Origin: a virus
Taxonomy: Duplodnaviria > Heunggongvirae > Uroviricota > Caudoviricetes
Reading direction: 5' to 3' (one strand)
Length of the DNA: 64,000 nucleotides
Virus record (IMG/VR): IMGVR_UViG_3300045988_147489
Coordinates: 20,848-84,847 of that record
This document shows, piece by piece, positions 1 through 64,000 of this stretch. The position numbers were made by a program, and so were the translations under genes. The notes below the pieces were generated by a model, which searched no databases, was not told the origin of the DNA, and was given only the letters and a program-made list of their open reading frames with translations. Each line of letters begins with the position of its first letter. Position 1 is the first letter of the stretch.

Positions 1-37
1 TGTTTTATTAGAACCGCAATTTTCCGGTTATTCGGGA

Positions 38-418
38 ATGCTGTGCGGCGTTCAGTTCGAGAACGGGGTGTCCGTAGCGGAGTTGCCTTTTATCGATCAG
101 CAAAGGATTTGTGCCTCAATGCGAGCATCAACAGTCGAGGGCAAAAATGTTTCTCCGTCTGCCGCATACAGTGATCGTGGCGAGTTGACCGCAGACCTGA
201 TTACCGAGCCAGCAGCACCTGGCATTGTGCCAATGAAACGTGGGACACCAGATGAACCGGCCAAACAGATCCAGACTTTCACACGAGAAGAGTTGGAGTC
301 AATTGCAGACAATGAAGGCATTGCCGGTCTACGTGTGATTGGTAATCAGGTTGGTGTCAAAGCGAAAGGAATTGTCGAGATGATTGAAGGCATCCTGAAA
401 GCACAAGGCGGTGAGTAA
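38..418 (+). CDS. hypothetical phage structural protein; the frame is open to the window edge, so it may be the 3' part of a longer gene
   Basis: ORF in track; same frame has no stop between nt 2 and 38; sits directly upstream of the tail module. Confidence 0.4.
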   Translation: MLCGVQFENGVSVAELPFIDQQRICASMRASTVEGKNVSPSAAYSDRGELTADLITEPAAPGIVPMKRGTPDEPAKQIQTFTREELESIADNEGIAGLRVIGNQVGVKAKGIVEMIEGILKAQGGE

Positions 419-1251
419 TGGCGCAGATCGACTCGTATCGTAGCGGTGAAGCTGTTTCCCTTTCATTTGCCTTCAACGTGCTGGATATCGAATCTGCTAC
501 CTACACAGTAAAGGACAGCACCGGGGCTATTCTCGTTGATGGCGAGCCGCTAGAAATTACCAGCGGTCAAATGTCGATTCCGGTTGTCGTGTCGGCTGAA
601 TATAACCAGCTCTCTGAGAAAGAGCGAGATCTGCGGTACGTCATTGTGAAGGCTGTTGCATCGGGTCTGACGCATGAAGAGCGGCAAATGTATGTTCTGC
701 TGAATAGTTTTGAACTGTCGATACCAGAACAGTCGTTTGCAACTGTCGCTGATGCTCAAATGCAGGCGATCGATATGCTGAATGGGGACACTTTGCTGTC
801 GGATGGTGAAGGCTTAATGCGCAAGCGTCTCATTGAGGCTACCAGACGAATTAAAACTTTACCGTTCTCAATCCGCAAAATTCTACGTATCGACTTTGAC
901 CGATACGATCGCCCTCAAAATATGCTGAATGTGTATGACATTCCGTGGGGAGCAGATGGAGCGTACCGGCATGATTTAGTCGATTGGGAAAAGATGACGC
1001 AGGAGAAGTTTGAAGAGTTCCCTGACTACTTCAAAGAAGCGTTGATGCTTGCCGTTGTCAACGAAGCGTGTGAGATCGCAAATGGCAATGATGTAGCCGC
1101 AGCACGAGAGGATGGCATTTTGTCAGAGTCCATCGGTGAAACAACCAACATGTACCGTACCGGTAAAGCTGCAAACGTGCATGTGGCTCGCAGTACCTGG
1201 CGCTTGCTGGTCAGTTACATCAACAACCGTATGATTGTTCGCCGTGCGTAA
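418..1251 (+). CDS. hypothetical phage protein (head-tail region)
   Basis: 277-aa ORF tightly packed with neighbours on + strand; no motif recognised. Confidence 0.45.
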   Translation: MAQIDSYRSGEAVSLSFAFNVLDIESATYTVKDSTGAILVDGEPLEITSGQMSIPVVVSAEYNQLSEKERDLRYVIVKAVASGLTHEERQMYVLLNSFELSIPEQSFATVADAQMQAIDMLNGDTLLSDGEGLMRKRLIEATRRIKTLPFSIRKILRIDFDRYDRPQNMLNVYDIPWGADGAYRHDLVDWEKMTQEKFEEFPDYFKEALMLAVVNEACEIANGNDVAAAREDGILSESIGETTNMYRTGKAANVHVARSTWRLLVSYINNRMIVRRA

Positions 1252-1330
1252 CGCCAGTCGCATTATTTACTTTTGGTCGAAAGGGTTTTTGGCCAGTAAT
1301 GAGAGCGACCGACAACAACAGGGAGAGAGC

Positions 1331-1675
1331 ATGAATATTTCATGGCAAACAGAAATTGCGATCTACCGCTTTGGCGCAAAGAACGTTTACGGCGAGGCGC
1401 AATTACAATTCGTCAGGAAGACGAATGTCGGCGTGGTTAAGTTCGAACAGAGTAATGAGAAATCGTCAGTTCGTGCTGATAGCTCTGGTAGTCGTGGTAA
1501 GGCGAGTCTGGAGCTGTTTGATGCTGTGTTAGTTGTCCCTTTAGAAGCGGCTGTACAACTTGATGATGTGCTGATCCTTGAAGGTCAAAAATTAAAGGTG
1601 TCCAGTGTTCATCGCCGCTGGGGGCTACGAGGAAGACCTGGGCATCTTGAAGTGGGGGCGAATATATGGGTCTGA
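1331..1675 (+). CDS. putative head-tail joining / neck protein
   Basis: ATG at 1331 preceded by GGGAGAG; about 115 aa; position before tail genes; function assigned by synteny only. Confidence 0.35.
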   Translation: MNISWQTEIAIYRFGAKNVYGEAQLQFVRKTNVGVVKFEQSNEKSSVRADSSGSRGKASLELFDAVLVVPLEAAVQLDDVLILEGQKLKVSSVHRRWGLRGRPGHLEVGANIWV

Positions 1676-2139
1676 AATACGATGCGCATCAGTTCAAACG
1701 TGCGGGGAATAGACTCAATAACAGCCAGAAAGCATTTAAGCGATATCTTATTCGGGACATGGAAAAGCTGGCGCGTTTGGTTGAGCGTCTCAGCCGTGCA
1801 ATGGCCCCGCTGGAAACCGGATCTCTGGAGACAGCCATCTTTGCCAGGGTGATTAAAGAAGGTTATTCAGGGCTGCGTATTGAGCTTTCTGTGTCTGGAG
1901 CAAAACCACGTCAGGGGCATCCGGGCGTAGAAGTCGGTGACTATGCTAAGTACATGGAGCTGGGTAAATACCGACTCGGTTATCTTTCTCGAATGAAGAA
2001 CGTGACAAACCCACCAATTGCCGGTGTTAAACCTCGTGTTGGGCCACACTTTCTGGAAAGAGCGGTGGAAATTAGCGAGAAGCAGTTCTCAGAAGCGATT
2101 CTTGAGGCTGCCAGAAAAGCCGGTTTTACGAGAGGTTAA
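1666..2139 (+). CDS. putative neck/tail-completion protein (HK97 gp10-like size and position)
   Basis: 157-aa ORF overlapping the previous stop; synteny. Confidence 0.4.
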   Translation: MGLKYDAHQFKRAGNRLNNSQKAFKRYLIRDMEKLARLVERLSRAMAPLETGSLETAIFARVIKEGYSGLRIELSVSGAKPRQGHPGVEVGDYAKYMELGKYRLGYLSRMKNVTNPPIAGVKPRVGPHFLERAVEISEKQFSEAILEAARKAGFTRG

Positions 2140-2140
2140 T

Positions 2141-2524
2141 GTGTTTATTGAAGCGTTTGCAAGTTTGATGCAGAAGGCAAAGATTGGCACGGTCGGGACT
2201 GACATTTTCTGTCACTACTTGCCTGCCAATGTGAAATCTGGCGTCCTGCTTATTAACCCAAATACCGGTATCAGCATCGATCATGAGCTACAGGGCTTTT
2301 ACCACGAATCATTCACAATAATTGTGCGTGGTTCGTCAATTACTACGACGGTTGAGAAAGCCAATAAAATCATTGAGATGTTTCCAGTAGAGGAAACGGA
2401 ATCTGGTGGTGTTTATTTTCGACTGGTACGACCGATGGCGATGCCAATCATTTATCCCAAAAATGATGGGGCATTAATAGAAGCAGGCATTCCTATTGAA
2501 TTTGCTGGCTATTTATTGAATTAA
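2141..2524 (+). CDS. putative tail terminator (gpU-like position)
   Basis: GTG at 2141 immediately after the upstream stop; about 127 aa; directly precedes the major tail protein gene. Confidence 0.35.
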   Translation: MFIEAFASLMQKAKIGTVGTDIFCHYLPANVKSGVLLINPNTGISIDHELQGFYHESFTIIVRGSSITTTVEKANKIIEMFPVEETESGGVYFRLVRPMAMPIIYPKNDGALIEAGIPIEFAGYLLN

Positions 2525-2598
2525 CTCAATTGGTAAGTATATACTTACTATTAGCGCAATGAATGCGTAGAATTAACGGAAAAAGGAGTTTTCCATCA

Positions 2599-3345
2599 AT
2601 GTCTAATACCCATGTAAAAAACATCAAACTTGGTGCCTGTAAGGTGTCGTTTGGTGGTGTGGATTTGGGTTACACCAAAGGTGGTGTTCAGGTTGAAATC
2701 GCAACCGAAACGCTGAAAGTGACCGTAGACCAGCTGGGCCAGACCACGATCTCCGAGCTGATCCAGGGCCGCAACATCACCATTACTGCGCCGCTGGCTG
2801 AATCCGTGTTGAAAAACATGGTCGATCTGATGCCAGGTTCCACGCTGAGTTCTGGCGAAGATACCGTAACCATCACGTCTGCGCAGGGAGTGAACCTGAT
2901 CGACGTTGCGAAAGAGTTGGTGCTGACCCCGCAGGATGCGACGGATTATGTTCTGACCATCCCTAAAGCAGCAACCGCGGGTAACTTCACCATGACCTAC
3001 CAGTCTGACGACGTTCGCGTGTTCTCAGTTGAGTTTTCCGCTTACCCGGACGACGCTGGCGTGTTGGGGAAAATGAGCCTCCCAAAGCCGGTTGAGAGCG
3101 TCACGCTGACCCCGTCTTCACCGACCGTAAAAGTGGGCACTAAAGTTCAATTGAGCGCAACCTTCACCCCGGCCGATGCAACCAATAAGACTGGCGTGTG
3201 GAGCTCTGATGCGACTGATAAAGCGACCGTAGATCAGAACGGACTGGTAACTGGTAAAGCTGTCGGTTCAGCCAATATCACCTTCACAACTAATGACGGT
3301 GCCAAGAAGGCGACCAAAGCCGTCTCTGTAACTGCCGCAAGCTAA
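2599..3345 (+). CDS. major tail protein with C-terminal Ig-like (Big_2-type) domain
   Basis: AAGGAG RBS then ATG at 2599; C-terminal segment VTLTPSSPTVKVGTKVQLSATFTPADATNKTGVWSSDATDKATVDQNGLVTGKAVGSANITFTT is a typical bacterial Ig-like fold signature; position before chaperone/tape measure. Confidence 0.8.
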   Translation: MSNTHVKNIKLGACKVSFGGVDLGYTKGGVQVEIATETLKVTVDQLGQTTISELIQGRNITITAPLAESVLKNMVDLMPGSTLSSGEDTVTITSAQGVNLIDVAKELVLTPQDATDYVLTIPKAATAGNFTMTYQSDDVRVFSVEFSAYPDDAGVLGKMSLPKPVESVTLTPSSPTVKVGTKVQLSATFTPADATNKTGVWSSDATDKATVDQNGLVTGKAVGSANITFTTNDGAKKATKAVSVTAAS

Positions 3346-3359
3346 ATTGTGATAACCCA

Positions 3360-3381
3360 AGAGGCCCATGGATGGGCCTCT
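3360..3381 (+). terminator. hairpin downstream of major tail gene
   Basis: AGAGGCCCA-TGGA-TGGGCCTCT perfect 9-bp stem. Confidence 0.45.
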
Positions 3382-3406
3382 GTATGAGTTTAAAAGGATT
3401 TAAACC

Positions 3407-3724
3407 ATGACCAAATTACTCGATCTCGACTCCATTCTGCCGCCGAAAAAAAGCATCAAATTTGGTGGCAAAGAATATCCCATCGTTGAAATGACCGTCG
3501 GCCTCTTTGTTTCCATCAAGCAGATGGAAGGCAAAGATCTCATGAACATGTCTCCTGTTGAGCAAGTGACAGCTTATGCAGATCTGGTTCGTAAGGTTAT
3601 CCCTTCAGTACCTGACGAAGTTCTTGAAAAACTGACTGTTCCGCAACTCCAGCAGATCTTCACCTTCGCTATGGAAGTGATTGATGAAGAAAACGAAAAA
3701 GCGGCTGGCGAAGGGGCAAAGTAA
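3407..3724 (+). CDS. tail assembly chaperone (gpG-like)
   Basis: 105-aa acidic ORF immediately upstream of tape measure gene. Confidence 0.65.
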   Translation: MTKLLDLDSILPPKKSIKFGGKEYPIVEMTVGLFVSIKQMEGKDLMNMSPVEQVTAYADLVRKVIPSVPDEVLEKLTVPQLQQIFTFAMEVIDEENEKAAGEGAK

Positions 3725-4074
3725 TTTCCCGCGATGAATCCGGGACAAGGACCGTCTCAATAGATCTCGGATTCTATTTCAGTCGTGTAGTTGCTCACTA
3801 CGCCGTGTCGCCATTAGAGCTACTGAACGTTCCTCTCACGATGTTCTGGATGCTCAGTCGCAATATAGACCGTCTGCGTGCGGAAGAGGATGTCCGCAAC
3901 TTACAAGTCGCTCGTGCGTCCCAGGCGGATGGCGAGGCTGTGAAGGCGTTCATGGAGGGTTTGCAACTCAGGATTGGAAGACCAGTCGTAACAGATAAAG
4001 TCTACGATCCAAGCCAGGATAAGGCAGACCCTGACGCCAAAGAGCAACTGATGCAAATATTTGGCAGAGGATGA
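3688..4074 (+). CDS. gpT-like extension, probably expressed as a G-T fusion by -1 frameshift
   Basis: -1 frame relative to the G-like ORF is open from 3688 to the TGA at 4072-4074; A-rich GAAAAAG at 3695-3701 lies in the overlap. Confidence 0.5.
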   Translation, partial: RKRKSGWRRGKVISRDESGTRTVSIDLGFYFSRVVAHYAVSPLELLNVPLTMFWMLSRNIDRLRAEEDVRNLQVARASQADGEAVKAFMEGLQLRIGRPVVTDKVYDPSQDKADPDAKEQLMQIFGRG

Positions 4075-4081
4075 CAAGGGA

Positions 4082-7000
4082 ATGTCACAAAACGTAGAGT
4101 TTATCCTGTCGCTGGAAGACAAACAGTTTACAGCGTCAATCGATCGTGCGGGGAAACTGCTTACTCGATTTGGTGAGCAGGTAACAAAGCCTGCTCAAAA
4201 AATCCAAACCTTTGAACGCTCTTTGGGTTCGGTCGCCCGTATCATTGGCGTTCTGGAAAGCAAGCTCGATTCTACGGCAGATAAACTACAGGATGTAGCT
4301 GCCGGTTTTGAGCTTGCTTCAGATGCTACGCGTAAAATGCGTGGCAACATCACCAGCCTCAATTCTGGTCTTAAAGCCCTGATTGAGCGCGTCGATACGA
4401 CAACTTCTTCAGTAGATAAACTCACCGCGTCATTACGTAAAGTGCAATCAGAGCTAAATGATTTCTCTGATTGGGCGACCTATGCAAGCAAAAGCGCAAG
4501 CCGCTTTGGTACGGAGGTCAAAGAAGCCTCTGCGTCCGTGAGTGGCATGAATACGCGCCTTAATACCACGACGAAGCGACTCAGTAATTGGGGTGTCACA
4601 ACGAGTCAGGCTGCCGAGGGACTGAAAAAGGTTCGTGAGCAGATGGACGAAGTTATCGGACGTCAGCAACTGATTAGCAAGCCGGTACGCGTTCGTACAT
4701 CTGGAAGTGGCGATGGTGGCAGCGGGCGGCGTAGCGGCTCTGGCCATAGCGGTAAAAGTAACGAAGGAGGTATGTTCTCTGGCCTTCGTGGCAACATTTT
4801 CCTGCTTGGCGAGATCGGAGATGCAGCCAGAACGGTTACTGACATCATGTTTGGATGGCAGAAGCCTATTGTTGAAGCTGCGGCCGAAATGGAACGTATG
4901 CGGGTGATGCTTCGTGGGTTGAATAAGGAGAAGTCTAACCCTGGCCAGGCTGCCGCCGATGACATGAAGTACATCGTAGACATGGCTCAAAATGCGCCGT
5001 TCGCGATGCAGGCGTTAACAGACTCCTTCGTGAAGTTTCGTTCTGCTGGCTTAGATCCAACCGATGGTTCTCTGAAGGCGCTGGTGGACTCCGTTGCTCG
5101 TTTTGGTGGTGATAGTGAGCTGTTGAAACGTGCGGCTGTGGCCGTTCAGCAGATGTCCGGTAAGGGCGTCGTGTCAATGGAAGAGCTACGTCAGCAATTA
5201 GGTGAAGCCGTTCCTAACGCGATGCAGGCAATGGCAGACGCCGCAGGCATCACTATGGGGGAACTGACTAAAGCCGTTGCCAGCGGTACGGTTGAGGCAA
5301 AACAGGCGTTGTCTCTGATGTTTGTTGGTCTGCGTGCGGAGAATGAGAACGCAGCGAAAGACATGATGCAAACCTACACAGGTGCGCTGGCGCAACTTCA
5401 GACGTCATTCACGTTATTTGCTGATCGGGTTGGTCAGGCCGGATATCTGGATTCTCTATCGAAGGGGATGAAAGAACTGGCTTCAATCATGAATAGCGCC
5501 GAAGGGATTTCGTTTGCCAATTCTTTAGGTTCGGGGTTAACAACGGCAATCGATGGGTTGCGTCAGCTTGCTCAATGGTTAGCAAAGAACCAAGAGCTGG
5601 TAATTAATCTCGGTAAGGTCGTGGCCGCGATGGTTGCGTTCAAACTGATGCGAGCAGGGATCATGGGGGTAGTTGGCGCTGGGAGCCAGATGGTTAGCAC
5701 CTTTGCCACGATGGCGACCGCCATACAGACTCCATTTAACCTCGGCGCTACAGCAGTAACTCGATTCAATCGTGCGGCACGTATGGGGCTGGCTCCGATC
5801 CCCTCTCTTATTTTCGCCATCCGTGGGGCGATTACGGGGCTTAAAGGCGCTTTTGCTGGATTAACGGCGTTTATTGCAGCAAACCCTATAGGGGCAGCAT
5901 TTACAGTTGCCACTGTAGCTGTTGCTGGCCTAATCACGTACATGACCATGCTCCGCAGCGAAACTTCAAAGGTCGTTGACGAGATTAGGAAAATACCAGA
6001 AGCGATGACAGCGGCCAAACGTGCACAAATGGCCGACCGCGCAGAAAAGCTCGAAAATCAGATTCTTGCTGATCAACGAGCATTAAAAACTGGTGAGGGT
6101 GTTAATTACGTATCTAACTCTGCCGGTGTTATTACTCACAAAGAGTCGAAGGCTGACATCGAAGCACGCCTGAAAAAAAATCAGGAAGAGTATCAAAAGA
6201 TAACCGGCACGATAGCTCTTGGTGACGGCGCTGTAGCAAAGCGTTTGGCTAAAGAGGCTGCCGAATCTCAGATTGAGAAAATTCGAGCGGAAAACCAGAT
6301 TTTCGCGGCAACATTCGTGAAAGCCCGGCAGGAGGCTCTGGATAAGATCCAGAAAATCAATGATGACGGTTCACTTTCAGATGATGAAAAGAACAAGCTA
6401 TTGGCACCGTTACGTGAAACGGTAAACAAAAGCTATCTTGAGCCTGCGCAAAAACTGGTTGATTCACTTTCTTCTCGTAAGAATGCGACCGAGAAGCAAA
6501 TCGCGACTCTTAATGATCAGCTTGAAAAAGCCAAAAAGGATGGAAATACCGAGCAGATCCAGAAACTGCAAGGCAGTATTCGTGGTTATCAGGAGCATTT
6601 GGAAGCCGTTGCTCAGGAGCTGACTCAGGCAGAGTTCGAGAGAGATAACGCGGCCAAAACTGGTAAGGGCGTAATGTCAAACCAGGGGACTGTTCTTGGG
6701 TTAGGTACAACTGATAAAGCTGCTCAGAAGGCGCTGGCGCAATATATGCGAAACCAGATGGATTCTGCGACTTATCAACGTACTTTGCCTGACGGCACTC
6801 CGATGATGGACTTCGAAGGTAAGCCGATTATTGGGCCTAAACAACTCAAGACGCAGCTTAATTTGCAGAAAGCATCCAGTGCCAGCTCTCTGGAGAAAAT
6901 GAGCGATGAAGAGCGTGCCGCAGCCATTGCTGCACTGACTAAAGCTCGTGAACAGGATGCAGCAGCCGCCGAGAAAGCAGCCCAACGATCAGCTAACGCC

Positions 7001-8602
7001 TCGCAGCGTGCGGCCAAGAAGGAACAGGCAGCGCAACAGAAGCTGGCTGCCGGCTACCAGAAGGCTCTGGATAAAGCTGATCAGCTCATGGGGCAAATGG
7101 GCGAAAGTTCAAAGGCTACTGTGTCGTTTGATCAGTCGCTGCGTGATGTCACCAAGTCACTAACCGATCTTGCAAACGCCACGCCTAACGAGTTTATCTC
7201 GCAGGAGATGGTTGACCAGGCCAAAAAACGTCTCGCGGATTTGAGGAACGCTACCCCCGAATACCGTGAAATGTTTAATCGCCGCAACGTCGAGCAAATG
7301 ATCAGCGCTTGGGCGCCGGAATCGGATTCGATTATCAGCGCAGGCTTGATGCAAAGCCATGAGGAGAAGGCTGCCGAGTTTTCGGATACCTACAATCGCA
7401 ATCTTAAGGCGCTGATCGAGCTGCGTGATAAGGCGACTGACCCGAAAATCATCTCGCTTTACAACAAGCAGCTTAATCAGCTGGTGGCCGCTGGCAACAA
7501 TGCGCTGATTAAGCAAACAGGTACAGCGACCCAGCAGTTGGCTCTGGAGTATGAGAACCTGGCTGAACAGATTGAGGGCACATGGACAGATCTGTTTAGC
7601 GGCTTAACTGACACGCTTACTGACTTTGTTGTTAACGGGAAGATGATCTTCTCCAGTCTGGCCACATCGATCCTTAAAGACATCACCAACATGGTCGTGA
7701 AGACCCAGATCACTCTGCCTCTCATGAATATGTTGGGAATGGGAACGACAAACGCCGGCAATGCACAAAGTGGAAATCTCATGAATGGCGTAGCGTCTGC
7801 GATCGCTAATCAAGGGGTTCAGCTCGGTAATTCTGGTGGGGCGGTGGCCAATGGGGATAAATCTGTCGGCGAGGCCACTAAGGAGACAGCCTCCGGCGTG
7901 AATTCGATGGGGCAAGCGTCTCAGAATGCGGCCAGTGGTTTAAGTCAGGCGGTGAATGGCGTCTGGGACTGGACTAAGTCATTGTTCACCGGTACTGACG
8001 CTACGAAAGATCAAACCAAAGCGGTTAACAGCAGCATCCTCAGTATGGGGAATCTATCTACCGCGGCTGGGGCGCTGGCAGCTACATTCGCCATGGTAGG
8101 TGCTTCGTCGTCGAGTTCGTCCAGCCGTTGGCTGAATTTCGGTCTGTCACTGGCCAGTACCGCAGTGTCCGCCTGGGCTGGGTCTTCGACGCCATCAGGC
8201 TCAAAGCCAAATGTGAAGAAGCACGCCAATGGCGGCATCTTTGGCAGGGAAGGGGTTGTGCCTCTGAGAGCTTATCAGAAAGGCGGAATTGCCACCTCAC
8301 CACAGTTGGCGATGTTTGGCGAGGGCTCAATGAACGAGGCTTACGTTCCGTTGCCAGATGGTCGAACCATTCCAGTCACACTTTCTGCAGAGTCGGCTGG
8401 AAAGAGCACGGGTAACGCGGTGTCCCCTGTCTCGATTCAGATCAATGTAACCAAGGATGGCCGAACCAGCGAGAGCAGCAGTGGAAGCGAGAGCAGTCTC
8501 TGGAACGGCGCAGCACGGCAAATCAAGTCGATTGTGCTTGAGACGATTGCCGAAGAGAAACGTTCTGGTGGTTCACTTAATCCGCATACCACCAGAGGGT
8601 AG
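4082..8602 (+). CDS. tail tape measure protein
   Basis: about 1500-aa ORF, long coiled-coil-rich, Gly/Ala hydrophobic segments, position after G/T pair. Confidence 0.85.
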   Translation: MSQNVEFILSLEDKQFTASIDRAGKLLTRFGEQVTKPAQKIQTFERSLGSVARIIGVLESKLDSTADKLQDVAAGFELASDATRKMRGNITSLNSGLKALIERVDTTTSSVDKLTASLRKVQSELNDFSDWATYASKSASRFGTEVKEASASVSGMNTRLNTTTKRLSNWGVTTSQAAEGLKKVREQMDEVIGRQQLISKPVRVRTSGSGDGGSGRRSGSGHSGKSNEGGMFSGLRGNIFLLGEIGDAARTVTDIMFGWQKPIVEAAAEMERMRVMLRGLNKEKSNPGQAAADDMKYIVDMAQNAPFAMQALTDSFVKFRSAGLDPTDGSLKALVDSVARFGGDSELLKRAAVAVQQMSGKGVVSMEELRQQLGEAVPNAMQAMADAAGITMGELTKAVASGTVEAKQALSLMFVGLRAENENAAKDMMQTYTGALAQLQTSFTLFADRVGQAGYLDSLSKGMKELASIMNSAEGISFANSLGSGLTTAIDGLRQLAQWLAKNQELVINLGKVVAAMVAFKLMRAGIMGVVGAGSQMVSTFATMATAIQTPFNLGATAVTRFNRAARMGLAPIPSLIFAIRGAITGLKGAFAGLTAFIAANPIGAAFTVATVAVAGLITYMTMLRSETSKVVDEIRKIPEAMTAAKRAQMADRAEKLENQILADQRALKTGEGVNYVSNSAGVITHKESKADIEARLKKNQEEYQKITGTIALGDGAVAKRLAKEAAESQIEKIRAENQIFAATFVKARQEALDKIQKINDDGSLSDDEKNKLLAPLRETVNKSYLEPAQKLVDSLSSRKNATEKQIATLNDQLEKAKKDGNTEQIQKLQGSIRGYQEHLEAVAQELTQAEFERDNAAKTGKGVMSNQGTVLGLGTTDKAAQKALAQYMRNQMDSATYQRTLPDGTPMMDFEGKPIIGPKQLKTQLNLQKASSASSLEKMSDEERAAAIAALTKAREQDAAAAEKAAQRSANASQRAAKKEQAAQQKLAAGYQKALDKADQLMGQMGESSKATVSFDQSLRDVTKSLTDLANATPNEFISQEMVDQAKKRLADLRNATPEYREMFNRRNVEQMISAWAPESDSIISAGLMQSHEEKAAEFSDTYNRNLKALIELRDKATDPKIISLYNKQLNQLVAAGNNALIKQTGTATQQLALEYENLAEQIEGTWTDLFSGLTDTLTDFVVNGKMIFSSLATSILKDITNMVVKTQITLPLMNMLGMGTTNAGNAQSGNLMNGVASAIANQGVQLGNSGGAVANGDKSVGEATKETASGVNSMGQASQNAASGLSQAVNGVWDWTKSLFTGTDATKDQTKAVNSSILSMGNLSTAAGALAATFAMVGASSSSSSSRWLNFGLSLASTAVSAWAGSSTPSGSKPNVKKHANGGIFGREGVVPLRAYQKGGIATSPQLAMFGEGSMNEAYVPLPDGRTIPVTLSAESAGKSTGNAVSPVSIQINVTKDGRTSESSSGSESSLWNGAARQIKSIVLETIAEEKRSGGSLNPHTTRG

Positions 8603-8645
8603 TAAAGCAGGCCGCCTTAACGGGCGGCCATCACAAGGAAGTGAT

Positions 8646-8981
8646 ATGTCGAGGAAAGTATTTAATTGGTATCCAGATTATGAGTCTGAGAAAACCGTAA
8701 AGCCTAACGTGACCGTGCTGAACTACGGCGACGATTACGAGCAGCGCCAGTCGCAGGGGCTCAATCGGATTAAAGAAGAGTGGTCTCTCACGTTCACCCG
8801 TAGCCATGACGTGGTAAACGACGTTGATGACTTTTTGACTGCCCGCGCTGGGGTGGAGTCATTCATTTGGACTAACCCAAGAGGCAAAGCAATTATCGTG
8901 GTTTGTGACAGCCATACGGTAAAGCGTTACCCCGGTTATCAAGTGCTTACGGCAACATTTAGACAGGTTTTTGAGTCTTAA
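8646..8981 (+). CDS. minor tail protein (lambda gpM-like)
   Basis: AAGGAAG RBS, about 111 aa, order M-L-K-I-J as in lambda. Confidence 0.75.
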   Translation: MSRKVFNWYPDYESEKTVKPNVTVLNYGDDYEQRQSQGLNRIKEEWSLTFTRSHDVVNDVDDFLTARAGVESFIWTNPRGKAIIVVCDSHTVKRYPGYQVLTATFRQVFES

Positions 8982-9067
8982 CTTGCGACTATAGATAAGT
9001 AATCACTTATCTATTATCATATATCAACACCACAGGATGTGACGTTGAGTTTTTCAAGGATGAAGTG

Positions 9068-9766
9068 ATGGGTATTAGAGCTGATATTCAGAGTTTATCG
9101 CCTTCTGCGCTCATTGAGTTGTTCGAGTTGGATATGTCGGTGACAACCTCCGGCGGCAAGTTGTATTTCCATGCCGGCACCAACGGGCTTAGCCAGCCAA
9201 TTGTCTGGCAGGGAGTTTCCTATGAGCCGTGGCCAATTAAAGCGTCTGGCTTTGATAAAAGCGGTCAGGGAACACTTCCTCGTCCAAAGATTCAGGTTTC
9301 CAACTACGACGGTGTAATTTCTGCCGAGCTGCAGGCCAATGACGATCTGATTGGCTGCAAAATCATTCGCAAGATGACGCTGGCACGTTTTCTGGACGCG
9401 GTGAACTTTCCGGATGGAAACCCGACTGCAGACCCAAGTCAGCATTTTGCTGATGAAATGTGGTTCGTCGAACAGAAGACCCTGGAGACGCACCAGTATG
9501 TCGAATTCGAGCTGTCCAGCGTCTTAGATCTGATGGGCGTTCAACTGCCGTATCGTCAGATCATCAAAAACAGCTGCCCGTGGAAATATCGCGGAACAGA
9601 GTGTGGTTACACCGGCCCCTATTTCGACAAAAACAACCAGCAAACCTCTTTGGCCGGCGCCGACTACTGCACCAAGCGTTACGACGCCTGTAATGCTCGC
9701 CGCAACTACTTCGCGAATGGCGTTATTCATTTTGGCGGATTTATTGGGGCGACACGATATGAGTAA
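9068..9766 (+). CDS. minor tail protein (lambda gpL-like)
   Basis: contains ARFLDAVNF and WKYRGTECGYTGP, which match my recollection of conserved gpL segments. Confidence 0.8.
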   Translation: MGIRADIQSLSPSALIELFELDMSVTTSGGKLYFHAGTNGLSQPIVWQGVSYEPWPIKASGFDKSGQGTLPRPKIQVSNYDGVISAELQANDDLIGCKIIRKMTLARFLDAVNFPDGNPTADPSQHFADEMWFVEQKTLETHQYVEFELSSVLDLMGVQLPYRQIIKNSCPWKYRGTECGYTGPYFDKNNQQTSLAGADYCTKRYDACNARRNYFANGVIHFGGFIGATRYE

Positions 9767-10556
9767 CCAGACGTTACCTGAGCTGGGCTCAGAAGTCATG
9801 CAGGATATCTATCGCTGCGCTATCCAACGTTACCCGAATGAAGCGTGTGGCTTTCTTGTGCGCACACAGGGTGAGAAATATCGCTTTATGGAAGCGATGA
9901 ATGTCTCTGAAACGCCACGTGAGGATTTTGTCATGCGTGCCAGCGACATTATTGCGGCCGAAGATGCTGGGGAAGTGATCGCTATTTGGCACTCTCACGT
10001 TGAGCGCAGCGCAGAGGCGTCAGACCCGGATCGCTCCGGGTGCGAGGCGACGGAACTACCGTGGATGATTCTGGCAATTCGCAAAAATGTGGAAAGCGAT
10101 ATGCCATTCCACTTTAGCGAAATGAACGTCATTTATCCGTGTGGTTTTGAGATGCCCTACCTCGGGCGCCCATACGTATTCGGTGTGTTTGATTGCTGGA
10201 TGCTGTGCCGCGATTACCTAAAGCGTGAATTTGACGTTGAGCTGAATGCAAACGCCCACCTGCATATTCCTTCTTGGTACACGGGGGACAACGACATCCT
10301 CGACCAGAACTACCGAAATGAAGGACTTGTCCGCATGGCGCCGGGGACGGAACCCCAGCGCGGCGACATCTTCTTCATCCAGTACGGGAAAATGCCAGAT
10401 CACTGCGCGGTATACATCGGCGACGGCATGATCATGCATCACCAGATCGACCGTCTCAGCTGTCGGGCTTATTACGGTGGGATGTATCAGAAGCACACGA
10501 CGCATCACCTGCGTCACAGGGATTTACTCAAGGGAGACGAGACGTGTCTGAATTAG
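9759..10556 (+). CDS. tail assembly protein (lambda gpK-like), JAMM/MPN plus NlpC/P60 domains
   Basis: ATG overlaps gpL stop (ATGAGTAA); HSHVERSAEASDPD is a JAMM metal motif; C-terminal Cys/His region (FDCWMLCRDY). Confidence 0.75.
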   Translation: MSNQTLPELGSEVMQDIYRCAIQRYPNEACGFLVRTQGEKYRFMEAMNVSETPREDFVMRASDIIAAEDAGEVIAIWHSHVERSAEASDPDRSGCEATELPWMILAIRKNVESDMPFHFSEMNVIYPCGFEMPYLGRPYVFGVFDCWMLCRDYLKREFDVELNANAHLHIPSWYTGDNDILDQNYRNEGLVRMAPGTEPQRGDIFFIQYGKMPDHCAVYIGDGMIMHHQIDRLSCRAYYGGMYQKHTTHHLRHRDLLKGDETCLN

Positions 10557-11155
10557 TTCATGTTCAGCTCGGCGGTGCGATGGCAAAGAACTTTGGCCGC
10601 CACTGGAAATTGAAGGTGCGCAACACCAAACAAGCCATCGATTTGATTGAGGCGAATCGCCCGGGCTTTAAAGCCTGGATTAAGCGTAACCGTAACCACT
10701 TCGATAAGTACCACATCCAGGTCACAAATAAGCAGGGCCACAAGTGGTCAATGGACGACACCGAATACCAGATGATGGGCGAGTCGGAAAATATCGTAAA
10801 AATCCGCATTACTCCCGTACCACGTGGCAGCGGTGGTAAGGCGTTTGGGTGGTTCCAGACTTTCGTGGGCGCCGCGATGATCGCTGTCGGCGCTCTGGCC
10901 TCTGGGCTGACTTTTGGTGCGTCTTCCGCGCTGGTGATGGGAGGGATGTCATTGATGATGGGCGGTGTGTCCATGCTGATTTCGCCGCAGGCATCAAATG
11001 CGTCTGTCAGACAGGCGGATAACACGGATTCGTTTTACTTCGATGGGCCTCAAAACACCAGCAACCAGGGAAACCCGGTTCAGCTTAATTACGGCGAGGA
11101 AATTTTAGTTGGCTCACAGATTGTGAGTTCTTCAATCACCATAGACCAACTGTAA
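10544..11155 (+). CDS. tail assembly protein (lambda gpI-like)
   Basis: GTG start after GGGAGA; Gly/Ala-rich hydrophobic middle and C-terminal pattern like gpI; synteny. Confidence 0.7.
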   Translation: MSELVHVQLGGAMAKNFGRHWKLKVRNTKQAIDLIEANRPGFKAWIKRNRNHFDKYHIQVTNKQGHKWSMDDTEYQMMGESENIVKIRITPVPRGSGGKAFGWFQTFVGAAMIAVGALASGLTFGASSALVMGGMSLMMGGVSMLISPQASNASVRQADNTDSFYFDGPQNTSNQGNPVQLNYGEEILVGSQIVSSSITIDQL

Positions 11156-11171
11156 GGGAAGTTTTTTGAAC

Positions 11172-14100
11172 ATGGATCAGTTCAAGAAAAAGAGATTGCC
11201 CCTCCTGATTGCGGGAGCGGGCGGCAAAAAGAGCTCAGGCTCAAGCCGTACACCAGTTGAAGCGGATGATACCGTTAATTCGCGGGCCATGGCGTCTATC
11301 CTCGATCTGCTCGGGGAAGGTGTTGTTGGTGGGCTTATTAACGGTGCTAAATCTATCTTCATCGATGGCGTGGCGCTGGAGAACGAAGACGGATCATTCA
11401 ACTATTCCGGTGTAACCTGGGATTTCCGGGATGGTTCACAAGACCAAAGCCCGATGCCTGGTTTCGATTTTGTCGAAACGCCAAAGGCCGTTAACACACA
11501 GCTGAAAACCACAAACGCGGTTACGGTCGCCATCGATAACGACGACGCTGATCGTGTCCGAGTGATCATGAAGTTCCCGTCGCTGCGTAGCATTGACAAG
11601 AAAACAGGGGACACAAACGGTACTTCTGTCCAGTTTAAGTTCCAGCTGGCCAATGGCAATGGCTCTTTCTATGACGTGATTGCTACAGGTGAGAGCAGCT
11701 CTGACGTGAAGCTGACTGCGAAAAAGACTGGTGTCTACTACCGCAGTTACGAAATCCAACTTCCAAAGCCTGGGCGCGCCTATAAAGTGCGCGTGCTTCG
11801 TCTCTCCGCCGACAGCAACGATCAGTATCTCTTTAACGATACCTGGGTCGACTCTATCGGTGAGATCGTTGACACCCCAATGAACTACCCGAACTCCGTT
11901 CTGGTTGGCCTTAAGGTTAACTCTGAGCAGTTTGGTAGCTCTATGCCGTCACGTTCGTATCTTATCCGTGGCCTCAAAATCCGTGTGCCTTCGAATTATG
12001 ATGAAAATACGAACACTTATAACGGCGTTTGGGATGGAACCTTTAAGCTTCTGTCGTCTTCCAACCCTGCCTGGATTCTGTTCGATCTGCTGACCAATGC
12101 TCGTTATGGCCTCGGCAAATTTGTTTCGGAGTCAATGATTGACCTTGGTCAGCTTTATCAGATCGGTCGCTACTGCGACGAAGAGGTTGATGATGGCTTT
12201 GGCGGCAAAGAAAAACGCTTTGCAATCAACACCCAGATCACCAGTCGTCAGGACGCTTATCGTCTGATTCAGGATATTGCCGGCGCTTTCCGTGGCATGG
12301 TTTTCTGGGCTGGTGGCATGGTGAATATCATGCAGGACAGCCCGTCTGACCCTGTCATGCTGTTTACCAACGCAAACGTAAAAGATGGCCTGTTTACCTA
12401 TAAAGGCTCAGCTCGAAAAGACCGGCCGTCCGTAGCGTTGATCACTTATAACAACAAACAAGACGGCTATAAGCAGAACGTTGAGTATGTTGAAGATCAG
12501 GAAGCGATGGCCCGATACGGGGAGCGCAAGACCGAGGCCGTTGCGTTCGGATGCACCAGCCGAGGTCAGGCTCATCGTGTAGGTTTGTGGCTGCTCTATA
12601 CCGCGCGTATGGAGTCAGACATGATCACCTTTACCGCGGGCCTGGACGCCTCGTTCCTGATGCCGGGCGAAACCGTTCTGATCCAGAACAAATATCGTGC
12701 CGGCAAACGCAATTCCGGTCGCATTGTCTCTTTCACCAAAAACAGCATCACCCTCGATGCACCTGTCTCTCTGAAAAAGAGCGGTAGCTTCATCCGTATC
12801 ATCAATCAGGAAGGCAAAATCGTTGAGCGAGACATCAACGAGACCGGCGACAACATCACTAAAGTTACCTTCAAGACGGCGTTGGCCACAGCCGAACAAC
12901 CAGTAGCGAATGGCGTCTGGACGATCACCGAACCAGACCTTGTTCCAATGCGGGCGCGCGTTGTCGCTATCGCGCAAGGTGAAACCCCGGGGTCGTTTGA
13001 TATCACGGTGGTGCAGAACAATGCATCTAAGTACCAGGCGATTGATAACGGGGCCGCGCTCGTTCCAGAAAATACGACGGTTCTTGATCCCACATATTCC
13101 AAACCGAGCAATCTGGTCATCTCAGAAGGCACCTATCTGTCCAGTCCGGGCAACTTGTCCGTGAAGCTGATGCTTGCCTGGGAAGGTAAATCACCAGAAT
13201 ACTGGGTCAGCTGGCGCCGCTCCGACGAGGGCAACGTCTCCAACTGGCAATCTGCCCGCGCCACGGAAGAACAATATGAAATCGTCAATGTTGCCGAAAA
13301 TGGGCGATATGACTTCCAGCTGTATTCCGTTTCCTTCGGCGGCAAAAAATCCGAGATCATTACTGCTGTCTATCAGGTAAAAGGCACGATGACGCCGCCA
13401 GGGGCGCCCACATCACTCACCGCGGTGGGGGATTATCGTAACGTGGTATTGAATTGGGTTAACCCTGATTCAGTCGACCTCGCGCAGATCAACGTGTATG
13501 CGTCCAAAACAAATAAGCTGGACACCGCAACACTCATTGCTCAGGCTGCAACAACGACTTTCACTCACGCTGGCCTGGGTGACAACGAGACCTGGTATTA
13601 CTGGATTCGTGCGGTAAACAAACGTGGGATGGTAGGCCAGCCGAACTCGAACCTCGGTACAGAGGCCACCACTCGCGACGTATTGTCTTTCCTGAAAGAT
13701 AAGATCACATCTTCTGAACTCGGCAAGGAGCTGCTCGACGAAATCGACAGCAAAGCCACTCAGGAGGCGGTAGACAACGCCATTGGAGAGGTTCAGAACT
13801 CAGTCAACGAGTCTATCCAGCAAGTTGAAAACGATCTGGCGCAAACCTCCTCCGAAATTAAGGCGCAGGTTGACTCTGTCAATCAGTCGCTGAAAGAGGA
13901 TATAAAGACCGTCAATCAGACGATTGTTGACAACATCGATGCCGTCAACCAGACGATCAATACCAACATCTCCAACGTAAACAGCCAAATTGAAGCTGCA
14001 AAACAGTCTATTAAAGACGGCGACGCGGCTCTGTCGCAGGAGATTAAGAATGCGCAGTCATCACTGACAACGTCGCTGTCCCAGACCAGCAAAGATCTGA

Positions 14101-17100
14101 CTGCGGCCATTCAGAAAGAGACGAATGACCGTATTGCAGATGTTAATGACGCAGCCAAGCAAGCGGCCGACCAACTGCTGAGCGCGAAGAATGAGCTGAA
14201 AACCTCTATCGATAGCTTGTCTGAGGTTGTGACCTCCGGTGACGAAAACCTCGCGCGACAGATCTCGCAGATTGCCGCTGGCACAGGGGAACAGTTTGAC
14301 TCTCTGAAAATCTGGTATTTCGACCAGGACGCTGAAGGCTGGACGGAAGATGATAATGGCTACACGCCAATGAGCGTCACCAGCGATGGCTGGCTGAAAG
14401 CGAACAATCCGACCTCAACCTGTCGTTCCCCTAACGGCTTGACGATCGATGCCCATGCTTATCGTTTCATTAAGATGCGCATTAAAAAGGTTGGCAACCC
14501 AACCTGGAACGCCAAAATGTTCTGGATCGGCGCTGATGAAACCGGCTGGAATGCTGGTCGCTCCGTGGTTATCAATGAACCGGAATACGATGACAAGGGT
14601 ATTGCGATTCTGACCCTGCACGACCTTGAGTGGCGAGATTCGACAACGATTCGTCGTTTCCGCTTCGATTTCACTTCAGGTCAGGATACGGACAATTACC
14701 TGTTATTCGACTGGATTGCTGTCGGTCGACCGACGCCGGGCGCAGGCATGGCCGCGTTACAGGAAGAGCAGCAGGCTCGTGCGAATGCAGATACCGCCGA
14801 AGCGCAGGCGCGCAGCACATTGGCTGCACAAATCCGCGGTTCATCTGAAAGCGGAAATCTGGACGACATTCGTTCTGGCCTGATCTATCAGGAGAAAAAT
14901 GCTCGTATCACCGCCGATGCTGCGGAAGCGAGTGCGCGTGAATCCCTGCAGACTGAATTCAACAGAAACAAAGCCTCTGTTGCAGAAGAGCTGCATACGC
15001 TGTCCACTGAACAAGCTTCCCAGGCAAGCAAGATTACCGGGTTGCAAACAAGCCTTGGCCAGAAGGCCGATGCCAGTGCAGTACAGACAATTTCCCAGAA
15101 GGTTGAAGAGCAGGGCAACACCCTTAAATCACAAGGTGCGGCATTGTCTACGCTGGATAATCGCGTAGGAAGTGTTGAGTCTGGTGTATCTGCGAATAGC
15201 AAGGCGATCACGGGTCTGCAGTCGACCGTAACCCAGCAGGATAAAACCCTTAGCAGCCAGAGTGAAAGCATCACCACCCTGAATAACTCGCTGAGCGATA
15301 TCCAGAGCGATACCGATACTGCCAAAAGCAACCCGAGTAATTTGCTGGTTAACGCCTCCTTTGAGCGTGACCTGGCAGGGTGGTCTGCAGGGAACAGCGT
15401 ATCCAATGTTATCAAAGCGAGCGCGCCCCATTCTGGTAGCAAAATTCTTGTTTGCGCCGCTGGCACGGTGCAAATCACGCAATCTGTAAGCGTCGTCGAA
15501 GGGCGGACATACAAGCTGTCCTCTTTTGTGCGGTGCACCACTGATGCGGTGATCAGCAGCCCTGGCAACAACAAACTGCGTATTGGCGCGGCTACGTTGC
15601 TCAAAGAGATTCCGATCCGTCCGGAGAATCTGCCCAAAGATGAAACATGGAAGGAGGTCTCTGATACCTGGAAGGCGACGCTGACCGGTAAAGTTGACGT
15701 ATCGATCATGTCTTCTCTCAAAACCGGTTCTCAGTACTTCGATGATGTTGGTTTTGTTGACGTCACTGATGCTCTGGCGATTGAGGCGAACGCCAGTGCC
15801 ACCAATGCTTTGACCTCTCGGGTATCGTCTGTTGAGGGCACCATCACAAGTCAGGGGCAACAGATCACTTCGATGCAGAACAGTATCAAGAACAAAGCTG
15901 ACGCCTCAGCTGTGACTAATCTGGCAAACCGCGTAACTGCTGCCGAAAATCAGATCTCCAGCCAGTCCCAGAGCATCACCAGCCTGTCAAATTCGCTGGA
16001 TAACGCCAATGCTGATGCGGATGCCTCGAAAGCGATCATCGGCAACATGCTCAAAAACAACTCTTTTGAACGTGGTTTCGAAGGTTGGGAGTATGTTGGT
16101 TGGACTCTGCTGGAGGCCCAAAACCCCAAATCGGGGAAATACATCATCCAGGCGGGCAAACTGGCCTCTGGCGGTGACTCGGGCTGCAACCAAACGATCG
16201 AGCTGCAGGCTGGCAAGACTTATCGTATCGGCGCATGGGTTCGCAAATCCGCTGACTTCGCGATTAATAATGCCGGCAACAACAAAATTAGCCTTCGAAA
16301 CGCAGATCTTACGCCAATAAAGGATATCCCGATCACTGGCGCCGGGCTGTCGACGAACTGGGCGCTTATTAGCGGCGAGTATACGCCAGCCAAAACCGCG
16401 AGCGTGGTTGTGTCTCTGCGCGCAAGTGTCGCTTCAGGCTATATGTATCTCGATGACGTCTTCTGCGTTGACGTGAGCAATGAGAAAGCGATTGATGCGA
16501 CGTCCAATGCGTTATCAACCCTCAACAGCACCGTGACCCAGCAGGGAAAAGACATTACGTCTAACTCCAACAGCATCACTTCGCTGTCAAACCAGATGGT
16601 TAACGGCCGCCAGAACATGTGGGTGCGTAGCGTATACAACGTACAACTGGCGAACAATACCACTGAGCCGACCTTTAGCGATATCAACGGTAAGGCGCCA
16701 ATCTCGATCGATGAGGTTCCTGACGCGGCAAAACTGGACTTTGCGAGCGCCGGCAGTTACGTGATCGCGCATTACAAAGCCTTCGTGAAAGTCAATGCTG
16801 ATACCACCATCACTATGGCACCAGGGTCTCGTGTTTTTGATGATACGGGCGCCGTGTACGTGAACGGTGTTAGGGTTGCCTTTGGTAATGCGAGCTGGAA
16901 TACGGTTAGCTTTGATCTGAAAGCTGGCTGGAGCACGGTTGAGTTCTTGGTGAACCAATGGACTGGTCAGGCTTACATTAACCTCGGCTTTAAACTGTCC
17001 GAGAAGGTAGCCCAGCTGAATTCTGCTCTTGGGATGAACGCGCTTTCGAATGCCATTAGCGCCGTCACCTCAAACGTCAGCACCGTAGGTGATCGCGTCA

Positions 17101-20100
17101 CGAGCACCTCGCAGAGCGTTACTGATCTGCGAAACAGCCTCGAACAGACCAACGCTAATCTGGCGAATAAGGCAGATGCACAGGCGCTGTCTACGCTGCA
17201 AAATACGGTCTCCAAGCAGGGGGATACGATTTCCAGCCAGGGTAACAGCATCACGAACCTGAATAACACCCTGACCGCTGCCAGAAACTCCGGTGACAAC
17301 CTGATCCCGAACTACGATTTCCTGCAGGGTGCAACTGCGTGGGATATCCAGTATCCGGCGGGCGTCGCTTTCGGCAACTTCGGTGATGGTAAGGCTGGGG
17401 TTAAACTGAACCGGACGACCACTACCAGCCCAGGCATCTTCTCCAACAACAACAAGCCGCTGCCGCTTAATGGTCAGCGCAAATATCGTGTTGTGGTTAA
17501 AGCCAAGGGCGTGTCCGGGGCGATGAACATGTTGATCCGGCGCCAGAACAAAATCGGCCAGACCGACAGCAATTATGAAGATAAAAACGTCACACTCACC
17601 AGTGAGTGGCAGACCATTACCTGGGAAACTGGGCTTACTGCCTCTAACGCTGATGGTCAGAACTTTAAGCTTTATGCGCACCCGGCTAATGCCGAAATCT
17701 GGGTTGATACCTTTAAGGTCTTTGATATCACGGATGAGGTGAAGATCAAGGCTAATAGCGATGCGCTGTCTACGTTGTCGAGCACGGTGACACAGCAGGG
17801 TGACAAGATCACCAGCCAGGGCAACAGCATCACTAAGTTGACCAATGACCTCGAGGCCGCTGACGCAAACATCGCGAAAAAGGCCGATCAGTCGGCAGTC
17901 ACTACGCTGACAGGTCGGGTAGAGAAGACGGAGTCCGGTCTGACGGCGGCGAACAGCAACATTACGTCGCTTAGCAGCTCTCTGAGCCAGCAATCCAAAC
18001 GCGGCGCTAATCTGCTTCCTGATGGCACTTTTGAAAGCTACGCGGTTGGCCATAATCTATCAAATAATCGCGTTATCGTTACCACTGATGACTCTCACGG
18101 TGGAAATAAGTGCATCCGTGTGACGCGTCCGAACGACTACAACGCCAACGCAACAGATAACAGCGATAACCATATTTTTAGCGGATTTCAGGTTCGCGAT
18201 AACGCAGTGTTCTACATGGAGTGCTGGGTTAAGCTGGATGCCAATAGCACAGCCATGGCCGAGAACACGCAGATCTCTATCGGTTTGTCGCTCCAGTATC
18301 AGGATAACTCGTGGCAGTGGCCGGCAGTAACTAAAGCTGCGAAAGATCTGTCTACAGCTCAATGGACGAAGGTTTCTGGTTACCTGAAATCAACGAAGAG
18401 CGGTATTAAGCAGGCAATGGTGAGGATTTCTATTCCTAACGTTAGCAGCGTTAAGGCGGGAAACTCATTCCTTATTGATGACCTGGTCATTACCGAAGTA
18501 ACTGATGCCTACAATGCGCAAAGTACAGCAGATGCTAACGCCAATGCGATTTCGACACTGGACTCGACCGTTTCCCAACAGGGCGACCAGATCACCAGTC
18601 AGGGTAACAGCATCACCAAACTGACAAATGACCTGGCAACGACCAATAACAACGTCAGTAAAAAAGCGGATCAGAGCGCTTTAAGCGTGTTGTCCGGGCG
18701 CGTCGATCAAACAGAATCGGGCTTATCCTCTGCGAATAGCAGTATCACTGCGCTTAATTCATCTGTACGCGCAGGGAATGCGACAAGTGGCGATTTGATT
18801 AGCAACCCGACATTTGACCCAGAGTTTAGTCAGATGGGCTTCACTGTGGTTCCCAGCTCGTCTGAGGGCGTGCCAGCCAATTGCCCATACGCTTATGTTG
18901 CACGCATTGCGGCTCGCGACCATCACCCAAATTTTGCTGCTATTCCGGCGACATTGGGGGATGTCTATGAAATGTCTGCTCTCGTCGCGTGTGGCACTGG
19001 CTCCGCTGATTTCAACCTGTATCTCGGAACCGCAACACGGCCAAGCGGCAGCGTGGGCGCGCCTCTGTCATCTGGCGGCAACCGCAAGGCGTCGGCCACA
19101 TGGCAGCGAGTAACCTGGCGTTTCAAAATTACTCAGGGGATTGTCGATCGCGGCTTCTTCCGTCCATTCCTGCAAATCAACCAGTCCAGCCCGTTCGGCA
19201 CCGTCTGGTATGTGACCGACTGGCATCTGCGGAACGTAACCGACTCCTCCAAAGTTCAGGATTCTCTCGATGCTACGGCGAAAGCGGTTGATTCGCTGAC
19301 CTCTACGGTAAATCAGCAGGGGGAGAATATCTCCAGCATTGGTACACGTACTACCAATCTTGAGAATAATTTGAGAACAACAAATGCAAACGTTGCTCAA
19401 AAAGCGGACGCCAATGCTCTGACGGCACTGACCAACCGTGTTACCCAGACCGAAAAAGACATTAACTCAACGAGTTCTTCTGTCACGAATCTGAACAACA
19501 AGGTTGATGCAATTTCTGTCGGCGGTACAAACCTGATCAAGAACTCCGGCGATATGACCGGCTGGTCGAACGTTGTCAGCGATACGTATCGTGGTAACGC
19601 GGTAATTGGCGCAACTGTAAAAGCCGGCTCCGGTTACAGGGATTTGCGGGAAATCACGCTTGAGTCGCCGGTCGATGCAGGTGAGTACGTTTACAGCTTC
19701 TATGCGAAAGGCGGTGTTGCTGGCCAGATTATGACGGCGTTCTTCTACAATCCGAACACTACAACGTCTATCGAGACCAGCCAGGGTGCGAAGGGTAACA
19801 ACAGTGATGGCCGTGCGCAGTTCACGCTGACCACTTCATGGGCCCGCTATTGGGTTAAGTGGAAACAGACACCTACCACGAGTACCAAGCGCCTGATTCT
19901 GTGTCGTATCGAGAGCAATACCTCCAAAGACCAGACGGTGTACATCAACAGTCCGAAGTTTGAGGTAGGTAACGTTGTTTCCGACTGGAACGAGTCTCCG
20001 TCTGATAGTGCCAGTGCGTCGGCTGTGGACTCGCTGACAACGAAAGTGAATCAGCAGGGCACTTCCATTAGCTCTATCGGAAATCGCACCACATCGTTGG

Positions 20101-23100
20101 AAAACGGGTTATCGACAGCTCAAAACAACATTGCCAAGAAGGCTGATGCTTCTGCATTGCAGGATCTCCGGAACACGGTGACATCTCAGGGTGATGATTT
20201 AACCGCGGCGAACAGCAGCATTACCAGCCTGCATGCCTCGATGAACCGTCGCACTGTGTTTACTGTCACTGCACGGGGTAATGGCAACAGCGTTACCCAT
20301 GGGGTGTTTGATGAAAGCGGCAAGAATCTGTTTACCCCTGGTCGCAGCTGGGCGCTGGTCACTTTTGCAAAACACAGCGACGGATCAACGGTGATTGCGA
20401 CCTCCAAAACATACGATGTCTTTGGCAGCGCGAATAATGGCGCCACGATGTCGGCTGATATCGAGGCACTGGCCAGTGGGACTTACGTTTGCGTCCTGAC
20501 ATTCGATGAGCCAACTGGCAACCGAGGTAAGGTGTTGTCTGCCCTGGAATCTCTTGGTGGCACTTCCGAAGTCGTTAACTCTCTGCCGTATCGTGGCGCC
20601 TACATTCTCCTTGGCCGCAAAGGTATGAAGCCGGGCGATGGTCTGGAACTGCGTGCGCCAACCGGTGGCGACGGCACCGCCCACATTTCGACCTCAGTCG
20701 AGTTTGTGAACGGGGTAATGATGGGGCTGGGCGCCGCTGGTGGTGTGATGATGAAGGCTGATGCGAACGCATCTGCAATTACCACGCTCCAGAATACAGT
20801 GAAGACCCAAGGGGATAATATTGACTCCCTGAGCTCCTCGACAACAGCGCTGGAAAACAGCCTTGCGTCCAGTAACGCCAGCGTGGATGCAGCAAGCCAG
20901 ATCCCCGGTAACCTGATCGTAAACCCGTCTTTTGAGCGTGGTACGGAGGGCTACACTGGTTGGAGCGGTATTGCCACGGTGGCAACGCTGCAGGTTCCAC
21001 ATCTTGGCACCAAAGCCGCCAAACTAGCGGCGGGTGGTTCTGCAGGCGTGGGCCAGAAGATCTCCTTCAAAAAGGATCGGTCGTACAAAATTGGTATTTG
21101 GGCAAAGCAGGACCCTAATACCACCATTCAGTCGACCGACAACACAAAATTCCGTGTGGCTGACGGTACTGGCCTGATTGCAAGTAAGGTTTATGGTCCG
21201 TTCACCTCGAACTGGCAGGAGGTGTCATGGACATGGAAGGCGACAAAGGATGTCCTTGCTGACGTTCAGTTCACTGCTTTCTTGTCAGCCGGCGCGATGT
21301 ACTTTGATGATTTTTACGTCGTCGATGTGACCGACTCAGTTGAAACTCAGGCGAACTCGAGTGCGATCACGAAGCTCGATAGTCGTGTGACCAAGACAGA
21401 GAATGACATCACCAGCCAGGGCAGCCAGGTTACGCAACTTAAGAATGACCTTGCTACCACAAACACAAATGTTTCGAAGAAAGCGGATGCAGCTGCGTTA
21501 ACGGCATTAACGAACCGCGTCACGCAGAATGAGAAAGAAATTGGAACCCAGAGCAGCCAGACAACTTCGCTCAAAAACTCTTTGAGCACTGTTCAGGCAA
21601 TGGGAAGCAACCCGTGGTTTGATGGTTCTCTGGAGACGTACTCCGAAAACCAGCAGATCAGCGGCTCGCGCGCGGTCGTCGTCAGCTCTCAGAAACGAAG
21701 CGGAACGAAGTCGTTGCGTGTTTCCCGCGGCGCCGGTGAGGGCGGAAACAGCGATAAAACCATCGGTAAGTGGATTGCTCTGCGTGAAAATGCGGTATTC
21801 CGCATTGAACTCTGGGCGATGATGCCGGCAGATCAGTCGCCATCATCCGGGTGGTCAACGCTCGTTGGTTTGCAGACCCAAAACGCTGCCAACAACAATA
21901 ACTGGCCGACGGCAATCACTATCAATGAAGCCGCATTGGGTGCAAGAGGCGCATGGAAGAAATTCACCGGTACGCTCCGTGTAGCCGCTGGCCACACTCG
22001 CGGCGCATTTTGGGTATCTACCCGCGGCACAACTGGCACTGGTACACCGGGGTATGATCTGTATATCGATGACGTTGTTGTCACCGATATCACCGACGCA
22101 AAAGAGGCTCAAGATTCGGCTAATTCGAACGCATCCGCGCTCACCAGCCTTACCTCACGTGTTACCAATGTAGAAGGGCAGGTGACATCCCAGGCGTCTC
22201 AGCTGTCCTCTTTGACGTCCCAGGTGAATGATGCGTCTTCGAAGGTTGATCAGATGGCGCAAACCATCACCAACAACGAGAAAACGCAGTCGTCGCTGAA
22301 TACCAGCTTGCAGTCGCAAATTGATGCGCAGGCATCGGCAAACATCAAGAACCAGACGGAGTTGAATAACGCCACCACTTCGATGGCGGCAATTAAATCA
22401 ACTCAGCAGACTCAGGCCACAACGATTAGTGCACTGTCTCAGCAGCAAACGAATTTAACGGCCCAGGTAGGAGGCCAGTCAGCCGAGCTGCAGGAGCTGA
22501 AGAAAACGGTTGTTGAAAACGGCAACGTTAACAGCACCTGGATGGTCAAAATGGAAACCAACAGCAACGGTAAAAAGTATGCTGCTGGTATAGCTTTAGG
22601 TATCGATGGCAAAAATTTGCAGAGCCAGTTTCTGGTTCAGACTGATCGCTTCGGCTTAATCAACACCTCTAACGGGAATACGACTACACCTTTCGTTATC
22701 GAAAATGGCGTTGCGTATATTAATGCCGCTGTCATTAAAGATGGCTCGATCACCAATGCGAAAATTGGAGGCGAAATCCGTTCTGACAATTTCGTTAATG
22801 GTTCAAATGGCTGGAGAATTGGAAAAGACGGTAGTTCACAGTTCAACAATGCGATATTCAGAGGTCATATTGAAGCGCGCAGTGGTACGTTCAAAGGAAC
22901 CCTGGAAGCTCAAAACTTTATTGGTGATATCGCTGTAGCTCGGCGTTATGCGGGTTTATCGTTCCGTCGTAACAACACCGTACAGCGTGATGGTCGTTAC
23001 CAGAACCGCGGATACGGTATGACTATTGTGCTAAGTTGCACCCTGATATATCAGGTTACTGGGGGGAATGAGGATCGTAACGGTTATATTGTTGAAATGA

Positions 23101-23330
23101 CATTTAACGTTGGCGGTCAGGAGGCAACTCGCAGTTTCCCGATCAACCCGCGAATGAATATGGGCTCCTACTCGATGGAGTTTCGTTTTGCAGCGGATAT
23201 TCCAGGCAACTATGACAACGTCCCGTTCTTTGTAAGAGCACGTGGTCGGGATGCTACTTGGAACTACCAGTGTTATGTAGAAAACATCACTGCCACTGCT
23301 TTCCGTACAAACAGCAACTCATTCAGCTAA
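11172..23330 (+). CDS. giant host-specificity / central tail fibre protein (gpJ-like N-terminus with repeat-expanded extension)
   Basis: single ORF of about 4050 aa; N-terminal about 800 aa has gpJ-like layout including an FN3-like segment; rest is repeated modules; TTG at 11166 is an alternative start. Confidence 0.85.
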   Translation: MDQFKKKRLPLLIAGAGGKKSSGSSRTPVEADDTVNSRAMASILDLLGEGVVGGLINGAKSIFIDGVALENEDGSFNYSGVTWDFRDGSQDQSPMPGFDFVETPKAVNTQLKTTNAVTVAIDNDDADRVRVIMKFPSLRSIDKKTGDTNGTSVQFKFQLANGNGSFYDVIATGESSSDVKLTAKKTGVYYRSYEIQLPKPGRAYKVRVLRLSADSNDQYLFNDTWVDSIGEIVDTPMNYPNSVLVGLKVNSEQFGSSMPSRSYLIRGLKIRVPSNYDENTNTYNGVWDGTFKLLSSSNPAWILFDLLTNARYGLGKFVSESMIDLGQLYQIGRYCDEEVDDGFGGKEKRFAINTQITSRQDAYRLIQDIAGAFRGMVFWAGGMVNIMQDSPSDPVMLFTNANVKDGLFTYKGSARKDRPSVALITYNNKQDGYKQNVEYVEDQEAMARYGERKTEAVAFGCTSRGQAHRVGLWLLYTARMESDMITFTAGLDASFLMPGETVLIQNKYRAGKRNSGRIVSFTKNSITLDAPVSLKKSGSFIRIINQEGKIVERDINETGDNITKVTFKTALATAEQPVANGVWTITEPDLVPMRARVVAIAQGETPGSFDITVVQNNASKYQAIDNGAALVPENTTVLDPTYSKPSNLVISEGTYLSSPGNLSVKLMLAWEGKSPEYWVSWRRSDEGNVSNWQSARATEEQYEIVNVAENGRYDFQLYSVSFGGKKSEIITAVYQVKGTMTPPGAPTSLTAVGDYRNVVLNWVNPDSVDLAQINVYASKTNKLDTATLIAQAATTTFTHAGLGDNETWYYWIRAVNKRGMVGQPNSNLGTEATTRDVLSFLKDKITSSELGKELLDEIDSKATQEAVDNAIGEVQNSVNESIQQVENDLAQTSSEIKAQVDSVNQSLKEDIKTVNQTIVDNIDAVNQTINTNISNVNSQIEAAKQSIKDGDAALSQEIKNAQSSLTTSLSQTSKDLTAAIQKETNDRIADVNDAAKQAADQLLSAKNELKTSIDSLSEVVTSGDENLARQISQIAAGTGEQFDSLKIWYFDQDAEGWTEDDNGYTPMSVTSDGWLKANNPTSTCRSPNGLTIDAHAYRFIKMRIKKVGNPTWNAKMFWIGADETGWNAGRSVVINEPEYDDKGIAILTLHDLEWRDSTTIRRFRFDFTSGQDTDNYLLFDWIAVGRPTPGAGMAALQEEQQARANADTAEAQARSTLAAQIRGSSESGNLDDIRSGLIYQEKNARITADAAEASARESLQTEFNRNKASVAEELHTLSTEQASQASKITGLQTSLGQKADASAVQTISQKVEEQGNTLKSQGAALSTLDNRVGSVESGVSANSKAITGLQSTVTQQDKTLSSQSESITTLNNSLSDIQSDTDTAKSNPSNLLVNASFERDLAGWSAGNSVSNVIKASAPHSGSKILVCAAGTVQITQSVSVVEGRTYKLSSFVRCTTDAVISSPGNNKLRIGAATLLKEIPIRPENLPKDETWKEVSDTWKATLTGKVDVSIMSSLKTGSQYFDDVGFVDVTDALAIEANASATNALTSRVSSVEGTITSQGQQITSMQNSIKNKADASAVTNLANRVTAAENQISSQSQSITSLSNSLDNANADADASKAIIGNMLKNNSFERGFEGWEYVGWTLLEAQNPKSGKYIIQAGKLASGGDSGCNQTIELQAGKTYRIGAWVRKSADFAINNAGNNKISLRNADLTPIKDIPITGAGLSTNWALISGEYTPAKTASVVVSLRASVASGYMYLDDVFCVDVSNEKAIDATSNALSTLNSTVTQQGKDITSNSNSITSLSNQMVNGRQNMWVRSVYNVQLANNTTEPTFSDINGKAPISIDEVPDAAKLDFASAGSYVIAHYKAFVKVNADTTITMAPGSRVFDDTGAVYVNGVRVAFGNASWNTVSFDLKAGWSTVEFLVNQWTGQAYINLGFKLSEKVAQLNSALGMNALSNAISAVTSNVSTVGDRVTSTSQSVTDLRNSLEQTNANLANKADAQALSTLQNTVSKQGDTISSQGNSITNLNNTLTAARNSGDNLIPNYDFLQGATAWDIQYPAGVAFGNFGDGKAGVKLNRTTTTSPGIFSNNNKPLPLNGQRKYRVVVKAKGVSGAMNMLIRRQNKIGQTDSNYEDKNVTLTSEWQTITWETGLTASNADGQNFKLYAHPANAEIWVDTFKVFDITDEVKIKANSDALSTLSSTVTQQGDKITSQGNSITKLTNDLEAADANIAKKADQSAVTTLTGRVEKTESGLTAANSNITSLSSSLSQQSKRGANLLPDGTFESYAVGHNLSNNRVIVTTDDSHGGNKCIRVTRPNDYNANATDNSDNHIFSGFQVRDNAVFYMECWVKLDANSTAMAENTQISIGLSLQYQDNSWQWPAVTKAAKDLSTAQWTKVSGYLKSTKSGIKQAMVRISIPNVSSVKAGNSFLIDDLVITEVTDAYNAQSTADANANAISTLDSTVSQQGDQITSQGNSITKLTNDLATTNNNVSKKADQSALSVLSGRVDQTESGLSSANSSITALNSSVRAGNATSGDLISNPTFDPEFSQMGFTVVPSSSEGVPANCPYAYVARIAARDHHPNFAAIPATLGDVYEMSALVACGTGSADFNLYLGTATRPSGSVGAPLSSGGNRKASATWQRVTWRFKITQGIVDRGFFRPFLQINQSSPFGTVWYVTDWHLRNVTDSSKVQDSLDATAKAVDSLTSTVNQQGENISSIGTRTTNLENNLRTTNANVAQKADANALTALTNRVTQTEKDINSTSSSVTNLNNKVDAISVGGTNLIKNSGDMTGWSNVVSDTYRGNAVIGATVKAGSGYRDLREITLESPVDAGEYVYSFYAKGGVAGQIMTAFFYNPNTTTSIETSQGAKGNNSDGRAQFTLTTSWARYWVKWKQTPTTSTKRLILCRIESNTSKDQTVYINSPKFEVGNVVSDWNESPSDSASASAVDSLTTKVNQQGTSISSIGNRTTSLENGLSTAQNNIAKKADASALQDLRNTVTSQGDDLTAANSSITSLHASMNRRTVFTVTARGNGNSVTHGVFDESGKNLFTPGRSWALVTFAKHSDGSTVIATSKTYDVFGSANNGATMSADIEALASGTYVCVLTFDEPTGNRGKVLSALESLGGTSEVVNSLPYRGAYILLGRKGMKPGDGLELRAPTGGDGTAHISTSVEFVNGVMMGLGAAGGVMMKADANASAITTLQNTVKTQGDNIDSLSSSTTALENSLASSNASVDAASQIPGNLIVNPSFERGTEGYTGWSGIATVATLQVPHLGTKAAKLAAGGSAGVGQKISFKKDRSYKIGIWAKQDPNTTIQSTDNTKFRVADGTGLIASKVYGPFTSNWQEVSWTWKATKDVLADVQFTAFLSAGAMYFDDFYVVDVTDSVETQANSSAITKLDSRVTKTENDITSQGSQVTQLKNDLATTNTNVSKKADAAALTALTNRVTQNEKEIGTQSSQTTSLKNSLSTVQAMGSNPWFDGSLETYSENQQISGSRAVVVSSQKRSGTKSLRVSRGAGEGGNSDKTIGKWIALRENAVFRIELWAMMPADQSPSSGWSTLVGLQTQNAANNNNWPTAITINEAALGARGAWKKFTGTLRVAAGHTRGAFWVSTRGTTGTGTPGYDLYIDDVVVTDITDAKEAQDSANSNASALTSLTSRVTNVEGQVTSQASQLSSLTSQVNDASSKVDQMAQTITNNEKTQSSLNTSLQSQIDAQASANIKNQTELNNATTSMAAIKSTQQTQATTISALSQQQTNLTAQVGGQSAELQELKKTVVENGNVNSTWMVKMETNSNGKKYAAGIALGIDGKNLQSQFLVQTDRFGLINTSNGNTTTPFVIENGVAYINAAVIKDGSITNAKIGGEIRSDNFVNGSNGWRIGKDGSSQFNNAIFRGHIEARSGTFKGTLEAQNFIGDIAVARRYAGLSFRRNNTVQRDGRYQNRGYGMTIVLSCTLIYQVTGGNEDRNGYIVEMTFNVGGQEATRSFPINPRMNMGSYSMEFRFAADIPGNYDNVPFFVRARGRDATWNYQCYVENITATAFRTNSNSFS
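13680..22520 (+). repeat. internal tandem modules within the J gene (about 11 copies of coiled-coil segment plus CBM-like beta-sandwich domain)
   Basis: recurrent peptide blocks such as STVTQQGDKITSQGNSITKLTNDL...KKADQSA and domain starts such as NASFERDLAGW, NNSFERGFEGW, NPSFERGTEGYTGW; matching DNA repeats e.g. CAGGGTAACAGCATCAC at about 17235, 17818, 18603; coordinates approximate. Confidence 0.7.
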
Positions 23331-23333
23331 CAT

Positions 23334-23352
23334 GGCGCCCCTTTGGGGCGCC
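23334..23352 (+). terminator. GC-rich hairpin after J gene
   Basis: GGCGCCCC-TTT-GGGGCGCC. Confidence 0.5.
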
Positions 23353-23386
23353 CACTAAACCGTATTAACTCAAGGAAGAGTAAATT

Positions 23387-24826
23387 ATGGCAATGTATGA
23401 AGTTGGCACCATAACGGGTGCTGCAAACCAGGCAAAGGTTACAGGTATTTCCACTAAGTGGTCGGAGACCGCCCTGGGTATTCAAGAGGGTTCGATTCTT
23501 GTCATTTATCGCAATGGAAGTGCCGATCTGTATGCCATCAAATCCGTTAATAACGACACTCAACTGACCCTGACGAGAAACATTACAACAGCTTTTTCTG
23601 GTGCGAAATATGGAATTATCACATCAGAAACAGCCAGCACATCGTCTTTTGCTAATCAACTCGCCAGTGCATTCACTCTGTGGCGTAATGTTGTCCAGGG
23701 GTGGTCTACAGCACTAACAGGTAGTGGCAATATTACAATAACAGACCCTTTAACGGGTGTATCTGTGACTGTTCCAGCAATTTCAGGAATGGCGAAAGCG
23801 TCCGATCTCACAGCACTTAGCAACTCGCTGAAAGATGTAGCGAAGACTACAACGGCAAACACATGGACGCAGGCGCAGACGTGGAACGCAGCATCTACGT
23901 TTAAAAATAACCTTACGGTGAACGGCACTTTTACAGTAAATGGGAATTTCTACGGCAAGCAGCTTGCTGGAGGCCACATAGAGTTAACAGGGGCGACCCC
24001 TTATATCGACTTTCACCACGGCAACACCACAACAGACTACACACATCGAATTATTACTGAGAATGGGGCATTGGCTGTTTATCCGGGCTTACGCGTCCGT
24101 GGTGGATTGGGGATTTATGGTGTAGCTACGCAATACGGAGATCAGTACGGGCAGGGATTTATCACCCGTCTTAACACAGATCCAGGTAACGTAGCTAACG
24201 GCACAATCATTGCCTCTCCACGCGTCACAACTAGGTTCAACACTCGCGGCAGTGACACAAATGTTGACGGCGGACAGGGGGCCATGTGGTTTGAGGAGCA
24301 GGTGGGGACGAACCATAGGCTGGTATTCATGCTTGGTGGTTTCAGTCAGCCTGTCCAATATTGGCACCACTTGCCTGATGGGCGGATCTATAGTAGTTCT
24401 CGCGGCGATGTTGCATTTAACGGGACGTCCGACGAACGGTTGAAACATAGTATAGAACCGACTGACGGCCATTTGTCAGTCGATCGCATTCGTCAGCTTG
24501 AGCTGGTGACGTTCGTCTATAACGATGACGAGCAGGAACGAGTACGCCGCGGGATTATTGCGCAGCAGGCTCAGCTGGTCGACAAACAGTATGTTAAGCA
24601 GATTAACACATCGTATATTCTCAACGGTGAGAAAGTGGACGATGACCGTCTGCAACTCGATAATAACGTTATTCTAATGGATACATTGGCGGCGGTTAAA
24701 GTACTGATTCAGCGAGTTGAAGAACTTGAGAATAAACTTAACTCATCAGAAGGGAGCGACGCCATAAATACAAACCAGAATACCTTCGATACAGGCGTGG
24801 CCATGAGAAGTGAGCAATCAAATTAA
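23387..24826 (+). CDS. side tail fibre protein with C-terminal intramolecular chaperone (peptidase S74-type) domain
   Basis: AAGGAAG RBS; C-terminal NGTSDERLKHSIEP matches the autoproteolytic chaperone signature as I recall it. Confidence 0.7.
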   Translation: MAMYEVGTITGAANQAKVTGISTKWSETALGIQEGSILVIYRNGSADLYAIKSVNNDTQLTLTRNITTAFSGAKYGIITSETASTSSFANQLASAFTLWRNVVQGWSTALTGSGNITITDPLTGVSVTVPAISGMAKASDLTALSNSLKDVAKTTTANTWTQAQTWNAASTFKNNLTVNGTFTVNGNFYGKQLAGGHIELTGATPYIDFHHGNTTTDYTHRIITENGALAVYPGLRVRGGLGIYGVATQYGDQYGQGFITRLNTDPGNVANGTIIASPRVTTRFNTRGSDTNVDGGQGAMWFEEQVGTNHRLVFMLGGFSQPVQYWHHLPDGRIYSSSRGDVAFNGTSDERLKHSIEPTDGHLSVDRIRQLELVTFVYNDDEQERVRRGIIAQQAQLVDKQYVKQINTSYILNGEKVDDDRLQLDNNVILMDTLAAVKVLIQRVEELENKLNSSEGSDAINTNQNTFDTGVAMRSEQSN

Positions 24827-24916
24827 TTCAATTCGTATGTAAGTGCTTACCTACAATTAGTTTCTAATTTATGATATAAATCTGCCATCCGATTTGACTT
24901 ATTCATGGAGGAAGAC

Positions 24917-25240
24917 ATGTCAAACGAGATGGCAGGCGTGACGCCAGAGCAGGTGGAGCGCATTGCCGCAATTGTTGCGCGAGAAGTCGTAGGAAAATTA
25001 AGTAAGGAGCTTCGCGATGATATTGGCCAGGAGGTCAACGATCAGCTGCGAACCTACTTTGGCGATATGACTCCGGCGCAACATAGCATTCAGCATTCCA
25101 ACCTGGACAAACTTCTTAATCGGCTCGACACGATTTCAAGCGGGTTCTTTGGAGGCATTATTTCCAAGATTACCTCGTTCCTGATCACCGTGCTGCTTTT
25201 GGGTTTGGCCGCTTATGGCGTGAAAAATGGACTGCAATAA
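24917..25240 (+). CDS. small membrane protein, possible holin
   Basis: GGAGGA RBS before ATG 24917; single C-terminal transmembrane helix; position at head of lysis cassette. Confidence 0.35.
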   Translation: MSNEMAGVTPEQVERIAAIVAREVVGKLSKELRDDIGQEVNDQLRTYFGDMTPAQHSIQHSNLDKLLNRLDTISSGFFGGIISKITSFLITVLLLGLAAYGVKNGLQ

Positions 25241-25253
25241 CAGGAGAACAAGG

Positions 25254-25946
25254 ATGAGTACTCCAAGAGGCATTCGTAACAACAACCCTGGCAACCTGGA
25301 TAAAGGGTCGCCGTGGCAAGGGTTAGTAAACAACCCGTCGGAACCGCGGTTCTGTACTTTTAAAGACCCCGTATGGGGGATTCGAGCACTGACAGTAACG
25401 CTCATCACCTACCATGATAAGCGCCGTGCAAAAGATGGCTCCAGCATCGATACGATCCGCGAAGTCATCGAGCGTTGGGCGCCGCCACACGAAAACAACA
25501 CCGCCGCCTATATCAATGAGGTTTCTAAAGCCGTTGGCGTGACGCCGGACATGATCATCGATCTGCATGACTACAATACTATGCGGCCGCTGGTGGAGGC
25601 GATTATTCGTCATGAGAACGGTCGTGGCCCTTTGAAAACACTCAACAGCTGGTATTCGGCCGAAGTTATTGACGAAGGTATGCGTCGCGCCGGCGTCGTT
25701 AAACCGGTAACTGCAGTGAAAGCCGTACCTGTCACGAAAGAAACTGCAGGCGCAACGGTGACTGCAGGTATCGGTATTGCGCAGCTGGCGGACGTAATGC
25801 CGCAGATCTCCGTTGCGATGGATAAGGCCCAGGGACATATTACCAGCGGGGATACCGTTCGCATTATCTTCGGTATTGCGACCATTGTTGTCGCCGGCTT
25901 TATTGCCTGGTCGCAAGTTCGTAAGCATCAGGCAGGAGTGGTGTAA
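25254..25946 (+). CDS. putative lysis protein (endolysin candidate) with C-terminal membrane anchor
   Basis: globular N-terminal domain starting MSTPRGIRNNNPGNL; C-terminal hydrophobic helix IIFGIATIVVAGFIAW; sits between holin-like gene and Rz/Rz1 pair; enzymatic class not established. Confidence 0.35.
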   Translation: MSTPRGIRNNNPGNLDKGSPWQGLVNNPSEPRFCTFKDPVWGIRALTVTLITYHDKRRAKDGSSIDTIREVIERWAPPHENNTAAYINEVSKAVGVTPDMIIDLHDYNTMRPLVEAIIRHENGRGPLKTLNSWYSAEVIDEGMRRAGVVKPVTAVKAVPVTKETAGATVTAGIGIAQLADVMPQISVAMDKAQGHITSGDTVRIIFGIATIVVAGFIAWSQVRKHQAGVV

Positions 25947-25948
25947 CC

Positions 25949-26200
25949 ATGAACGGCAGCCTGCTTTCAAAGGTCAAATCGACCATCATGACTTTGGCTG
26001 CCGTCTTCTCTGTGCTCGTTGGGGCGTACACCTGGGGTGGACGTGCTGCCCGGCGGGCCATGGAAGAAAAGGCGCAGAGAGAAACCAACAAACGGCTTCA
26101 AGGCACAGTGGATGTGAAAAATGAGACGATTAATGAAGTCAGGACTAAGGATGCTTCTGCCGTTCATCGCGAGCTTCGCGATAAGTGGATGCGTGATTAA
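25949..26200 (+). CDS. Rz-like inner-membrane spanin candidate
   Basis: N-terminal TM helix followed by charged helical region; overlapped by lipoprotein ORF in another frame. Confidence 0.5.
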   Translation: MNGSLLSKVKSTIMTLAAVFSVLVGAYTWGGRAARRAMEEKAQRETNKRLQGTVDVKNETINEVRTKDASAVHRELRDKWMRD

Positions 26201-26348
26201 ACCCCAGACCGTGGGCGTACAATTCTGCGATGGGGCTAACCCTATCTACATCAGCAAGGACGACGCCCTGACAGAAGAAACTGAGAGGGAAATCCTGATC
26301 CACAACACGCTGGGTGAGCGAATCTGTGATTGGGGGAAAGGTACATAA
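26121..26348 (+). CDS. Rz1-like outer-membrane lipoprotein spanin candidate
   Basis: signal peptide with lipobox ISGC; starts inside 3' end of the Rz-like gene in +1 frame; alternative ATG at 26133. Confidence 0.5.
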   Translation: MRRLMKSGLRMLLPFIASFAISGCVIKPQTVGVQFCDGANPIYISKDDALTEETEREILIHNTLGERICDWGKGT

Positions 26349-26360
26349 GGAACTGACGTA

Positions 26361-26400
26361 AGATGCGCTTGCGTTGATGTGAGGCGCATCTGTTTCTTCT
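26361..26400 (+). terminator. terminator-like hairpin after lysis cassette
   Basis: AGATGCGC...GCGCATCT stem followed by T-rich tract. Confidence 0.45.
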
Positions 26401-26428
26401 ATCTGTAATCGAGTAAATGCCGTCATCC

Positions 26429-26460
26429 AAGTTCACCGAACTTGATTATTCTTCACCGAA
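26429..26460 (+). promoter_or_regulatory. two direct repeats TTCACCGAACTT spaced 20 bp, upstream of gene at 26590
   Basis: exact 12-nt direct repeat in intergenic region. Confidence 0.3.
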
Positions 26461-26589
26461 CTTCACTCAAGGTAATCTTGAATCATCCTGCTTAATGATG
26501 TAGATTTAACCAACAGCTGACGATGTCGTCAGCCGTTAGACCTGAAAAGGTGCCGCAATGACACTTGTGTTAACGGCTAAGGTGGATAT

Positions 26590-27009
26590 ATGCTAAATTA
26601 TCATGACAATACGCGTTCTATGCAGACGATCCGCACCAATACTGCGGTTATCGACAGCTTTCCTATGCGTATTCACAACAGTGAAGACGCAGTAGAAGTG
26701 CGACGTATGTTGTGCCGTGAATCAGCTAACCGCCAGCACTTCATCGTCACTTTTAAGAGCGATGTGGCGCGTGCCGAAAAGATCTCTAATTCTACGTCAC
26801 TGGTTAAACCGTTGGCCGAGGTTGTCACTAACGGTAAACGAACCTCTTTTGTTTTAGATGTTGCTGAACAATATCCTGACTTGAAGTGTTTAGATCGTGA
26901 TATTTCTTCACGAATCAAACAAGTTGTAGAGTCTTTTATGAAGAAATTCTGTAAAATCGATGATATGGAACCATCAACGGCACAGAATACTTCATGGCAC
27001 CATCTCTAA
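26590..27009 (+). CDS. hypothetical protein
   Basis: ORF from track; no motif recognised. Confidence 0.4.
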   Translation: MLNYHDNTRSMQTIRTNTAVIDSFPMRIHNSEDAVEVRRMLCRESANRQHFIVTFKSDVARAEKISNSTSLVKPLAEVVTNGKRTSFVLDVAEQYPDLKCLDRDISSRIKQVVESFMKKFCKIDDMEPSTAQNTSWHHL

Positions 27010-27767
27010 TTGGTCAGGCGAACAGATTAATCCCTGAAATAGAAGACTACAGCAAGGTCTTGTCTGAAATGCCGAGAGCGACGAGAATTATCGCTCTCGG
27101 TGAGTTCTATTTTATCTCCCGAGGTTTCGATCTAATTCGATTTACCGAATACGAGCTTGTTGATTCGGCCTATGAACGCTGTATTGTTGGCGAGTGTCTT
27201 GAGTCATGTGATCCTGATTACCAAGAGCAGGAAGTTAAGCGACTCAAACGTGCTGGTTACACACCTCTTGAGATAGGAGCAGAAATTGAATCCTACAAGT
27301 TGCATGTGGGGCAGCCAGTCCAAACAGTCTTCCGCGTGGCCTACTGCGAGTTTCCAATCAAGGATAAATCTGGAGTAAAAGTCAGCGCCAAGCAGATTAG
27401 AGGGGTTTTTACTCATGCTGATTATATGGGATTAGGCATCGCAAGTTTTGCTTACCTTTATCTCGTAGATAAGTATCAGTACTTGGTTTGCGATACGTTA
27501 CAGACGGTAAAAGGCGCAACTCTTTGGGCTGTGAGTATGCGCAAACATGGACTGGTCGAAATTTACGATACGAAGAACGAAAATTTTATAGAGGAATTGG
27601 GTGAGGATGCCTGTGGCGTAAGTGGTTTTATTCCGTGGGATATCGGTAAGTCTGACGGAGGCCAGATGCGAAGACGTGAAGAGTGGGGGACTAATAAAAT
27701 CAATCTCACCCCAGGTGCTTGTACTCATATAGTGAACATTCTGAGTAAACGATCTATGAATCAATAA
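26994..27767 (+). CDS. hypothetical protein
   Basis: ORF from track; followed by clear terminator. Confidence 0.45.
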   Translation: MAPSLIGQANRLIPEIEDYSKVLSEMPRATRIIALGEFYFISRGFDLIRFTEYELVDSAYERCIVGECLESCDPDYQEQEVKRLKRAGYTPLEIGAEIESYKLHVGQPVQTVFRVAYCEFPIKDKSGVKVSAKQIRGVFTHADYMGLGIASFAYLYLVDKYQYLVCDTLQTVKGATLWAVSMRKHGLVEIYDTKNENFIEELGEDACGVSGFIPWDIGKSDGGQMRRREEWGTNKINLTPGACTHIVNILSKRSMNQ

Positions 27768-27790
27768 ACCCGCTACGGCGGGTTTTTTGT
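27768..27790 (+). terminator. rho-independent terminator
   Basis: ACCCGC-TACG-GCGGGT followed by TTTTTTGTT. Confidence 0.7.
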
Positions 27791-27915
27791 TATTAAGCCC
27801 ACCTATGTACCTATCATTAAACCTTTACACCGCAGCCGTAGGCATTTAGGCTATATCACATATAAGAAAACAAGTTGTTTCAGACGATAATTATATACGC
27901 AAAGGGAACTCTCCA

Positions 27916-28584
27916 ATGACCAAGATCTTTGTGGTTGGCGGCACAAAGGGCGGGCCTGGCAAATCCACCGTTGCCCAGCAAATTGCCGTTTGCCTGAAAG
28001 TCAAAAAGAAGAAGAAGGTTTATATTACCGATATAGATATTCAGCGCACGACAACGAGCTGGTGTGAAGACCGTCGACAGAACGAAGACCTTGAGCTGAT
28101 TCCTTTTGCATACGTTCAGGATGACATCATTAAGCACCTAAAATCGCTTCAGGGTAGAGCTGAGTTTGTAGTGGTAGATGCTGGTGGCTTCGACTCCGAA
28201 ATTCAGCGACAAGCGATGCTGATGGCTGACGTTATCATTATCCCGCTGCGTCCTAAGCGTCGTGATTTGAAATCTTTACGTGACATCGATCCTATTATCG
28301 ACAATGTTCGCAATGTAAACGATAAAGTGAAGGTCCGCGCGGTCATGAACCAGTGCCCGGCTTTGCCATCACAAGTGTCTCGCATTCTGGCGGCTAAAGA
28401 GATTGTTGAGACGTTTGGCATCGAGTCTGCGCCAGTCAATCTATATAACCGCAACGTCTATGATGATGCGGAAGAGTCTGGTCGCTCTATCTTTGAAATG
28501 ACCGGTAGCGAGCGCGACAAAAAGGCGGAAGCCGAGTTTGAAGAATTTGTAGATTATCTGTTGAGTCTGGAGGAAGAAGAATAA
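27916..28584 (+). CDS. parA: ParA-family partition ATPase
   Basis: N-terminal deviant Walker A GGTKGGPGKST; size and following small partner gene typical of type I partition loci. Confidence 0.8.
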   Translation: MTKIFVVGGTKGGPGKSTVAQQIAVCLKVKKKKKVYITDIDIQRTTTSWCEDRRQNEDLELIPFAYVQDDIIKHLKSLQGRAEFVVVDAGGFDSEIQRQAMLMADVIIIPLRPKRRDLKSLRDIDPIIDNVRNVNDKVKVRAVMNQCPALPSQVSRILAAKEIVETFGIESAPVNLYNRNVYDDAEESGRSIFEMTGSERDKKAEAEFEEFVDYLLSLEEEE

Positions 28585-28943
28585 TGTCCATGAAAATGGG
28601 TGACCTAGCAAAGCGCAAAGAGCCTGATGCACCGGCTAAGAACACAACTCCTTTGCGCCAACCAGTCAGACCACAGGGACGCCCGACTCGTGGCAAAGAG
28701 AAAATTAAAAGCCGCACAATGTCACTGGAGGACGAATACTTCGAACTGCTGGAGATGATGAAGTTCATCCCTCGCTTCGAGAAGTTCACTCGTTCTGACG
28801 TGATTCGAGCAGCCATTTTCCATCTGGCAGAGAAGTCACCGCAGGAAATCGAGGACATCGTGAAATTGAATGAGGCGATCACCGCTGCCGATGTCACGAT
28901 GCGTACCGATGAAATCAAACGAGAGTTGATGAAGAAAGGTTAA
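28584..28943 (+). CDS. small partition partner (ParB/ParG-like DNA-binding protein)
   Basis: start overlaps parA stop (TAATG); basic N-terminus; position. Confidence 0.5.
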   Translation: MSMKMGDLAKRKEPDAPAKNTTPLRQPVRPQGRPTRGKEKIKSRTMSLEDEYFELLEMMKFIPRFEKFTRSDVIRAAIFHLAEKSPQEIEDIVKLNEAITAADVTMRTDEIKRELMKKG

Positions 28944-28948
28944 AAATC

Positions 28949-28979
28949 ATGCATTGGCGCGTACATTGCGCCAATGCAT
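28949..28979. repeat. 12-bp inverted repeat ATGCATTGGCGC / GCGCCAATGCAT, possible centromere-like site or bidirectional terminator
   Basis: perfect palindromic arms with 7-nt spacer between convergent genes. Confidence 0.4.
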
Positions 28980-28995
28980 AACTACAGTGTCAGCT

Positions 28996-29763
28996 TTATG
29001 CCGCGCTAACACTATGTTCAGTCCTAACCACCCCAACCTTCACAAAAGGGCTACCGTAGCTTGGTGGCTTCTTGATTAATTTGCCTACATACAGTTTTCT
29101 AATATGCTCATCGGCTATTCTGCCAACAAATTCATAACGTTTTGTGTCGGGGCCAAGAGCTATATCCCTTGTAAAGTACTGCTGAGAACCGGCTTTGACC
29201 CAGCATTCAATCTGATAAACTTCCATTATCAGCCCACCATATGTAGCGTAGGCATATTTGAGATTCTCGTCTCTTGGAACCTTTGCCCATACGCCACGCG
29301 TAGCTTCATATAATGCCAGAGCGGACATTCCTGACTTGTAGGTGCTGTTTAGCAGGAAGGCAAGACCGGCGTGCTCAGGAGCAATTTCAGTTTCCTCTTG
29401 CAGCACTAAGTGATGGTAGGCGTCCAGTGATATTCTGCCCATCATGGAACCACTTCCTCGTACCTTATTCGTAAGCTCTCCGACCCCCATAAGGTCGATG
29501 CATGTCGCCTCAACAAGTTTGGCTGTGGTTTCATCCATACCATGACGAAGTATATCTATGCCTAATTTTTTATTAGCCAAAAGTTCTTTGATCCGCATGG
29601 ATTTGGGAGAGTCATCGGGATACTTGATGTGATCGAGACAACGAGTCGATTTGCCTTTTCCTATGTAAAACGGTCTTTTCATCTTGTCTTCTGTATCATA
29701 GAGACAGTAAACATAGTATTTAGCCTTATCCAATGATCTCGCGTATACCGATAAATCGTCCAT
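28996..29763 (-). CDS. GIY-YIG nuclease domain protein
   Basis: N-terminal YYVYCLYD...PFYIGKGKSTR matches GIY-YIG motif. Confidence 0.6.
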   Translation of the reverse strand: MDDLSVYARSLDKAKYYVYCLYDTEDKMKRPFYIGKGKSTRCLDHIKYPDDSPKSMRIKELLANKKLGIDILRHGMDETTAKLVEATCIDLMGVGELTNKVRGSGSMMGRISLDAYHHLVLQEETEIAPEHAGLAFLLNSTYKSGMSALALYEATRGVWAKVPRDENLKYAYATYGGLIMEVYQIECWVKAGSQQYFTRDIALGPDTKRYEFVGRIADEHIRKLYVGKLIKKPPSYGSPFVKVGVVRTEHSVSAA

Positions 29764-29874
29764 TATTGCATCTCTTTGCTACTGACTAATGCGTTCTATT
29801 TTACACATAAGTTTTTAATCAATTTAACAGGCTCAAAGTGTAGAGCTTCTGGGCGTCTAAGACGACAAGTTATG

Positions 29875-29929
29875 CCTGCTTCTGTATATATAAATAATAA
29901 GTAACTTATTAAATATATACGGAAGCAGG
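29875..29929. promoter_or_regulatory. about 55-bp near-perfect palindrome in divergent promoter region
   Basis: CCTGCTTCTGTATATAT...AATAAGTAACTTATT...ATATATACGGAAGCAGG (one mismatch in 17-bp arms). Confidence 0.5.
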
Positions 29930-30045
29930 TCTTTTAAAAGACACCACCAGAACAACTCCCTTCCGTTTCCACTTCCAAAAACTGCCACCAGTCGCTATCA
30001 TCCGCTCATTGTGATAAGTAAGTAACTACCTACCAGGTGAGCCAC

Positions 30046-30786
30046 ATGAGCCAAATCTTTTTCGATACCATCGACAACGACCAGTACGACTTCATGACAG
30101 AGTGGAATACCGCTGTTATGGACAAGTGGGTCGCTGAAAACATTGGTTTGTCGCGCTGTAAAGACGAGGCTGAACTCTTCGAGACGAAGTGGTTTGATTA
30201 CCGCGACATGCATCCTCTCATGGCCACCTGTCTTTTTACGGAGGCATACAAACGTCAGTACTCAAATATCATGCTGACGCACGGTCGCGAACACTTTGAA
30301 ACAGCTCCGTTCACCACCGGGTTAAAACGCCTGCCTTATCAGGAGTTGTCGACTGCCAATAAAACGTCGCTATGGAAAGCACGCCAGTTTGCGGATCGCT
30401 ATTGCTGCTCATACGACTACTTTATCTCCACCGTTCTTTCCGCAGCTGCACGACGGCTGTGGGACAAGCTGCCGCGCCCACAGCATTTATGGCAGCCAGA
30501 ACTGATTGAGATATTTGAAGAGAAATTAGCCAGACGCGCAACAACCCGTCTGGATGACTCTCTGGTTAGCTTTAAGCATATGGGAGACATGCAGTTCAAC
30601 CCGATTCAGGAAAGCTATTTTGAGTGGATTCTGGAGCGTTTGCGCACCATCCCTCGCAGCAAGCGCATACGCGCAATTTTCTCCGCTATCTGGCTAATGG
30701 AAATCGTTCCAGAGCGCCTTATTTCCGCCCACTTTCCAGAAGAACTGGAAGAAGCACGGCGGTTTATTGATCCCCTATCTAATTAA
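30046..30786 (+). CDS. hypothetical protein (replication module)
   Basis: AGGTGA RBS before ATG 30046; GTG at 30037 alternative. Confidence 0.45.
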   Translation: MSQIFFDTIDNDQYDFMTEWNTAVMDKWVAENIGLSRCKDEAELFETKWFDYRDMHPLMATCLFTEAYKRQYSNIMLTHGREHFETAPFTTGLKRLPYQELSTANKTSLWKARQFADRYCCSYDYFISTVLSAAARRLWDKLPRPQHLWQPELIEIFEEKLARRATTRLDDSLVSFKHMGDMQFNPIQESYFEWILERLRTIPRSKRIRAIFSAIWLMEIVPERLISAHFPEELEEARRFIDPLSN

Positions 30787-30829
30787 CTAATACTAGAAAA
30801 CAATTTGTTTAAAAAACAAAGGAAAGCAC

Positions 30830-32170
30830 ATGACCGAACTTTGCCATACAGGACGCGGGCTGTCCGAAGAGTTTGATGAAGATTTCCAGAACAGACTGAC
30901 GGCATATTTTTGTCGTGATCACGAGTTTCTTACTCGTGCGGGAGATCTGGTTGTGCCTAGCCAGTTTGCCAATGCGGCCAATGCCATATTGGTTAATATG
31001 GTTTCGGGCTATTACCGTATGTACAAGAGCGCGCCCTCTTCATCTGCAATTCTGGATATGCTTAAGCGTGCGAAACGCGATAAGACTATCCGTGAGGAAC
31101 TATTCGCCGATGTTGTTGCTGCGTTTAAGCGCATTCTTGCAGAAAAATTGTCCGATACCTCGTACATGGTTGACCAGGTATCAACCTTCGCAAAAAGTGT
31201 AGCGTTTGATGATGCTCTGATTAAGGCTGCTGAACTGAAAGAGAAAGGCGACTTTCAGGGGGCGATGGCAATCATGGCCAAGGTTCAGCAGATTGGATCG
31301 AACGAAGCGACCGGAATCTATGACTACTACACCTCCGCAAGTGAGCGATTGAAAGCGCGTGAATATGAGGCTTCAGAGGAGTATGTACCAAACAGTATTA
31401 CAACTGGACTCCCTCTTCTCGATAGGTTGCTGTACCAAAAAGGCTGGGCAAAGCGCGAAATGGTGCTCTTCATGGGGTTCGCTAAATCCGGTAAATCGAC
31501 CGCAATGGGTGAGTTTTCCATAAACGCAACGCTTGCTGGCTACAATGTTCTGTATCTCTCGCTGGAGGTTCACACCACCATTTTATCCGACCGTTTTGAT
31601 GCAAGATTGTCGGAGACAGAAATGTCCAAGCTGGTGGAACGGCGCGATGAGGTTCATCGTAAGTTGGCAGAGTTGGGAGCCACGAAGGGGATTGGTAGTT
31701 TGTGGGTGGTTGAGCGTCCGTCAGGAAGTATGTCACCGGCAGATCTGGACCGTATGCTTAACAGCATGAAAGCCAACGGCATGGTGCCTGACATGGTTGT
31801 TGTCGACTACGCAGATTTGATGCGTGCCAGTTATGACCTTCGTGATGATCGCGCCAACATTCGTAGCATCTACACCGATTTACGTGCTCTTTATGACAAG
31901 CATAACGTTGCTGGGATCACGGCATCGCAGACAAACCGTGAAGGTGGCGCGTCAGAAGTTGCCACAATGATGCACGCTGCCGACAACATCGAAAAAGTAC
32001 GTATTGCTGACCTGGTAATAACGATCAACAAAACCGAAGAAGAAGAAGCGAAAGGAGAGGCTCGTCTCTACTTTGCCGGTTCACGTAACCAGCAGGGAGG
32101 GATCAGCATTCGCGTTAAACAAAACCTCGAACAAATGCGCTTCATTGAGCGAATCTTAGACGTTACCTAA
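30830..32170 (+). CDS. DnaB-like replicative helicase
   Basis: RecA-fold ATPase with Walker A FMGFAKSGKST, Walker B VVVDYADL, and ITASQTNREGG resembling the DnaB-family arginine-finger region; adjacent to primase. Confidence 0.65.
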   Translation: MTELCHTGRGLSEEFDEDFQNRLTAYFCRDHEFLTRAGDLVVPSQFANAANAILVNMVSGYYRMYKSAPSSSAILDMLKRAKRDKTIREELFADVVAAFKRILAEKLSDTSYMVDQVSTFAKSVAFDDALIKAAELKEKGDFQGAMAIMAKVQQIGSNEATGIYDYYTSASERLKAREYEASEEYVPNSITTGLPLLDRLLYQKGWAKREMVLFMGFAKSGKSTAMGEFSINATLAGYNVLYLSLEVHTTILSDRFDARLSETEMSKLVERRDEVHRKLAELGATKGIGSLWVVERPSGSMSPADLDRMLNSMKANGMVPDMVVVDYADLMRASYDLRDDRANIRSIYTDLRALYDKHNVAGITASQTNREGGASEVATMMHAADNIEKVRIADLVITINKTEEEEAKGEARLYFAGSRNQQGGISIRVKQNLEQMRFIERILDVT

Positions 32171-32251
32171 AAAATAAGCGTGGAGAACACCTCCACGCTT
32201 GATTCATTGGTGAAACAACTTTTCTTTTGCCAAACCACAAAAGAAAAACAC

Positions 32252-33433
32252 ATGAACCTTTATATTATATCAACATTTAGGTTGGTCACAATATTGCCTG
32301 TTAAAAGTGGAATTATCGTGAGCGAGCTGAAAGAGCTAATTACCGAATTAGATTTTGAACAATGGTTGGATACTGAAGGTATCGTTTATCGACGTGGAGG
32401 CGTGAGTACTCGCGGTCGTGAAGTGAATATCAAGGAGTGTCCGGTATGCGGCAGCTCCAACTGGAAGGTATATTTCAATCTGACCAGTGGCGTCGGTAAA
32501 TGCTTCGCTGGTGATCATCCCGAAGAGATTCAGTTCAATAAGCTGGTCTTCCTCAAGCACTACAGCGGCAAATCACGACGACAGTTCGAGGAATATGTGC
32601 AGAACGCCCTTCTTTCCCAGGGGTGGGCACCAAAGAAAGAAGAGCTAGTGCTTGCAAGCACAGTCGAGTTAGAGGAGCCAGTTGCACTCCCTCGTCATTA
32701 CGAGCTTCCTATAGATGGCCGTCTTCCAGACTATCTGGTTGAACGAAACATATCGCCTGAAATGGCAAAGTATTTTGACCTACGATACTGCGTCGAAGGC
32801 AAGCACGCCTATGTAGATCCGTATACAGATCAGGTTAAAGGACAGATATTCGATATGCGAATACTGATACCGGTTTACGATCTGGATGGGGTAATGAAGA
32901 CATTTCAGGGACGAGACATTACCGGTACAGCAGAACGCCGCTACCTCTTTCCTATGCAACTTCCAGCTTCAGGTAAGTTTCTCTACAACGGCCATAATGC
33001 AGTCGGCAAACAGACTGTAGTTGTCTGTGAGGGGGCGTTCGATGTTATGGGGGTTAAACGAGCTATTTTTGACGAAGAAACATTACGTGATTACGTGGAA
33101 CCAATAGGAACGTTCGGGATGCATCTATCTGGTAACACCACTCAGGATGCAGAAGATCAGTTAGGCGCGTTCCTGACGCTCAAGGCGCGTGGGTTACGTA
33201 ATGTGATCATGATGTGGGATAGTGAAAAGCAAGCTATACGCAACACGATGGCCGCAGCCAGGCGACTGACCAGTATTGGTCTTAATGTCAAAGTGGCGTG
33301 TTTGGGCGAGGAAGGACTCGACCCGGGCGATGCAACGCCAGAGCAAATCATCAAAGCCTATTATCGGGCAAAACCGTATACCAAACAGTTGGAGTTGCAA
33401 AGCAAGGTTTTGGGCATTAAGGCTCTATCATAA
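32252..33433 (+). CDS. DNA primase (zinc ribbon plus TOPRIM)
   Basis: CPVCGSSNW...GKCFAGDH zinc-binding region; TOPRIM-like VVVCEGAFDVMGV; ATG 32252 carries the conserved AAAGAAAAACACATG cassette; upstream in-frame start at 32180 possible. Confidence 0.65.
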   Translation: MNLYIISTFRLVTILPVKSGIIVSELKELITELDFEQWLDTEGIVYRRGGVSTRGREVNIKECPVCGSSNWKVYFNLTSGVGKCFAGDHPEEIQFNKLVFLKHYSGKSRRQFEEYVQNALLSQGWAPKKEELVLASTVELEEPVALPRHYELPIDGRLPDYLVERNISPEMAKYFDLRYCVEGKHAYVDPYTDQVKGQIFDMRILIPVYDLDGVMKTFQGRDITGTAERRYLFPMQLPASGKFLYNGHNAVGKQTVVVCEGAFDVMGVKRAIFDEETLRDYVEPIGTFGMHLSGNTTQDAEDQLGAFLTLKARGLRNVIMMWDSEKQAIRNTMAAARRLTSIGLNVKVACLGEEGLDPGDATPEQIIKAYYRAKPYTKQLELQSKVLGIKALS

Positions 33434-33508
33434 CAATCACCTTTAAAATAAGTAGATGATTACTTATCTTTCTGTGAGAATACTTTCATCTGTTAGCTAG
33501 GAGTTGGT

Positions 33509-34291
33509 ATGAAAGACGAAATTCAGAAATTAGCCTGCGACATCATTGATAAAACTGGTTTAGAAATCAGCGAGAGCAATCGGCTAGACATCATTGAAAA
33601 AGCCGTAAAAACAGCAATGGATCATATCGCCACTCGTTTGGTCGAGATCCCGCTACCGGGGCTACCTTATCTGAAGGTTAAGTTACACGTATGGGGTGAA
33701 CCTTCTTGTGCACGGCGTTCTGCATTAGTTGTTTTTATTAGCAAAGAAAACCCGATCAGTCTTAAAGTGCAGGTTGGGGCATGGATGGATGGCAAAGTGA
33801 TCTACACAAATACCGTTTTTTGTGCGTCAAATGACAGTATTATTGAAGAGGCTATTCAAGAATCACTTCTAACTATGCATAGCTTATTTTTGCTGGAAGA
33901 CAAGCAAAACTACGAAGAGTACTTACGGTCGATAAAAGGTGAGAGAACATTGTCACTTAAAGCCGATTTCGTTACCCCGACAAACCTGTTGGAAGTCTTG
34001 CTTAATAAAGGGGCTAATGATGCCGTAAATGTAATCAGAGAGAGTGAGTATGCGTCTCTTTGCGACATGTGCAAAAGCCAGTTGGATCTGGTGCATATCG
34101 TTATTGATGCTGGGAAGGCATGTGATGGCGTAATGGCGGAGTTTGCTGGGAAGATGGTCAGGATTGCTAACGAATTACCGATGATAGAGCAAGAGGCTAA
34201 ATCATACGCCACCAATCATGTCACAGAGCTTCTTGTCCCCTATCGCTTAGAAAGCGATCAGCGCAAGATGATTAGCTGGGGAAGTTGGTAA
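33509..34291 (+). CDS. hypothetical protein
   Basis: ORF from track. Confidence 0.45.
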   Translation: MKDEIQKLACDIIDKTGLEISESNRLDIIEKAVKTAMDHIATRLVEIPLPGLPYLKVKLHVWGEPSCARRSALVVFISKENPISLKVQVGAWMDGKVIYTNTVFCASNDSIIEEAIQESLLTMHSLFLLEDKQNYEEYLRSIKGERTLSLKADFVTPTNLLEVLLNKGANDAVNVIRESEYASLCDMCKSQLDLVHIVIDAGKACDGVMAEFAGKMVRIANELPMIEQEAKSYATNHVTELLVPYRLESDQRKMISWGSW

Positions 34292-34346
34292 TCTCTCCGC
34301 GCGTCGTTTTTTACGCAAATAACGATAGGTAAGTACAAGATTATTT

Positions 34347-34829
34347 ATGGCGGTAGTTGTGAAAGCTGATTTGTCAAAAATCCCCTCTATTTCAGGAAAT
34401 AATGGTTATTCACTTCGTTGTGAGGAAGTAAAGATAAACGGTGAGTCGGCATATTGCAGCTACTCCGTTTGCCAGCACACCATTCTTGCCTTCAAAGAAA
34501 ACCGTCTTCCTCGAACTTCATTCCAGTCGTGCGCAACCGCTATCAAAGCAGGCAAATGCAAGGCGTTAAAAATGATGGTTGAAGAGATTCGTAAAGGAGA
34601 ATCTCTGTATTTCGAAGATATGACCGCGCTCATTAAGGAGGTTGAAGAACGGAATAAACAAGCCAGAACTTTAAAACGAAAACGTGACAGTGTAACGATT
34701 AATAGCATGGTTAAGAAGAGCGCCACATCACAAACAGCGATCACTGACGTGTATGCGGCGTTGCTTGAAGAAACAACAAAAGAAACACATGAGCAAATCG
34801 ATCAACATATGGAGGCAAAACAACAATGA
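34347..34829 (+). CDS. hypothetical Cys-containing protein
   Basis: ORF from track; stop overlaps ligase start. Confidence 0.4.
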   Translation: MAVVVKADLSKIPSISGNNGYSLRCEEVKINGESAYCSYSVCQHTILAFKENRLPRTSFQSCATAIKAGKCKALKMMVEEIRKGESLYFEDMTALIKEVEERNKQARTLKRKRDSVTINSMVKKSATSQTAITDVYAALLEETTKETHEQIDQHMEAKQQ

Positions 34830-36148
34830 AAAAGTTGATCGCACTTAAGCATAAGCTGGACGAAATGAAAGCTATGGGAACCAATGCAAAAAAAGAGGCA
34901 TTGGCCAACATGGATGACTTTGAACAAAGCATGGTTTCATTGATGCTCAACCCTTTCATCCGTTTTGGGGTAAAGAAATACAAAGTGGCAAAGCCGCTTA
35001 GTGAGTCCGTCCCAAGTGACGAAAAAGCCATTGATGTACTGAATAAGCTGGCCTCTCGCGAGCTGACGGGGAACGCAGCAATAGCAGCTGTTGAGTCTAT
35101 CGTGGCGTCAATGTGCGCCGATGGGCAGGACGTGTTCCGTCGTTTCCTCTTAAAAGACCCGAAAGCAGGTGTTGGGATTAGCCTATGCAACAAGGTTTTT
35201 GAAAATCCCATTCCGAAATTCGAGGTGCAGCTGGCGTCACCGTATAAAGAAAAAGGCGACAAATACCCCTTCAAGCCAAATCCTAAAGCAAAATGGCCGA
35301 TGATTGGCAGTCTTAAGCTCGATGGTTTGCTAGTAATTTGCGAGGTTATTGTTGACGAGGAAGAGGTTAACTTCCTTTCTCGTACTGGTAATCCAATCAC
35401 GTCTCTCGATCACCTAAAGCCAGCAATGCTCGAATTAGGCAAACTTTCAGGCCACAAACACATCTTCTTCGATGGTGAAGGAACAGCCGGTTCATTTAAC
35501 CAGTCCGTATCTGCATTGCGCAAAAAGAACGTGCAGGCAATTGGCGCTATTTATCATGTTTTCGACTTCTTCCTACCGGAATGGCGAGCACAGGCTAAAT
35601 CCAAAGAGTATGCAAAGACAGGTATGAAGCTGAAAGAGCGCCTGGCTATTCTCGTGGCGTTGTTCAAAAACGATCGCAGTGAAGGCTACACACAAGACAT
35701 TCACCTGCATCCGTTCTATATCATCCATAGCCACGAAGACCTCATCGAACGCTTCATGAAACGCCTGGACGATAACGAAGAAGGGGAGATGGGTAAAGAT
35801 CCGAACTCTGTTTACGAGTTTAAACGCACCCGCAGCTGGTGGAAGTTAAAAGACGAAGATTCAGAAGATGGTGAAATTATCGATTTTGAGCCGGGCGATC
35901 CGGACTCTGGTTTTGCCAACACGCTTGGAAAAATTGTTATTCGTCTTGAAAACGGCGTCATCGTGCGTGCGAGCGGCATTAAGCATAAATATCTGGACGA
36001 GATCTGGAACAACAAAGAGAAGTACCGTGGTCGTATTGTTGAGGTTCATTGTCACGAGAAAACACCGGATGGCAGCTTACGCCACCCACGACTGAAATGG
36101 CCGCGTTGCTTACGCGATACAGAAGATCGAATCGGAGATAAAGAATGA
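34826..36148 (+). CDS. ATP-dependent DNA ligase
   Basis: adenylation motif MIGSLKLDGLLV (KxDG); further nucleotidyltransferase-like motifs (FDGEGT, WWKLK). Confidence 0.75.
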   Translation: MKKLIALKHKLDEMKAMGTNAKKEALANMDDFEQSMVSLMLNPFIRFGVKKYKVAKPLSESVPSDEKAIDVLNKLASRELTGNAAIAAVESIVASMCADGQDVFRRFLLKDPKAGVGISLCNKVFENPIPKFEVQLASPYKEKGDKYPFKPNPKAKWPMIGSLKLDGLLVICEVIVDEEEVNFLSRTGNPITSLDHLKPAMLELGKLSGHKHIFFDGEGTAGSFNQSVSALRKKNVQAIGAIYHVFDFFLPEWRAQAKSKEYAKTGMKLKERLAILVALFKNDRSEGYTQDIHLHPFYIIHSHEDLIERFMKRLDDNEEGEMGKDPNSVYEFKRTRSWWKLKDEDSEDGEIIDFEPGDPDSGFANTLGKIVIRLENGVIVRASGIKHKYLDEIWNNKEKYRGRIVEVHCHEKTPDGSLRHPRLKWPRCLRDTEDRIGDKE

Positions 36149-36324
36149 TGCTCGGCTGGATGATTGCATTTTTAGCAGTTGGTTTTTTCATCGGTATTGT
36201 GGTGATGTCCAGTTGCATTAATGACTACATTAAAAACGGTGTTATAGAAAGACGCGGTCGTATTTATCGCATTGTAGAAATAACCAACACCCTGAAGGAG
36301 ATTAAGGATGATCGTATTAAGTAA
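36145..36324 (+). CDS. small membrane protein (59 aa), paralogue 1
   Basis: not in ORF track (under 60 aa); ATG overlaps ligase stop; translation MMLGWMIAFLAVGFFIGIVVMSSCINDYIKNGVIERRGRIYRIVEITNTLKEIKDDRIK. Confidence 0.4.
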   Translation: MMLGWMIAFLAVGFFIGIVVMSSCINDYIKNGVIERRGRIYRIVEITNTLKEIKDDRIK

Positions 36325-36523
36325 ACGGGAGAAGGAAACGCTTCATGAAATCAGTAAGTGGCCGGAGTTCCCTGAGTACTGGAAGCCTAAAACGCGAGCT
36401 AAGTTAGAGCGTTTAGGGTTGGTTGCAAACGTTTCTGAAACGAAGTGTTCGGCCAACTACCAGTTAACTGATAAAGGGAAAGTATTGCTACAGCAATTAG
36501 TAGAATCAGGAGTGTTAAAATGA
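36308..36523 (+). CDS. hypothetical small protein
   Basis: 71-aa ORF, start overlaps previous gene. Confidence 0.35.
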   Translation: MIVLSKREKETLHEISKWPEFPEYWKPKTRAKLERLGLVANVSETKCSANYQLTDKGKVLLQQLVESGVLK

Positions 36524-36672
36524 TTCCATACATCTCATTAGCTTTTATGGGTGGCTTCCTTATCGGCTTCGGCATCTGTCGTGATTTAATTAAGCAGGAA
36601 CTTAAAACCAAAACACTGTGCATCGGAAAGCGTGTGTATCGGGTAGTTCATGAAACAAAGGTTAAAAAATGA
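36520..36672 (+). CDS. small membrane protein (50 aa), paralogue 2
   Basis: not in ORF track; translation MIPYISLAFMGGFLIGFGICRDLIKQELKTKTLCIGKRVYRVVHETKVKK; same TM plus G(K/R)R.YR.V pattern as paralogue 1. Confidence 0.4.
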   Translation: MIPYISLAFMGGFLIGFGICRDLIKQELKTKTLCIGKRVYRVVHETKVKK

Positions 36673-36959
36673 GCAATTTAACTTCTTGGGACTGGTGGTT
36701 GGCCACCTATTTCTTAGCGGCCGGAGTCGCATTCGCCTTTTACGTAGGTCAGTTAGTCGTAAAACTGTTGCTGATTAAATTTGCTAGTCATAAACGTATC
36801 GATGATGGTCTGTGGCGTCTTGGCACCCTGGTGGAAACTCGCTACGGGCAACTTAAGGAGAACGAAACCATTACTATCCAGGCGAAACGATTCACTGCCA
36901 CCATCACAAGAACACCTAGTCGTAGAGTGGCCTTGATCAAAAAAGTCACAACCGAATAA
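36669..36959 (+). CDS. small membrane protein (96 aa), paralogue 3
   Basis: N-terminal TM helix then basic region; start overlaps previous stop (ATGA). Confidence 0.4.
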   Translation: MSNLTSWDWWLATYFLAAGVAFAFYVGQLVVKLLLIKFASHKRIDDGLWRLGTLVETRYGQLKENETITIQAKRFTATITRTPSRRVALIKKVTTE

Positions 36960-37195
36960 AAACATCATGATAAGTATTTACTTACTTATCTTTTATGTAT
37001 AAGATGACTTTGTTTTCGTTGAGACGCGACTGTTTGAACTTAAATACAAGTGCAAACGAAGAAGTCTATCTGGCAGTAGCCTAATAAGCCAAACACCAGC
37101 GAGGTCAGTTTCCAGCCTCGTTACCGAAATGGGACACACTGAGCGAGTGTGATTGCAGAACGCAGGAGGGAACATTCATGTTCCCTCCGATGAAG

Positions 37196-37273
37196 TAACA
37201 GAATGGGCGGTTGGTATATTTTCAACTCCATATGACTCCCGGATTCTTAGCCTCTGACCGCCCATCCTGTTAC
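37196..37273. repeat. long-range inverted repeat A (about 17-bp arms, 2 mismatches)
   Basis: TAACAGAATGGGCGGTT ... GACCGCCCATCCTGTTA. Confidence 0.5.
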
Positions 37274-37347
37274 GTCATTTTGTTCAATTATGTCGTTTAT
37301 ACTGGGTTAAAAAGCGGCGACGTAGCCCGGCTGGTATGGTTAGCCAG

Positions 37348-37471
37348 CACACAACGTTGAGGCCATTACATTTTTATCAATTCTAAGGTTCTATTCACAG
37401 AGATACCGGCGAGCGTTGATATGTAACATGTTGGGCAAACATTCAATCGGAGTAGTGGCCTCAACGTTGTG
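37348..37471. repeat. long-range inverted repeat B (16-bp perfect arms, 92-nt spacer)
   Basis: CACAACGTTGAGGCCA ... TGGCCTCAACGTTGTG. Confidence 0.6.
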
Positions 37472-37737
37472 AAGACAGGATTGTTGTGTAGGTTTAACCA
37501 CTGTTGCCATTGGTGCCTGTTTTCACAACAAATGATTCCATACATCACATTGTATAAATTACAAAGTAGGTGCTGTCCTCAGAAACATCATCTACTTAAA
37601 GATTTTGCCTTCTACTATTGAGCGAAGTCGAAAGCGTCTGGCACTAACGAAAAGTGCAAGTAGCGGTGCGTTTCCTGGCAGAAACTAAACCGTCGCGATT
37701 GGCACTGTTGAGTAATAAATACTGGCAGTGCTGAATT

Positions 37738-37812
37738 GATGGTGTAGCTCAGCGGTAGAGCAGTTGGCTGTTAACCAACTGGTCGGTGGTTCGAATCCAC
37801 CCACCATCGCCA
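37738..37812 (+). tRNA. tRNA-Asn (anticodon GTT)
   Basis: cloverleaf folded by hand: 7-bp acceptor GATGGTG/CACCATC, anticodon loop CTGTTAA, T-loop GGTTCGAATCC, CCA end. Confidence 0.8.
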
Positions 37813-37817
37813 ATTTA

Positions 37818-37904
37818 GGGGAGTTAGTCCGTAGAGGTAGCGGTGTAGACTGTAAATCTACTGTCATGGCGACTCGGGTGGTTCGACTCCATCACTCCCC
37901 ACCA
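37818..37904 (+). tRNA. tRNA-Tyr (anticodon GTA), long variable arm
   Basis: acceptor GGGGAGT/ACTCCCC, anticodon stem-loop GTAGA-CTGTAAA-TCTAC, T-loop GGTTCGACTCC, CCA end. Confidence 0.75.
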
Positions 37905-37908
37905 AATT

Positions 37909-37984
37909 GCCGGTTTAGCTCAGTTGGTAGAGCGCCTGCCTTGTAAGCAGGATGTCAGCGGTTCGAGTCCGTTAACCGGCACCA
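37909..37984 (+). tRNA. tRNA-Thr (anticodon TGT)
   Basis: acceptor GCCGGTT/AACCGGC, D-arm GCTCAGTTGGTAGAGC, anticodon loop CTTGTAA, T-loop, CCA end. Confidence 0.8.
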
Positions 37985-37992
37985 ACATAATA

Positions 37993-38073
37993 TTGAGAAC
38001 ATTGGCGTAACGGGTTCATATCCCAATTTATGAATATAATGTTGCGTTGCAGCGTGACAACCAGTGTTCTCAA
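37993..38073. repeat. long-range inverted repeat C immediately 3' of tRNA-Thr
   Basis: TTGAGAACATTGG ... CCAGTGTTCTCAA (1 mismatch). Confidence 0.5.
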
Positions 38074-38278
38074 CATTGTGGTGAATGCACAGGCTGATGT
38101 GCGACGTAGAAGCAAGCGGATGAACTGCCTGAAGGCCGCTAACGTAGGCAATGCCGGAGATCAGCACCGGCCATCACAATTTGGCTCTCTTGCAACAGCA
38201 TAACGCTGAAATACGTCCAACCTGGTGCGGTCTGATCACCCGCCGTTAGCTCCACGAAACGGAGCACACAACACAATT

Positions 38279-38365
38279 GGAGAGTAGGGAGCATGGTGCT
38301 CAAGCGGTCTTGAAAACCGTCCCATTGTGCAAACGATGATGGTTCGATTCCATTACTCTCCGCCA
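38279..38365 (+). tRNA. tRNA-Ser (anticodon TGA), long variable arm
   Basis: acceptor GGAGAGT/ACTCTCC, anticodon stem-loop GCGGT-CTTGAAA-ACCGT, T-loop GGTTCGATTCC, CCA end. Confidence 0.65.
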
Positions 38366-38367
38366 GA

Positions 38368-38445
38368 CACAGCGTTGAGCGGTTTGGCCTTTTAATCAAC
38401 CAGATTAAGACTCCGCTAACATAAACCAGACCGCTCAACGCTGTG
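38368..38445. repeat. long-range inverted repeat D immediately 3' of tRNA-Ser (16-bp perfect arms)
   Basis: CACAGCGTTGAGCGGT ... ACCGCTCAACGCTGTG; arm sequence resembles repeat B. Confidence 0.6.
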
Positions 38446-38499
38446 ATAGACAATTACGGCAGACGTTCTTAACCATAGCTTGCTAACATCCTAGCAACA

Positions 38500-38542
38500 C
38501 TTTTTTCAGCGCAAAATTCAAAGGGGCTTCGGCCCCTTTTTT
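38500..38542 (+). terminator. terminator-like element; also copy 1 of a direct repeat flanking the lipoprotein gene
   Basis: TTTTCAGCGCAAAATTCAAAGGGGCTTCGGCCCCTTTTTT. Confidence 0.55.
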
Positions 38543-38658
38543 GATTTGTTGACACTTAGTTATATTCACGTATCGTTTTATCGCTTTGATCCGAGGCAGC
38601 GTTAGACTGCCTTCATGTTCCTGATTAGATCGCAGCAGTTAAACATGGAGACAAATTA

Positions 38659-39213
38659 ATGAAGAAGTGCCATCTCAATATTTTCGCATCTCTAATAATT
38701 GCGTTAACACTAACAGGGTGTAACGAATCTGAAATAGATGAATTAACGTTAATAGGCAAAGATAAAAGTGAACTTGAACAAAATTATAAAGCCCAATTCA
38801 AGAAGCTAACACAAAATGTTGAAGTGTTTATTCTTCAAGATAAAAATAGTCCGACTGAAAAAGAACCGCATACGAATGGCAACCTGATCGACGGAAAAGT
38901 CGAAATGTCATTAACCAGTAATGTTGGTAAGTATACATTCATCCAGATAAGTGAAATGCTGACAAAGGAGTACGGAAAACCCGTTGCTACAAAAGATCGT
39001 GTTTTTAACAGAGAAGCAGTATCTGGCATGGACTGTATTGAAACTAAAACTTGTGGAGCTGGTAAATATTATGAAATCTTTCGAGGGAAGGATAGATTGA
39101 TTATGGTGTCAAACGGTGCCGGTCTTTTACACGAAAAGGAAGGTGTAACACTACTCACCATCACCGATAAACAATTTAAATTTTCTCGTTTAGAAGAAGA
39201 TAAAATAAAATAA
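38659..39213 (+). CDS. putative lipoprotein (AT-rich cargo gene)
   Basis: signal peptide ending in lipobox LTGC; visibly AT-rich codon usage unlike neighbours. Confidence 0.5.
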   Translation: MKKCHLNIFASLIIALTLTGCNESEIDELTLIGKDKSELEQNYKAQFKKLTQNVEVFILQDKNSPTEKEPHTNGNLIDGKVEMSLTSNVGKYTFIQISEMLTKEYGKPVATKDRVFNREAVSGMDCIETKTCGAGKYYEIFRGKDRLIMVSNGAGLLHEKEGVTLLTITDKQFKFSRLEEDKIK

Positions 39214-39420
39214 TGACAGGGGCGTATACGCCCCTATCTAAAATTTGACATTAAACATATATTGCATCTGGTATCAGCAATTTTTGTGCGCTATGTAAGT
39301 CCTTACCTGCAATCAGTCTCATAAATATCGGATTTTACGTAGCGTACCATCGTTACAGCAAGCATCAAATTATTCACTGACATTTATGCGCTGAAAACAG
39401 CGTTACTTACCGTAAAATAA

Positions 39421-39455
39421 CAATTTTCAGCGCAAAATTTAAAGAGGCTTCGAAT
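39421..39455 (+). repeat. copy 2 of direct repeat (degenerate version of 38500-38530)
   Basis: CAATTTTCAGCGCAAAATTTAAAGAGGCTTCGAAT versus TTTTTTCAGCGCAAAATTCAAAGGGGCTTCGGCC. Confidence 0.5.
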
Positions 39456-39464
39456 CTGCACAAC

Positions 39465-40793
39465 CTATTGTGCGTACTCGCCCAATTTTAATGTTTCACG
39501 CTTATATTCATCAACTATCTCACATGATTTAATATAGATATGGCACAATAGGTTATCACTATCATCATTATCGTTTATTGCCATAAGTGCCAACTTTTTC
39601 TCATATTCATCGATCGCATCACTCAACTGATCACCTGTAATTACATCTGACTCACTCGAGAAATATAACTGCCCAAGATTTACCGCATTTTTTCCAGTTT
39701 TTCTTTGCTCTATGTAATTTTTAATCATATCCTTCACATCCTTTTCACTACTCAGTATTTCACTTTCGAAATGGACATGCTCTGAAATCGACGCGACTCT
39801 GCAACCGATCAAACGATGAATATAGTCATCAATAGACGTAACACTATCATTAGCTTTTTTTAGTGCTTCATCAAAAATGCTCTTTACCTCATTTGGCAAA
39901 TTTTTAAAATAATCATCAATTAAACCAGATAATGGTGTTTGGTAGTTCATTAATACCGATGAAGCAACTTGCGGACGACGAGCCACCCAGATTTCTTTGA
40001 CTTCAACTTGAGAATAATATTCCTTAATCACGTTCCAAAAGTATTTTAACATCTTGGTTTTAAATATTTTATCAAATCTATCCTTTATAAATAGCTCTAC
40101 TTCAGGCATGCTTGAATAAGCATCATCAAAGAATATTTCATCTTTGAAAAAATCATATTTATTTAATAAAGCATACAGTTTTTTTGAATCCAGCGGTTCA
40201 CGAGAATCGATGTCCAATCCAAAAACTGCAATAACCAACTTCATTTGCGGTGGTATTTTTCCACTCAATTGAATAATATATTCCATTTTTTCATCAAAAC
40301 AATTTCCATCTATGTAAAATCGGTTATCTACATAGACTAATATATTGGTAATATGTTTTATGTACTGAATAACCTCATGCTTTCTTACCAATGGATAAAA
40401 AAACGAATGCATTTCATTTTTATTAAATTGTTTTTTTGTCTGTTCAATGATTGGTATGACATTATTGTACAACTCATCATGCTGATTTAATAAAGTGTCA
40501 AACCATTCTTTGAAAGAATTTTTTCTCATCTCAATCAATGAATCGGTAGTTATCCTAACGGCCTCCAGTGCTGCCTTTGCACTTTTTCTTGCTTCATAGG
40601 CGTTCCACGCTGTTGCACAAAAAGCCGCTGTCGTTATAAAACTACTCAATACAGCAATTTGGTCTGTAACCTTCCAATCTTGAAATGGCTCAAGTAGTAA
40701 ACCTAAAAACAAAATTATTATGGAAAACATTAGAATTGCAACAGAAATAAAAACAGGCATGTATGCTCTCGTACTTACCATTGTTAGTTGCAT
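39465..40793 (-). CDS. 442-aa membrane protein of unknown function (two N-terminal TM helices plus large cytoplasmic domain); candidate accessory/defence gene
   Basis: long ORF on opposite strand to surrounding genes; strongly AT-rich; no catalytic motif recognised. Confidence 0.5.
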   Translation of the reverse strand: MQLTMVSTRAYMPVFISVAILMFSIIILFLGLLLEPFQDWKVTDQIAVLSSFITTAAFCATAWNAYEARKSAKAALEAVRITTDSLIEMRKNSFKEWFDTLLNQHDELYNNVIPIIEQTKKQFNKNEMHSFFYPLVRKHEVIQYIKHITNILVYVDNRFYIDGNCFDEKMEYIIQLSGKIPPQMKLVIAVFGLDIDSREPLDSKKLYALLNKYDFFKDEIFFDDAYSSMPEVELFIKDRFDKIFKTKMLKYFWNVIKEYYSQVEVKEIWVARRPQVASSVLMNYQTPLSGLIDDYFKNLPNEVKSIFDEALKKANDSVTSIDDYIHRLIGCRVASISEHVHFESEILSSEKDVKDMIKNYIEQRKTGKNAVNLGQLYFSSESDVITGDQLSDAIDEYEKKLALMAINDNDDSDNLLCHIYIKSCEIVDEYKRETLKLGEYAQ

Positions 40794-40932
40794 TAAATAT
40801 TAACTAAATTAAGTTGTGATTAACAGGCAAGTTTACGATGTATTGCAGACATTAAATAGGTTTTTACTTACCTATCTTTTATAGTAATATTTATTTTCTG
40901 GTTAAGTAACACATAATTATTATGAGGTAAAC

Positions 40933-41178
40933 ATGACTATCGTTATCTACGGACGAGATAACTGCTCATATTGCAAACGTGCGGTCGAGCTGGCGAAACA
41001 ACTAAAGGGACACGGCTATGGTGATTATGAGTACATCGACATCACCACTGCCGGTATCGATAAGGAAAAACTTAGCGAAATTGTTGGCAAACCGGTAGAG
41101 ACTATCCCCCAGGTACTGATCGATGGCCAACCGATTGGCGGATACACAGAACTGGCTGCATACGTCACCACTCTCTAA
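40933..41178 (+). CDS. glutaredoxin-like protein
   Basis: N-terminal CSYC active-site motif in thioredoxin-fold context (VIYGRDNCSYCKRA); 81 aa. Confidence 0.7.
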   Translation: MTIVIYGRDNCSYCKRAVELAKQLKGHGYGDYEYIDITTAGIDKEKLSEIVGKPVETIPQVLIDGQPIGGYTELAAYVTTL

Positions 41179-41183
41179 TTTTA

Positions 41184-41208
41184 ACGGCTCACAGGAGCCG
41201 TTTTTGTT
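41184..41208 (+). terminator. rho-independent terminator
   Basis: CGGCTC-ACAG-GAGCCG followed by TTTTTGTT. Confidence 0.65.
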
Positions 41209-41388
41209 CCCACCAAACTCACGCTTGGTTCCCTTAAAATTCAAAAAACAACGGCTAAATGATTCCATACCTACTATGTATGGAATCATTACTGAAAATG
41301 AGTTACTTTTACTCTTGATCCTATAAGAATCTATGCCTAATATACTGTTTACTTATACAGTGAATCGGCGTAACTCGGTGATTGTCAT

Positions 41389-42492
41389 ATGAAAAATAGC
41401 TTTGACAGAGCACGCGCTGCGGAGAACACCTCAAAAGAGGCGATTGAGTATCTCGAAAGAGCATCTCAAATGCAGGCCGTTATGATCTCGCAGGTCAGCA
41501 ATGACATGAGATTCTCGGACGCATTCATGTTATTCACTCGCTTATCTCTGCTGATAACAAGACGTCGGCCAGAGATCGCTGTTCATTGTATTTTGATACA
41601 TGTTTTGCCGCACATTGCCGATGTAAAAGTAAGTGACATTAATAGGTTCATGGTGAACCAACTGGTCAACCCACTAATACTGGATGGCAAAATTGTTATG
41701 GGCCGCCGCGTTTTCTCTCTGATGAAGCAGTTCCTTAGCTGGTGCGCCTTCCAGGGGATGATAGACGTGTCACCGTTAAACGATATGTCACTAAACAAAG
41801 TTGCCGGTGGCGCAAAGCCTACACCTCGCGAGCGGAAGCTGACCGACGCAGAGGTATGGGTGTTCTGGAATATATGGGACTACTTCAATGTGTGCGCTGG
41901 TACAAAATGGGCGGCCAGGCTGTGTCTTGTATCCGCAAGACGACCTGACGAAGTACTGCGGGCTAAAAAAAGTGAGTTCAATCTTAAGCGTGGGGTTTGG
42001 AATCAAGGCAAGAGGAACAAATCTGCCCGTGAGCATTCTCTGCCTTTAAGCTCATTAATGCGCACTTGTATTGAAGAGTTGTTCGAATATGGTAAAGACA
42101 GCCAGTGGCTCGTGCCTTCGAATAAAAAAATCGGGAAAGACCTTCCTATGTCTAAAGTGGCAATAGCCCAGGCATTACGTCGTATTCTGGAACGACCAGA
42201 ACTGATGGAGCTTGAGCCATTTACACCCCGAGATTTGCGCCGTACTGCGCGTAGTTACTTCCCAGCATTAGGCATAAGCCAGGAGGTATCACGTAAAATC
42301 ATGAACCACAGTCTTGAGGGGATAGATCGGGTCTACGACCGGCACGATTATATGGACGAGATGCGAGACGCCTTAGAAAGTTTCTCGACGTACATCGCAT
42401 CAATCGTAGAGCAACCGGATTTAGACGAAATTGACCACAAATTTAAGGGAGATCGTCTATCAACAGAGCTTATTCGTGTAAATTTTTCATAG
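41389..42492 (+). CDS. tyrosine recombinase / phage integrase family protein
   Basis: C-terminal catalytic-domain pattern with conserved Arg/His/Tyr (LRRTARSYF, HSLEGIDRVYDRHDY). Confidence 0.75.
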   Translation: MKNSFDRARAAENTSKEAIEYLERASQMQAVMISQVSNDMRFSDAFMLFTRLSLLITRRRPEIAVHCILIHVLPHIADVKVSDINRFMVNQLVNPLILDGKIVMGRRVFSLMKQFLSWCAFQGMIDVSPLNDMSLNKVAGGAKPTPRERKLTDAEVWVFWNIWDYFNVCAGTKWAARLCLVSARRPDEVLRAKKSEFNLKRGVWNQGKRNKSAREHSLPLSSLMRTCIEELFEYGKDSQWLVPSNKKIGKDLPMSKVAIAQALRRILERPELMELEPFTPRDLRRTARSYFPALGISQEVSRKIMNHSLEGIDRVYDRHDYMDEMRDALESFSTYIASIVEQPDLDEIDHKFKGDRLSTELIRVNFS

Positions 42493-42873
42493 AGACTTTA
42501 TGGCCTCAACAACCTTTTGTGATGCGCCTTTCTCTTTACCGAATCGCTCGTTATATGCAGCAAGAACCTGTTTTTCGTCCTCGTTAAGAGGAGCAGTGCC
42601 TTCTTTGTATAAAAATGCTGCGAGTTCGGGTTGGCGTTCTTCCAGCACCATCATCATAAGACGACTTGGCTCAATGCCCAGTGCCAGCGCCAGCGGACGA
42701 ACCTTATCGATAGGCAAAGGAATTTTGCCGCTTTTAATTAAAGAAAGGTTGTTGGCGTTTTTATACCCAATTGTTTTGGCTATCTGGGCCTGGCTCATAG
42801 GTGAGGATTCAATCAACCCTGCGATAAAAGCAGCATAGCGACTTTCTATAAATTCAATCTTGTTGTCAGACAT
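42487..42873 (-). CDS. HTH (XRE/Cro-CI-like) transcriptional regulator
   Basis: helix-turn-helix signature QAQIAKTIGYKNANNLSLIKSGK; 3' end overlaps integrase 3' end by 6 bp. Confidence 0.6.
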   Translation of the reverse strand: MSDNKIEFIESRYAAFIAGLIESSPMSQAQIAKTIGYKNANNLSLIKSGKIPLPIDKVRPLALALGIEPSRLMMMVLEERQPELAAFLYKEGTAPLNEDEKQVLAAYNERFGKEKGASQKVVEAIKSL

Positions 42874-43123
42874 TGTTACAACCTTTGCGCGTTCAATTCT
42901 CTCTGGTAAGTGCTTACCGATATTACATCAAAGGTTAGGGTTGTAAAGCTATTATCATTTTTTCGATAGGCACTTAAAAGACCGGTTAAAGGCCATTGCA
43001 CGGAGAAAAATTGGCCCAAAACAGGTAAGAAAATTAACTTGCATATGATATGAATGTATTCAGTATTGATATAAATTTTAGTAGTATTCCTTACCATAGT
43101 ATAAGTTAGAATGGATTGATTGA

Positions 43124-43336
43124 ATGAACACCACTATTTCCAGCCTAATCGCTCTTGAGATCGGACACGTACAGAAATTAGCTGATGAGTGTGTAGCTGA
43201 CATCCTCACCGATCTACCGAATGAGCAGATTCAGGTTGGTGTGAATGACACAACTGGCTTTATATTCGAACTTAACAACAAACGCTTCACGCTTCTCAAT
43301 ATCGGCTCCGGGTCTTTAGCCGTCAGAATCTGTTAA
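43124..43336 (+). CDS. hypothetical small protein
   Basis: 70-aa ORF; followed by 9-bp-stem hairpin CTGCGCGAA...TTCGCGCAG at about 43350-43383. Confidence 0.3.
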   Translation: MNTTISSLIALEIGHVQKLADECVADILTDLPNEQIQVGVNDTTGFIFELNNKRFTLLNIGSGSLAVRIC

Positions 43337-43434
43337 CCCCTCTTCTCCCTGCGCGAATGGCTTAGTTCCCTGTTCGCGCAGTGCTACATTAAACACACTA
43401 GTAAATAATTTGTTTTCATAACAAAGGATTAGCC

Positions 43435-45543
43435 ATGTCTAAAAAACGTTCCATCAAAGAGGTTCAGGACTTCCGTGACAGTGTAAAACGAGTAGTCGCT
43501 CTCCTTTCAGGTAAAAACATCCCTGTTGCAGAACGAGGGGACGACGCTTATGTACGCTATAACGATGATGGAGAGCCAATTCTCGTAAACATCCCATCAA
43601 TCCCGGATAACGCAACACCGGCATTGATGAATGCTGTGCGCGGATTTCTCGATCATGAGGTTGCTCACATTTTGTTTACCGATATTCGTGTGTCCAACAA
43701 AATGAGAGAAAAAGGACGCGTTCCTTCCTGGTCGCTATGGAATGCCTTAGAAGACGTGTTCATCGAGCGAAAAATGGGTCAGGTCTTTAACGGAACAAGA
43801 CGTAATCTGATGGCAACTCAGCGCCTTATAATCGAAAAAGTCTTTAAACCAAAGGCTTCAGAGGCTATTGCTTATTGTGGCAAAGATCAGCGCGCGCTTT
43901 TTCTAAACTTCTTTCTCTGTCCGGTTGTAAGAGCCTGGGATGGCCAAGCACCGTTCGTAGATTTCATGGATGAATACTGGCCTGTCATTGAGAAACCAAT
44001 TTCATTATTAAAAGAACATGGTATCGATGTGGCCGTGCGTAACATGTCTTGCACCGAGGATTGTGTAAAGGTGGCTGCGACCATAGCTAAGATCCTCAAA
44101 GACACTGAAAGTGAAAGCAAAGGTAAGGAGTCAGCTCCGGGAAAAACTTCCGATCCTTCAGACGCTGACCAGACGGATGCCTCTGGAGAAAACAATGAAG
44201 ACAACGAAGATCATGAGACACCCTCATCGTTAGATAATCACAAATCTATCGAATCAGAATCACATAGTAAGCACAAACATGATAATAACGACAGCGATGA
44301 TTCAGATAATTCTGAATCATCAGAAACAATATTCGATGATACAGAAAATGATAAAGAGGTATCAGATTCTGATGCTTCTGATAACGCGGCGTCAGAATCA
44401 TTAACCGCTGACCACGAAAAAAGAAAAACGACAGAAGACGGCTCTTCAGATATCCCAACTCCGTCAAAAATGAGTCTGGAAGAGGCTTTAGAGGAGCTGG
44501 ATAGCATAGAAGATGAAGTCGGAGGCATGACAGAAGATGCTCTATCCGAAACGATTAAAAGCGAGTTAACAGAAAGCTCGAAAAGCGAATACAGGCCATA
44601 CAATCGCTCATACGACTTCATCGGCTCGATTGATCAGGCAGAAGCCCATATCAAACGGCTTATTAAAACATTCTCCGATATTGATTTGGGAGGATATCCA
44701 ATCAGCCGCTATCGCATCGTTCCTGAAGGCAACCAGCTCTTCGACAAATATATTGAAAAGCATCTTTCGTCAGGTGTTTCGTCGACGCTGGCAAAAGACC
44801 TGGAGCGAGCAATAGCAAGCAGAAACAGAGTTCAGTTTATACCGGGCCAGCGTCGGGGGCGCATTCATGGTTCTAGTATCTACAGATTAGCAATGAATGA
44901 TGCTCGCGTGTTTCGTAAAAAAGAAGAATCTAAAGCCGTTAACGCCTGTGTTCAACAAGTGATTGATTTATCAGGTTCAATGAGTGGTATAACGATTAAA
45001 CTGGCTCTTGCAAGTGCATATACCATCGCCGATGCCCTTGATCGAATAAATGTTCCCAACATTATCACCGGCTTCACTACATTTGGTAGTCATATGGCGG
45101 CAGGAGAACTTAAGGCTGTCAAGTATGAGTTCTCTCGCTTTGAATCTTTAATGCTACCTATCATCAAAAATTGGAATGAAAAGGTAAATTCTCGCGAAGT
45201 TCGCTCACGTATGGGGTGCGTAGGCTACACATTCCCACTTCTTAATAACGTGGATGGTGAAAGCATAGCCAGCCTTGCATCGTTATTTTCCGGTCGCTTG
45301 GAGGACAGGAAGATCATGCTTGTTCTGAGTGATGGCGCGCCGTGGGCTGTTGGGAGAGGTTTTGACGCTCATTTGCGTTCAGTTGCGAAGCAAATTGAAA
45401 CGCAGACTGATATTGATTTGATGGCAATTGGCATCATGACTGACGCACCGGAGAGATTTTACTCAAATCATGCCCTGGTAACGAGCGTTGATAGTCTTGG
45501 TTCATCTGTAGTTACTGAACTATCTCGTATCATTTTAAAGTGA
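43435..45543 (+). CDS. von Willebrand factor A domain protein with long acidic Ser/Asp-rich linker (CobT-like architecture)
   Basis: MIDAS motif VIDLSGSMSG; low-complexity acidic region about aa 230-370. Confidence 0.65.
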   Translation: MSKKRSIKEVQDFRDSVKRVVALLSGKNIPVAERGDDAYVRYNDDGEPILVNIPSIPDNATPALMNAVRGFLDHEVAHILFTDIRVSNKMREKGRVPSWSLWNALEDVFIERKMGQVFNGTRRNLMATQRLIIEKVFKPKASEAIAYCGKDQRALFLNFFLCPVVRAWDGQAPFVDFMDEYWPVIEKPISLLKEHGIDVAVRNMSCTEDCVKVAATIAKILKDTESESKGKESAPGKTSDPSDADQTDASGENNEDNEDHETPSSLDNHKSIESESHSKHKHDNNDSDDSDNSESSETIFDDTENDKEVSDSDASDNAASESLTADHEKRKTTEDGSSDIPTPSKMSLEEALEELDSIEDEVGGMTEDALSETIKSELTESSKSEYRPYNRSYDFIGSIDQAEAHIKRLIKTFSDIDLGGYPISRYRIVPEGNQLFDKYIEKHLSSGVSSTLAKDLERAIASRNRVQFIPGQRRGRIHGSSIYRLAMNDARVFRKKEESKAVNACVQQVIDLSGSMSGITIKLALASAYTIADALDRINVPNIITGFTTFGSHMAAGELKAVKYEFSRFESLMLPIIKNWNEKVNSREVRSRMGCVGYTFPLLNNVDGESIASLASLFSGRLEDRKIMLVLSDGAPWAVGRGFDAHLRSVAKQIETQTDIDLMAIGIMTDAPERFYSNHALVTSVDSLGSSVVTELSRIILK

Positions 45544-45638
45544 ACAAAACAGCCTTAATGATAAGTTACTACTTACGATAGATGATGATATATTTATATA
45601 AGAAGTTGAACGCTCATTAGAGAACAAAGGAAAAACGC

Positions 45639-46874
45639 ATGACGACTACTGCACTGCAAAATGAAAAAAATCCTTCTGATTACCTTGTTTGCAAGTGGTG
45701 CGGCAAATCATTTCACTATTTTAAGTCCCATGTAGCCAATGGTAATTGCGAGGGCATTCCTGAGTCAGTAAAAGATGCCGATCCTGACACCGTACTGAAA
45801 ATGTACACAACGCAGTTTCCAGATGAACCAACGCTATCGAAAAAGGCACTTGATGCAATTCAAGCTAAACGTGCCGAGCAAAAAAGCGAAATGGCCAAAT
45901 CTTCTGGCTTGACCAGTAGCCCTGGCTACACAGGCACAGTTGAGTACAAGATGGATCTGGTCGCAGCTCACGAACTGCTAAACGTAACGGTGGAAGAACT
46001 CGGAACAAAACGTGGGACGCCGCTCATGGTTAGCGTCAACGTCAATACGCCGTATCCAGAGTTCGTTCCCGAAGTGAAGAAAGGCTACGTATATGGCGAC
46101 TTCGAACTGATCAAAGATATTTTCATGATGCTTGAACTTGGCATACCTGGCTATTTGTGGGGTCATGCAGGAACAGGCAAATCGTCATTGCCTACACAGC
46201 TATGTGCTTTGCTCAATCGTCCGTTGATCCGTGCCCAACATACAGCATCAATGGAAGAGGCACATGTTACGGGGCAAATTCTGGCGCGTGATGGCTCTAC
46301 GTATTTCGAACCTGGCTTGCTTGCGCTCGCAATGAAGCATGGCTGGGTTTACCTCGCGGATGAATACGACTTTGCGTTTCCACAAATTCTTGGCGTGTAT
46401 CAGCCAGTGCTGGAAGGTGAAGCGTTGGTCATCAAAGAGGCAACTCCAGAATGGCGTCGCATTACTCCGCATGAACGGTTTGCTTTCATTGGCACTGGCA
46501 ACACGAACGGATCTGGTGATGAAACCGGCTTGTACCAGGGTACAAACATCCAGAACGCCGCGAACTTTTCGCGTTTTGGCATCGTTTCGAATGTGAAATA
46601 CATGAGCAAAGACGCAGAGATCAACATGTTGACAAATGCAGGCATCGTGGATGAATACGCTGAAAAGATGGTTAAGTTTGCCGGTATCGTTCGCGATGGA
46701 TACGAAGAACACCTTATTAGTCAGCCAATTGGCCCTCGTGAACTTTTGTTGTCGGCCAAGATTGGAATGATGCGAGGCGACTTTGTGACAGGTATTGAGC
46801 GTTCTTTCATTAACAAACTCCCTTCAGCTTCTGCACAAGCGGCTCGTGAAGTTGTTCAAAAAATATTTGGTTAA
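45639..46874 (+). CDS. AAA+ ATPase (MoxR/CobS-like) with N-terminal Cys cluster
   Basis: Walker A GHAGTGKSS, Walker B VYLADEYDF; CxxC...C..C near N-terminus. Confidence 0.65.
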   Translation: MTTTALQNEKNPSDYLVCKWCGKSFHYFKSHVANGNCEGIPESVKDADPDTVLKMYTTQFPDEPTLSKKALDAIQAKRAEQKSEMAKSSGLTSSPGYTGTVEYKMDLVAAHELLNVTVEELGTKRGTPLMVSVNVNTPYPEFVPEVKKGYVYGDFELIKDIFMMLELGIPGYLWGHAGTGKSSLPTQLCALLNRPLIRAQHTASMEEAHVTGQILARDGSTYFEPGLLALAMKHGWVYLADEYDFAFPQILGVYQPVLEGEALVIKEATPEWRRITPHERFAFIGTGNTNGSGDETGLYQGTNIQNAANFSRFGIVSNVKYMSKDAEINMLTNAGIVDEYAEKMVKFAGIVRDGYEEHLISQPIGPRELLLSAKIGMMRGDFVTGIERSFINKLPSASAQAAREVVQKIFG

Positions 46875-46876
46875 TC

Positions 46877-47080
46877 GTGCGTAAAGGATGTTTCGGCTCT
46901 CTTATCGCTGCTTCTGAAACTGGTAAGGCTTGTCTGGTGTGTCCAGACAAGCCCGATTGTCACCAATCAGCAAAAGAAGTTGCGATTTCGATGCATGGGA
47001 AGTTCGTAGGCTTCCCCAATGACAAAATCAAAAAAACCAGAAAGGTAAAAACACATGAAGGCACTGATGGTTCGAACTGA
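46877..47080 (+). CDS. small Cys-rich hypothetical protein
   Basis: 67-aa ORF with GTG start, overlaps polymerase start; weak. Confidence 0.2.
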   Translation: MRKGCFGSLIAASETGKACLVCPDKPDCHQSAKEVAISMHGKFVGFPNDKIKKTRKVKTHEGTDGSN

Positions 47081-50000
47081 CTTCTCACTTGGGGAGTCGG
47101 CTTTAAAAGCAGAAAACGCGGTGAAGATTGCCAGAGAAGCTGGCTACACCGCTGTAATTTCAGCAGATAGCATGAATATTGCGAGCGTTATTCCACTACA
47201 ACGTGCCGCTGGTGACGACATGGCGGTTATTTGTGGTGTGAAACTAAACATTGTTGATGATCCCACATACGAGCACCGGGTTAAACTTGCTAAAGAATCT
47301 ATGAGATGTATGGAATCATTAGAGCGGGGACGTAACTACTCGTTTACCGCTCTAATTAAAAATGAGCAAGGATATCGCGACATCTGCGAACTAATGACGG
47401 TGGCCAACACACGAGAACAGTTCTACTTTGTACCGCGTCTCTCGCTCGAACAGTTGGTTTCTACATATGCCAAAGGCAACATCATCCTGCTCACTTCCGA
47501 CATCGATAGCGTGTTCCAACGCAACGATTTTGCAAAAATCACAAGCTCACTGATTACAGCGGGCGGGAAAGACAACTTCTATAGCGTGGTTTATCCGCAC
47601 CCTACCCCATTCTACGACCAGATTAACGTCCGGGCGATGAAAGTCGCCAGCGCATTGAAAATAGAGCCAGTGGCGTTCTATCCCGCTTATTACGAATCGA
47701 TCGACGATGCAGACATTAAAGACATTGCGCACATGGTTACGAACAACATAAAAATCGACCAGCCGCATCGTCTGCGTATCCCCCACCAGCGAGATAACGC
47801 CATCAATGGTCGTCGCCATCTCCTTGAGGCGCTTAAAGCCTTCTCCATTCGCATGGATGTGCCGGTAACAGCTGCAATGGCCTCAACAACGCAGGATACC
47901 ATTATCGATGCCTGCACATGGCGCTGGCATGAATTGCCACCAGCACTGCCCAAGATGGCAGACGACGAACCTGCAACGCTGATGAAACTGGCTGTTGCAG
48001 GGCTGCGTAAACGTCTTACCACAAAAGAGTTTGGATACACACCACCTGCTTCTGAGAACAGGGTTTATGTTGAGCGGCTAAAGTACGAAATGGACACGCT
48101 GACTCGCCTGGGATTCTGTGGTTACTTCCTGATGGTGCGCGATCTGATGAATCATAGTCGTGAAACTGGCATTCCCGTTGGGCCTGGTCGTGGTTCCTCT
48201 GCCGGTTCTCTGGTGGCGTGGTGCATAGGCATAACCAACGTCGACCCAATCCGTCACGGTCTTCTGTTTGAGCGTTTCATCAACCCTGAGCGTCTCGACT
48301 TGCCGGATGCGGACTTGGACTTCAGCCAGGCACGTCGCCATGAGGTGATCGAGTATCTGAATGAACGCTACGGCGAAGATTACGTTGCAGGCATTCCGAA
48401 CTTCACCTACCTGGGCGCAGCCTCTGCACTACGTGACACCGCTCGTATTTATGGTGTGGAGTCCGCAGATATGGCGGTATCAAAAGAACTGAAGAACGTC
48501 GAGGATGATAGCCTTCCATTGGAAGAGCTGCGCGAACAACTGGCAAGTCTCGACAAATACGCAACAAAATATCCTGATGCATTCAATGCAGCCTGCAAGT
48601 TACAAAGCCTTATGCGTGGCTTTGGTAGACATGCGGCAGGGATGATCGTAGCAGGTGTTCCTCTGACAGAACGTACACCGGTTGAGCGCCGTGGTGACGC
48701 GCGTTGTATCGCATTTGACAAGCGTTACTGCGAGGCTATGGGCCTAATTAAGCTGGACGTACTTGGTCTGGCAACTCTCGATTTGCTCGATAGTGCAAAA
48801 CGCTACATAAAAGAGAACACAGGTGAAGATATCAATCTTGATGCCATTTCTCTTGAAGATCGCAAGGTGCTGGATGGTTTTGCTGCTGGGTACACTCAAG
48901 GTGTTTTCCAGCTTGAATCAGGCCCAATGCGCAAGCTGCTTAAAGATTTAGGTGGTGGAATTGAGCCAATGAGCTTTAAAACGGTTGTTGCTACGACTGC
49001 GCTCTTCCGGCCGGGGCCAATTCAGTCAGGCATGTTGGATGACTATGTTTCTGTAGCCAAAGGCTTTATGACGCCGGAATCATTACACCCCGTTCTTGAT
49101 GAACTTACCGCAGAAACAAATGGCGTGATTCTCTATCAGGAACAGACGATGAACGCGACTCGATTGCTTGCTGGCTTCACAATGGCTGAAGCTGACGGCG
49201 TTCGTAAAGCGATCGGCAAAAAAGACATGGAAAAAATGAAGAGCATGGGCGAGAAGTTCATCGTTCAGGCTCAAGCTGGCTGGATAGACGTTGAGCTGGA
49301 AGATGGCACTACACAGCGCATTCACCGTGCGGAACATTTTAAATGCGAAGACGGAACTCTGAAAACTGTCGAAGAGGCACTTGAGTACGGCGCAAAACTA
49401 CCTATAAACGCAGTACGCGTTACAGCGTCACATCCAGGGCTATCAGAGATGAAAGCGAAGGAGATCTGGACCGCATTCGAAAAGAATGGTGCCTACCAGT
49501 TCAACAAATCACACTCTGTTGCTTACTCCTTAATCAGTTATCAATCTATGTGGTTGAAAATTCATTATCCCGCGGAGTTCTTCGCTGCTGCTCTCACTAT
49601 TCTTGGCGAAGATAAACACCAGGGGCTGGTTAAAGATGCGCTGACCTATGGTATTCGCGTATTGCCACCAGACGTTAACGTGTCATCTAACCGAATCGAG
49701 ATCCGCACGCTTGAAGATGGCAGCCAGGTGCTGTATGCGCCCTTCTCTGCTGTGAAAGGGTGTTCTGAGAATGGCTGCCAAGCCATCATGAGAGCGCGAG
49801 AAAAAGTTGGCGGCAAATTCGAGTCACTGGCGCAATTCGAAGAAGCTGTCGAGAAACGTGCCTGTAATAGTCGAGTGCGCGAATCGCTGCAAAAAGTAGG
49901 GGCGTTTGCATCCATCGAGCCAGGCAGTCTGCCAGCAACTGATCCAGAGCGCCTACGCGACCAGGCTGAATTGATGGGAAACCTTGTCATAGACGCAGTT

Positions 50001-50573
50001 AAAGCCTCACGTCCGTTTGAGATGAACCCCAAACGTTCGGCTGAAATTAACGTACTCATGACGCGGATGGCGGCTGAAATGGGCTTAGGTGATGAACTAA
50101 TCCGCCCCAGCATTGGTATTAAGCCGAAAATCATGATCATTCTGGACAATGCGAACGGCAATGATGCTCGAACCGGTTACTTTATGGAGAACGGATACGA
50201 CGACTTTAAGGCCAAGCTATTGACGGCTGGAGATTTACGCATGGGCGATCTCTATGTCACAGGTGTTTGCAAGAAGGTTAAAGACAAAGAAAAAGACTAC
50301 ACCAAAGACGAGATCGGCCAGTTCACCGACTTTATGCGTGAAGAGATCAATCTGGTGCGTCCGACCTATGTGCTGACGTGTGGCAGCCGGGCAACTTCAT
50401 TGTTTAACAACAAAAACAAGCCATCCGATTTGGTCGGCAGGAAGGAGTATCTTCCAGACCTTGACGTTACTGTCTTTTACGGGTTTAACCCCAACATTCT
50501 TTACTTCAGACCTGAAGAGGGAGAACGACTAGAAGCGATATTAACCGACGTAGCAGAAACTATTAAGTCGTGA
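47055..50573 (+). CDS. DNA polymerase III alpha subunit (DnaE-like, with PHP domain)
   Basis: palm-domain signature GPGRGSSAGSLVAWCIGITNVDPIRHGLLFERFINPER...LPDADLDF; length 1172 aa. Confidence 0.85.
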   Translation: MKALMVRTDFSLGESALKAENAVKIAREAGYTAVISADSMNIASVIPLQRAAGDDMAVICGVKLNIVDDPTYEHRVKLAKESMRCMESLERGRNYSFTALIKNEQGYRDICELMTVANTREQFYFVPRLSLEQLVSTYAKGNIILLTSDIDSVFQRNDFAKITSSLITAGGKDNFYSVVYPHPTPFYDQINVRAMKVASALKIEPVAFYPAYYESIDDADIKDIAHMVTNNIKIDQPHRLRIPHQRDNAINGRRHLLEALKAFSIRMDVPVTAAMASTTQDTIIDACTWRWHELPPALPKMADDEPATLMKLAVAGLRKRLTTKEFGYTPPASENRVYVERLKYEMDTLTRLGFCGYFLMVRDLMNHSRETGIPVGPGRGSSAGSLVAWCIGITNVDPIRHGLLFERFINPERLDLPDADLDFSQARRHEVIEYLNERYGEDYVAGIPNFTYLGAASALRDTARIYGVESADMAVSKELKNVEDDSLPLEELREQLASLDKYATKYPDAFNAACKLQSLMRGFGRHAAGMIVAGVPLTERTPVERRGDARCIAFDKRYCEAMGLIKLDVLGLATLDLLDSAKRYIKENTGEDINLDAISLEDRKVLDGFAAGYTQGVFQLESGPMRKLLKDLGGGIEPMSFKTVVATTALFRPGPIQSGMLDDYVSVAKGFMTPESLHPVLDELTAETNGVILYQEQTMNATRLLAGFTMAEADGVRKAIGKKDMEKMKSMGEKFIVQAQAGWIDVELEDGTTQRIHRAEHFKCEDGTLKTVEEALEYGAKLPINAVRVTASHPGLSEMKAKEIWTAFEKNGAYQFNKSHSVAYSLISYQSMWLKIHYPAEFFAAALTILGEDKHQGLVKDALTYGIRVLPPDVNVSSNRIEIRTLEDGSQVLYAPFSAVKGCSENGCQAIMRAREKVGGKFESLAQFEEAVEKRACNSRVRESLQKVGAFASIEPGSLPATDPERLRDQAELMGNLVIDAVKASRPFEMNPKRSAEINVLMTRMAAEMGLGDELIRPSIGIKPKIMIILDNANGNDARTGYFMENGYDDFKAKLLTAGDLRMGDLYVTGVCKKVKDKEKDYTKDEIGQFTDFMREEINLVRPTYVLTCGSRATSLFNNKNKPSDLVGRKEYLPDLDVTVFYGFNPNILYFRPEEGERLEAILTDVAETIKS

Positions 50574-50580
50574 TCCAATA

Positions 50581-50610
50581 AACATGGCCTCTATGGCCAT
50601 GTTTTCTCTT
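50581..50610 (+). terminator. terminator-like hairpin
   Basis: AACATGGCC-TCTAT-GGCCATGTT then TTCTCTT. Confidence 0.5.
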
Positions 50611-50698
50611 ATCCCCTCATATCCCCTATCCTCGAACTCCTTGCCTTATCATCACAATGATATAATCAATATAAGATGATAAGTCAAAAGGAAAGCAC

Positions 50699-51130
50699 AT
50701 GATCACCGATATTTACGAGAAAATAATGTCTGATCTCGAGTTTGACCGAGACAATCTGGAGGAAGTCTGGCGTAGACAACCCCGCCTTTTAATGGAGTAT
50801 GGCTCAAAACTCGCTCATGCAGAAAGAAGTGTCGCAGAGGCAAAACTTAACCTTGAAGCTGTTGAAGCAAAGCTATACGACACAGAGCGTAAGAACTTGA
50901 GTATGAACGGTATTAAGTTCAACGAGTCTGTACTGGACGCTAAGGTTAAAACAAACCCACAGTATCTGTCTAAACGGCAGAAGTTGGATGAAGCACGGCA
51001 CATCGCAGACATATACAAACATGCTGTCGCCGCCTTTTCGCATCGCCGAGACATGATCGTTCAGGCGTCAAAGATGGCCATCGTTGAATTAGAGCGATTA
51101 GGCTCTGAACGCTTTATTACTCCCCGTTGA
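50699..51130 (+). CDS. hypothetical coiled-coil protein
   Basis: ORF with conserved RBS cassette. Confidence 0.45.
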   Translation: MITDIYEKIMSDLEFDRDNLEEVWRRQPRLLMEYGSKLAHAERSVAEAKLNLEAVEAKLYDTERKNLSMNGIKFNESVLDAKVKTNPQYLSKRQKLDEARHIADIYKHAVAAFSHRRDMIVQASKMAIVELERLGSERFITPR

Positions 51131-51247
51131 TTTTTGATAGATAATAAGTAAGTACTGATCTATCATTTAACAGCTCGAAAGAGCCACGAATGAACGAAAG
51201 CCCAACGCGCATAGCGCCATCGGCCAAATCACAACAAGGAGAAACAC

Positions 51248-52276
51248 ATGTCTAAGACATTACTTGATTTGCTTAACAAAACTCGTGAAGACATTGCCGC
51301 CAAACGTGGTAACAACGTTGATCTGACTCGCTTAAAAGACGGCGTCAACTATATCCGCATCTTCCCGAATAAAGACGACCCAAACGGTAAGTTCTTCCAG
51401 ACTTTCGGTATGCACTACGTTAAGTATCAGAACGAGGAAGGTAAAGAAGCAACCAACGCTTATATTTGTGAGCAACATACTCACGGTCGCGCTTGTCAGC
51501 TATGCGAAATGGTGATGGAAGGTCGCGCTCGTCACAAGGGTAACAAAGCAATGGAAGAACGCATCGGTCAAATGCGTGCCACTCCTCGCTACCTGGTCAA
51601 CGGCATTCTTTCTGCTCGTGAGGATTTCGCAGATGCTGAGAAATGCCAGTTAATCGAGCTGCCGTCTACTGTATTCGATGATATCTGCAAAGCAATCACC
51701 GAAGACATCGCTGATGATATCGGCAATCCACTGAGCAAAGAGGAAGGCTACGCATTCCTGATTAAACGTACTGGCTCTGGTCGCGATACCAAATATGACG
51801 TCTCGCCTAAGCGTAAAGTCTACAAAGGCGATATCGAAGATAAATTCTGGAATACCCAGCATGATCTGATCGCATACGCAAATCAGGCTGATGAAACTCG
51901 TCTTCTGTCGACAGTTCGCACTATGGGTCGTCTGATTGGCATCGCTGCACCAACTGCCGCAGCATCTGCACCAGCAATTTCCTCAACCGCGAAAACATCG
52001 GCTGCGGCACTACCTGGATTTGGCTCTGTCACTGGTCATACGGAGGGTGCGACTGCTGTAGCTACCGCTCATACCCCAGCTTCTGAACCAACCAGTCTGG
52101 TTGATGAAGAAATCCTCCGTGCCGTTGAAACTGAATTTAAACCAGAAGCAAGTCCCGCTGCCGTTGCAGTATCAGTCAAAGAGTCTGAAGCAGTCGCAGC
52201 GACATCTGTAGCAGCCGCATCTGCGACGGAAGATGAAGGTCTGGATGACCTACTGAGAGAGCTGGACTCTCTGTAA
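51248..52276 (+). CDS. ssDNA-binding protein (T4 gp32-like) with acidic C-terminal tail
   Basis: His/Cys cluster CEQHTHGRACQLCE in an N-terminal segment (IRIFPNKDDPNG) that resembles my recollection of the gp32 zinc-binding core; Ala-rich linker; acidic C-terminus EDEGLDDLLRELDSL. Confidence 0.55.
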   Translation: MSKTLLDLLNKTREDIAAKRGNNVDLTRLKDGVNYIRIFPNKDDPNGKFFQTFGMHYVKYQNEEGKEATNAYICEQHTHGRACQLCEMVMEGRARHKGNKAMEERIGQMRATPRYLVNGILSAREDFADAEKCQLIELPSTVFDDICKAITEDIADDIGNPLSKEEGYAFLIKRTGSGRDTKYDVSPKRKVYKGDIEDKFWNTQHDLIAYANQADETRLLSTVRTMGRLIGIAAPTAAASAPAISSTAKTSAAALPGFGSVTGHTEGATAVATAHTPASEPTSLVDEEILRAVETEFKPEASPAAVAVSVKESEAVAATSVAAASATEDEGLDDLLRELDSL

Positions 52277-52293
52277 TCCCATTACGTGACCAG

Positions 52294-52322
52294 TAAGGCG
52301 TCTACGGACGCCTTACTTTTTG
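52294..52322 (+). terminator. rho-independent terminator (member of a repeated terminator family)
   Basis: TAAGGCGTC-TACG-GACGCCTTA then CTTTTT. Confidence 0.7.
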
Positions 52323-52336
52323 GAAGGAATGTACCG

Positions 52337-53281
52337 GTGAATTATCTCTTCGTAGATGGCAATAGCCTGGGTTATTACCACCAACAATCTGACAAATTGC
52401 ACAACGGCGAAATGGAAGTACAGGCTGCTTTCGGCTTTGTTAAGAACGTCCGTCGTTATGCCTCCATCCTCCATGCCCGACCTATGATTCTTTGGGATGG
52501 ATTTAGTGACAAGCGTCGCGACTTTTACCCGGACTACAAAGCAAATCGCGACGACGATCCTGATATGAAAAAGATGAAGGAAGGCTTTGCTATCCAGAAG
52601 CCATACATCCTCAAAATGATGACCGCGCTTGGAGTTACCCAACTCATTGCAAAAGATGCAGAAGCGGATGATCTGGCCGGGCTGCTGGTAGCCAGCATTG
52701 CACCGCAGCCAATCGTTGAACACATCTATCTGTTAACAGGCGATAGCGACTGGCTTCAGTTAGTTCGCGAAAACGTAAGCTGGGTAAGCCTGCGCGAAGA
52801 CGCCAAAAACAAGCAGGTTAATTTTGAGCAATTTGCGGAGCTGACAGGATTCGCTACTCCTCGCGCATTTTTGGAAGCAAAAGCATTACAAGGCGATAAA
52901 TCGGACAACATTAGCGGTGTTGGTGGCATTGGTGCTGGCGGTGCGAAAGAGCTGCTGCATGAATGGGGAAGTGTCGCAACGATGGTACGCGGCATCAACG
53001 ACGGCTCAATCGTGGTTGACAAAGGACGCCATAAGACCGCCTTCAACAAACTAGCGAAGAATGCCTTCAACGAGAAAACAGGCTGTCGAATGCTCGAAGC
53101 GTTCAAGAGAAACATCACGCTAATGAACCTGATTGAGACGAAGTTTCCGCCTACCGAAATCGAAACAATCAAAGGCAATCGTGACGTGAAAGCATTCGAG
53201 CAACTGTGCTACGAGCTGAATTTCCGTTCGTTCCTTGAAGACCTTGAAGTGTTTGTTCTTCCATTCGAAAGGTATTGCTAA
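52337..53281 (+). CDS. 5'-3' exonuclease / flap endonuclease (FEN-like)
   Basis: N-terminal NYLFVDGNSLGYY, LTGDSD, helix-3-turn-helix GVGGIGAGGAKELL; GTG start placed after the terminator with GGAAGG RBS. Confidence 0.7.
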   Translation: MNYLFVDGNSLGYYHQQSDKLHNGEMEVQAAFGFVKNVRRYASILHARPMILWDGFSDKRRDFYPDYKANRDDDPDMKKMKEGFAIQKPYILKMMTALGVTQLIAKDAEADDLAGLLVASIAPQPIVEHIYLLTGDSDWLQLVRENVSWVSLREDAKNKQVNFEQFAELTGFATPRAFLEAKALQGDKSDNISGVGGIGAGGAKELLHEWGSVATMVRGINDGSIVVDKGRHKTAFNKLAKNAFNEKTGCRMLEAFKRNITLMNLIETKFPPTEIETIKGNRDVKAFEQLCYELNFRSFLEDLEVFVLPFERYC

Positions 53282-53547
53282 TGCTTAAATCGATTATCAA
53301 TGGCGCTACAACCACCCCTGCCCAACTGGCAAAAGAGATTGTCTTTTATCACGGTGAGTACGCTGTCATCGCACTGCCGTCAATTCTAGGCGCTGCCGGA
53401 ATGAAAGCGACAGATCGCGAGTTTGGATTAGTCAGCGAGCAGGTCGTAAAAATCCTCGCTCGTGTATCCAGACTCCTTAACCACGATGCGATTATATTCG
53501 ACGAATCCGCCGCTTTAAAACGAATCAACGAAACAAAAGGAGCCTGA
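53275..53547 (+). CDS. hypothetical small protein
   Basis: 90-aa ORF between exonuclease and recA-like gene. Confidence 0.35.
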   Translation: MLMLKSIINGATTTPAQLAKEIVFYHGEYAVIALPSILGAAGMKATDREFGLVSEQVVKILARVSRLLNHDAIIFDESAALKRINETKGA

Positions 53548-53549
53548 TC

Positions 53550-54623
53550 ATGGCAAAAGGAAAATCCGCACTGGCACTTGCTCTGAAAAAGAAAATCGGT
53601 AGCAACGACGAAATTCAGAAAGTAACTCATTGGATTGATACAGGCTTTCCACCGTTAAACAAAGCTATTTCTGGTCGTTACGATGGCGGCTTCCCATGTG
53701 GTCGTATCGTCGAAGTATTCGGTCCTCCAAGTGCAGGGAAAACGTTCCTTGCAACAGCAGCGATGATCTCCGCTCAAAAACAAGATGGTCTGGCGGTATT
53801 CCTCGATCATGAAAACAGTTTTGACGTTGGCCTGGCTGTAGCCAATGGCCTGAACGCAGATGAGGATGACGGTCAGTGGGTATACAAGCAGCCTGATACC
53901 TTCGAAGACTCTGTAGAGTTGATCGGCACAATTCTTAAATTGGTACGTGATGAAGAGCTTATTCCTGAATCAGCACCTATCTGTATCGTGGCTGACTCAC
54001 TTGCGTCTATGGTTCCGAACTCCAAAGCCGAGAAGTTCGAAAAGATGGCTGAAGGCACTGCCAAAGACAAAGATCAGCTAAACATGAACGACAATACGGC
54101 ACTGGCTCGTGCGACAAGTGCGAACTTCCCTACTCTGGCTTTGTGGGCACGCAAATACAACGCCTGCATCATCTTCTTGAATCAGGTTCGCACAAAAATC
54201 GGTGTAATGTTTGGCGACCCTACTACGTCTCCAGGTGGAGATTCACCGAAGTTCTACGCTTCTGTACGTATCCGTCTTGGTGCATCGGTGATGAAGGATG
54301 GTAAAGAGAAGATCGGCCAGGACGTAGGCGCAGAATGCATCAAAAACAAAGTTGCACCACCGTATGGCAAATGCACCTGGAAATTCTACTTCGATCCTAC
54401 TCGTGGCCTCGACGTTATCGAATCGCTCGTCGAGTACATGCTGGAAGAAGGATACCTGCCAAAGAACGCCAGCGGGCGAGTTGAAATTGGTGACAAGAAA
54501 TACACCAAATCGCAGATCGTCGAGATGTATCGGGAGAAGCCACTGGCTGAAATCATTGCGGCTTTGCAGGCAATCGACGACCGAAGAGCAAAAGACAACC
54601 CAACCGAGTCAGTAGAAGAGTAA
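53550..54623 (+). CDS. RecA-family recombinase
   Basis: GGFPCGRIVEVFGPPSAGKTFLATAAM parallels the RecA Walker A region; AAAGGAG RBS. Confidence 0.8.
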   Translation: MAKGKSALALALKKKIGSNDEIQKVTHWIDTGFPPLNKAISGRYDGGFPCGRIVEVFGPPSAGKTFLATAAMISAQKQDGLAVFLDHENSFDVGLAVANGLNADEDDGQWVYKQPDTFEDSVELIGTILKLVRDEELIPESAPICIVADSLASMVPNSKAEKFEKMAEGTAKDKDQLNMNDNTALARATSANFPTLALWARKYNACIIFLNQVRTKIGVMFGDPTTSPGGDSPKFYASVRIRLGASVMKDGKEKIGQDVGAECIKNKVAPPYGKCTWKFYFDPTRGLDVIESLVEYMLEEGYLPKNASGRVEIGDKKYTKSQIVEMYREKPLAEIIAALQAIDDRRAKDNPTESVEE

Positions 54624-54628
54624 ACACA

Positions 54629-54653
54629 AGGCGTCCACAGGACGCCTTTTTTA
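54629..54653 (+). terminator. rho-independent terminator (repeated family)
   Basis: AGGCGTCC-ACAG-GGACGCCT then TTTTTT. Confidence 0.75.
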
Positions 54654-54715
54654 TCTCTTGAAAATATATAAGTACTTACTTATTATTTTCGCATAACAAC
54701 CACATAGGAAAACAC

Positions 54716-54916
54716 ATGATCAAAATCTATCTATTGGCAGTAGCCACAGGCGTTTCAGTGGCTCTCATCTACGGTTTACTGGTTCCGTCGCTGATTTCTA
54801 CCAAGAGTGATTTAGCCGTCATGTTTGGAGTTATCGTTGGTTTTGGTGCTCCTGTAATCGGTCTTATTGCTGGTCGTAAGTTTATCAACTCATTAATCAA
54901 AGCAAAGGGGAAATAA
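54716..54916 (+). CDS. small two-TM membrane protein (partner of SPFH protein)
   Basis: 66 aa, hydrophobic; conserved RBS cassette. Confidence 0.45.
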   Translation: MIKIYLLAVATGVSVALIYGLLVPSLISTKSDLAVMFGVIVGFGAPVIGLIAGRKFINSLIKAKGK

Positions 54917-54919
54917 GTA

Positions 54920-55750
54920 ATGAAGAAAGGTTTACTTGCAGTTGCTCTGGCGGCTATTTGCACAATGGGTCTTACTGGCTGTGATCGCGTGGAGCCTGGA
55001 TACGTTGGCATCAAAGTAAACAAATTAGGTGAAGACAAAGGGATCGGTGAAGTGGTTGGCGTTGGTCGCCAATGGACAGGTCTTAACACCGAACTTTACG
55101 TATTCCCGACCTTCAAACAAATGAAGACCTACGACGAACCGTTCACATTCCAGATGAGTGACGGTACTGCTATTGGTCACAAAATTGGCGTTGCGTATCT
55201 GGTTAATCGTGACAAGGTAACGACGGTGTTCCAGACCTATCGCAAAGGCGTAGACGATATCACCGAATCAGATCTGCGTCAGAAAATTGCCGACTCTCTA
55301 AACCGTTTGGCCAGCCGTATGACCACTGACTCATTTATCGACGGTGGTAAGGCGCAATTGCTGGACAACGCACTGAAAGACATTCAGAAAGAGATGTCTC
55401 CGGTTGGTATTGAGGTACTGAGCCTGTCATGGGTTGGAAAGCCTGATTACCCAAAAACCGTCATTGAATCTATCAACGCCAAAGTAACGGCTAACCAGCG
55501 TACTCTGCAACGTCAGCAGGAAGTTGAACAACGTAAAGCTGAGGCGAATATGCTACGTGAACAGGCTAATGGTGAAGCTGATGCTATCCGTGCTCGTGCT
55601 CAAGCAGAAGCAGACGCCATTCGTCTGCGCGGTGAAGCTCTGCGTCAAAACCCGAACGTTATGGAACTGGAAGCCATCAATAAATGGAATGGCCAGTTAC
55701 CGCAGTACATGACTCAAGGGGCTAACACTCCTTTCATTACAGTGAAATAA
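54920..55750 (+). CDS. SPFH/band-7 (prohibitin/stomatin-like) lipoprotein
   Basis: signal peptide with lipobox LTGC; band-7-like core; C-terminal Ala/Glu/Arg-rich coiled coil. Confidence 0.65.
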   Translation: MKKGLLAVALAAICTMGLTGCDRVEPGYVGIKVNKLGEDKGIGEVVGVGRQWTGLNTELYVFPTFKQMKTYDEPFTFQMSDGTAIGHKIGVAYLVNRDKVTTVFQTYRKGVDDITESDLRQKIADSLNRLASRMTTDSFIDGGKAQLLDNALKDIQKEMSPVGIEVLSLSWVGKPDYPKTVIESINAKVTANQRTLQRQQEVEQRKAEANMLREQANGEADAIRARAQAEADAIRLRGEALRQNPNVMELEAINKWNGQLPQYMTQGANTPFITVK

Positions 55751-55766
55751 CTCCCCTAAAAAGTTC

Positions 55767-55792
55767 AGGCGTCCAGTTGGACGCCTTTTTTA
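55767..55792 (+). terminator. rho-independent terminator (repeated family)
   Basis: AGGCGTCC-AGTT-GGACGCCT then TTTTTT. Confidence 0.75.
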
Positions 55793-55841
55793 TCGCAATT
55801 ATCTTATTAAGAAAACAATTTGTTTAAAAGGATAAGAAAAC

Positions 55842-56267
55842 ATGACAGTTATTAAGAAACTCTACGATGCCGCAAACGTGGCTCTGGATGTTATTGATGA
55901 TGAAGTAGCAAAAGGCTTTCCTGAACCTGATTGGGCGCATCAGCTACGAAACGCTATCGCAGAAATGACCCCACCAGATCCAACCCCCGACGAGACAGAC
56001 TGGCAGCGATTCATCCGTATGTACGCTCAGGAAATAGGTCCAACGCCAACGGCAGAGCAGGCAATGCTGCTGAAATACTTCAAAGAGGCGGGAGAGGATT
56101 TACCAATTGATGACTCAGCATATTGGTTCCACTGCGCATGGCGTAAGTATGACGTGATATACACACAAGGCATGGGAAGCAAAGATATGGTTGTGTGGCA
56201 TCTACTCCATATAGACACAGCCGTTGACAGAGTTATTGAACAGTTTTTCCCTAACCAAGAAGATTGA
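55842..56267 (+). CDS. hypothetical protein
   Basis: ORF from track. Confidence 0.45.
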   Translation: MTVIKKLYDAANVALDVIDDEVAKGFPEPDWAHQLRNAIAEMTPPDPTPDETDWQRFIRMYAQEIGPTPTAEQAMLLKYFKEAGEDLPIDDSAYWFHCAWRKYDVIYTQGMGSKDMVVWHLLHIDTAVDRVIEQFFPNQED

Positions 56268-56322
56268 TCGCCTATTCATAACTAACAAAATAAGTAAACA
56301 CTAACCACAAAAGGAAAAACAC

Positions 56323-56598
56323 ATGAGAGTTTTAGTTCGAATCGTTACCAGCACTGTCTATGACGTGTTTCCGCTTTTTATGGTCAAAGTCGATGGCCTT
56401 AACGATGAAGAAACTGACGCGCTGATCCAGCGTACTCTTGTTGAATATACAGGTCATGACGCTGATTCAGTGATGGTTGATGATGATGGTGTTTGTTGGC
56501 ATAACGGCAACTGTTGGTACGTAGAAGAGACTCAACAAATCAGTAATGAAGATGCTGAACATCTTGAGCGTATTTTAAGCATCAGCACTTTTGAGTGA
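56323..56598 (+). CDS. hypothetical protein
   Basis: ORF with conserved RBS cassette. Confidence 0.45.
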   Translation: MRVLVRIVTSTVYDVFPLFMVKVDGLNDEETDALIQRTLVEYTGHDADSVMVDDDGVCWHNGNCWYVEETQQISNEDAEHLERILSISTFE

Positions 56599-56813
56599 GT
56601 TTACAGTAAAGTTTATATAAGTTAGTATCTACCTATCATGAAGATTTTTATTGAATACTTGTTACTCATCGTTTCAATAGCTTTTGTCATCGACTGCATT
56701 TTCACTGGTGTCATTCGTAAAGTCTTTTCCCCGGTGCACGACGTAGTCATAAACGCTTTGGCTATCGTGCTCGTATTTAATTCAGCATTTGATGTAATCA
56801 AAGAGGTGGCAGC

Positions 56814-57149
56814 ATGAAGACCATCCCATTCGCGCTGTTGTTTCTTTCTTCGATCGTTGTGGCCGACACCACTGTTTATCAGTGTGAAATGTCTGTAGCC
56901 GACGTTAAGAATGGCGCTCTTACCGACGTCATAAAAGCACCATATGGAGCGATGGTCGTAGACAGCGGCGACCAGTTCTATGTTGTGCGTGACGATCGAG
57001 TGTTGTCATCCCCATATCTCACAAATCGTAATGGCAAATTAACCGGCGTCGGAGAAGACCACTTCGTATACAACAAATACAAGGGCTTCTATGGCGTTCA
57101 CGCTTCTCAGCAAAGCTACCTTTTCGATGACTGCAAGGAGGTTGGGTAA
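56814..57149 (+). CDS. small secreted protein (signal peptide)
   Basis: N-terminal hydrophobic signal-like segment MKTIPFALLFLSSIVVA. Confidence 0.4.
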   Translation: MKTIPFALLFLSSIVVADTTVYQCEMSVADVKNGALTDVIKAPYGAMVVDSGDQFYVVRDDRVLSSPYLTNRNGKLTGVGEDHFVYNKYKGFYGVHASQQSYLFDDCKEVG

Positions 57150-57361
57150 TGGCATTAACACTGGCAGGTCTGGAAATCGAGAAAACAAGCGGCTACTGGC
57201 GTGCTAAGGGTTTCAAGCAGCATGGCATTCTTGAGCGTCTGGAACGTGAAGATGGGTATATCGTCCACCAGCGGCGTGAATGGCGTATGTACGATCCAGA
57301 AACAGGAAAACTGACTACAAAAGCCGGAACACTTTGGGGTCTGTTAAAGAAAATACACTAA
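57149..57361 (+). CDS. hypothetical small protein
   Basis: ORF overlapping previous stop. Confidence 0.35.
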   Translation: MALTLAGLEIEKTSGYWRAKGFKQHGILERLEREDGYIVHQRREWRMYDPETGKLTTKAGTLWGLLKKIH

Positions 57362-57407
57362 ATGCAAACTGACTGCGGCACGTTCCGCAGTCATATTTCA
57401 TAGTCGT

Positions 57408-57941
57408 CACCGCTGACAGCATACACAATCAACTACCGCTGATAGCATATCGAGAGTCTATCTCACCGCTCACAGCATACTTTACTCGATTTTTTACCGC
57501 TGACAGCATACTTAAGAAATTGCATGAATAATGTGTCCCGGTATGGGTATAACCAGAACAAAATTACCGCTGGCAGCATACGAATGTCTGACATATACCA
57601 TTAATTACCGCTGATAGCATATCCAAACAAAAATTCCTCAATAAAACACCGCTGACAGCATACGTTCTATCAGGGAGTAGCAGGCAATAAATGCCTTTCA
57701 CTACAAGCAATCAGCGCAATAGCAATAGAATGTTAGTGAGCGCAAACCTATATGGAATGCACTCTTCGAGGTTAGTAACCACTGGGGAGGTATGACAGAG
57801 CATTGAGTGGTGATAGATGATTTACCGCTCACAGCATACGTTCATCTCACTATACCGCTGGTAGCATATCTTTAACCGTTCACAGCATACTTTTCAGAAA
57901 AATAGCCGCTGATAGCATACATTTCACCGCTGACAGCATAT
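57408..57941 (+). repeat. iteron array downstream of repA (incA-like control locus): 12 copies of about 17-bp repeat, consensus (T/C)ACCGCTGACAGCATAC
   Basis: copies at about 57408, 57434, 57464, 57495, 57565, 57606, 57647, 57823, 57853, 57874, 57904, 57925; same orientation; two clusters separated by about 160 bp. Confidence 0.8.
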
Positions 57942-59035
57942 CAAAGCAGTTTGAGACTATTGGAAAGGATCTCAATCATCTTGATATTTTCAGGCGTCAA
58001 ATTCTGCGAAAGTTCGGTTATCTTGTTGATAATGTTCTGTTTGGCATCAATTTCCCCAGCTTTCTCATCTGGTTTTTTGGGTTCGATGTCTTCAGGTTTT
58101 GGCGGTGCGACTTTGAGTTTTGGATTGCGGCTGTGAATCTGGATATAGATCGACCGCCCACGCTTAATCTCGCTGTATTCGAGATAGCCCAAATCTTGGA
58201 GAGCTTTTAAGCCGTTACGTATAGTCTGATTCTGCGAGCTGACATTCCTGCTACTCAAATTGAGTCGCGCACGCAATCGAGCAAGCGATACCGGCGCAGG
58301 CTTGGTAGGAAGACTTTCGATGAAGGTGTACAGAGCCTGTGCTGTTTCTTTGCGTGGTAGCTTATTGATAACCTTTAACTGCAAAAGAACCTTATGGTCA
58401 AAGCGATATAGTTCGGCCAGCTTCGGTTCTGCATAGAACACCACCGTATCTTTCTGCTCGTTGTAGTCCACGCTATTGATGAGGTGCACCATCAGAAGCG
58501 AGATCTTGTTAGAGCCGTCGACGTTCTTTTCTTCATACGTTCTCTGGAAAGACAGAGTTGTACGCATGATCTTCAAAAGACTGTTTGTAAGCCGGTCGCG
58601 GAGTGTTTTGCGGATCTGTGACGATGGATAGCCACAAAACTTAGCAAATTTCGTGATGCTTAACTCGACACGACCGTTAGGTTCGCCGTATTCTGCCAGC
58701 GAACGCACAACGCCCACCCACGTTTTGAAATCATGATCCATGTCGAGACGAGGACCGGTTATCTTGATATCGGAATAGCCTTCAGAACGGGCTACTTCGA
58801 GCTGGACAAGCTCCTTTGAAGCATCAATCTCATTTGGCTTGTTACGTTTACTGTATTTTGTTCCCTTAAGCGTGGGGACGAACAACCCCAGTCGCATCAA
58901 CGCAATTGGTTGGACTGTATTGTTGCTATTAGGGACAAGTTCCCCTGTGTACAATTCAAGGGAACCTTCTTCAAAGTTGTCGATGTTATCTTCTACTTCT
59001 TTGTTATTTTTACCTTTTTTATTTTTTGTGGACAT
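57941..59035 (-). CDS. repA: plasmid replication initiator RepA (iteron-binding)
   Basis: gene bracketed by iterons; start set at the internal ATG (MSTKNKKG...) because the upstream extension is translated from iteron DNA; AAAGG RBS. Confidence 0.7.
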   Translation of the reverse strand: MSTKNKKGKNNKEVEDNIDNFEEGSLELYTGELVPNSNNTVQPIALMRLGLFVPTLKGTKYSKRNKPNEIDASKELVQLEVARSEGYSDIKITGPRLDMDHDFKTWVGVVRSLAEYGEPNGRVELSITKFAKFCGYPSSQIRKTLRDRLTNSLLKIMRTTLSFQRTYEEKNVDGSNKISLLMVHLINSVDYNEQKDTVVFYAEPKLAELYRFDHKVLLQLKVINKLPRKETAQALYTFIESLPTKPAPVSLARLRARLNLSSRNVSSQNQTIRNGLKALQDLGYLEYSEIKRGRSIYIQIHSRNPKLKVAPPKPEDIEPKKPDEKAGEIDAKQNIINKITELSQNLTPENIKMIEILSNSLKLL

Positions 59036-59044
59036 GTGGACACC

Positions 59045-59147
59045 TTTGTCATTCAACCGCTGACAGCATACTTGATTTGCCGCTGACAGAATACCAAAAA
59101 CAGTTGGCAGCATACGGTGAACCGCTGACAGACTATCAATTACCGCT
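59045..59147 (+). repeat. origin iterons upstream of repA (4 full copies plus one partial)
   Basis: AACCGCTGACAGCATAC, TGCCGCTGACAGAATAC, partial TTGGCAGCATAC, AACCGCTGACAGACTAT, TACCGCTGACAGCATAC. Confidence 0.8.
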
Positions 59148-59196
59148 GACAGCATACATGAACATGGCTTCAGACCAGTCGTGGCGCGGCTTACAG

Positions 59197-59273
59197 CGAT
59201 CGGGGATCTTATTTGATCTATACAAGGATCTATCTATGGATCTCTTTATTAGGATCTATCCTGTGGATATGTG
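59197..59273. promoter_or_regulatory. origin-associated GATC cluster (six sites, mostly in GGATCT heptamers) plus DnaA-box-like TGTGGATAT
   Basis: GATC at about 59197, 59205, 59216, 59227, 59239, 59253; TGTGGATAT at 59263-59271; layout resembles P1 oriR. Confidence 0.55.
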
Positions 59274-59356
59274 AATAATTAAAACAGGCATTTACTACCT
59301 TCGGCGCACCTGGTGGGTTATCGTTGCCTCGGCTAACAATCACAGAAAAATGACAT

Positions 59357-60001
59357 ATGGATCTAAAACGCACGCGCTGGGTTCGTCGTCTTGAAGACGG
59401 CTCCTACACTATCGAATCAAATTCCAACCTGAATAAGCAGAAGTTGCTTTGTGACATCTGCGGTATAGCGGCGAAGTGCCCGATCTACGAAACCAGAATT
59501 AAACTTGATAAGGCTGGTGTGAATTTTCATTTAAACAGTTGCATCAGGTACGTTCCATTACTCGCATTTCGTAAACCGATCATCGGATTGGATGCTCCCT
59601 ACTTCAACACACTCCGTTCAGGTGTGACGTGGCGAGATCGTTTATCACCAGACAAGCTGATTTGCCTCGTATCCGCAGACACAGGGAAAATCATCCGTTT
59701 TGGGAAAGTAGACAAGGTTTACTCAGGCCCAGTAGACGAAATGTTGCGGAAACACAGCCGGTTTAATCATCTCTGTATGGGTGGTGAGAAAATCGAGAAG
59801 GTAGAAGAAGTGATCCGCAAATCCTACGGACACTTTCTGACCAAAGATAGCCTGCTCACCGCAATCTACATCAGACATGTAAAACGTGAGTTCGACCTCG
59901 AATACCACAGCGAAGAAGAGCTTAACCTTGTTGACCCACGTCCAAAAGCTGGCGTCATAAGCATAAACGCAGCGCGTAAAAAGCCCACTGACGCGCTGTA
60001 A
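59357..60001 (+). CDS. hypothetical protein
   Basis: ORF from track; followed by hairpin GGCGTAGAT...ATCTACGCC at about 60020-60040. Confidence 0.45.
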   Translation: MDLKRTRWVRRLEDGSYTIESNSNLNKQKLLCDICGIAAKCPIYETRIKLDKAGVNFHLNSCIRYVPLLAFRKPIIGLDAPYFNTLRSGVTWRDRLSPDKLICLVSADTGKIIRFGKVDKVYSGPVDEMLRKHSRFNHLCMGGEKIEKVEEVIRKSYGHFLTKDSLLTAIYIRHVKREFDLEYHSEEELNLVDPRPKAGVISINAARKKPTDAL

Positions 60002-60255
60002 CCCTCCAGATCGTATATTGGCGTAGATAGAATCTACGCCTCCTCAAAATAGCTCTCATAGCGTTCTACAGTGATCCTGTCTTATTTTTAGTCATACAGA
60101 CAAGCAAAGTTGCTCCACAATAAATAGGTATATACTTACTTATAAATTTTGTATATTAAGACGCTCGTTTCATTCCTAACATACCGTTATGCATAGTTGT
60201 TTACCTTCTCATTGCTCTTAAAATTTGTATCAAAATAACCACAAAGGAAAAACAC

Positions 60256-61341
60256 ATGACTTTGCCATACGGCGTCATTTCTGACTGCCACTACCACAAA
60301 TGGGATGCGTTCTCCACGACGAACGCAGAGGGGCTTAACTCCAGACTTGAAATACAGTTGGAAGCAACGAAAGAAGCAGCCATCGCCATGAAGAAGGCCG
60401 GTTGTAAGTACATGTTGGTTGCCGGTGATACATTTCACGTCCGAGGAACTGTGTCCCCTTCTGTTTTGCATTACGTAACTGAAACGTACAAGTGGATTAT
60501 CAACGAGCTTGATCTGACAGTAGTAATGCTGGCCGGTAATCACGATCTTGAAACCAACGATTCAGTATATAGCGCCAACGCAGCAGCATCGCTGAGTTCT
60601 ATCGGCGTGGTAATCGTATGTGGCAAACGCCCACACTCAATAAAAATTGGTGATGTGACTGTCCACCTGATTAGCTGGCGTAACAATCATGCGGAGCTTA
60701 TCAGCGATCTGAAAGCATTACGTAAGAGCGTAGAAGGTGATAATCATGACGTTGTTATCCATACATCCATTAACAAAGCCATTCCAACAATGCCTGACGT
60801 CGGTATCGATGCGCAGGAGTTAAAGGATATCGGCTTTCGTCTCGTGCTTAGTGGGCATTACCACAACCACAAAGAGGTCATTCCTGGAGTTATCAGTGTC
60901 GGTGCGCTGACCCATCAAAATTGGGGAGATGTTGGATCTCTGGCTGGTTACATGATCGTAAACCCGGACGGCAGTTTCAGTCACTACGAAACCAGTGCGC
61001 CTAAATTCATTAACCTGGAAGATTATGTTGCCGATGACCAAATTCGCGGCAACTACGTGCGTTTCCGCGCCGTAATTGAGAACGATGAAGAAGGCATTAA
61101 GTACCAGAACATCCTCAAAACAATGGGTGCAAAAGGTGTCGTGTGCAACTTCATCCGTAAGTCATCAATGATGGAAGGGACAGCAAGCACAACGGAAACC
61201 AGCAAAATCGATAGCCTGGGAGAGTCGGTATCTGCTTATTGCAAGATTGTCCACGATACTGACGGCGGATTTGATCTGAGCAAGTTGGATATTTTGTGTC
61301 AGGAAATCCTCACCGAAGCGGAGAGTTCGGAGGCTGTGTGA
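60256..61341 (+). CDS. SbcD/Mre11-like metallophosphoesterase nuclease
   Basis: calcineurin-like motifs: DCHYH, GDTFH, AGNHD, SGHYHNH. Confidence 0.7.
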   Translation: MTLPYGVISDCHYHKWDAFSTTNAEGLNSRLEIQLEATKEAAIAMKKAGCKYMLVAGDTFHVRGTVSPSVLHYVTETYKWIINELDLTVVMLAGNHDLETNDSVYSANAAASLSSIGVVIVCGKRPHSIKIGDVTVHLISWRNNHAELISDLKALRKSVEGDNHDVVIHTSINKAIPTMPDVGIDAQELKDIGFRLVLSGHYHNHKEVIPGVISVGALTHQNWGDVGSLAGYMIVNPDGSFSHYETSAPKFINLEDYVADDQIRGNYVRFRAVIENDEEGIKYQNILKTMGAKGVVCNFIRKSSMMEGTASTTETSKIDSLGESVSAYCKIVHDTDGGFDLSKLDILCQEILTEAESSEAV

Positions 61342-61385
61342 GGCAAAGTCGTTATGGGAGCTTTCGAGACTTTGCCATCACGATG

Positions 61386-61574
61386 AAAAGACTTGAACGA
61401 GGCCAGACGGTGATGTTTCACAAGCCCTACCCGCCACAAGGAAATCCCGTAGCGTTTTATCTTGGAAGGTTAACCAGAAAAGGCGTATTGAGGCGCAGAT
61501 CCTTCCCGGCGCATACGGAGTTCAGATTGAAAGAAGGTCAAAAGCTAACACACGGTATCAAAGGTGTTATATGA
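61386..61574 (+). CDS. small basic hypothetical protein
   Basis: 63-aa ORF between the nuclease and ATPase genes. Confidence 0.25.
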   Translation, partial: KRLERGQTVMFHKPYPPQGNPVAFYLGRLTRKGVLRRRSFPAHTEFRLKEGQKLTHGIKGVI

Positions 61575-63121
61575 AGTTTTTAAAGCTCCAGGTTGAGAAT
61601 TTTATGGCTATCGCCAGCGCGGAGGTCGAGTTAGATCAGCGTGGTTTAGTGCTCATTCAGGGTGTTAATAGTGATGATAGTTCCGCATCAAGTAATGGCT
61701 CTGGAAAGTCAACGCTAATGAATAGCCTGATGTGGTGTCTTTATGGCGAAACAGCTCATGGTGTGAAGGGTGACGATGTGTTGTCTACCGACCATGAAAA
61801 GAACTGTCGTGTTGCAGTAACCATCGAGGATGAAGGCAAGAGATATGCGATCATTCGTCACCGTAAACACAAAGAGTTCAAAAATCGGCTTATCGTTCGT
61901 GGTGAAGACGGCGATATGACGAAAGGCAAAGATGCGCTGACGCAAGAGTTCGTCGAGCGTCTGATCGGTGCATCTAAAGAGGTTTTCATGGCTTCCATCT
62001 ATGCGAGCCAAGAAGCTATGCCAGATTTACCTGGAATGTCCGACAAAAACCTCAAAACCATCGTAGAAGAAGCCGCTGGCGTTGACAGACTGACACGCGC
62101 CTACGCTATTGCTCGTGAGCGAGCTAATGCAGCTGCCGCACGTATGGATGTGGTTAAAACCAAATTGGAGTCGACAATCTCGACCATTGAGGCAACACAG
62201 TCAGAAATTGAGTCAGCGAAAGCCTCCTCTGAATCATGGGAGCAAGAGCGTTCTAAACGTTATGACGATGCCCTGGCTGGGCTGGCCAGTGCCGAAGTTG
62301 AGTTAACGGAAGTTGAACTTGAGATCCGCACTCTTCCCGAACAGATCCGTGATACCGAGAAGGCAATCGAAAGTGAGCGCAAAAAGTTAGCCTCAAAAGA
62401 AGAACATGACGCCAAGTTGCTCAAAGTTCGTGGTGCGATAACTGATATTCGGGCAAGCATCAAAGCTACAGAAAATAGTCAGGCTGATGCAATGAACCGC
62501 GCGCGTAATTTTAAGACTAAAGCAGAAGAGGTTGGTACTAAAGTGGGATCACCATGCCCTACTTGTGGCAAAGCCTACTGCGAAGAAGATCTATCAACGG
62601 TGAAGGAGAATTTCATTGAACAAGCACGTCAGGAAATTGGTCAGGCGAAGACACTTGCAGAGGCAATGGCTAAACACAAAACGAATCTTGAGAAAGCGTT
62701 AAGCATTGAGTCTGCCCTTGTTAAAACGACACCTGATGTAACGGCTATCATTGCCCGGATTGAAGAGCTTACGAAACAACTCTCATCTTTGCGTCATCGT
62801 GAGAAGGAGGTTGTTGCTATTGAGTCTCTTGTGACTCGTGCTCGTACTGAGGTCGATCGTATATCAAAAGAGATTAATCCGTTTATTGCTCTTATCGCCA
62901 GACACGAAGATAACCTGGTATCCAGTAAGTCTACCTTCAAGTCCTTAAAAGATGAGTTGAAGGCTATTCAGGAACAAACGTTGCTATTGGAAAAAGCTCG
63001 TCAGGTCTACTCTCCTGCCGGGGTGCGTTCTCATATTTTGACGTCTGTTACGCCTTTCCTGAATACACGCACTGCCGAGTATCTCAATACGTTGTCTGAC
63101 GGGAATATTACTGCTGAGTGA
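61571..63121 (+). pseudogene. SbcC/Rad50-like ATPase truncated by IS insertion (N-terminal ATPase head, coiled coil, zinc hook present; C-terminal ATPase half missing)
   Basis: Walker A NGSGKSTLMNSL; CPTCGK zinc-hook-like CxxC mid-protein; ORF stops at the TGA formed by the first bases of the IS (63119-63121); no signature motif, Walker B or D-loop before the stop. Confidence 0.6.
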
Positions 63122-63190
63122 AGTGGTTTACTGAATTTGGCCACCTGAACAGAGGTGATATGCTCACCTCAGAACAACACAGGTGCCATA

Positions 63191-64000
<810 letters not shown>

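What the first reader, a model, noticed from the sequence alone, without database searches (positions are those of the whole stretch)
47055..54623. Mosaic replisome and recombination toolkit on a lambda-like tailed phage
A DnaE-type Pol III alpha, a T4 gp32-like SSB, a FEN-type 5'-3' exonuclease, RecA, an ATP-dependent ligase, a DnaB-like helicase and a primase are encoded together with a plasmid RepA/iteron origin. No proofreading exonuclease or clamp gene is seen in this window. This combination suggests substantial autonomy from host replication and is typical of phage-plasmids rather than integrating lambdoids.
Basis: inference. Interest (0 to 1): 0.45.

Follow-up and report, generated by a model that had tools for sequence, protein, structure and literature searches.

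The report
Replication genes of SSU5-type phage-plasmid

Summary
Profile searches confirm every gene named. Inside 47055-54623 these are DnaE, gp32-like SSB, FEN 5'-3' exonuclease and RecA. Elsewhere in the window they are the ATP ligase, a gp41/DnaB-like helicase, a DnaG/gp61-like primase and a Rep_3 RepA flanked by 17 iterons.

The window is 98-99% identical to E. coli phage-plasmids (CMS-2020a, PhiR41_1, about 92 complete E. coli plasmids), 94% to Cyrano/pLF82 and 83% to Salmonella phage SSU5. It is therefore a member of a published group.

I add four points:
- The unnamed ORF 50699-51130 has the T4 UvsY fold.
- DnaE keeps none of the PHP metal ligands. Its OB and tau-binding end is replaced by a family-4 UDG fold, a variant already reported in 2014.
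- A DnaQ-type 3'-5' exonuclease lies about 9.6 kb beyond the window's end in a 99.4%-identical plasmid. I found no clamp anywhere.
- The same gene order (CobT-CobS-DnaE-UvsY-SSB-FEN-RecA-SbcDC) recurs in Rhizobium and Pseudomonas phages, so the block is old rather than a recent mosaic.

The likely mechanism is host-driven RepA/iteron replication in the plasmid state and a T4-like, recombination-primed phage replisome in lytic growth. That mechanism is inferred, not shown.

Novelty: already known. Interest: low.

The parts
27916..28584 (+). ParA-type partition ATPase (plasmid maintenance)
   Evidence: Pfam MipZ, AAA_31, CbiA and ParA, E 7e-14 to 5e-7. Annotated as ParA in Cyrano.
30037..30786 (+). 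Conserved 249-aa ORF directly upstream of the helicase; function unknown
   Evidence: phrog_2500, unknown function. No hit in Pfam, NCBIfam or PADLOC. A family profile finds nothing in the PDB. hhalign against T4 gp59 is negative.
30830..32170 (+). Replicative SF4 helicase, closer to T4 gp41 than to bacterial DnaB
   Evidence: Pfam DnaB_C, E 4e-13. Best PDB matches are the 'DnaB-like replicative helicase' chains 8due, 8dtp and 8g0z at E 5e-12, against 1e-3 for chains named 'Replicative DNA helicase'. That those entries are the T4 primosome (gp41), and that the latter chains are bacterial DnaB, is from my own knowledge.
32180..33433 (+). DnaG/gp61-type TOPRIM primase
   Evidence: phrog_47 'DNA primase', E 5e-65. 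TIGR01391, E 3e-9. Pfam DNAG_N and Toprim_2 fall below their cut-offs. PDB primase chains 5guj, 8gao_G and 8dvf_H match.
34826..36148 (+). ATP-dependent DNA ligase
   Evidence: Pfam DNA_ligase_A_M, 43.1 bits against a cut-off of 26.2.
43435..46874 (+). CobT-like VWA protein (43435-45543) and CobS/MoxR-like AAA+ ATPase (45639-46874), conserved directly upstream of dnaE
   Evidence: Pfam CobT, CobT_C and AAA_5. TIGR01650 scores far below its cut-off. The same position is kept in RHEph10 and nickie.
47055..50573 (+). DnaE-type C-family DNA polymerase, 1172 aa. It has a degenerate PHP domain, an intact catalytic triad (D418, D420, D568), an insertion of about 45 aa at residues 741-790 and a (HhH)2 domain.
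50022..50570 (+). C-terminal family-4 UDG-fold domain of DnaE (about residues 990-1172), in the place of the OB fold and tau-binding domain
   Evidence: Pfam UDG, E 1.6e-3. TIGR00758, E 2e-7. The top four PDB sequence hits are family-4 UDGs. An AF2 model with pLDDT 80 gives Foldseek hit 4zbx at E 5e-11, target-normalised TM 0.73-0.80.
50699..51130 (+). UvsY-fold recombination mediator, 143 aa
   Evidence: AF2 pLDDT 90.8. The top 19 Foldseek PDB hits are all T4 UvsY chains, TM 0.64-0.80 (query-normalised) and 0.73-0.92 (target-normalised). phrog_231, E 1e-4. Sequence-only tests are negative.
51248..52276 (+). T4 gp32-family single-strand DNA-binding protein
   Evidence: Pfam gp32, 224.7 bits against a cut-off of 26.8. 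Pairwise identity to T4 gp32 itself is marginal.
52286..53281 (+). FEN-family 5'-3' exonuclease. The true start is probably about 50 nt downstream.
   Evidence: Pfam 5_3_exonuc_N (84.3 bits against 34.3) and 5_3_exonuc (46.6 against 40). Relatives are annotated at 314 aa.
53275..53547 (+). Conserved 90-aa ORF between the FEN and RecA genes; function unknown
   Evidence: phrog_2207. An ORF is annotated at this position between the FEN and RecA genes in SSU5 and in NZ_CP083502.
53550..54623 (+). RecA-type recombinase, intein-free allele, with Walker A motif GPPSAGKT
   Evidence: Pfam RecA, E 2e-42. PDB RecA chains match at 1e-34 and T4 UvsX at 1e-5.
57409..57940 (+). Twelve iterons downstream of repA (an incA-like control array)
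57941..59155 (-). Rep_3-family plasmid initiator RepA. This is the longest ORF; the real start is probably at or below 59035, just after the upstream iterons.
   Evidence: Pfam Rep3_N, 37.1 bits against a cut-off of 22.4. Cyrano RepA is annotated at 351 aa. Sequence read.
59056..59278 (.). Origin-like region. It holds five iterons (59056-59156), six GATC sites in 59198-59256 and two adjacent DnaA-box-like 9-mers (59262-59278).
   Evidence: The GATC cluster is the densest in the window.
60256..61341 (+). SbcD/Mre11-like nuclease
   Evidence: Pfam Metallophos. Annotated as SbcD-like in Cyrano.
61571..63121 (+). SbcC/Rad50-like ATPase, truncated by an IS insertion at 63120
   Evidence: Pfam AAA_23 and SMC_N. 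The intact gene is 638 aa in a relative. Homology to that relative stops at 63120. The IS is ISEc52-like.

Best explanation
The window is about 60% of an SSU5/pHCM2-group phage-plasmid of E. coli. Region 47055-54623 is the core of its conserved replication-recombination block.

Shown by tool results: the identity and integrity of the genes, the iteron origin, the UvsY and UDG folds, the degenerate PHP domain, the absence of epsilon and clamp genes from the window, and the presence of a DnaQ-type exonuclease in near-identical replicons.

Inferred mechanism, two replication modes:
1. As a prophage-plasmid, RepA binds the five origin iterons next to a GATC-rich segment and DnaA-box-like sites. 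This layout resembles P1 oriR/incC-repA-incA. RepA then recruits the host replisome. The twelve downstream iterons limit copy number and ParA partitions the copies.
2. In lytic growth the phage builds its own T4-like fork:
   - a gp41-like helicase, a gp61-like primase and a gp32 SSB;
   - a C-family DnaE in place of T4's B-family gp43, proofread in trans by the DnaQ-like exonuclease encoded elsewhere on the replicon;
   - a FEN nuclease and an ATP ligase for Okazaki-fragment maturation.
   Forks are started or restarted from recombination intermediates made by RecA, UvsY and gp32. SbcCD resects ends, and relatives add UvsW and RuvC.

Processivity comes either from the host beta clamp or from the polymerase's own UDG-fold domain. 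This point is unresolved.
For: Identity of the element:
- 98-99% nucleotide identity to CMS-2020a and PhiR41_1, 94% to Cyrano and 83% to SSU5.
- 92 E. coli genomes have a place covering at least 80% of window 44000-64000; all 15 best records listed are 72-198 kb and the one opened is annotated as a plasmid.

Gene families.

UvsY fold.

Origin anatomy.

DnaE:
- The catalytic Asp triad is kept.
- None of the seven PHP ligand positions that could be aligned keeps its residue (M5, R7, E14, S39, K63, P210, Y212).
- The UDG fold is confirmed.

Proofreader in a relative: the 185-aa protein at NZ_CP083502 15423-15980 hits Pfam RNase_T at E 4e-22. Its sequence reads, on my inspection, as carrying the DEDDh motifs. 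Cyrano annotates the same gene as Pol III epsilon, and also annotates UvsW, RuvC, RNase H, RNR and ThyX.

Expression in the lysogen: in the LF82 lysogen the replisome genes are not among the Cyrano genes transcribed above background, and the plasmid sits at about 5.5 copies per chromosome (PMC9928086). This fits a lytic-phase role.

Conservation: the block keeps its order in RHEph10 and nickie.
Against: - No experiment on this element links any of these genes to either replication mode. The two-mode model rests on analogy with P1 and T4.
- No lytic origin was identified.
- The window's own replicon could not be found, so the presence of dnaQ on it is extrapolated from relatives. No record in the collection has its sbcC::IS junction.
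- sbcC is disrupted by an IS, so this copy may be impaired in lytic growth.
- No convincing clamp-binding motif was found. The conserved QAELM (residues 970-974) aligns with E. coli RAALM (895-899), not with QADMF (920-924).
- The epsilon-like protein is only 185 aa long. E. coli epsilon is about 243 aa and uses its C-terminal tail to bind the PHP domain (my own knowledge), so the short protein probably lacks that tail. Its association with DnaE is unproven.
Confidence: 0.8

Rival explanations
1. The phage-encoded replisome (DnaE, helicase, primase, SSB) is what replicates the element in the plasmid state. RepA loads the phage helicase rather than the host DnaB, which makes the plasmid largely independent of the host replisome at all times.
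For: All replisome parts and repA lie on one replicon, and repA sits inside the replication block.
Against: - The origin has DnaA-box-like sites and a P1-like layout, which in known Rep_3 plasmids recruits host DnaA, DnaB and DnaC (plus established knowledge).
- In the LF82 lysogen these genes are not among those transcribed above background (PMC9928086).
- The same replisome block occurs in Rhizobium phage RHEph10 with a different plasmid initiator (RepC) at another position, and in Pseudomonas phage nickie. The stretch of nickie that I viewed shows no rep gene.
Confidence: 0.1
2. The DnaE is an accessory, error-prone or repair polymerase (DnaE2-like) that benefits the host or diversifies the phage. 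It is not the element's replicase.
For: It has no functional PHP domain, OB fold or tau-binding domain. It fails every NCBIfam DnaE equivalog cut-off. Plasmid-borne C-family polymerases are mostly DnaE2 (PMC3919608).
Against: - The best NCBIfam score is to the DnaE1 model PRK05673 (677 bits), against 401 bits for the error-prone model.
- Timinskas et al. class this variant outside DnaE2.
- No family A or B polymerase matched among the window proteins scanned, and none is annotated in Cyrano.
- The gene sits in a conserved array with SSB, FEN, ligase, helicase and primase.
Confidence: 0.05
3. This copy is a decaying, plasmid-only remnant that no longer makes phage. Its replication toolkit would then be evolutionary baggage.
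For: An IS3-family element interrupts sbcC. Some SSU5-like plasmids are reported not to behave as intact prophages (PMC8969562 abstract).
Against: - The replication, tail and lysis-region ORFs in the window are full length and 98-99% identical to elements deposited as phages.
- Cyrano, the close relative, makes virions (PMC9928086).
- A single IS hit in a non-structural gene is weak evidence of decay.
Confidence: 0.1

Closest known systems
Salmonella phage SSU5, pHCM2 and E. coli phage-plasmids Cyrano (pLF82), CMS-2020a and PhiR41_1 (the SSU5_pHCM2 group of Pfeifer et al. 2021, PMC7969092)
   Same: Gene content and order are the same across the window. Nucleotide identity is 83-99% over the finding. 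The repA-iteron and parA plasmid genes, the lambda-type tail tip and the DnaE-UvsY-gp32-FEN-RecA array all match.
   Different: The differences are allelic only:
- There is no HicAB or AlpA-like cassette between dnaE and uvsY.
- The recA allele has no intein.
- dnaE is unsplit.
- The gpJ-like ORF is 4054 aa.
- An IS interrupts sbcC.
Phage T4 replication and recombination-dependent replication system (gp41, gp61, gp32, UvsX, UvsY, UvsW, gp46/47, RNase H, gp30 ligase)
   Same: Homologues or structural counterparts exist here for the helicase, primase, SSB, mediator, recombinase, 5'-3' nuclease, ligase and Mre11/Rad50-like nuclease. Relatives add UvsW.
   Different: - The polymerase is a bacterial C-family DnaE with a separate DnaQ-type exonuclease, not the B-family gp43.
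- No gp45 clamp, gp44/62 loader or recognisable gp59 was found.
- The recombinase is nearer to bacterial RecA than to UvsX.
'DnaEX' variant of Pol III alpha with a UDG domain (Timinskas et al. 2014, NAR 42:1393, PMC3919608)
   Same: The architecture is exactly the same: PHP, Pol3 core and (HhH)2, then an archaeal-type (family 4) UDG domain replacing the OB fold and C-terminal domain. That paper reports it as an extra polymerase in Y. pestis and S. enterica. These are presumably the pMT1 and pHCM2 replicons; this assignment is my inference.
   Different: Nothing structural differs. New here:
- The PHP ligands and the UDG catalytic motifs are all altered.
- About 146 clusters (at 50% identity) carry this C-terminal domain.
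- Many of them are split into two genes at the same point.
P1 plasmid replicon (oriR/incC - repA - incA) and the RepFIB type
   Same: The layout matches what I recall of P1: DnaA-box-like sites, a GATC-rich segment, five iterons, repA, then a second larger iteron array, with a partition ATPase elsewhere. The P1 comparison is from established knowledge and was not run here.
   Different: There are twelve downstream iterons rather than nine. Similarity to Rep_3 is only at Pfam level. I did not compare RepA with P1 RepA directly.

Membership tests
SSU5-supergroup phage-plasmid | Sequence and gene-repertoire similarity to SSU5/pHCM2 members | tested here: met
   83% identity to SSU5 over 97% of the finding and 94-99% to E. 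coli members. Gene order matches.
SSU5-supergroup phage-plasmid | Tailed-phage structural and lysis genes on the same replicon | tested here: met
   Tape measure, gpM, gpL, gpK, gpJ and a tail-fibre chaperone domain lie at 4-25 kb.
SSU5-supergroup phage-plasmid | Plasmid replication and partition functions | tested here: met
   Rep3_N RepA with 17 iterons, and ParA.
SSU5-supergroup phage-plasmid | Extrachromosomal circular maintenance and virion production | not testable with these tools
   Near-identical relatives are circular plasmids in complete genomes. Cyrano makes virions (PMC9928086). The window's own replicon was not found.
Pol III alpha (DnaE, C-family polymerase) | PHP, Pol3 core with three catalytic Asp residues, fingers and (HhH)2 | tested here: met
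   All four Pfam domains score above their cut-offs. TIGR00594 gives 629.6 bits against a cut-off of 434. D418, D420 and D568 align with E. coli D401, D403 and D555.
Pol III alpha (DnaE1 type, as in E. coli) | C-terminal OB fold, tau-binding domain and internal beta-clamp motif | tested here: not met
   - The C-terminal domain is a UDG fold.
- All DnaE equivalog cut-offs are missed.
- The residues aligned to QADMF are NVLMT.
PHP-domain proofreading exonuclease (as in M. tuberculosis DnaE1) | Nine metal-binding His, Asp, Glu and Cys residues | tested here: not met
   The aligned positions read M5, R7, E14, S39, K63, P210 and Y212. The other two positions are a gap and a Ser in the HMMER alignment with Mtb DnaE1.
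Family-4 uracil-DNA glycosylase | UDG alpha/beta fold | tested here: met
   Foldseek E 5e-11 to 4zbx, 1l9g, 1ui0 and 1vk2, target-normalised TM 0.73-0.80.
Family-4 uracil-DNA glycosylase | Catalytic motifs (GEAPG, HPS/HPA) and four Cys ligands of the 4Fe-4S cluster | tested here: not met
   - Motif B reads NPN where TM0511 has HPS, and two cluster Cys residues align with Lys and Phe (alignment).
- The motif A position reads DNANG after strand 1. The consensus motifs are from my own knowledge.
- The Pfam and TIGR00758 scores fall below their cut-offs.
T4 UvsY recombination mediator | UvsY fold and size, encoded next to the SSB and recombinase genes | tested here: met
   The top 19 Foldseek hits are all UvsY chains, with rmsd 1.4-5.5 A over about 130 columns (1.4-3.3 A for the 16 best-fitting chains). 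The protein is 143 aa against 137 aa for T4 UvsY, and its gene lies upstream of gp32.
T4 UvsY recombination mediator | Significant sequence-profile match to UvsY | tested here: inconclusive
   phrog_231 gives E 1e-4. There is no Pfam hit. hhalign against T4 UvsY gives E 0.3. Profile and phmmer searches of the PDB are negative.
gp32-family SSB | Match to PF08804 above the gathering score | tested here: met
   224.7 bits against 26.8. BLASTP to T4 gp32 is marginal (E 0.07); the segment it aligns spans the H...C-x2-C stretch of both proteins, which I take from my own knowledge to be gp32's zinc site.
Iteron-regulated Rep_3 plasmid replicon | Rep_3 initiator with directly repeated iterons at the origin | tested here: met
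   Rep3_N, 37.1 bits against 22.4. Five iterons spaced 21-23 bp apart lie upstream of repA and twelve lie downstream.
Sliding clamp and clamp loader (beta, gp45 or PCNA; gamma/tau or gp44/62) | Any ORF matching these families | tested here: not met
   No such Pfam, PHROG or NCBIfam hit came from any window ORF scanned. None is annotated in Cyrano or in the stretch of NZ_CP083502 viewed. A highly divergent clamp among the unknown 249-, 257- and 260-aa ORFs is not excluded.

The most novel reading that the evidence does not exclude
The DnaE of this phage clade may be a self-sufficient, clamp-independent C-family replicase. In this reading the catalytically altered UDG-fold domain, which replaces the OB fold and tau-binding domain, acts as a built-in DNA-binding or processivity (or uracil-sensing) module. 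This would parallel the D4 UDG of the vaccinia polymerase holoenzyme and the role proposed for the UDG-like domains of the SPO1 and T5 PolA enzymes. The CobS-like AAA+ and CobT-like VWA pair, always encoded just upstream, could then be a replisome accessory rather than a cobalt chelatase.
Probability: 0.2. Interest if true: 0.55.

Novelty: already known. Interest (0 to 1): 0.15.

Why it matters
SSU5-type phage-plasmids are common in clinical Enterobacteriaceae and can carry resistance genes, for example dfrA51 next to this block in relatives. How they switch between plasmid and lytic replication therefore matters for their spread.

The finding itself adds no new kind of system. The element, its gene content and the unusual DnaE-UDG architecture are all on record.

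The open, testable question is biochemical. How does a C-family polymerase work when it has no functional PHP site, no OB fold, no tau-binding domain and no clamp encoded on its own replicon?

Tried and rejected
- **Clamp-binding motif.** The conserved QAELM in DnaE looked like E. coli QADMF. In the alignment it pairs with E. coli RAALM, a helix upstream of the real motif, so I do not count it.
- **Helicase loader or clamp among unknown ORFs.**
  - ORF 30037-30786 has no Pfam, NCBIfam or PADLOC hit. A family profile found nothing in the PDB, and hhalign against T4 gp59 was negative.
  - ORFs 33509-34291 and 34347-34829 gave no significant Pfam match and no NCBIfam match, and 33509-34291 gave no PADLOC match.
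- **UvsY by sequence.** phmmer, profile hmmsearch against the PDB and hhalign against T4 UvsY were all non-significant. Only the fold comparison was decisive.
- **Source replicon.** No complete E. coli genome in the collection carries the sbcC::IS junction. The rest of this particular replicon could not be inspected.
- **Literature on the DnaE-UDG fusion.** A five-term search returned only irrelevant papers. The description was found in Timinskas et al..
- **Supplement of Kazlauskas et al. 2016.** It is not held, so their call for SSU5 could not be read.
- **LAGLIDADG genes in relatives.** I first assumed these sat in dnaE. In Cyrano the LAGLIDADG element is an intein in recA. The dnaE interruption seen is a free-standing HNH gene.

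Full report
**1. What is there**

The finding spans six co-oriented ORFs. Pfam assigns four of them:
- 47055-50573 is a DnaE-type Pol III alpha: PHP, DNA_pol3_alpha (E 1e-73), finger and HHH_6.
- 51248-52276 belongs to the gp32 family (E 2e-66).
- 52286-53281 has both FEN 5'-3' exonuclease domains above their cut-offs.
- 53550-54623 is RecA (E 2e-42).

- ATP-dependent ligase at 34826-36148 and a DnaB_C helicase at 30830-32170.
- A primase at 32180-33433. Pfam is sub-threshold, but phrog_47 gives E 5e-65 and TIGR01391 gives 3e-9.
- A Rep3_N initiator at 57941-59155 on the minus strand.
- ParA at 27916-28584.

The tail-tip genes are lambda-like. gpM, gpL, gpK and gpJ families all match.

**2. 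The plasmid origin**

The core ACCGCTGACAGCATA occurs 17 times in one orientation around repA (18 matches in the whole window), against 1.5 matches expected by chance in the window. Twelve copies lie downstream of repA (57409-57940) and five lie upstream (59056-59156).

Beyond the five upstream iterons lie six GATC sites in about 60 bp, the densest cluster in the window. Two adjacent 9-mers, each one mismatch from a DnaA box, follow at 59262-59278.

From established knowledge, this order is the layout of P1 oriR/incC-repA-incA: DnaA boxes, GATC segment, five iterons, repA, then a second iteron array. I did not compare RepA with P1 RepA directly.

The longest repA ORF overlaps the upstream iterons. 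The real start is probably at or below 59035. Cyrano's RepA is annotated at 351 aa.

**3. Identity of the element**

The 7.6-kb region is 98.6% identical to Escherichia phage CMS-2020a, 98.2% to PhiR41_1, 94.5% to Cyrano, 83% to Salmonella phage SSU5 and about 79% to Klebsiella relatives.

Ninety-two complete E. coli genomes hold at least 80% of window 44000-64000. All 15 best records listed are 72-198 kb, and the one I opened (NZ_CP083502) is annotated as a circular plasmid.

These elements form the SSU5_pHCM2 group of phage-plasmids (PMC7969092). Cyrano is pLF82. It sits at about 5.5 copies per chromosome and makes siphovirus particles (PMC9928086).

**4. The missing proofreader and clamp**

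tblastn with the relatives' exonuclease finds nothing in the window.

In the 99.4%-identical plasmid NZ_CP083502, a 185-aa '3'-5' exonuclease' lies about 9.6 kb past sbcC. It hits Pfam RNase_T at E 4e-22, and its sequence reads, on my inspection, as carrying the DEDDh motifs. Cyrano annotates the same gene as Pol III epsilon.

The window ends before that position. An ISEc52-like IS3 element has cut sbcC at 63120, and no genome in the collection has that junction. The presence of the exonuclease on this exact replicon is therefore an extrapolation from relatives.

No clamp or clamp loader was hit by any ORF that I scanned. None is annotated in Cyrano, whose whole record I read, or in the 46-kb stretch of the plasmid that I viewed.

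**5. Anatomy of the polymerase**

The catalytic aspartates are kept. D418, D420 and D568 align with E. coli D401, D403 and D555.

The PHP metal ligands are all replaced. The aligned positions read M5, R7, E14, S39, K63, P210 and Y212, against the His, Asp and Glu ligands of M. tuberculosis DnaE1. The PHP domain therefore cannot be the proofreader, which fits a separate DnaQ-type enzyme.

After the (HhH)2 domain the protein does not continue into an OB fold and tau-binding domain. Instead:
- The last 219 residues hit Pfam UDG at E 1.6e-3, and the whole protein hits TIGR00758 at E 2e-7, both below cut-off.
- The four best PDB sequence matches are all family-4 UDGs.
- An AlphaFold model (pLDDT 80) matches family-4 UDG and UdgX structures at Foldseek E 5e-11, target-normalised TM 0.73-0.80.

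The catalytic features are altered. Motif B reads NPN where TM0511 has HPS, and two Fe-S cysteines align with Lys and Phe. The motif A position reads DNANG, whereas the consensus is GEAPG from my own knowledge.

This architecture is already published. Timinskas et al. [quoted passage not shown] RHEph10's GenBank note also mentions the domain.

Kazlauskas and Venclovas proposed UDG-like domains as intrinsic processivity factors for the SPO1 and T5 polymerases, by analogy with vaccinia D4 (PMC3201878). That idea extends naturally to this enzyme but is untested.

A conserved QAELM looked like the E. coli clamp motif QADMF. It aligns instead with E. coli RAALM, so clamp use is unresolved.

An exhaustive search finds this C-terminal domain in 146 clusters at 50% identity. 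It sits either at the end of proteins of about 1080-1140 aa or in proteins of about 385-390 aa. The short forms are the second half of a split dnaE. In locus L005 a free-standing HNH gene separates a 787-aa N-terminal part from a 389-aa C-terminal part.

**6. The unnamed ORFs**

ORF 50699-51130 (143 aa) gave only a weak PHROG hit to UvsY, at E 1e-4. Sequence comparisons with T4 UvsY were negative.

Its AlphaFold model has pLDDT 90.8. The top 19 PDB matches are all T4 UvsY chains, with TM 0.64-0.80 (query-normalised) and 0.73-0.92 (target-normalised). The next unrelated hits reach only about 0.3-0.5. Cyrano's curators reached the same name.

With gp32 and RecA, this completes a T4-style presynaptic system.

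Other T4 affinities and contrasts:
- The helicase's best solved relatives are the 'DnaB-like replicative helicase' chains of entries 8due, 8dtp and 8g0z. From my own knowledge these are the T4 primosome, that is gp41. They match at E 5e-12, against 1e-3 for chains named 'Replicative DNA helicase', which I take to be bacterial DnaB.
- The primase matches the primase chains of the same entries.
- RecA is nearer to bacterial RecA (1e-34) than to UvsX (1e-5).

The 90-aa ORF 53275-53547 and the 249-aa ORF upstream of the helicase remain unknown.

**7. Is it a mosaic?**

The array is CobT-like VWA, CobS-like AAA+, a small ORF, DnaE(UDG), UvsY, gp32, FEN, RecA, then SbcD, SbcC and (in relatives) RuvC and ribonucleotide reductase. 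It occurs in the same order in Rhizobium phage RHEph10 and Pseudomonas phage nickie, at 25-46% amino-acid identity. The gp32 gene gave a match in nickie but none in RHEph10 at E 1e-3, although RHEph10 annotates an SSB gene at that position.

The block is therefore an old, conserved unit of a clade of phages of about 105-120 kb. In function it is a hybrid of T4-type parts and a bacterial-type polymerase.

The variable part is the plasmid cassette. Here repA and its iterons sit inside the array, between the RecA-side genes and ASCH/SbcD. RHEph10 carries a RepC gene at a different place. This agrees with the published pattern of conserved phage genes and variable plasmid genes (PMC7969092).

**8. 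Mechanism (inferred)**

In the plasmid state, RepA, the iterons and DnaA-type origin features point to host-replisome theta replication. The downstream iterons would control copy number and ParA would partition the copies.

In lytic growth, a phage-encoded fork is the most economical reading:
- the gp41-like helicase, gp61-like primase and gp32 SSB;
- DnaE with the trans-acting DnaQ-like exonuclease;
- FEN and ligase for Okazaki-fragment maturation;
- fork initiation from recombination intermediates made by RecA, UvsY and gp32, with SbcCD for resection and, in relatives, UvsW and RuvC.

Two observations fit this reading. The replisome genes are not among the genes expressed above background in the LF82 lysogen. 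The same block also occurs in phages with other plasmid cassettes, or with no rep gene in the stretch viewed. No step has been tested experimentally for this group, as far as the library shows.

**9. Verdict**

- Novelty: already known.
- The only thread with some research value is how this clamp-less, OB-less, PHP-dead DnaE-UDG polymerase achieves processive, accurate synthesis.

Noticed in passing
window 11166-23330 (+): The gpJ-like central tail-fibre ORF is 4054 aa. It has FNIII-A_GpJ and Phage-tail_3 domains at the N-terminal end, a long coiled-coil-like middle and Phage_Tail_Tip near the C-terminus. Cyrano instead has a 1575-aa J protein plus a separate 1341-aa fibre.
   Followed up: partly
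window 63121-64000; sbcC 61571-63121: An ISEc52-like IS3-family element interrupts the SbcC/Rad50-like gene after about 516 of 638 codons. No complete E. coli genome in the collection has this junction.
   Followed up: yes
window 43435-46874 (+); L010 5220-9062; L011 5678-9079: A CobT-like VWA protein and a CobS/MoxR-like AAA+ ATPase sit directly upstream of dnaE here. The same arrangement is found in Rhizobium phage RHEph10 and Pseudomonas phage nickie. The 'cobalamin' names are probably misleading, and the conserved linkage hints at a replication-related role.
   Followed up: partly
L005 2918-7170, compared with window 47055-50573: In many relatives dnaE is split at about codon 787 by a free-standing NUMOD4/HNH homing-endonuclease gene. 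The 389-aa C-terminal half stands for 1459 member sequences. Short forms of about 385-390 aa recur among distant homologues. The window and SSU5 alleles differ from the Cyrano and L005 alleles mainly at residues 675-800, around this site.
   Followed up: partly
L001 27309-29648 (Cyrano recA), compared with window 53550-54623: Cyrano RecA carries a 422-aa LAGLIDADG intein inserted in the P-loop (GPPSAGK|C...HN|T). The window allele has no intein. 'LAGLIDADG family homing endonuclease' annotations in several E. coli relatives probably reflect the same intein.
   Followed up: partly
window 28996-29763 (-): A GIY-YIG protein (Pfam LEM-3_GIY-YIG) lies between the par genes and the replication genes. 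It matches the PADLOC anti-phage defence model PD-T4-3 at E 1e-23.
   Followed up: no
window 37738-38365 (+): A cluster of four tRNA genes (Asn-GTT, Tyr-GTA, Thr-TGT, Ser-TGA). Cyrano has Asn, Thr and Ser at the equivalent place.
   Followed up: no
window 38000-42000; ORF 39465-40793 (-): The lowest-GC stretch of the window (0.39, against about 0.48 elsewhere) holds a 442-aa minus-strand ORF of unknown function (phrog_18168). It has no Pfam or PADLOC hit and looks like an accessory or moron region.
   Followed up: no
window 41389-42873: A tyrosine recombinase ('integrase') lies next to a divergently oriented HTH repressor-like gene on this plasmid-borne prophage. It may resolve multimers as Cre does in P1, rather than integrate. 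This was not tested.
   Followed up: no
L004 17115-17591 (relative NZ_CP083502): The relative's dihydrofolate reductase, in the nucleotide-metabolism block downstream of the window's end, is annotated as the trimethoprim-resistance gene dfrA51 (compare PMC12217456).
   Followed up: no

Follow-up and report, generated by a model that had tools for sequence, protein, structure and literature searches.

The question raised by this locus was whether an initiator gene enclosed by two sets of short repeats in a tailed phage genome represents the replicon through which that phage is maintained as a plasmid, and how closely such a replicon is related to that of P1. The original prediction placed a P1-style iteron replicon at positions 57408-59273 of the analyzed stretch of DNA, 64,000 nucleotides long and referred to here as the window. 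Those limits were right to within a few bases, other than that a second DnaA box runs to 59278 (Table 1). Based on the analyses below, we consider it very probable that the locus serves to maintain a prophage as a plasmid and that its carrier is an SSU5-like siphovirus, a phage-plasmid of the pECOH89 / p09EL50 type; the replicon is homologous to oriR-repA-incA of P1 and to RepFIB. The prediction of a P1-style replicon was borne out by the homology of RepA to P1 RepA, by an origin core that aligns with P1 oriR and by a shared layout.

Table 1. Features of the replicon and the candidate partition locus, in window coordinates.
Feature	Position	Strand	Description
Candidate partition locus	27916..28943	+	ParA-like ATPase (222 aa) and small downstream 119-aa ORF
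Bidirectional terminator-like hairpin	57370..57393	.	9-bp stem with 6 GC pairs, both strands (terminator scan)
Distal control cluster, 7 iterons	57403..57662	-	Same orientation as origin iterons
Conserved non-iteron block, 58 bp	57732..57789	-	TCCCCAGTGGTTACTAACCT-N19-AGGTTTGCGCTCACTAAC on - strand
Proximal control cluster, 5 iterons	57818..57940	-	Counterpart of P1 incA
repA, 364-aa initiator	57941..59035	-	P1 RepA / RepFIB branch of Rep3 superfamily, predicted iteron-binding
Origin iterons, 5 copies	59050..59156	-	Counterpart of P1 incC
GC-rich spacer, 59% GC	59157..59197	-	Contains GCCGCGCCACG-N-CTGG; same length and nearly same sequence as P1 oriR spacer
AT-rich region, 6 GATC sites	59198..59256	-	Five sites in (T)AGATCC-type heptamers
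Two tandem DnaA boxes	59262..59278	-	ATATCCACA at 59262-59270; TTATTCACA at 59270-59278

The initiator gene lies on the minus strand, reading from 59035 to 57941 as had been proposed. Its product matched the Rep3 winged-helix (WH1) domain, Pfam PF01051 (Rep3_N), with an E-value of 3.9e-9 and a score of 37.5 bits (cut-off 22.4). The original prediction had staked itself on RepA not belonging to a family outside the iteron binders, and it stands on this point because the family of RepA, Rep3, is one that binds iterons. BLASTP aligned the protein with P1 RepA at 46% identity over 278 aa (E 3e-86), and tblastn with RepA returned matches in P1, P7 and other P1-like phages. Slightly closer than P1 RepA were the RepA proteins of RepFIB replicons (IncFI/F-type; E. 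coli, Salmonella pSLT, Klebsiella IncFIB), with about 50-51% identity (51% for those of E. coli and Salmonella, about 50% for those found on thousands of F-type plasmids). Database annotators name the protein 'RepFIB replication protein A' or 'RepB family', and the PHROG label 'replication helicase' was judged a misnomer for a Rep3-type initiator. Searches of PDB sequences and of NCBIfam with RepA gave no match. RepA has a linker rich in Pro, Glu and Lys, and a short tail at its C-terminus, residues 310-364 (55 aa). RepFIB RepA has in common with it a Pro/Glu-rich linker and a short tail, the latter present in SSU5 as well, whereas P1 RepA is 78 aa shorter and lacks the 55-aa tail.

The repeats number 17, share an iteron core of 16 bp, which reads ACCGCTGACAGCATAC on the plus strand, and run in a single orientation throughout. 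Matches to the pattern CCGCTGACAGCATA with up to three mismatches numbered 25 over the 64 kb of the window, where 4.8 were expected and shuffled sequences gave 12 at most, and 17 of the 25 were the same-strand copies within 57410-59156. The origin set, described initially as about 4.5 copies, contains five, with core starts at 59057, 59080, 59101, 59122 and 59143 (spacings of 23, 21, 21 and 21 bp); the third and middle copy is degenerate, with three mismatches, and is degenerate in relatives as well. Downstream of repA, the 12 predicted iterons in two clusters were recovered as seven distal and five proximal copies. The distal core starts are 57410, 57436, 57466, 57497, 57567, 57608 and 57649 (26, 30, 31, 70, 41 and 41 bp apart) and the proximal ones 57825, 57855, 57876, 57906 and 57927 (30, 21, 30 and 21 bp apart). 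The last proximal copy ends at 57940 and the repA stop codon occupies 57941-57943; an iteron at 0 to +6 from the end of repA is common to P1, RepFIB, SSU5 and all close relatives. An inverted iteron-like site within repA (58689-58702, three mismatches) was rejected as a chance occurrence, as it was not kept in four relatives despite identical protein sequence.

Upstream of the origin iterons, the predicted clustering of GATC sites was evident, the six sites at 59198-59256 forming the densest cluster in the window (the runner-up had 3 per 70 bp). The probability of such a cluster is 4e-7 for a given 60-bp stretch and about 0.03 over the 64-kb scan. The GATC sites were kept in five relatives. 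We presume that this AT-rich region is the unwinding region and the target of Dam and SeqA. A DnaA-box-like site had also been foreseen beside it; the site is present, although as two tandem boxes and not one, and the tandem boxes are likewise kept in relatives. Across E. coli, Klebsiella, Cronobacter and Rosenbergiella, sites were kept while the spacers between them drifted.

Comparison with P1, whose features were taken from its GenBank annotation, revealed the same order of parts: two tandem DnaA boxes, GATC heptamers, a GC-rich spacer of about 40 bp, five iterons, repA and a control array starting from the stop codon. The P1 oriR core (DnaA boxes, GATC heptamers and GC spacer) aligned with the origin core at 67% nucleotide identity. 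Within this alignment the 18-bp annotated oriR DnaA site corresponded to the tandem boxes, and five annotated oriR Dam sites together with one heptamer reading GGTC corresponded one-to-one to the six GATC sites, so that P1 has five intact sites and the replicon here six. The origin iterons are similarly spaced (22/21/21/21 bp in P1 versus 23/21/21/21), as are the control arrays (about 21, 31 and 41 bp in P1). Judged from the sequences, the resemblance to P1 is one of real homology that goes beyond a similar layout.

The iteron of P1, however, is unrelated (GATGTGTGCTGGAGGGAAA versus TATGCTGTCAGCGGT here), as is reflected in the best repeated 12-mers, GATGTGTGCTGG in P1 and TATGCTGTCAGC here. 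These comparisons indicate that the replicon is a P1 relative of a predicted incompatibility type other than the IncY of P1. The control array of P1 has nine iterons (three direct, six inverted), in contrast to the two clusters found here, with 12 iterons in total and every one of them direct. P1 also has a second set of DnaA boxes between its iterons and repA, with about 56-75 nt between the last iteron and the ATG; here that interval is 14 nt and no DnaA box was found in it (59036-59049). An interval this short means that the repA promoter must overlap the origin iterons, a placement made by geometry only. A strict sigma-70 scan for this promoter found none on the minus strand; the best match in a relaxed scan, TTGATA-N19-TATGCT, fell within the origin iteron set and was not kept in relatives.

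RepFIB likewise has five iterons in its origin, together with clustered GATC sites and a DnaA box, and further iterons downstream that begin at the repA stop codon. It differs in that the RepFIB locus examined has an iteron of the CATAAACTGTAG type and about six downstream iterons, mostly inverted, versus 12 direct copies here; its origin core is 58% similar to the core here versus 67% for P1, and its carrier is a conjugative F plasmid and not a phage-plasmid. The replicons of SSU5, pHCM2 and pLF82 (Cyrano) occupy the same genomic slot, with flanking ORFs of 214 and 70 aa that are 86% and 94% identical to those here, and their DnaA-box and GATC core could be aligned (66-69%). Their RepA is of the same family but only 46-48% identical (see also PMC3999498), their iteron, CCACTGTRGAGA, is unrelated, and SSU5 itself has two tandem origin-like modules with control iterons in mixed orientation. 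The difference from the SSU5 replicon amounts to the replacement of a specificity module within one phage backbone. Five origin iterons about 21 bp apart, repA and a control array from the stop codon were nevertheless common to P1, RepFIB, SSU5 and four close relatives.

The SSU5-like phage-plasmids of the IncpKPHS1 type in Klebsiella (pKPHS1 and pJN2-26) and Cronobacter pCsaC105731a belong to the same replicon subtype. Their RepA proteins are 85-89% identical to that here, and they agree with it in the core of the iteron, the layout of the origin and the conserved block. The control iterons number about nine in pJN2-26 and 11 in the Cronobacter plasmid, versus 12 here; the distal cluster is present in the Cronobacter relative and absent from pJN2-26. 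For the Klebsiella group, 'four copies of a conserved iteron' have been reported downstream of repA (PMC6735626); that description is limited to four downstream iterons and includes no origin set and no core.

The replicon was detected in 119 of 5,426 complete E. coli genomes. All 184 matches in these genomes were on plasmids and none was chromosomal, which supported the prediction that the phage is maintained as a plasmid. A near-identical replicon is present in at least 120 plasmids, including pECOH89; the survey of these plasmids covered the length of the control region, which was constant at 651 nt. The control region and the 3' end of repA (57340-57990) were 98.9% identical to NC_023916.1, a plasmid of E. 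coli H89, and the whole locus was 99.7-99.8% identical to p2009EL-2050 and pECAZ162_2. The same replicon is carried by PhiR41_1, the record of a lysogenising phage deposited as a complete phage genome, and a scan of genome contigs added just two further loci, in Klebsiella sp. and Rosenbergiella. In the literature, plasmids similar to pECOH89 appear as phage-like plasmids of the RepFIB (Rep3) type that are analogous to P1 (PMC4270462), and the SSU5 supercommunity is typed mostly as IncFIB (PMC7969092). We read the PlasmidFinder name 'IncFIB(H89-PhagePlasmid)' as denoting the pECOH89-type replicon found here. The replicon type is thus ordinary and already catalogued, RepFIB-type being its name in the literature. 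A preprint on heteroresistance that reports RepA copy-up mutations was set aside, as it deals with an unrelated 49-kb phage-plasmid. The phage-plasmid group of E. coli, Shigella and Klebsiella is clinically common, and some of its members carry CTX-M-15.

These distributions also bear on whether the module might instead be the lytic (vegetative) replication origin of the phage, with no part in plasmid maintenance. The element is a phage, since a near-identical plasmid carries tail, capsid and terminase genes, and a DnaB-like helicase, a primase and Pol III alpha are encoded in the window close to the replicon. However, its initiator and origin are homologous to the P1 plasmid replicon oriR/repA and to the RepFIB of non-phage F plasmids, its large array of negative-control iterons fits the limitation of copy number and not runaway lytic replication, and the E. 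coli genomes with the replicon hold it on stably carried plasmids. We therefore consider a lytic origin very improbable.

The partition genes that had been predicted to accompany the replicon were found in part. A ParA-like ATPase (Pfam MipZ, AAA_31, CbiA and ParA; PHROG 164 'ParA-like partition protein', E 4e-51) followed by a small ORF is the only partition candidate in the window, but some 29 kb separate it from the replicon, in contrast to the adjacent position in P1, where parABS is immediately downstream of incA. The genes next to the control array here are small convergent ORFs, and the terminator-like hairpin, which also came up as an inverted repeat, marks the outer, left-hand end of the replicon, with the convergent 70-aa ORF (57149-57361, plus strand) on one side of it and the array on the other. 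No centromere, iteron-like or other repeat array was found beside the ParA-like operon. This gives some reason to ask whether all 12 repeats downstream of repA, or the distal seven at any rate, serve as a partition centromere or another cis site and not a copy-control and incompatibility array, all the more as the distal cluster is 155 bp from the proximal one, is absent from some relatives and has wider spacings (41, 41 and 70 bp) than the origin set. Yet all 12 copies share the 16-bp core of the origin iterons, which makes RepA their expected binding protein. The start of the array at the stop codon and its spacings of 21, 31 and 41 bp match P1 incA, and PhiR41_1, a complete phage genome as deposited, has lost three distal copies (57409-57495). 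A centromere here thus appears no more probable than a lytic origin, and the array is better read as the counterpart of incA.

A last explanation, that the repeats are chance or annotation-type artefacts (att sites, as in the Klebsiella phage pJN2-26 record that labels two iterons attL and attR, or a coding repeat, as in the RefSeq model of a 404-aa 'RepB' ORF in which RepA is extended through the origin iterons to ATG 59155), has next to no likelihood, given an enrichment far above all shuffles with 17 copies and not two, an element that is never chromosomal, and an ATG at 59035 that is kept with its Shine-Dalgarno sequence (AAGGTG, 59046-59041) in all five relatives while the upstream extension is not. 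Judging by this conservation, the RefSeq RepA model is over-long and ATG 59035 is the true start.

Returning to the maintenance replicon, its control region holds one element that neither P1 nor RepFIB has, the conserved block in the 155-bp gap that separates the proximal and distal clusters. The block is kept in the Cronobacter and Klebsiella relatives, in which its flanks do not align, and a search of all plasmids found it confined to this replicon group. It forms an imperfect inverted repeat and contains two copies of the motif YACTAAC, spaced by about 41 bp. Examined as RNA, it gave a consensus fold of -5.9 kcal/mol with no covariation and no Rfam match; as single-stranded DNA it gave no significant fold (z-score -1.4), and it contains no conserved ORF. 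By eye, it was not convincing as a promoter, and a Tus/Ter site was rejected on account of about four mismatches to the core. A scan of 57200-59500 at E<=1 matched no Rfam family, and hence there was no sign of an antisense-RNA control system. We speculate, while regarding the idea as unlikely, that the control region is something other than a simple incA and that the block may bind a phage or host regulator that modulates RepA pairing or titration, coupling copy control to the state of lysogeny or lysis.

By analogy with P1 and other iteron replicons, for which autorepression, titration and handcuffing are the general means of control (PMC3401445), a sequence of events can be proposed. RepA monomers would bind the five origin iterons and, together with host DnaA at the tandem boxes, would open the adjacent AT-rich region of GATC heptamers, upon which the host replisome would load. 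The GATC sites would need Dam methylation and, being hemimethylated after firing, would be bound by SeqA, so that re-initiation would be delayed. RepA bound at the origin would repress its own promoter, located within the origin iterons. The 12 downstream iterons would restrain copy number through the titration of RepA and through 'handcuffing', in which RepA pairs them with the origin iterons in cis and in trans, and would also serve as an incompatibility determinant. From these parallels we infer that the replicon replicates autonomously, at low copy number, with incompatibility and a dependence on Dam and SeqA. We also infer that its unrelated iteron would give it a specificity separate from those of P1, RepFIB and SSU5/pLF82.

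Conceptually, these findings add nothing to the control of iteron replication. What they provide is a map at single-base level that places all 17 iterons, the actual start of repA, the DnaA boxes and the GATC heptamers; no map of this kind was found in the literature searched for this group. Such a map could be used to correct the RefSeq RepA model, to design mini-replicons and incompatibility-based curing tools, and to predict compatibility with P1, F-type RepFIB and SSU5/pLF82-type elements. For the biology of these phages, the findings mean that a phage of the 100-kb class very probably persists as a plasmid by way of an iteron replicon of the P1/RepFIB family.

A search of the window with the motif CCGCTGACAGCATA, allowing up to three mismatches, returned 25 matches compared with 4.8 ± 2.0 expected, a number reached in no shuffle, and 17 of these lay between 57410 and 59156, all on the same strand. 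Alignment of the 17 copies revealed a 16-bp conserved core, ACCGCTGACAGCATAC, in a ~21-bp unit. These copies form an origin set, whose third iteron is degenerate in the window and in relatives alike, and a control array of 12 iterons, all direct, in two clusters. All of the elements listed in the original prediction, which had proposed a P1-style iteron replicon at 57408-59273, were recovered where it had placed them. An inverted iteron-like sequence within repA (58689-58702, minus strand; 3 mismatches, 14/15 match to the 57568-57582 variant) was rejected as a real site and attributed to chance, as its nucleotides are not conserved in relatives though the protein is identical.

Replicon sites in the window (repA is on the minus strand)
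Feature	Number	Coordinates	Position	Remarks
Origin iterons	5	59050-59156	upstream of repA	spacing 23/21/21/21 bp
Proximal control iterons	5	57818-57940	downstream of repA	last ends 1 base before stop codon
Distal control iterons	7	57403-57662	downstream of repA	155-bp gap from proximal cluster
GATC sites	6	59198-59256		densest cluster in window; ~0.03 expected window-wide
Tandem DnaA boxes	2	59262-59278		

The longest repA ORF encodes 404 residues (RefSeq 'RepB family' model WP_001348683.1), with an ATG within the outermost origin iteron and a reading frame that runs through all five iterons (window 59036-59155). This upstream extension is not conserved in relatives. By contrast, E. coli, Klebsiella and Cronobacter all keep the ATG at 59035 and the AAGGTG that lies five bases 5' of it; Rosenbergiella has TTG in place of the ATG. 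Based on the conservation of this start and not of the extension, the real product is probably the 364-residue protein beginning at 59035, the length annotated in Escherichia phage PhiR41_1, and the RefSeq start is probably wrong. RepA matched Pfam Rep3_N (WH1) above the curated threshold, and shared 46% identity with P1 RepA across 278 residues (E 3e-86) and 51% with RepA from the RepFIB replicons of E. coli and Salmonella F-type plasmids. A Pro/Glu/Lys-rich linker and short tail follow its P1-homologous part; the RepFIB and SSU5 proteins share this tail, whereas P1 RepA does not have it. PHROG 775, which holds both P1 RepA and the window RepA, is labelled 'replication helicase', an annotation error given that this family is one of Rep3-type initiators. 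In Klebsiella phage pJN2-26 (MZ779062.1), two RepA iterons (1378-1397 and 2648-2667) are mislabelled attR and attL.

In the GenBank annotation of P1, our reference for the origin, the order in the repA sense is an 18-bp DnaA site, five Dam sites, a ~40-bp spacer and five iterons (incC, with PrepA), followed by repA, the nine iterons of incA, of which the first overlaps the repA stop codon, and parA-parB-parS. The order of parts in the window was identical and the distances nearly so. From the DnaA boxes through the end of the GC-rich spacer the alignment with P1 showed 67% identity, similar to the 74-75% found for this segment between the window and its Klebsiella and Cronobacter relatives. 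Every P1 heptamer has a counterpart, and the window has six GATC sites to the five of P1 because a P1 heptamer reading GGTC is GATC in the window. GC content was also close in the AT-rich part (window 35%, P1 38%) and the spacer (59% and 62%). The iteron sequence, in contrast, is unrelated to that of P1. Because the core aligns and the iterons do not, we interpret the host-factor part of the origin as conserved and the initiator-specific part as replaced; with unrelated iterons, the incompatibility specificity is predicted to differ from that of P1. Other differences were that P1 has 3 direct and 6 inverted control iterons, that DnaA boxes lie in the interval from the iterons to repA in P1 but not in the window, and that the window's sole partition-like genes (a ParA-like ATPase and a 119-aa ORF, 27916-28943) lie ~29 kb from the replicon. 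Directly after this operon is a perfect 12-bp inverted repeat, ATGCATTGGCGC / GCGCCAATGCAT, with a 7-nt loop (28949-28979), which could be a terminator, a candidate centromere or an operator site. Together, the RepA homology, the alignable origin core and the matching order of parts support the P1-type layout that had been proposed.

The same site scan, applied to P1, two RepFIB plasmids, SSU5 and four close relatives, identified a common plan of five origin iterons spaced ~21 bp apart, a GATC cluster ~40 bp past them and, after repA, an iteron positioned 0 to +6 relative to the stop codon. Beyond that iteron, the number and orientation of control iterons vary: 1 direct and 5 inverted copies were counted in one RepFIB locus, whereas every copy is direct in the E. 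coli, Klebsiella, Cronobacter and Rosenbergiella sub-lineage to which the window belongs (RepA 78-89% identical). The E. coli control region is very stable, with at least 120 plasmids spanning the 651-nt query at unchanged length; in NZ_CP023851.1 it is 26 bp longer. PhiR41_1 (PV340561.1) lacks exactly 87 bp (57409-57495), or three control iterons, leaving 9 rather than 12, a loss that recombination between two identical copies could explain. A 58-bp non-iteron block in the gap between the control clusters (57732-57789, minus strand), TCCCCAGTGGTTACTAACCT-N19-AGGTTTGCGCTCACTAAC, is conserved in the window and its Cronobacter and Klebsiella relatives; it occurred nowhere else, being absent from P1, RepFIB and SSU5, and had no Rfam match, significant structure or conserved ORF. 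In SSU5 (JQ965645.1, ~770-1380) repA is preceded by two tandem origin-like modules. The distal module retains intact DnaA boxes along with six GATC heptamers, aligns with the window core and is followed by five iterons; in the proximal module, which is followed by five further iterons, the core has decayed (GATC to GAACC/GACCC). The flanking genes of SSU5 and the window are 86-94% identical, whereas the two RepA proteins share 46-48% identity and their iterons are unrelated. On sequence grounds, the replicon specificity module has been swapped within a conserved slot.

Among the matches listed, ~109-kb non-mobilizable E. coli/Shigella plasmids (e.g., pECAZ162_2 and the O104:H4 2009EL-2050 plasmid) were 99.0-99.8% identical to the 2.1-kb locus and PhiR41_1 99.1%, and pECOH89 (NC_023916.1) was 98.9% identical to the control region. 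The near-identical plasmid is annotated with portal, capsid, tape-measure, tail-fibre and terminase genes and many replication genes. Based on these matches and phage genes, we class the element with the pECOH89 type of SSU5-like siphovirus phage-plasmids. The replicon was found at 184 places in E. coli, all plasmid-borne, in 119 of 5,426 complete genomes. The window also encodes (30830-36148 and 47055-54623) a DnaB-like helicase, primase, ATP-dependent ligase, Pol III alpha, SSB-like protein, 5'-3' exonuclease and RecA-like protein, a replication/recombination set that presumably serves lytic replication from another origin. Four tRNA genes (Asn-GTT, Tyr-GTA, Thr-TGT, Ser-TGA) are clustered at 37738-38365; P1 has tRNA-Asn and tRNA-Thr genes too. 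At 61571-63493, an SbcC/AAA_23-like ATPase ORF stops at 63121 (516 aa, compared with 638 aa in the near-identical plasmid) and is followed at 63155 by an IS3-family transposase OrfA (HTH_Tnp_1), which we take to be IS911-like; the gene was probably truncated by IS insertion.

That the replicon is instead the lytic origin is unlikely given its homology to plasmid replicons and its large negative-control iteron array. The downstream array is also unlikely to be a centromere, as it and the origin iterons have an identical core and it matches incA in both position and spacing. Chance is ruled out by the enrichment over shuffles, and att sites or a coding repeat are excluded by the non-conserved RepA extension and a locus always on plasmids.

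The observation is confirmed and the interpretation as a P1-type replicon supported; both the family of replicons and this particular member have already been catalogued. Databases name the protein 'RepB family' or 'RepFIB replication protein A', and 'IncFIB(H89-PhagePlasmid)' is a typing label in routine use. In a study from 2014, pECOH89-like plasmids were placed among RepFIB (Rep3) phage-like plasmids and likened to P1 (PMC4270462), the SSU5 supercommunity was typed mostly IncFIB (PMC7969092), and four downstream iterons were described in the Klebsiella counterpart (PMC6735626). A complete base-level map of the replicon was not found in the literature searched; ours is straightforward annotation.

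Beyond the homologies, the conserved site architecture and the exclusively plasmid location that we observed, the mechanism proposed here is drawn from P1 and from iteron plasmids generally (PMC3401445 for the latter). RepA monomers and DnaA would open the methylated AT-rich heptamer region, and after firing the hemimethylated origin would be sequestered by SeqA. The Dam and SeqA details for P1 come from work by Abeles, Austin, Brendler and Chattoraj. pECOH89 was reported to encode dam (PMC3999498), and the near-identical plasmid carries, outside the window, a putative phage N6-adenine methyltransferase gene by annotation. The repA promoter would be repressed by RepA itself. Geometry argues for this step: with just 14 nt from the last iteron to the repA ATG, any promoter must overlap the iteron set or lie upstream of it, although a promoter scan found no convincing -35/-10 pair. 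The downstream array would cap copy number through titration and handcuffing, and would confer incompatibility.
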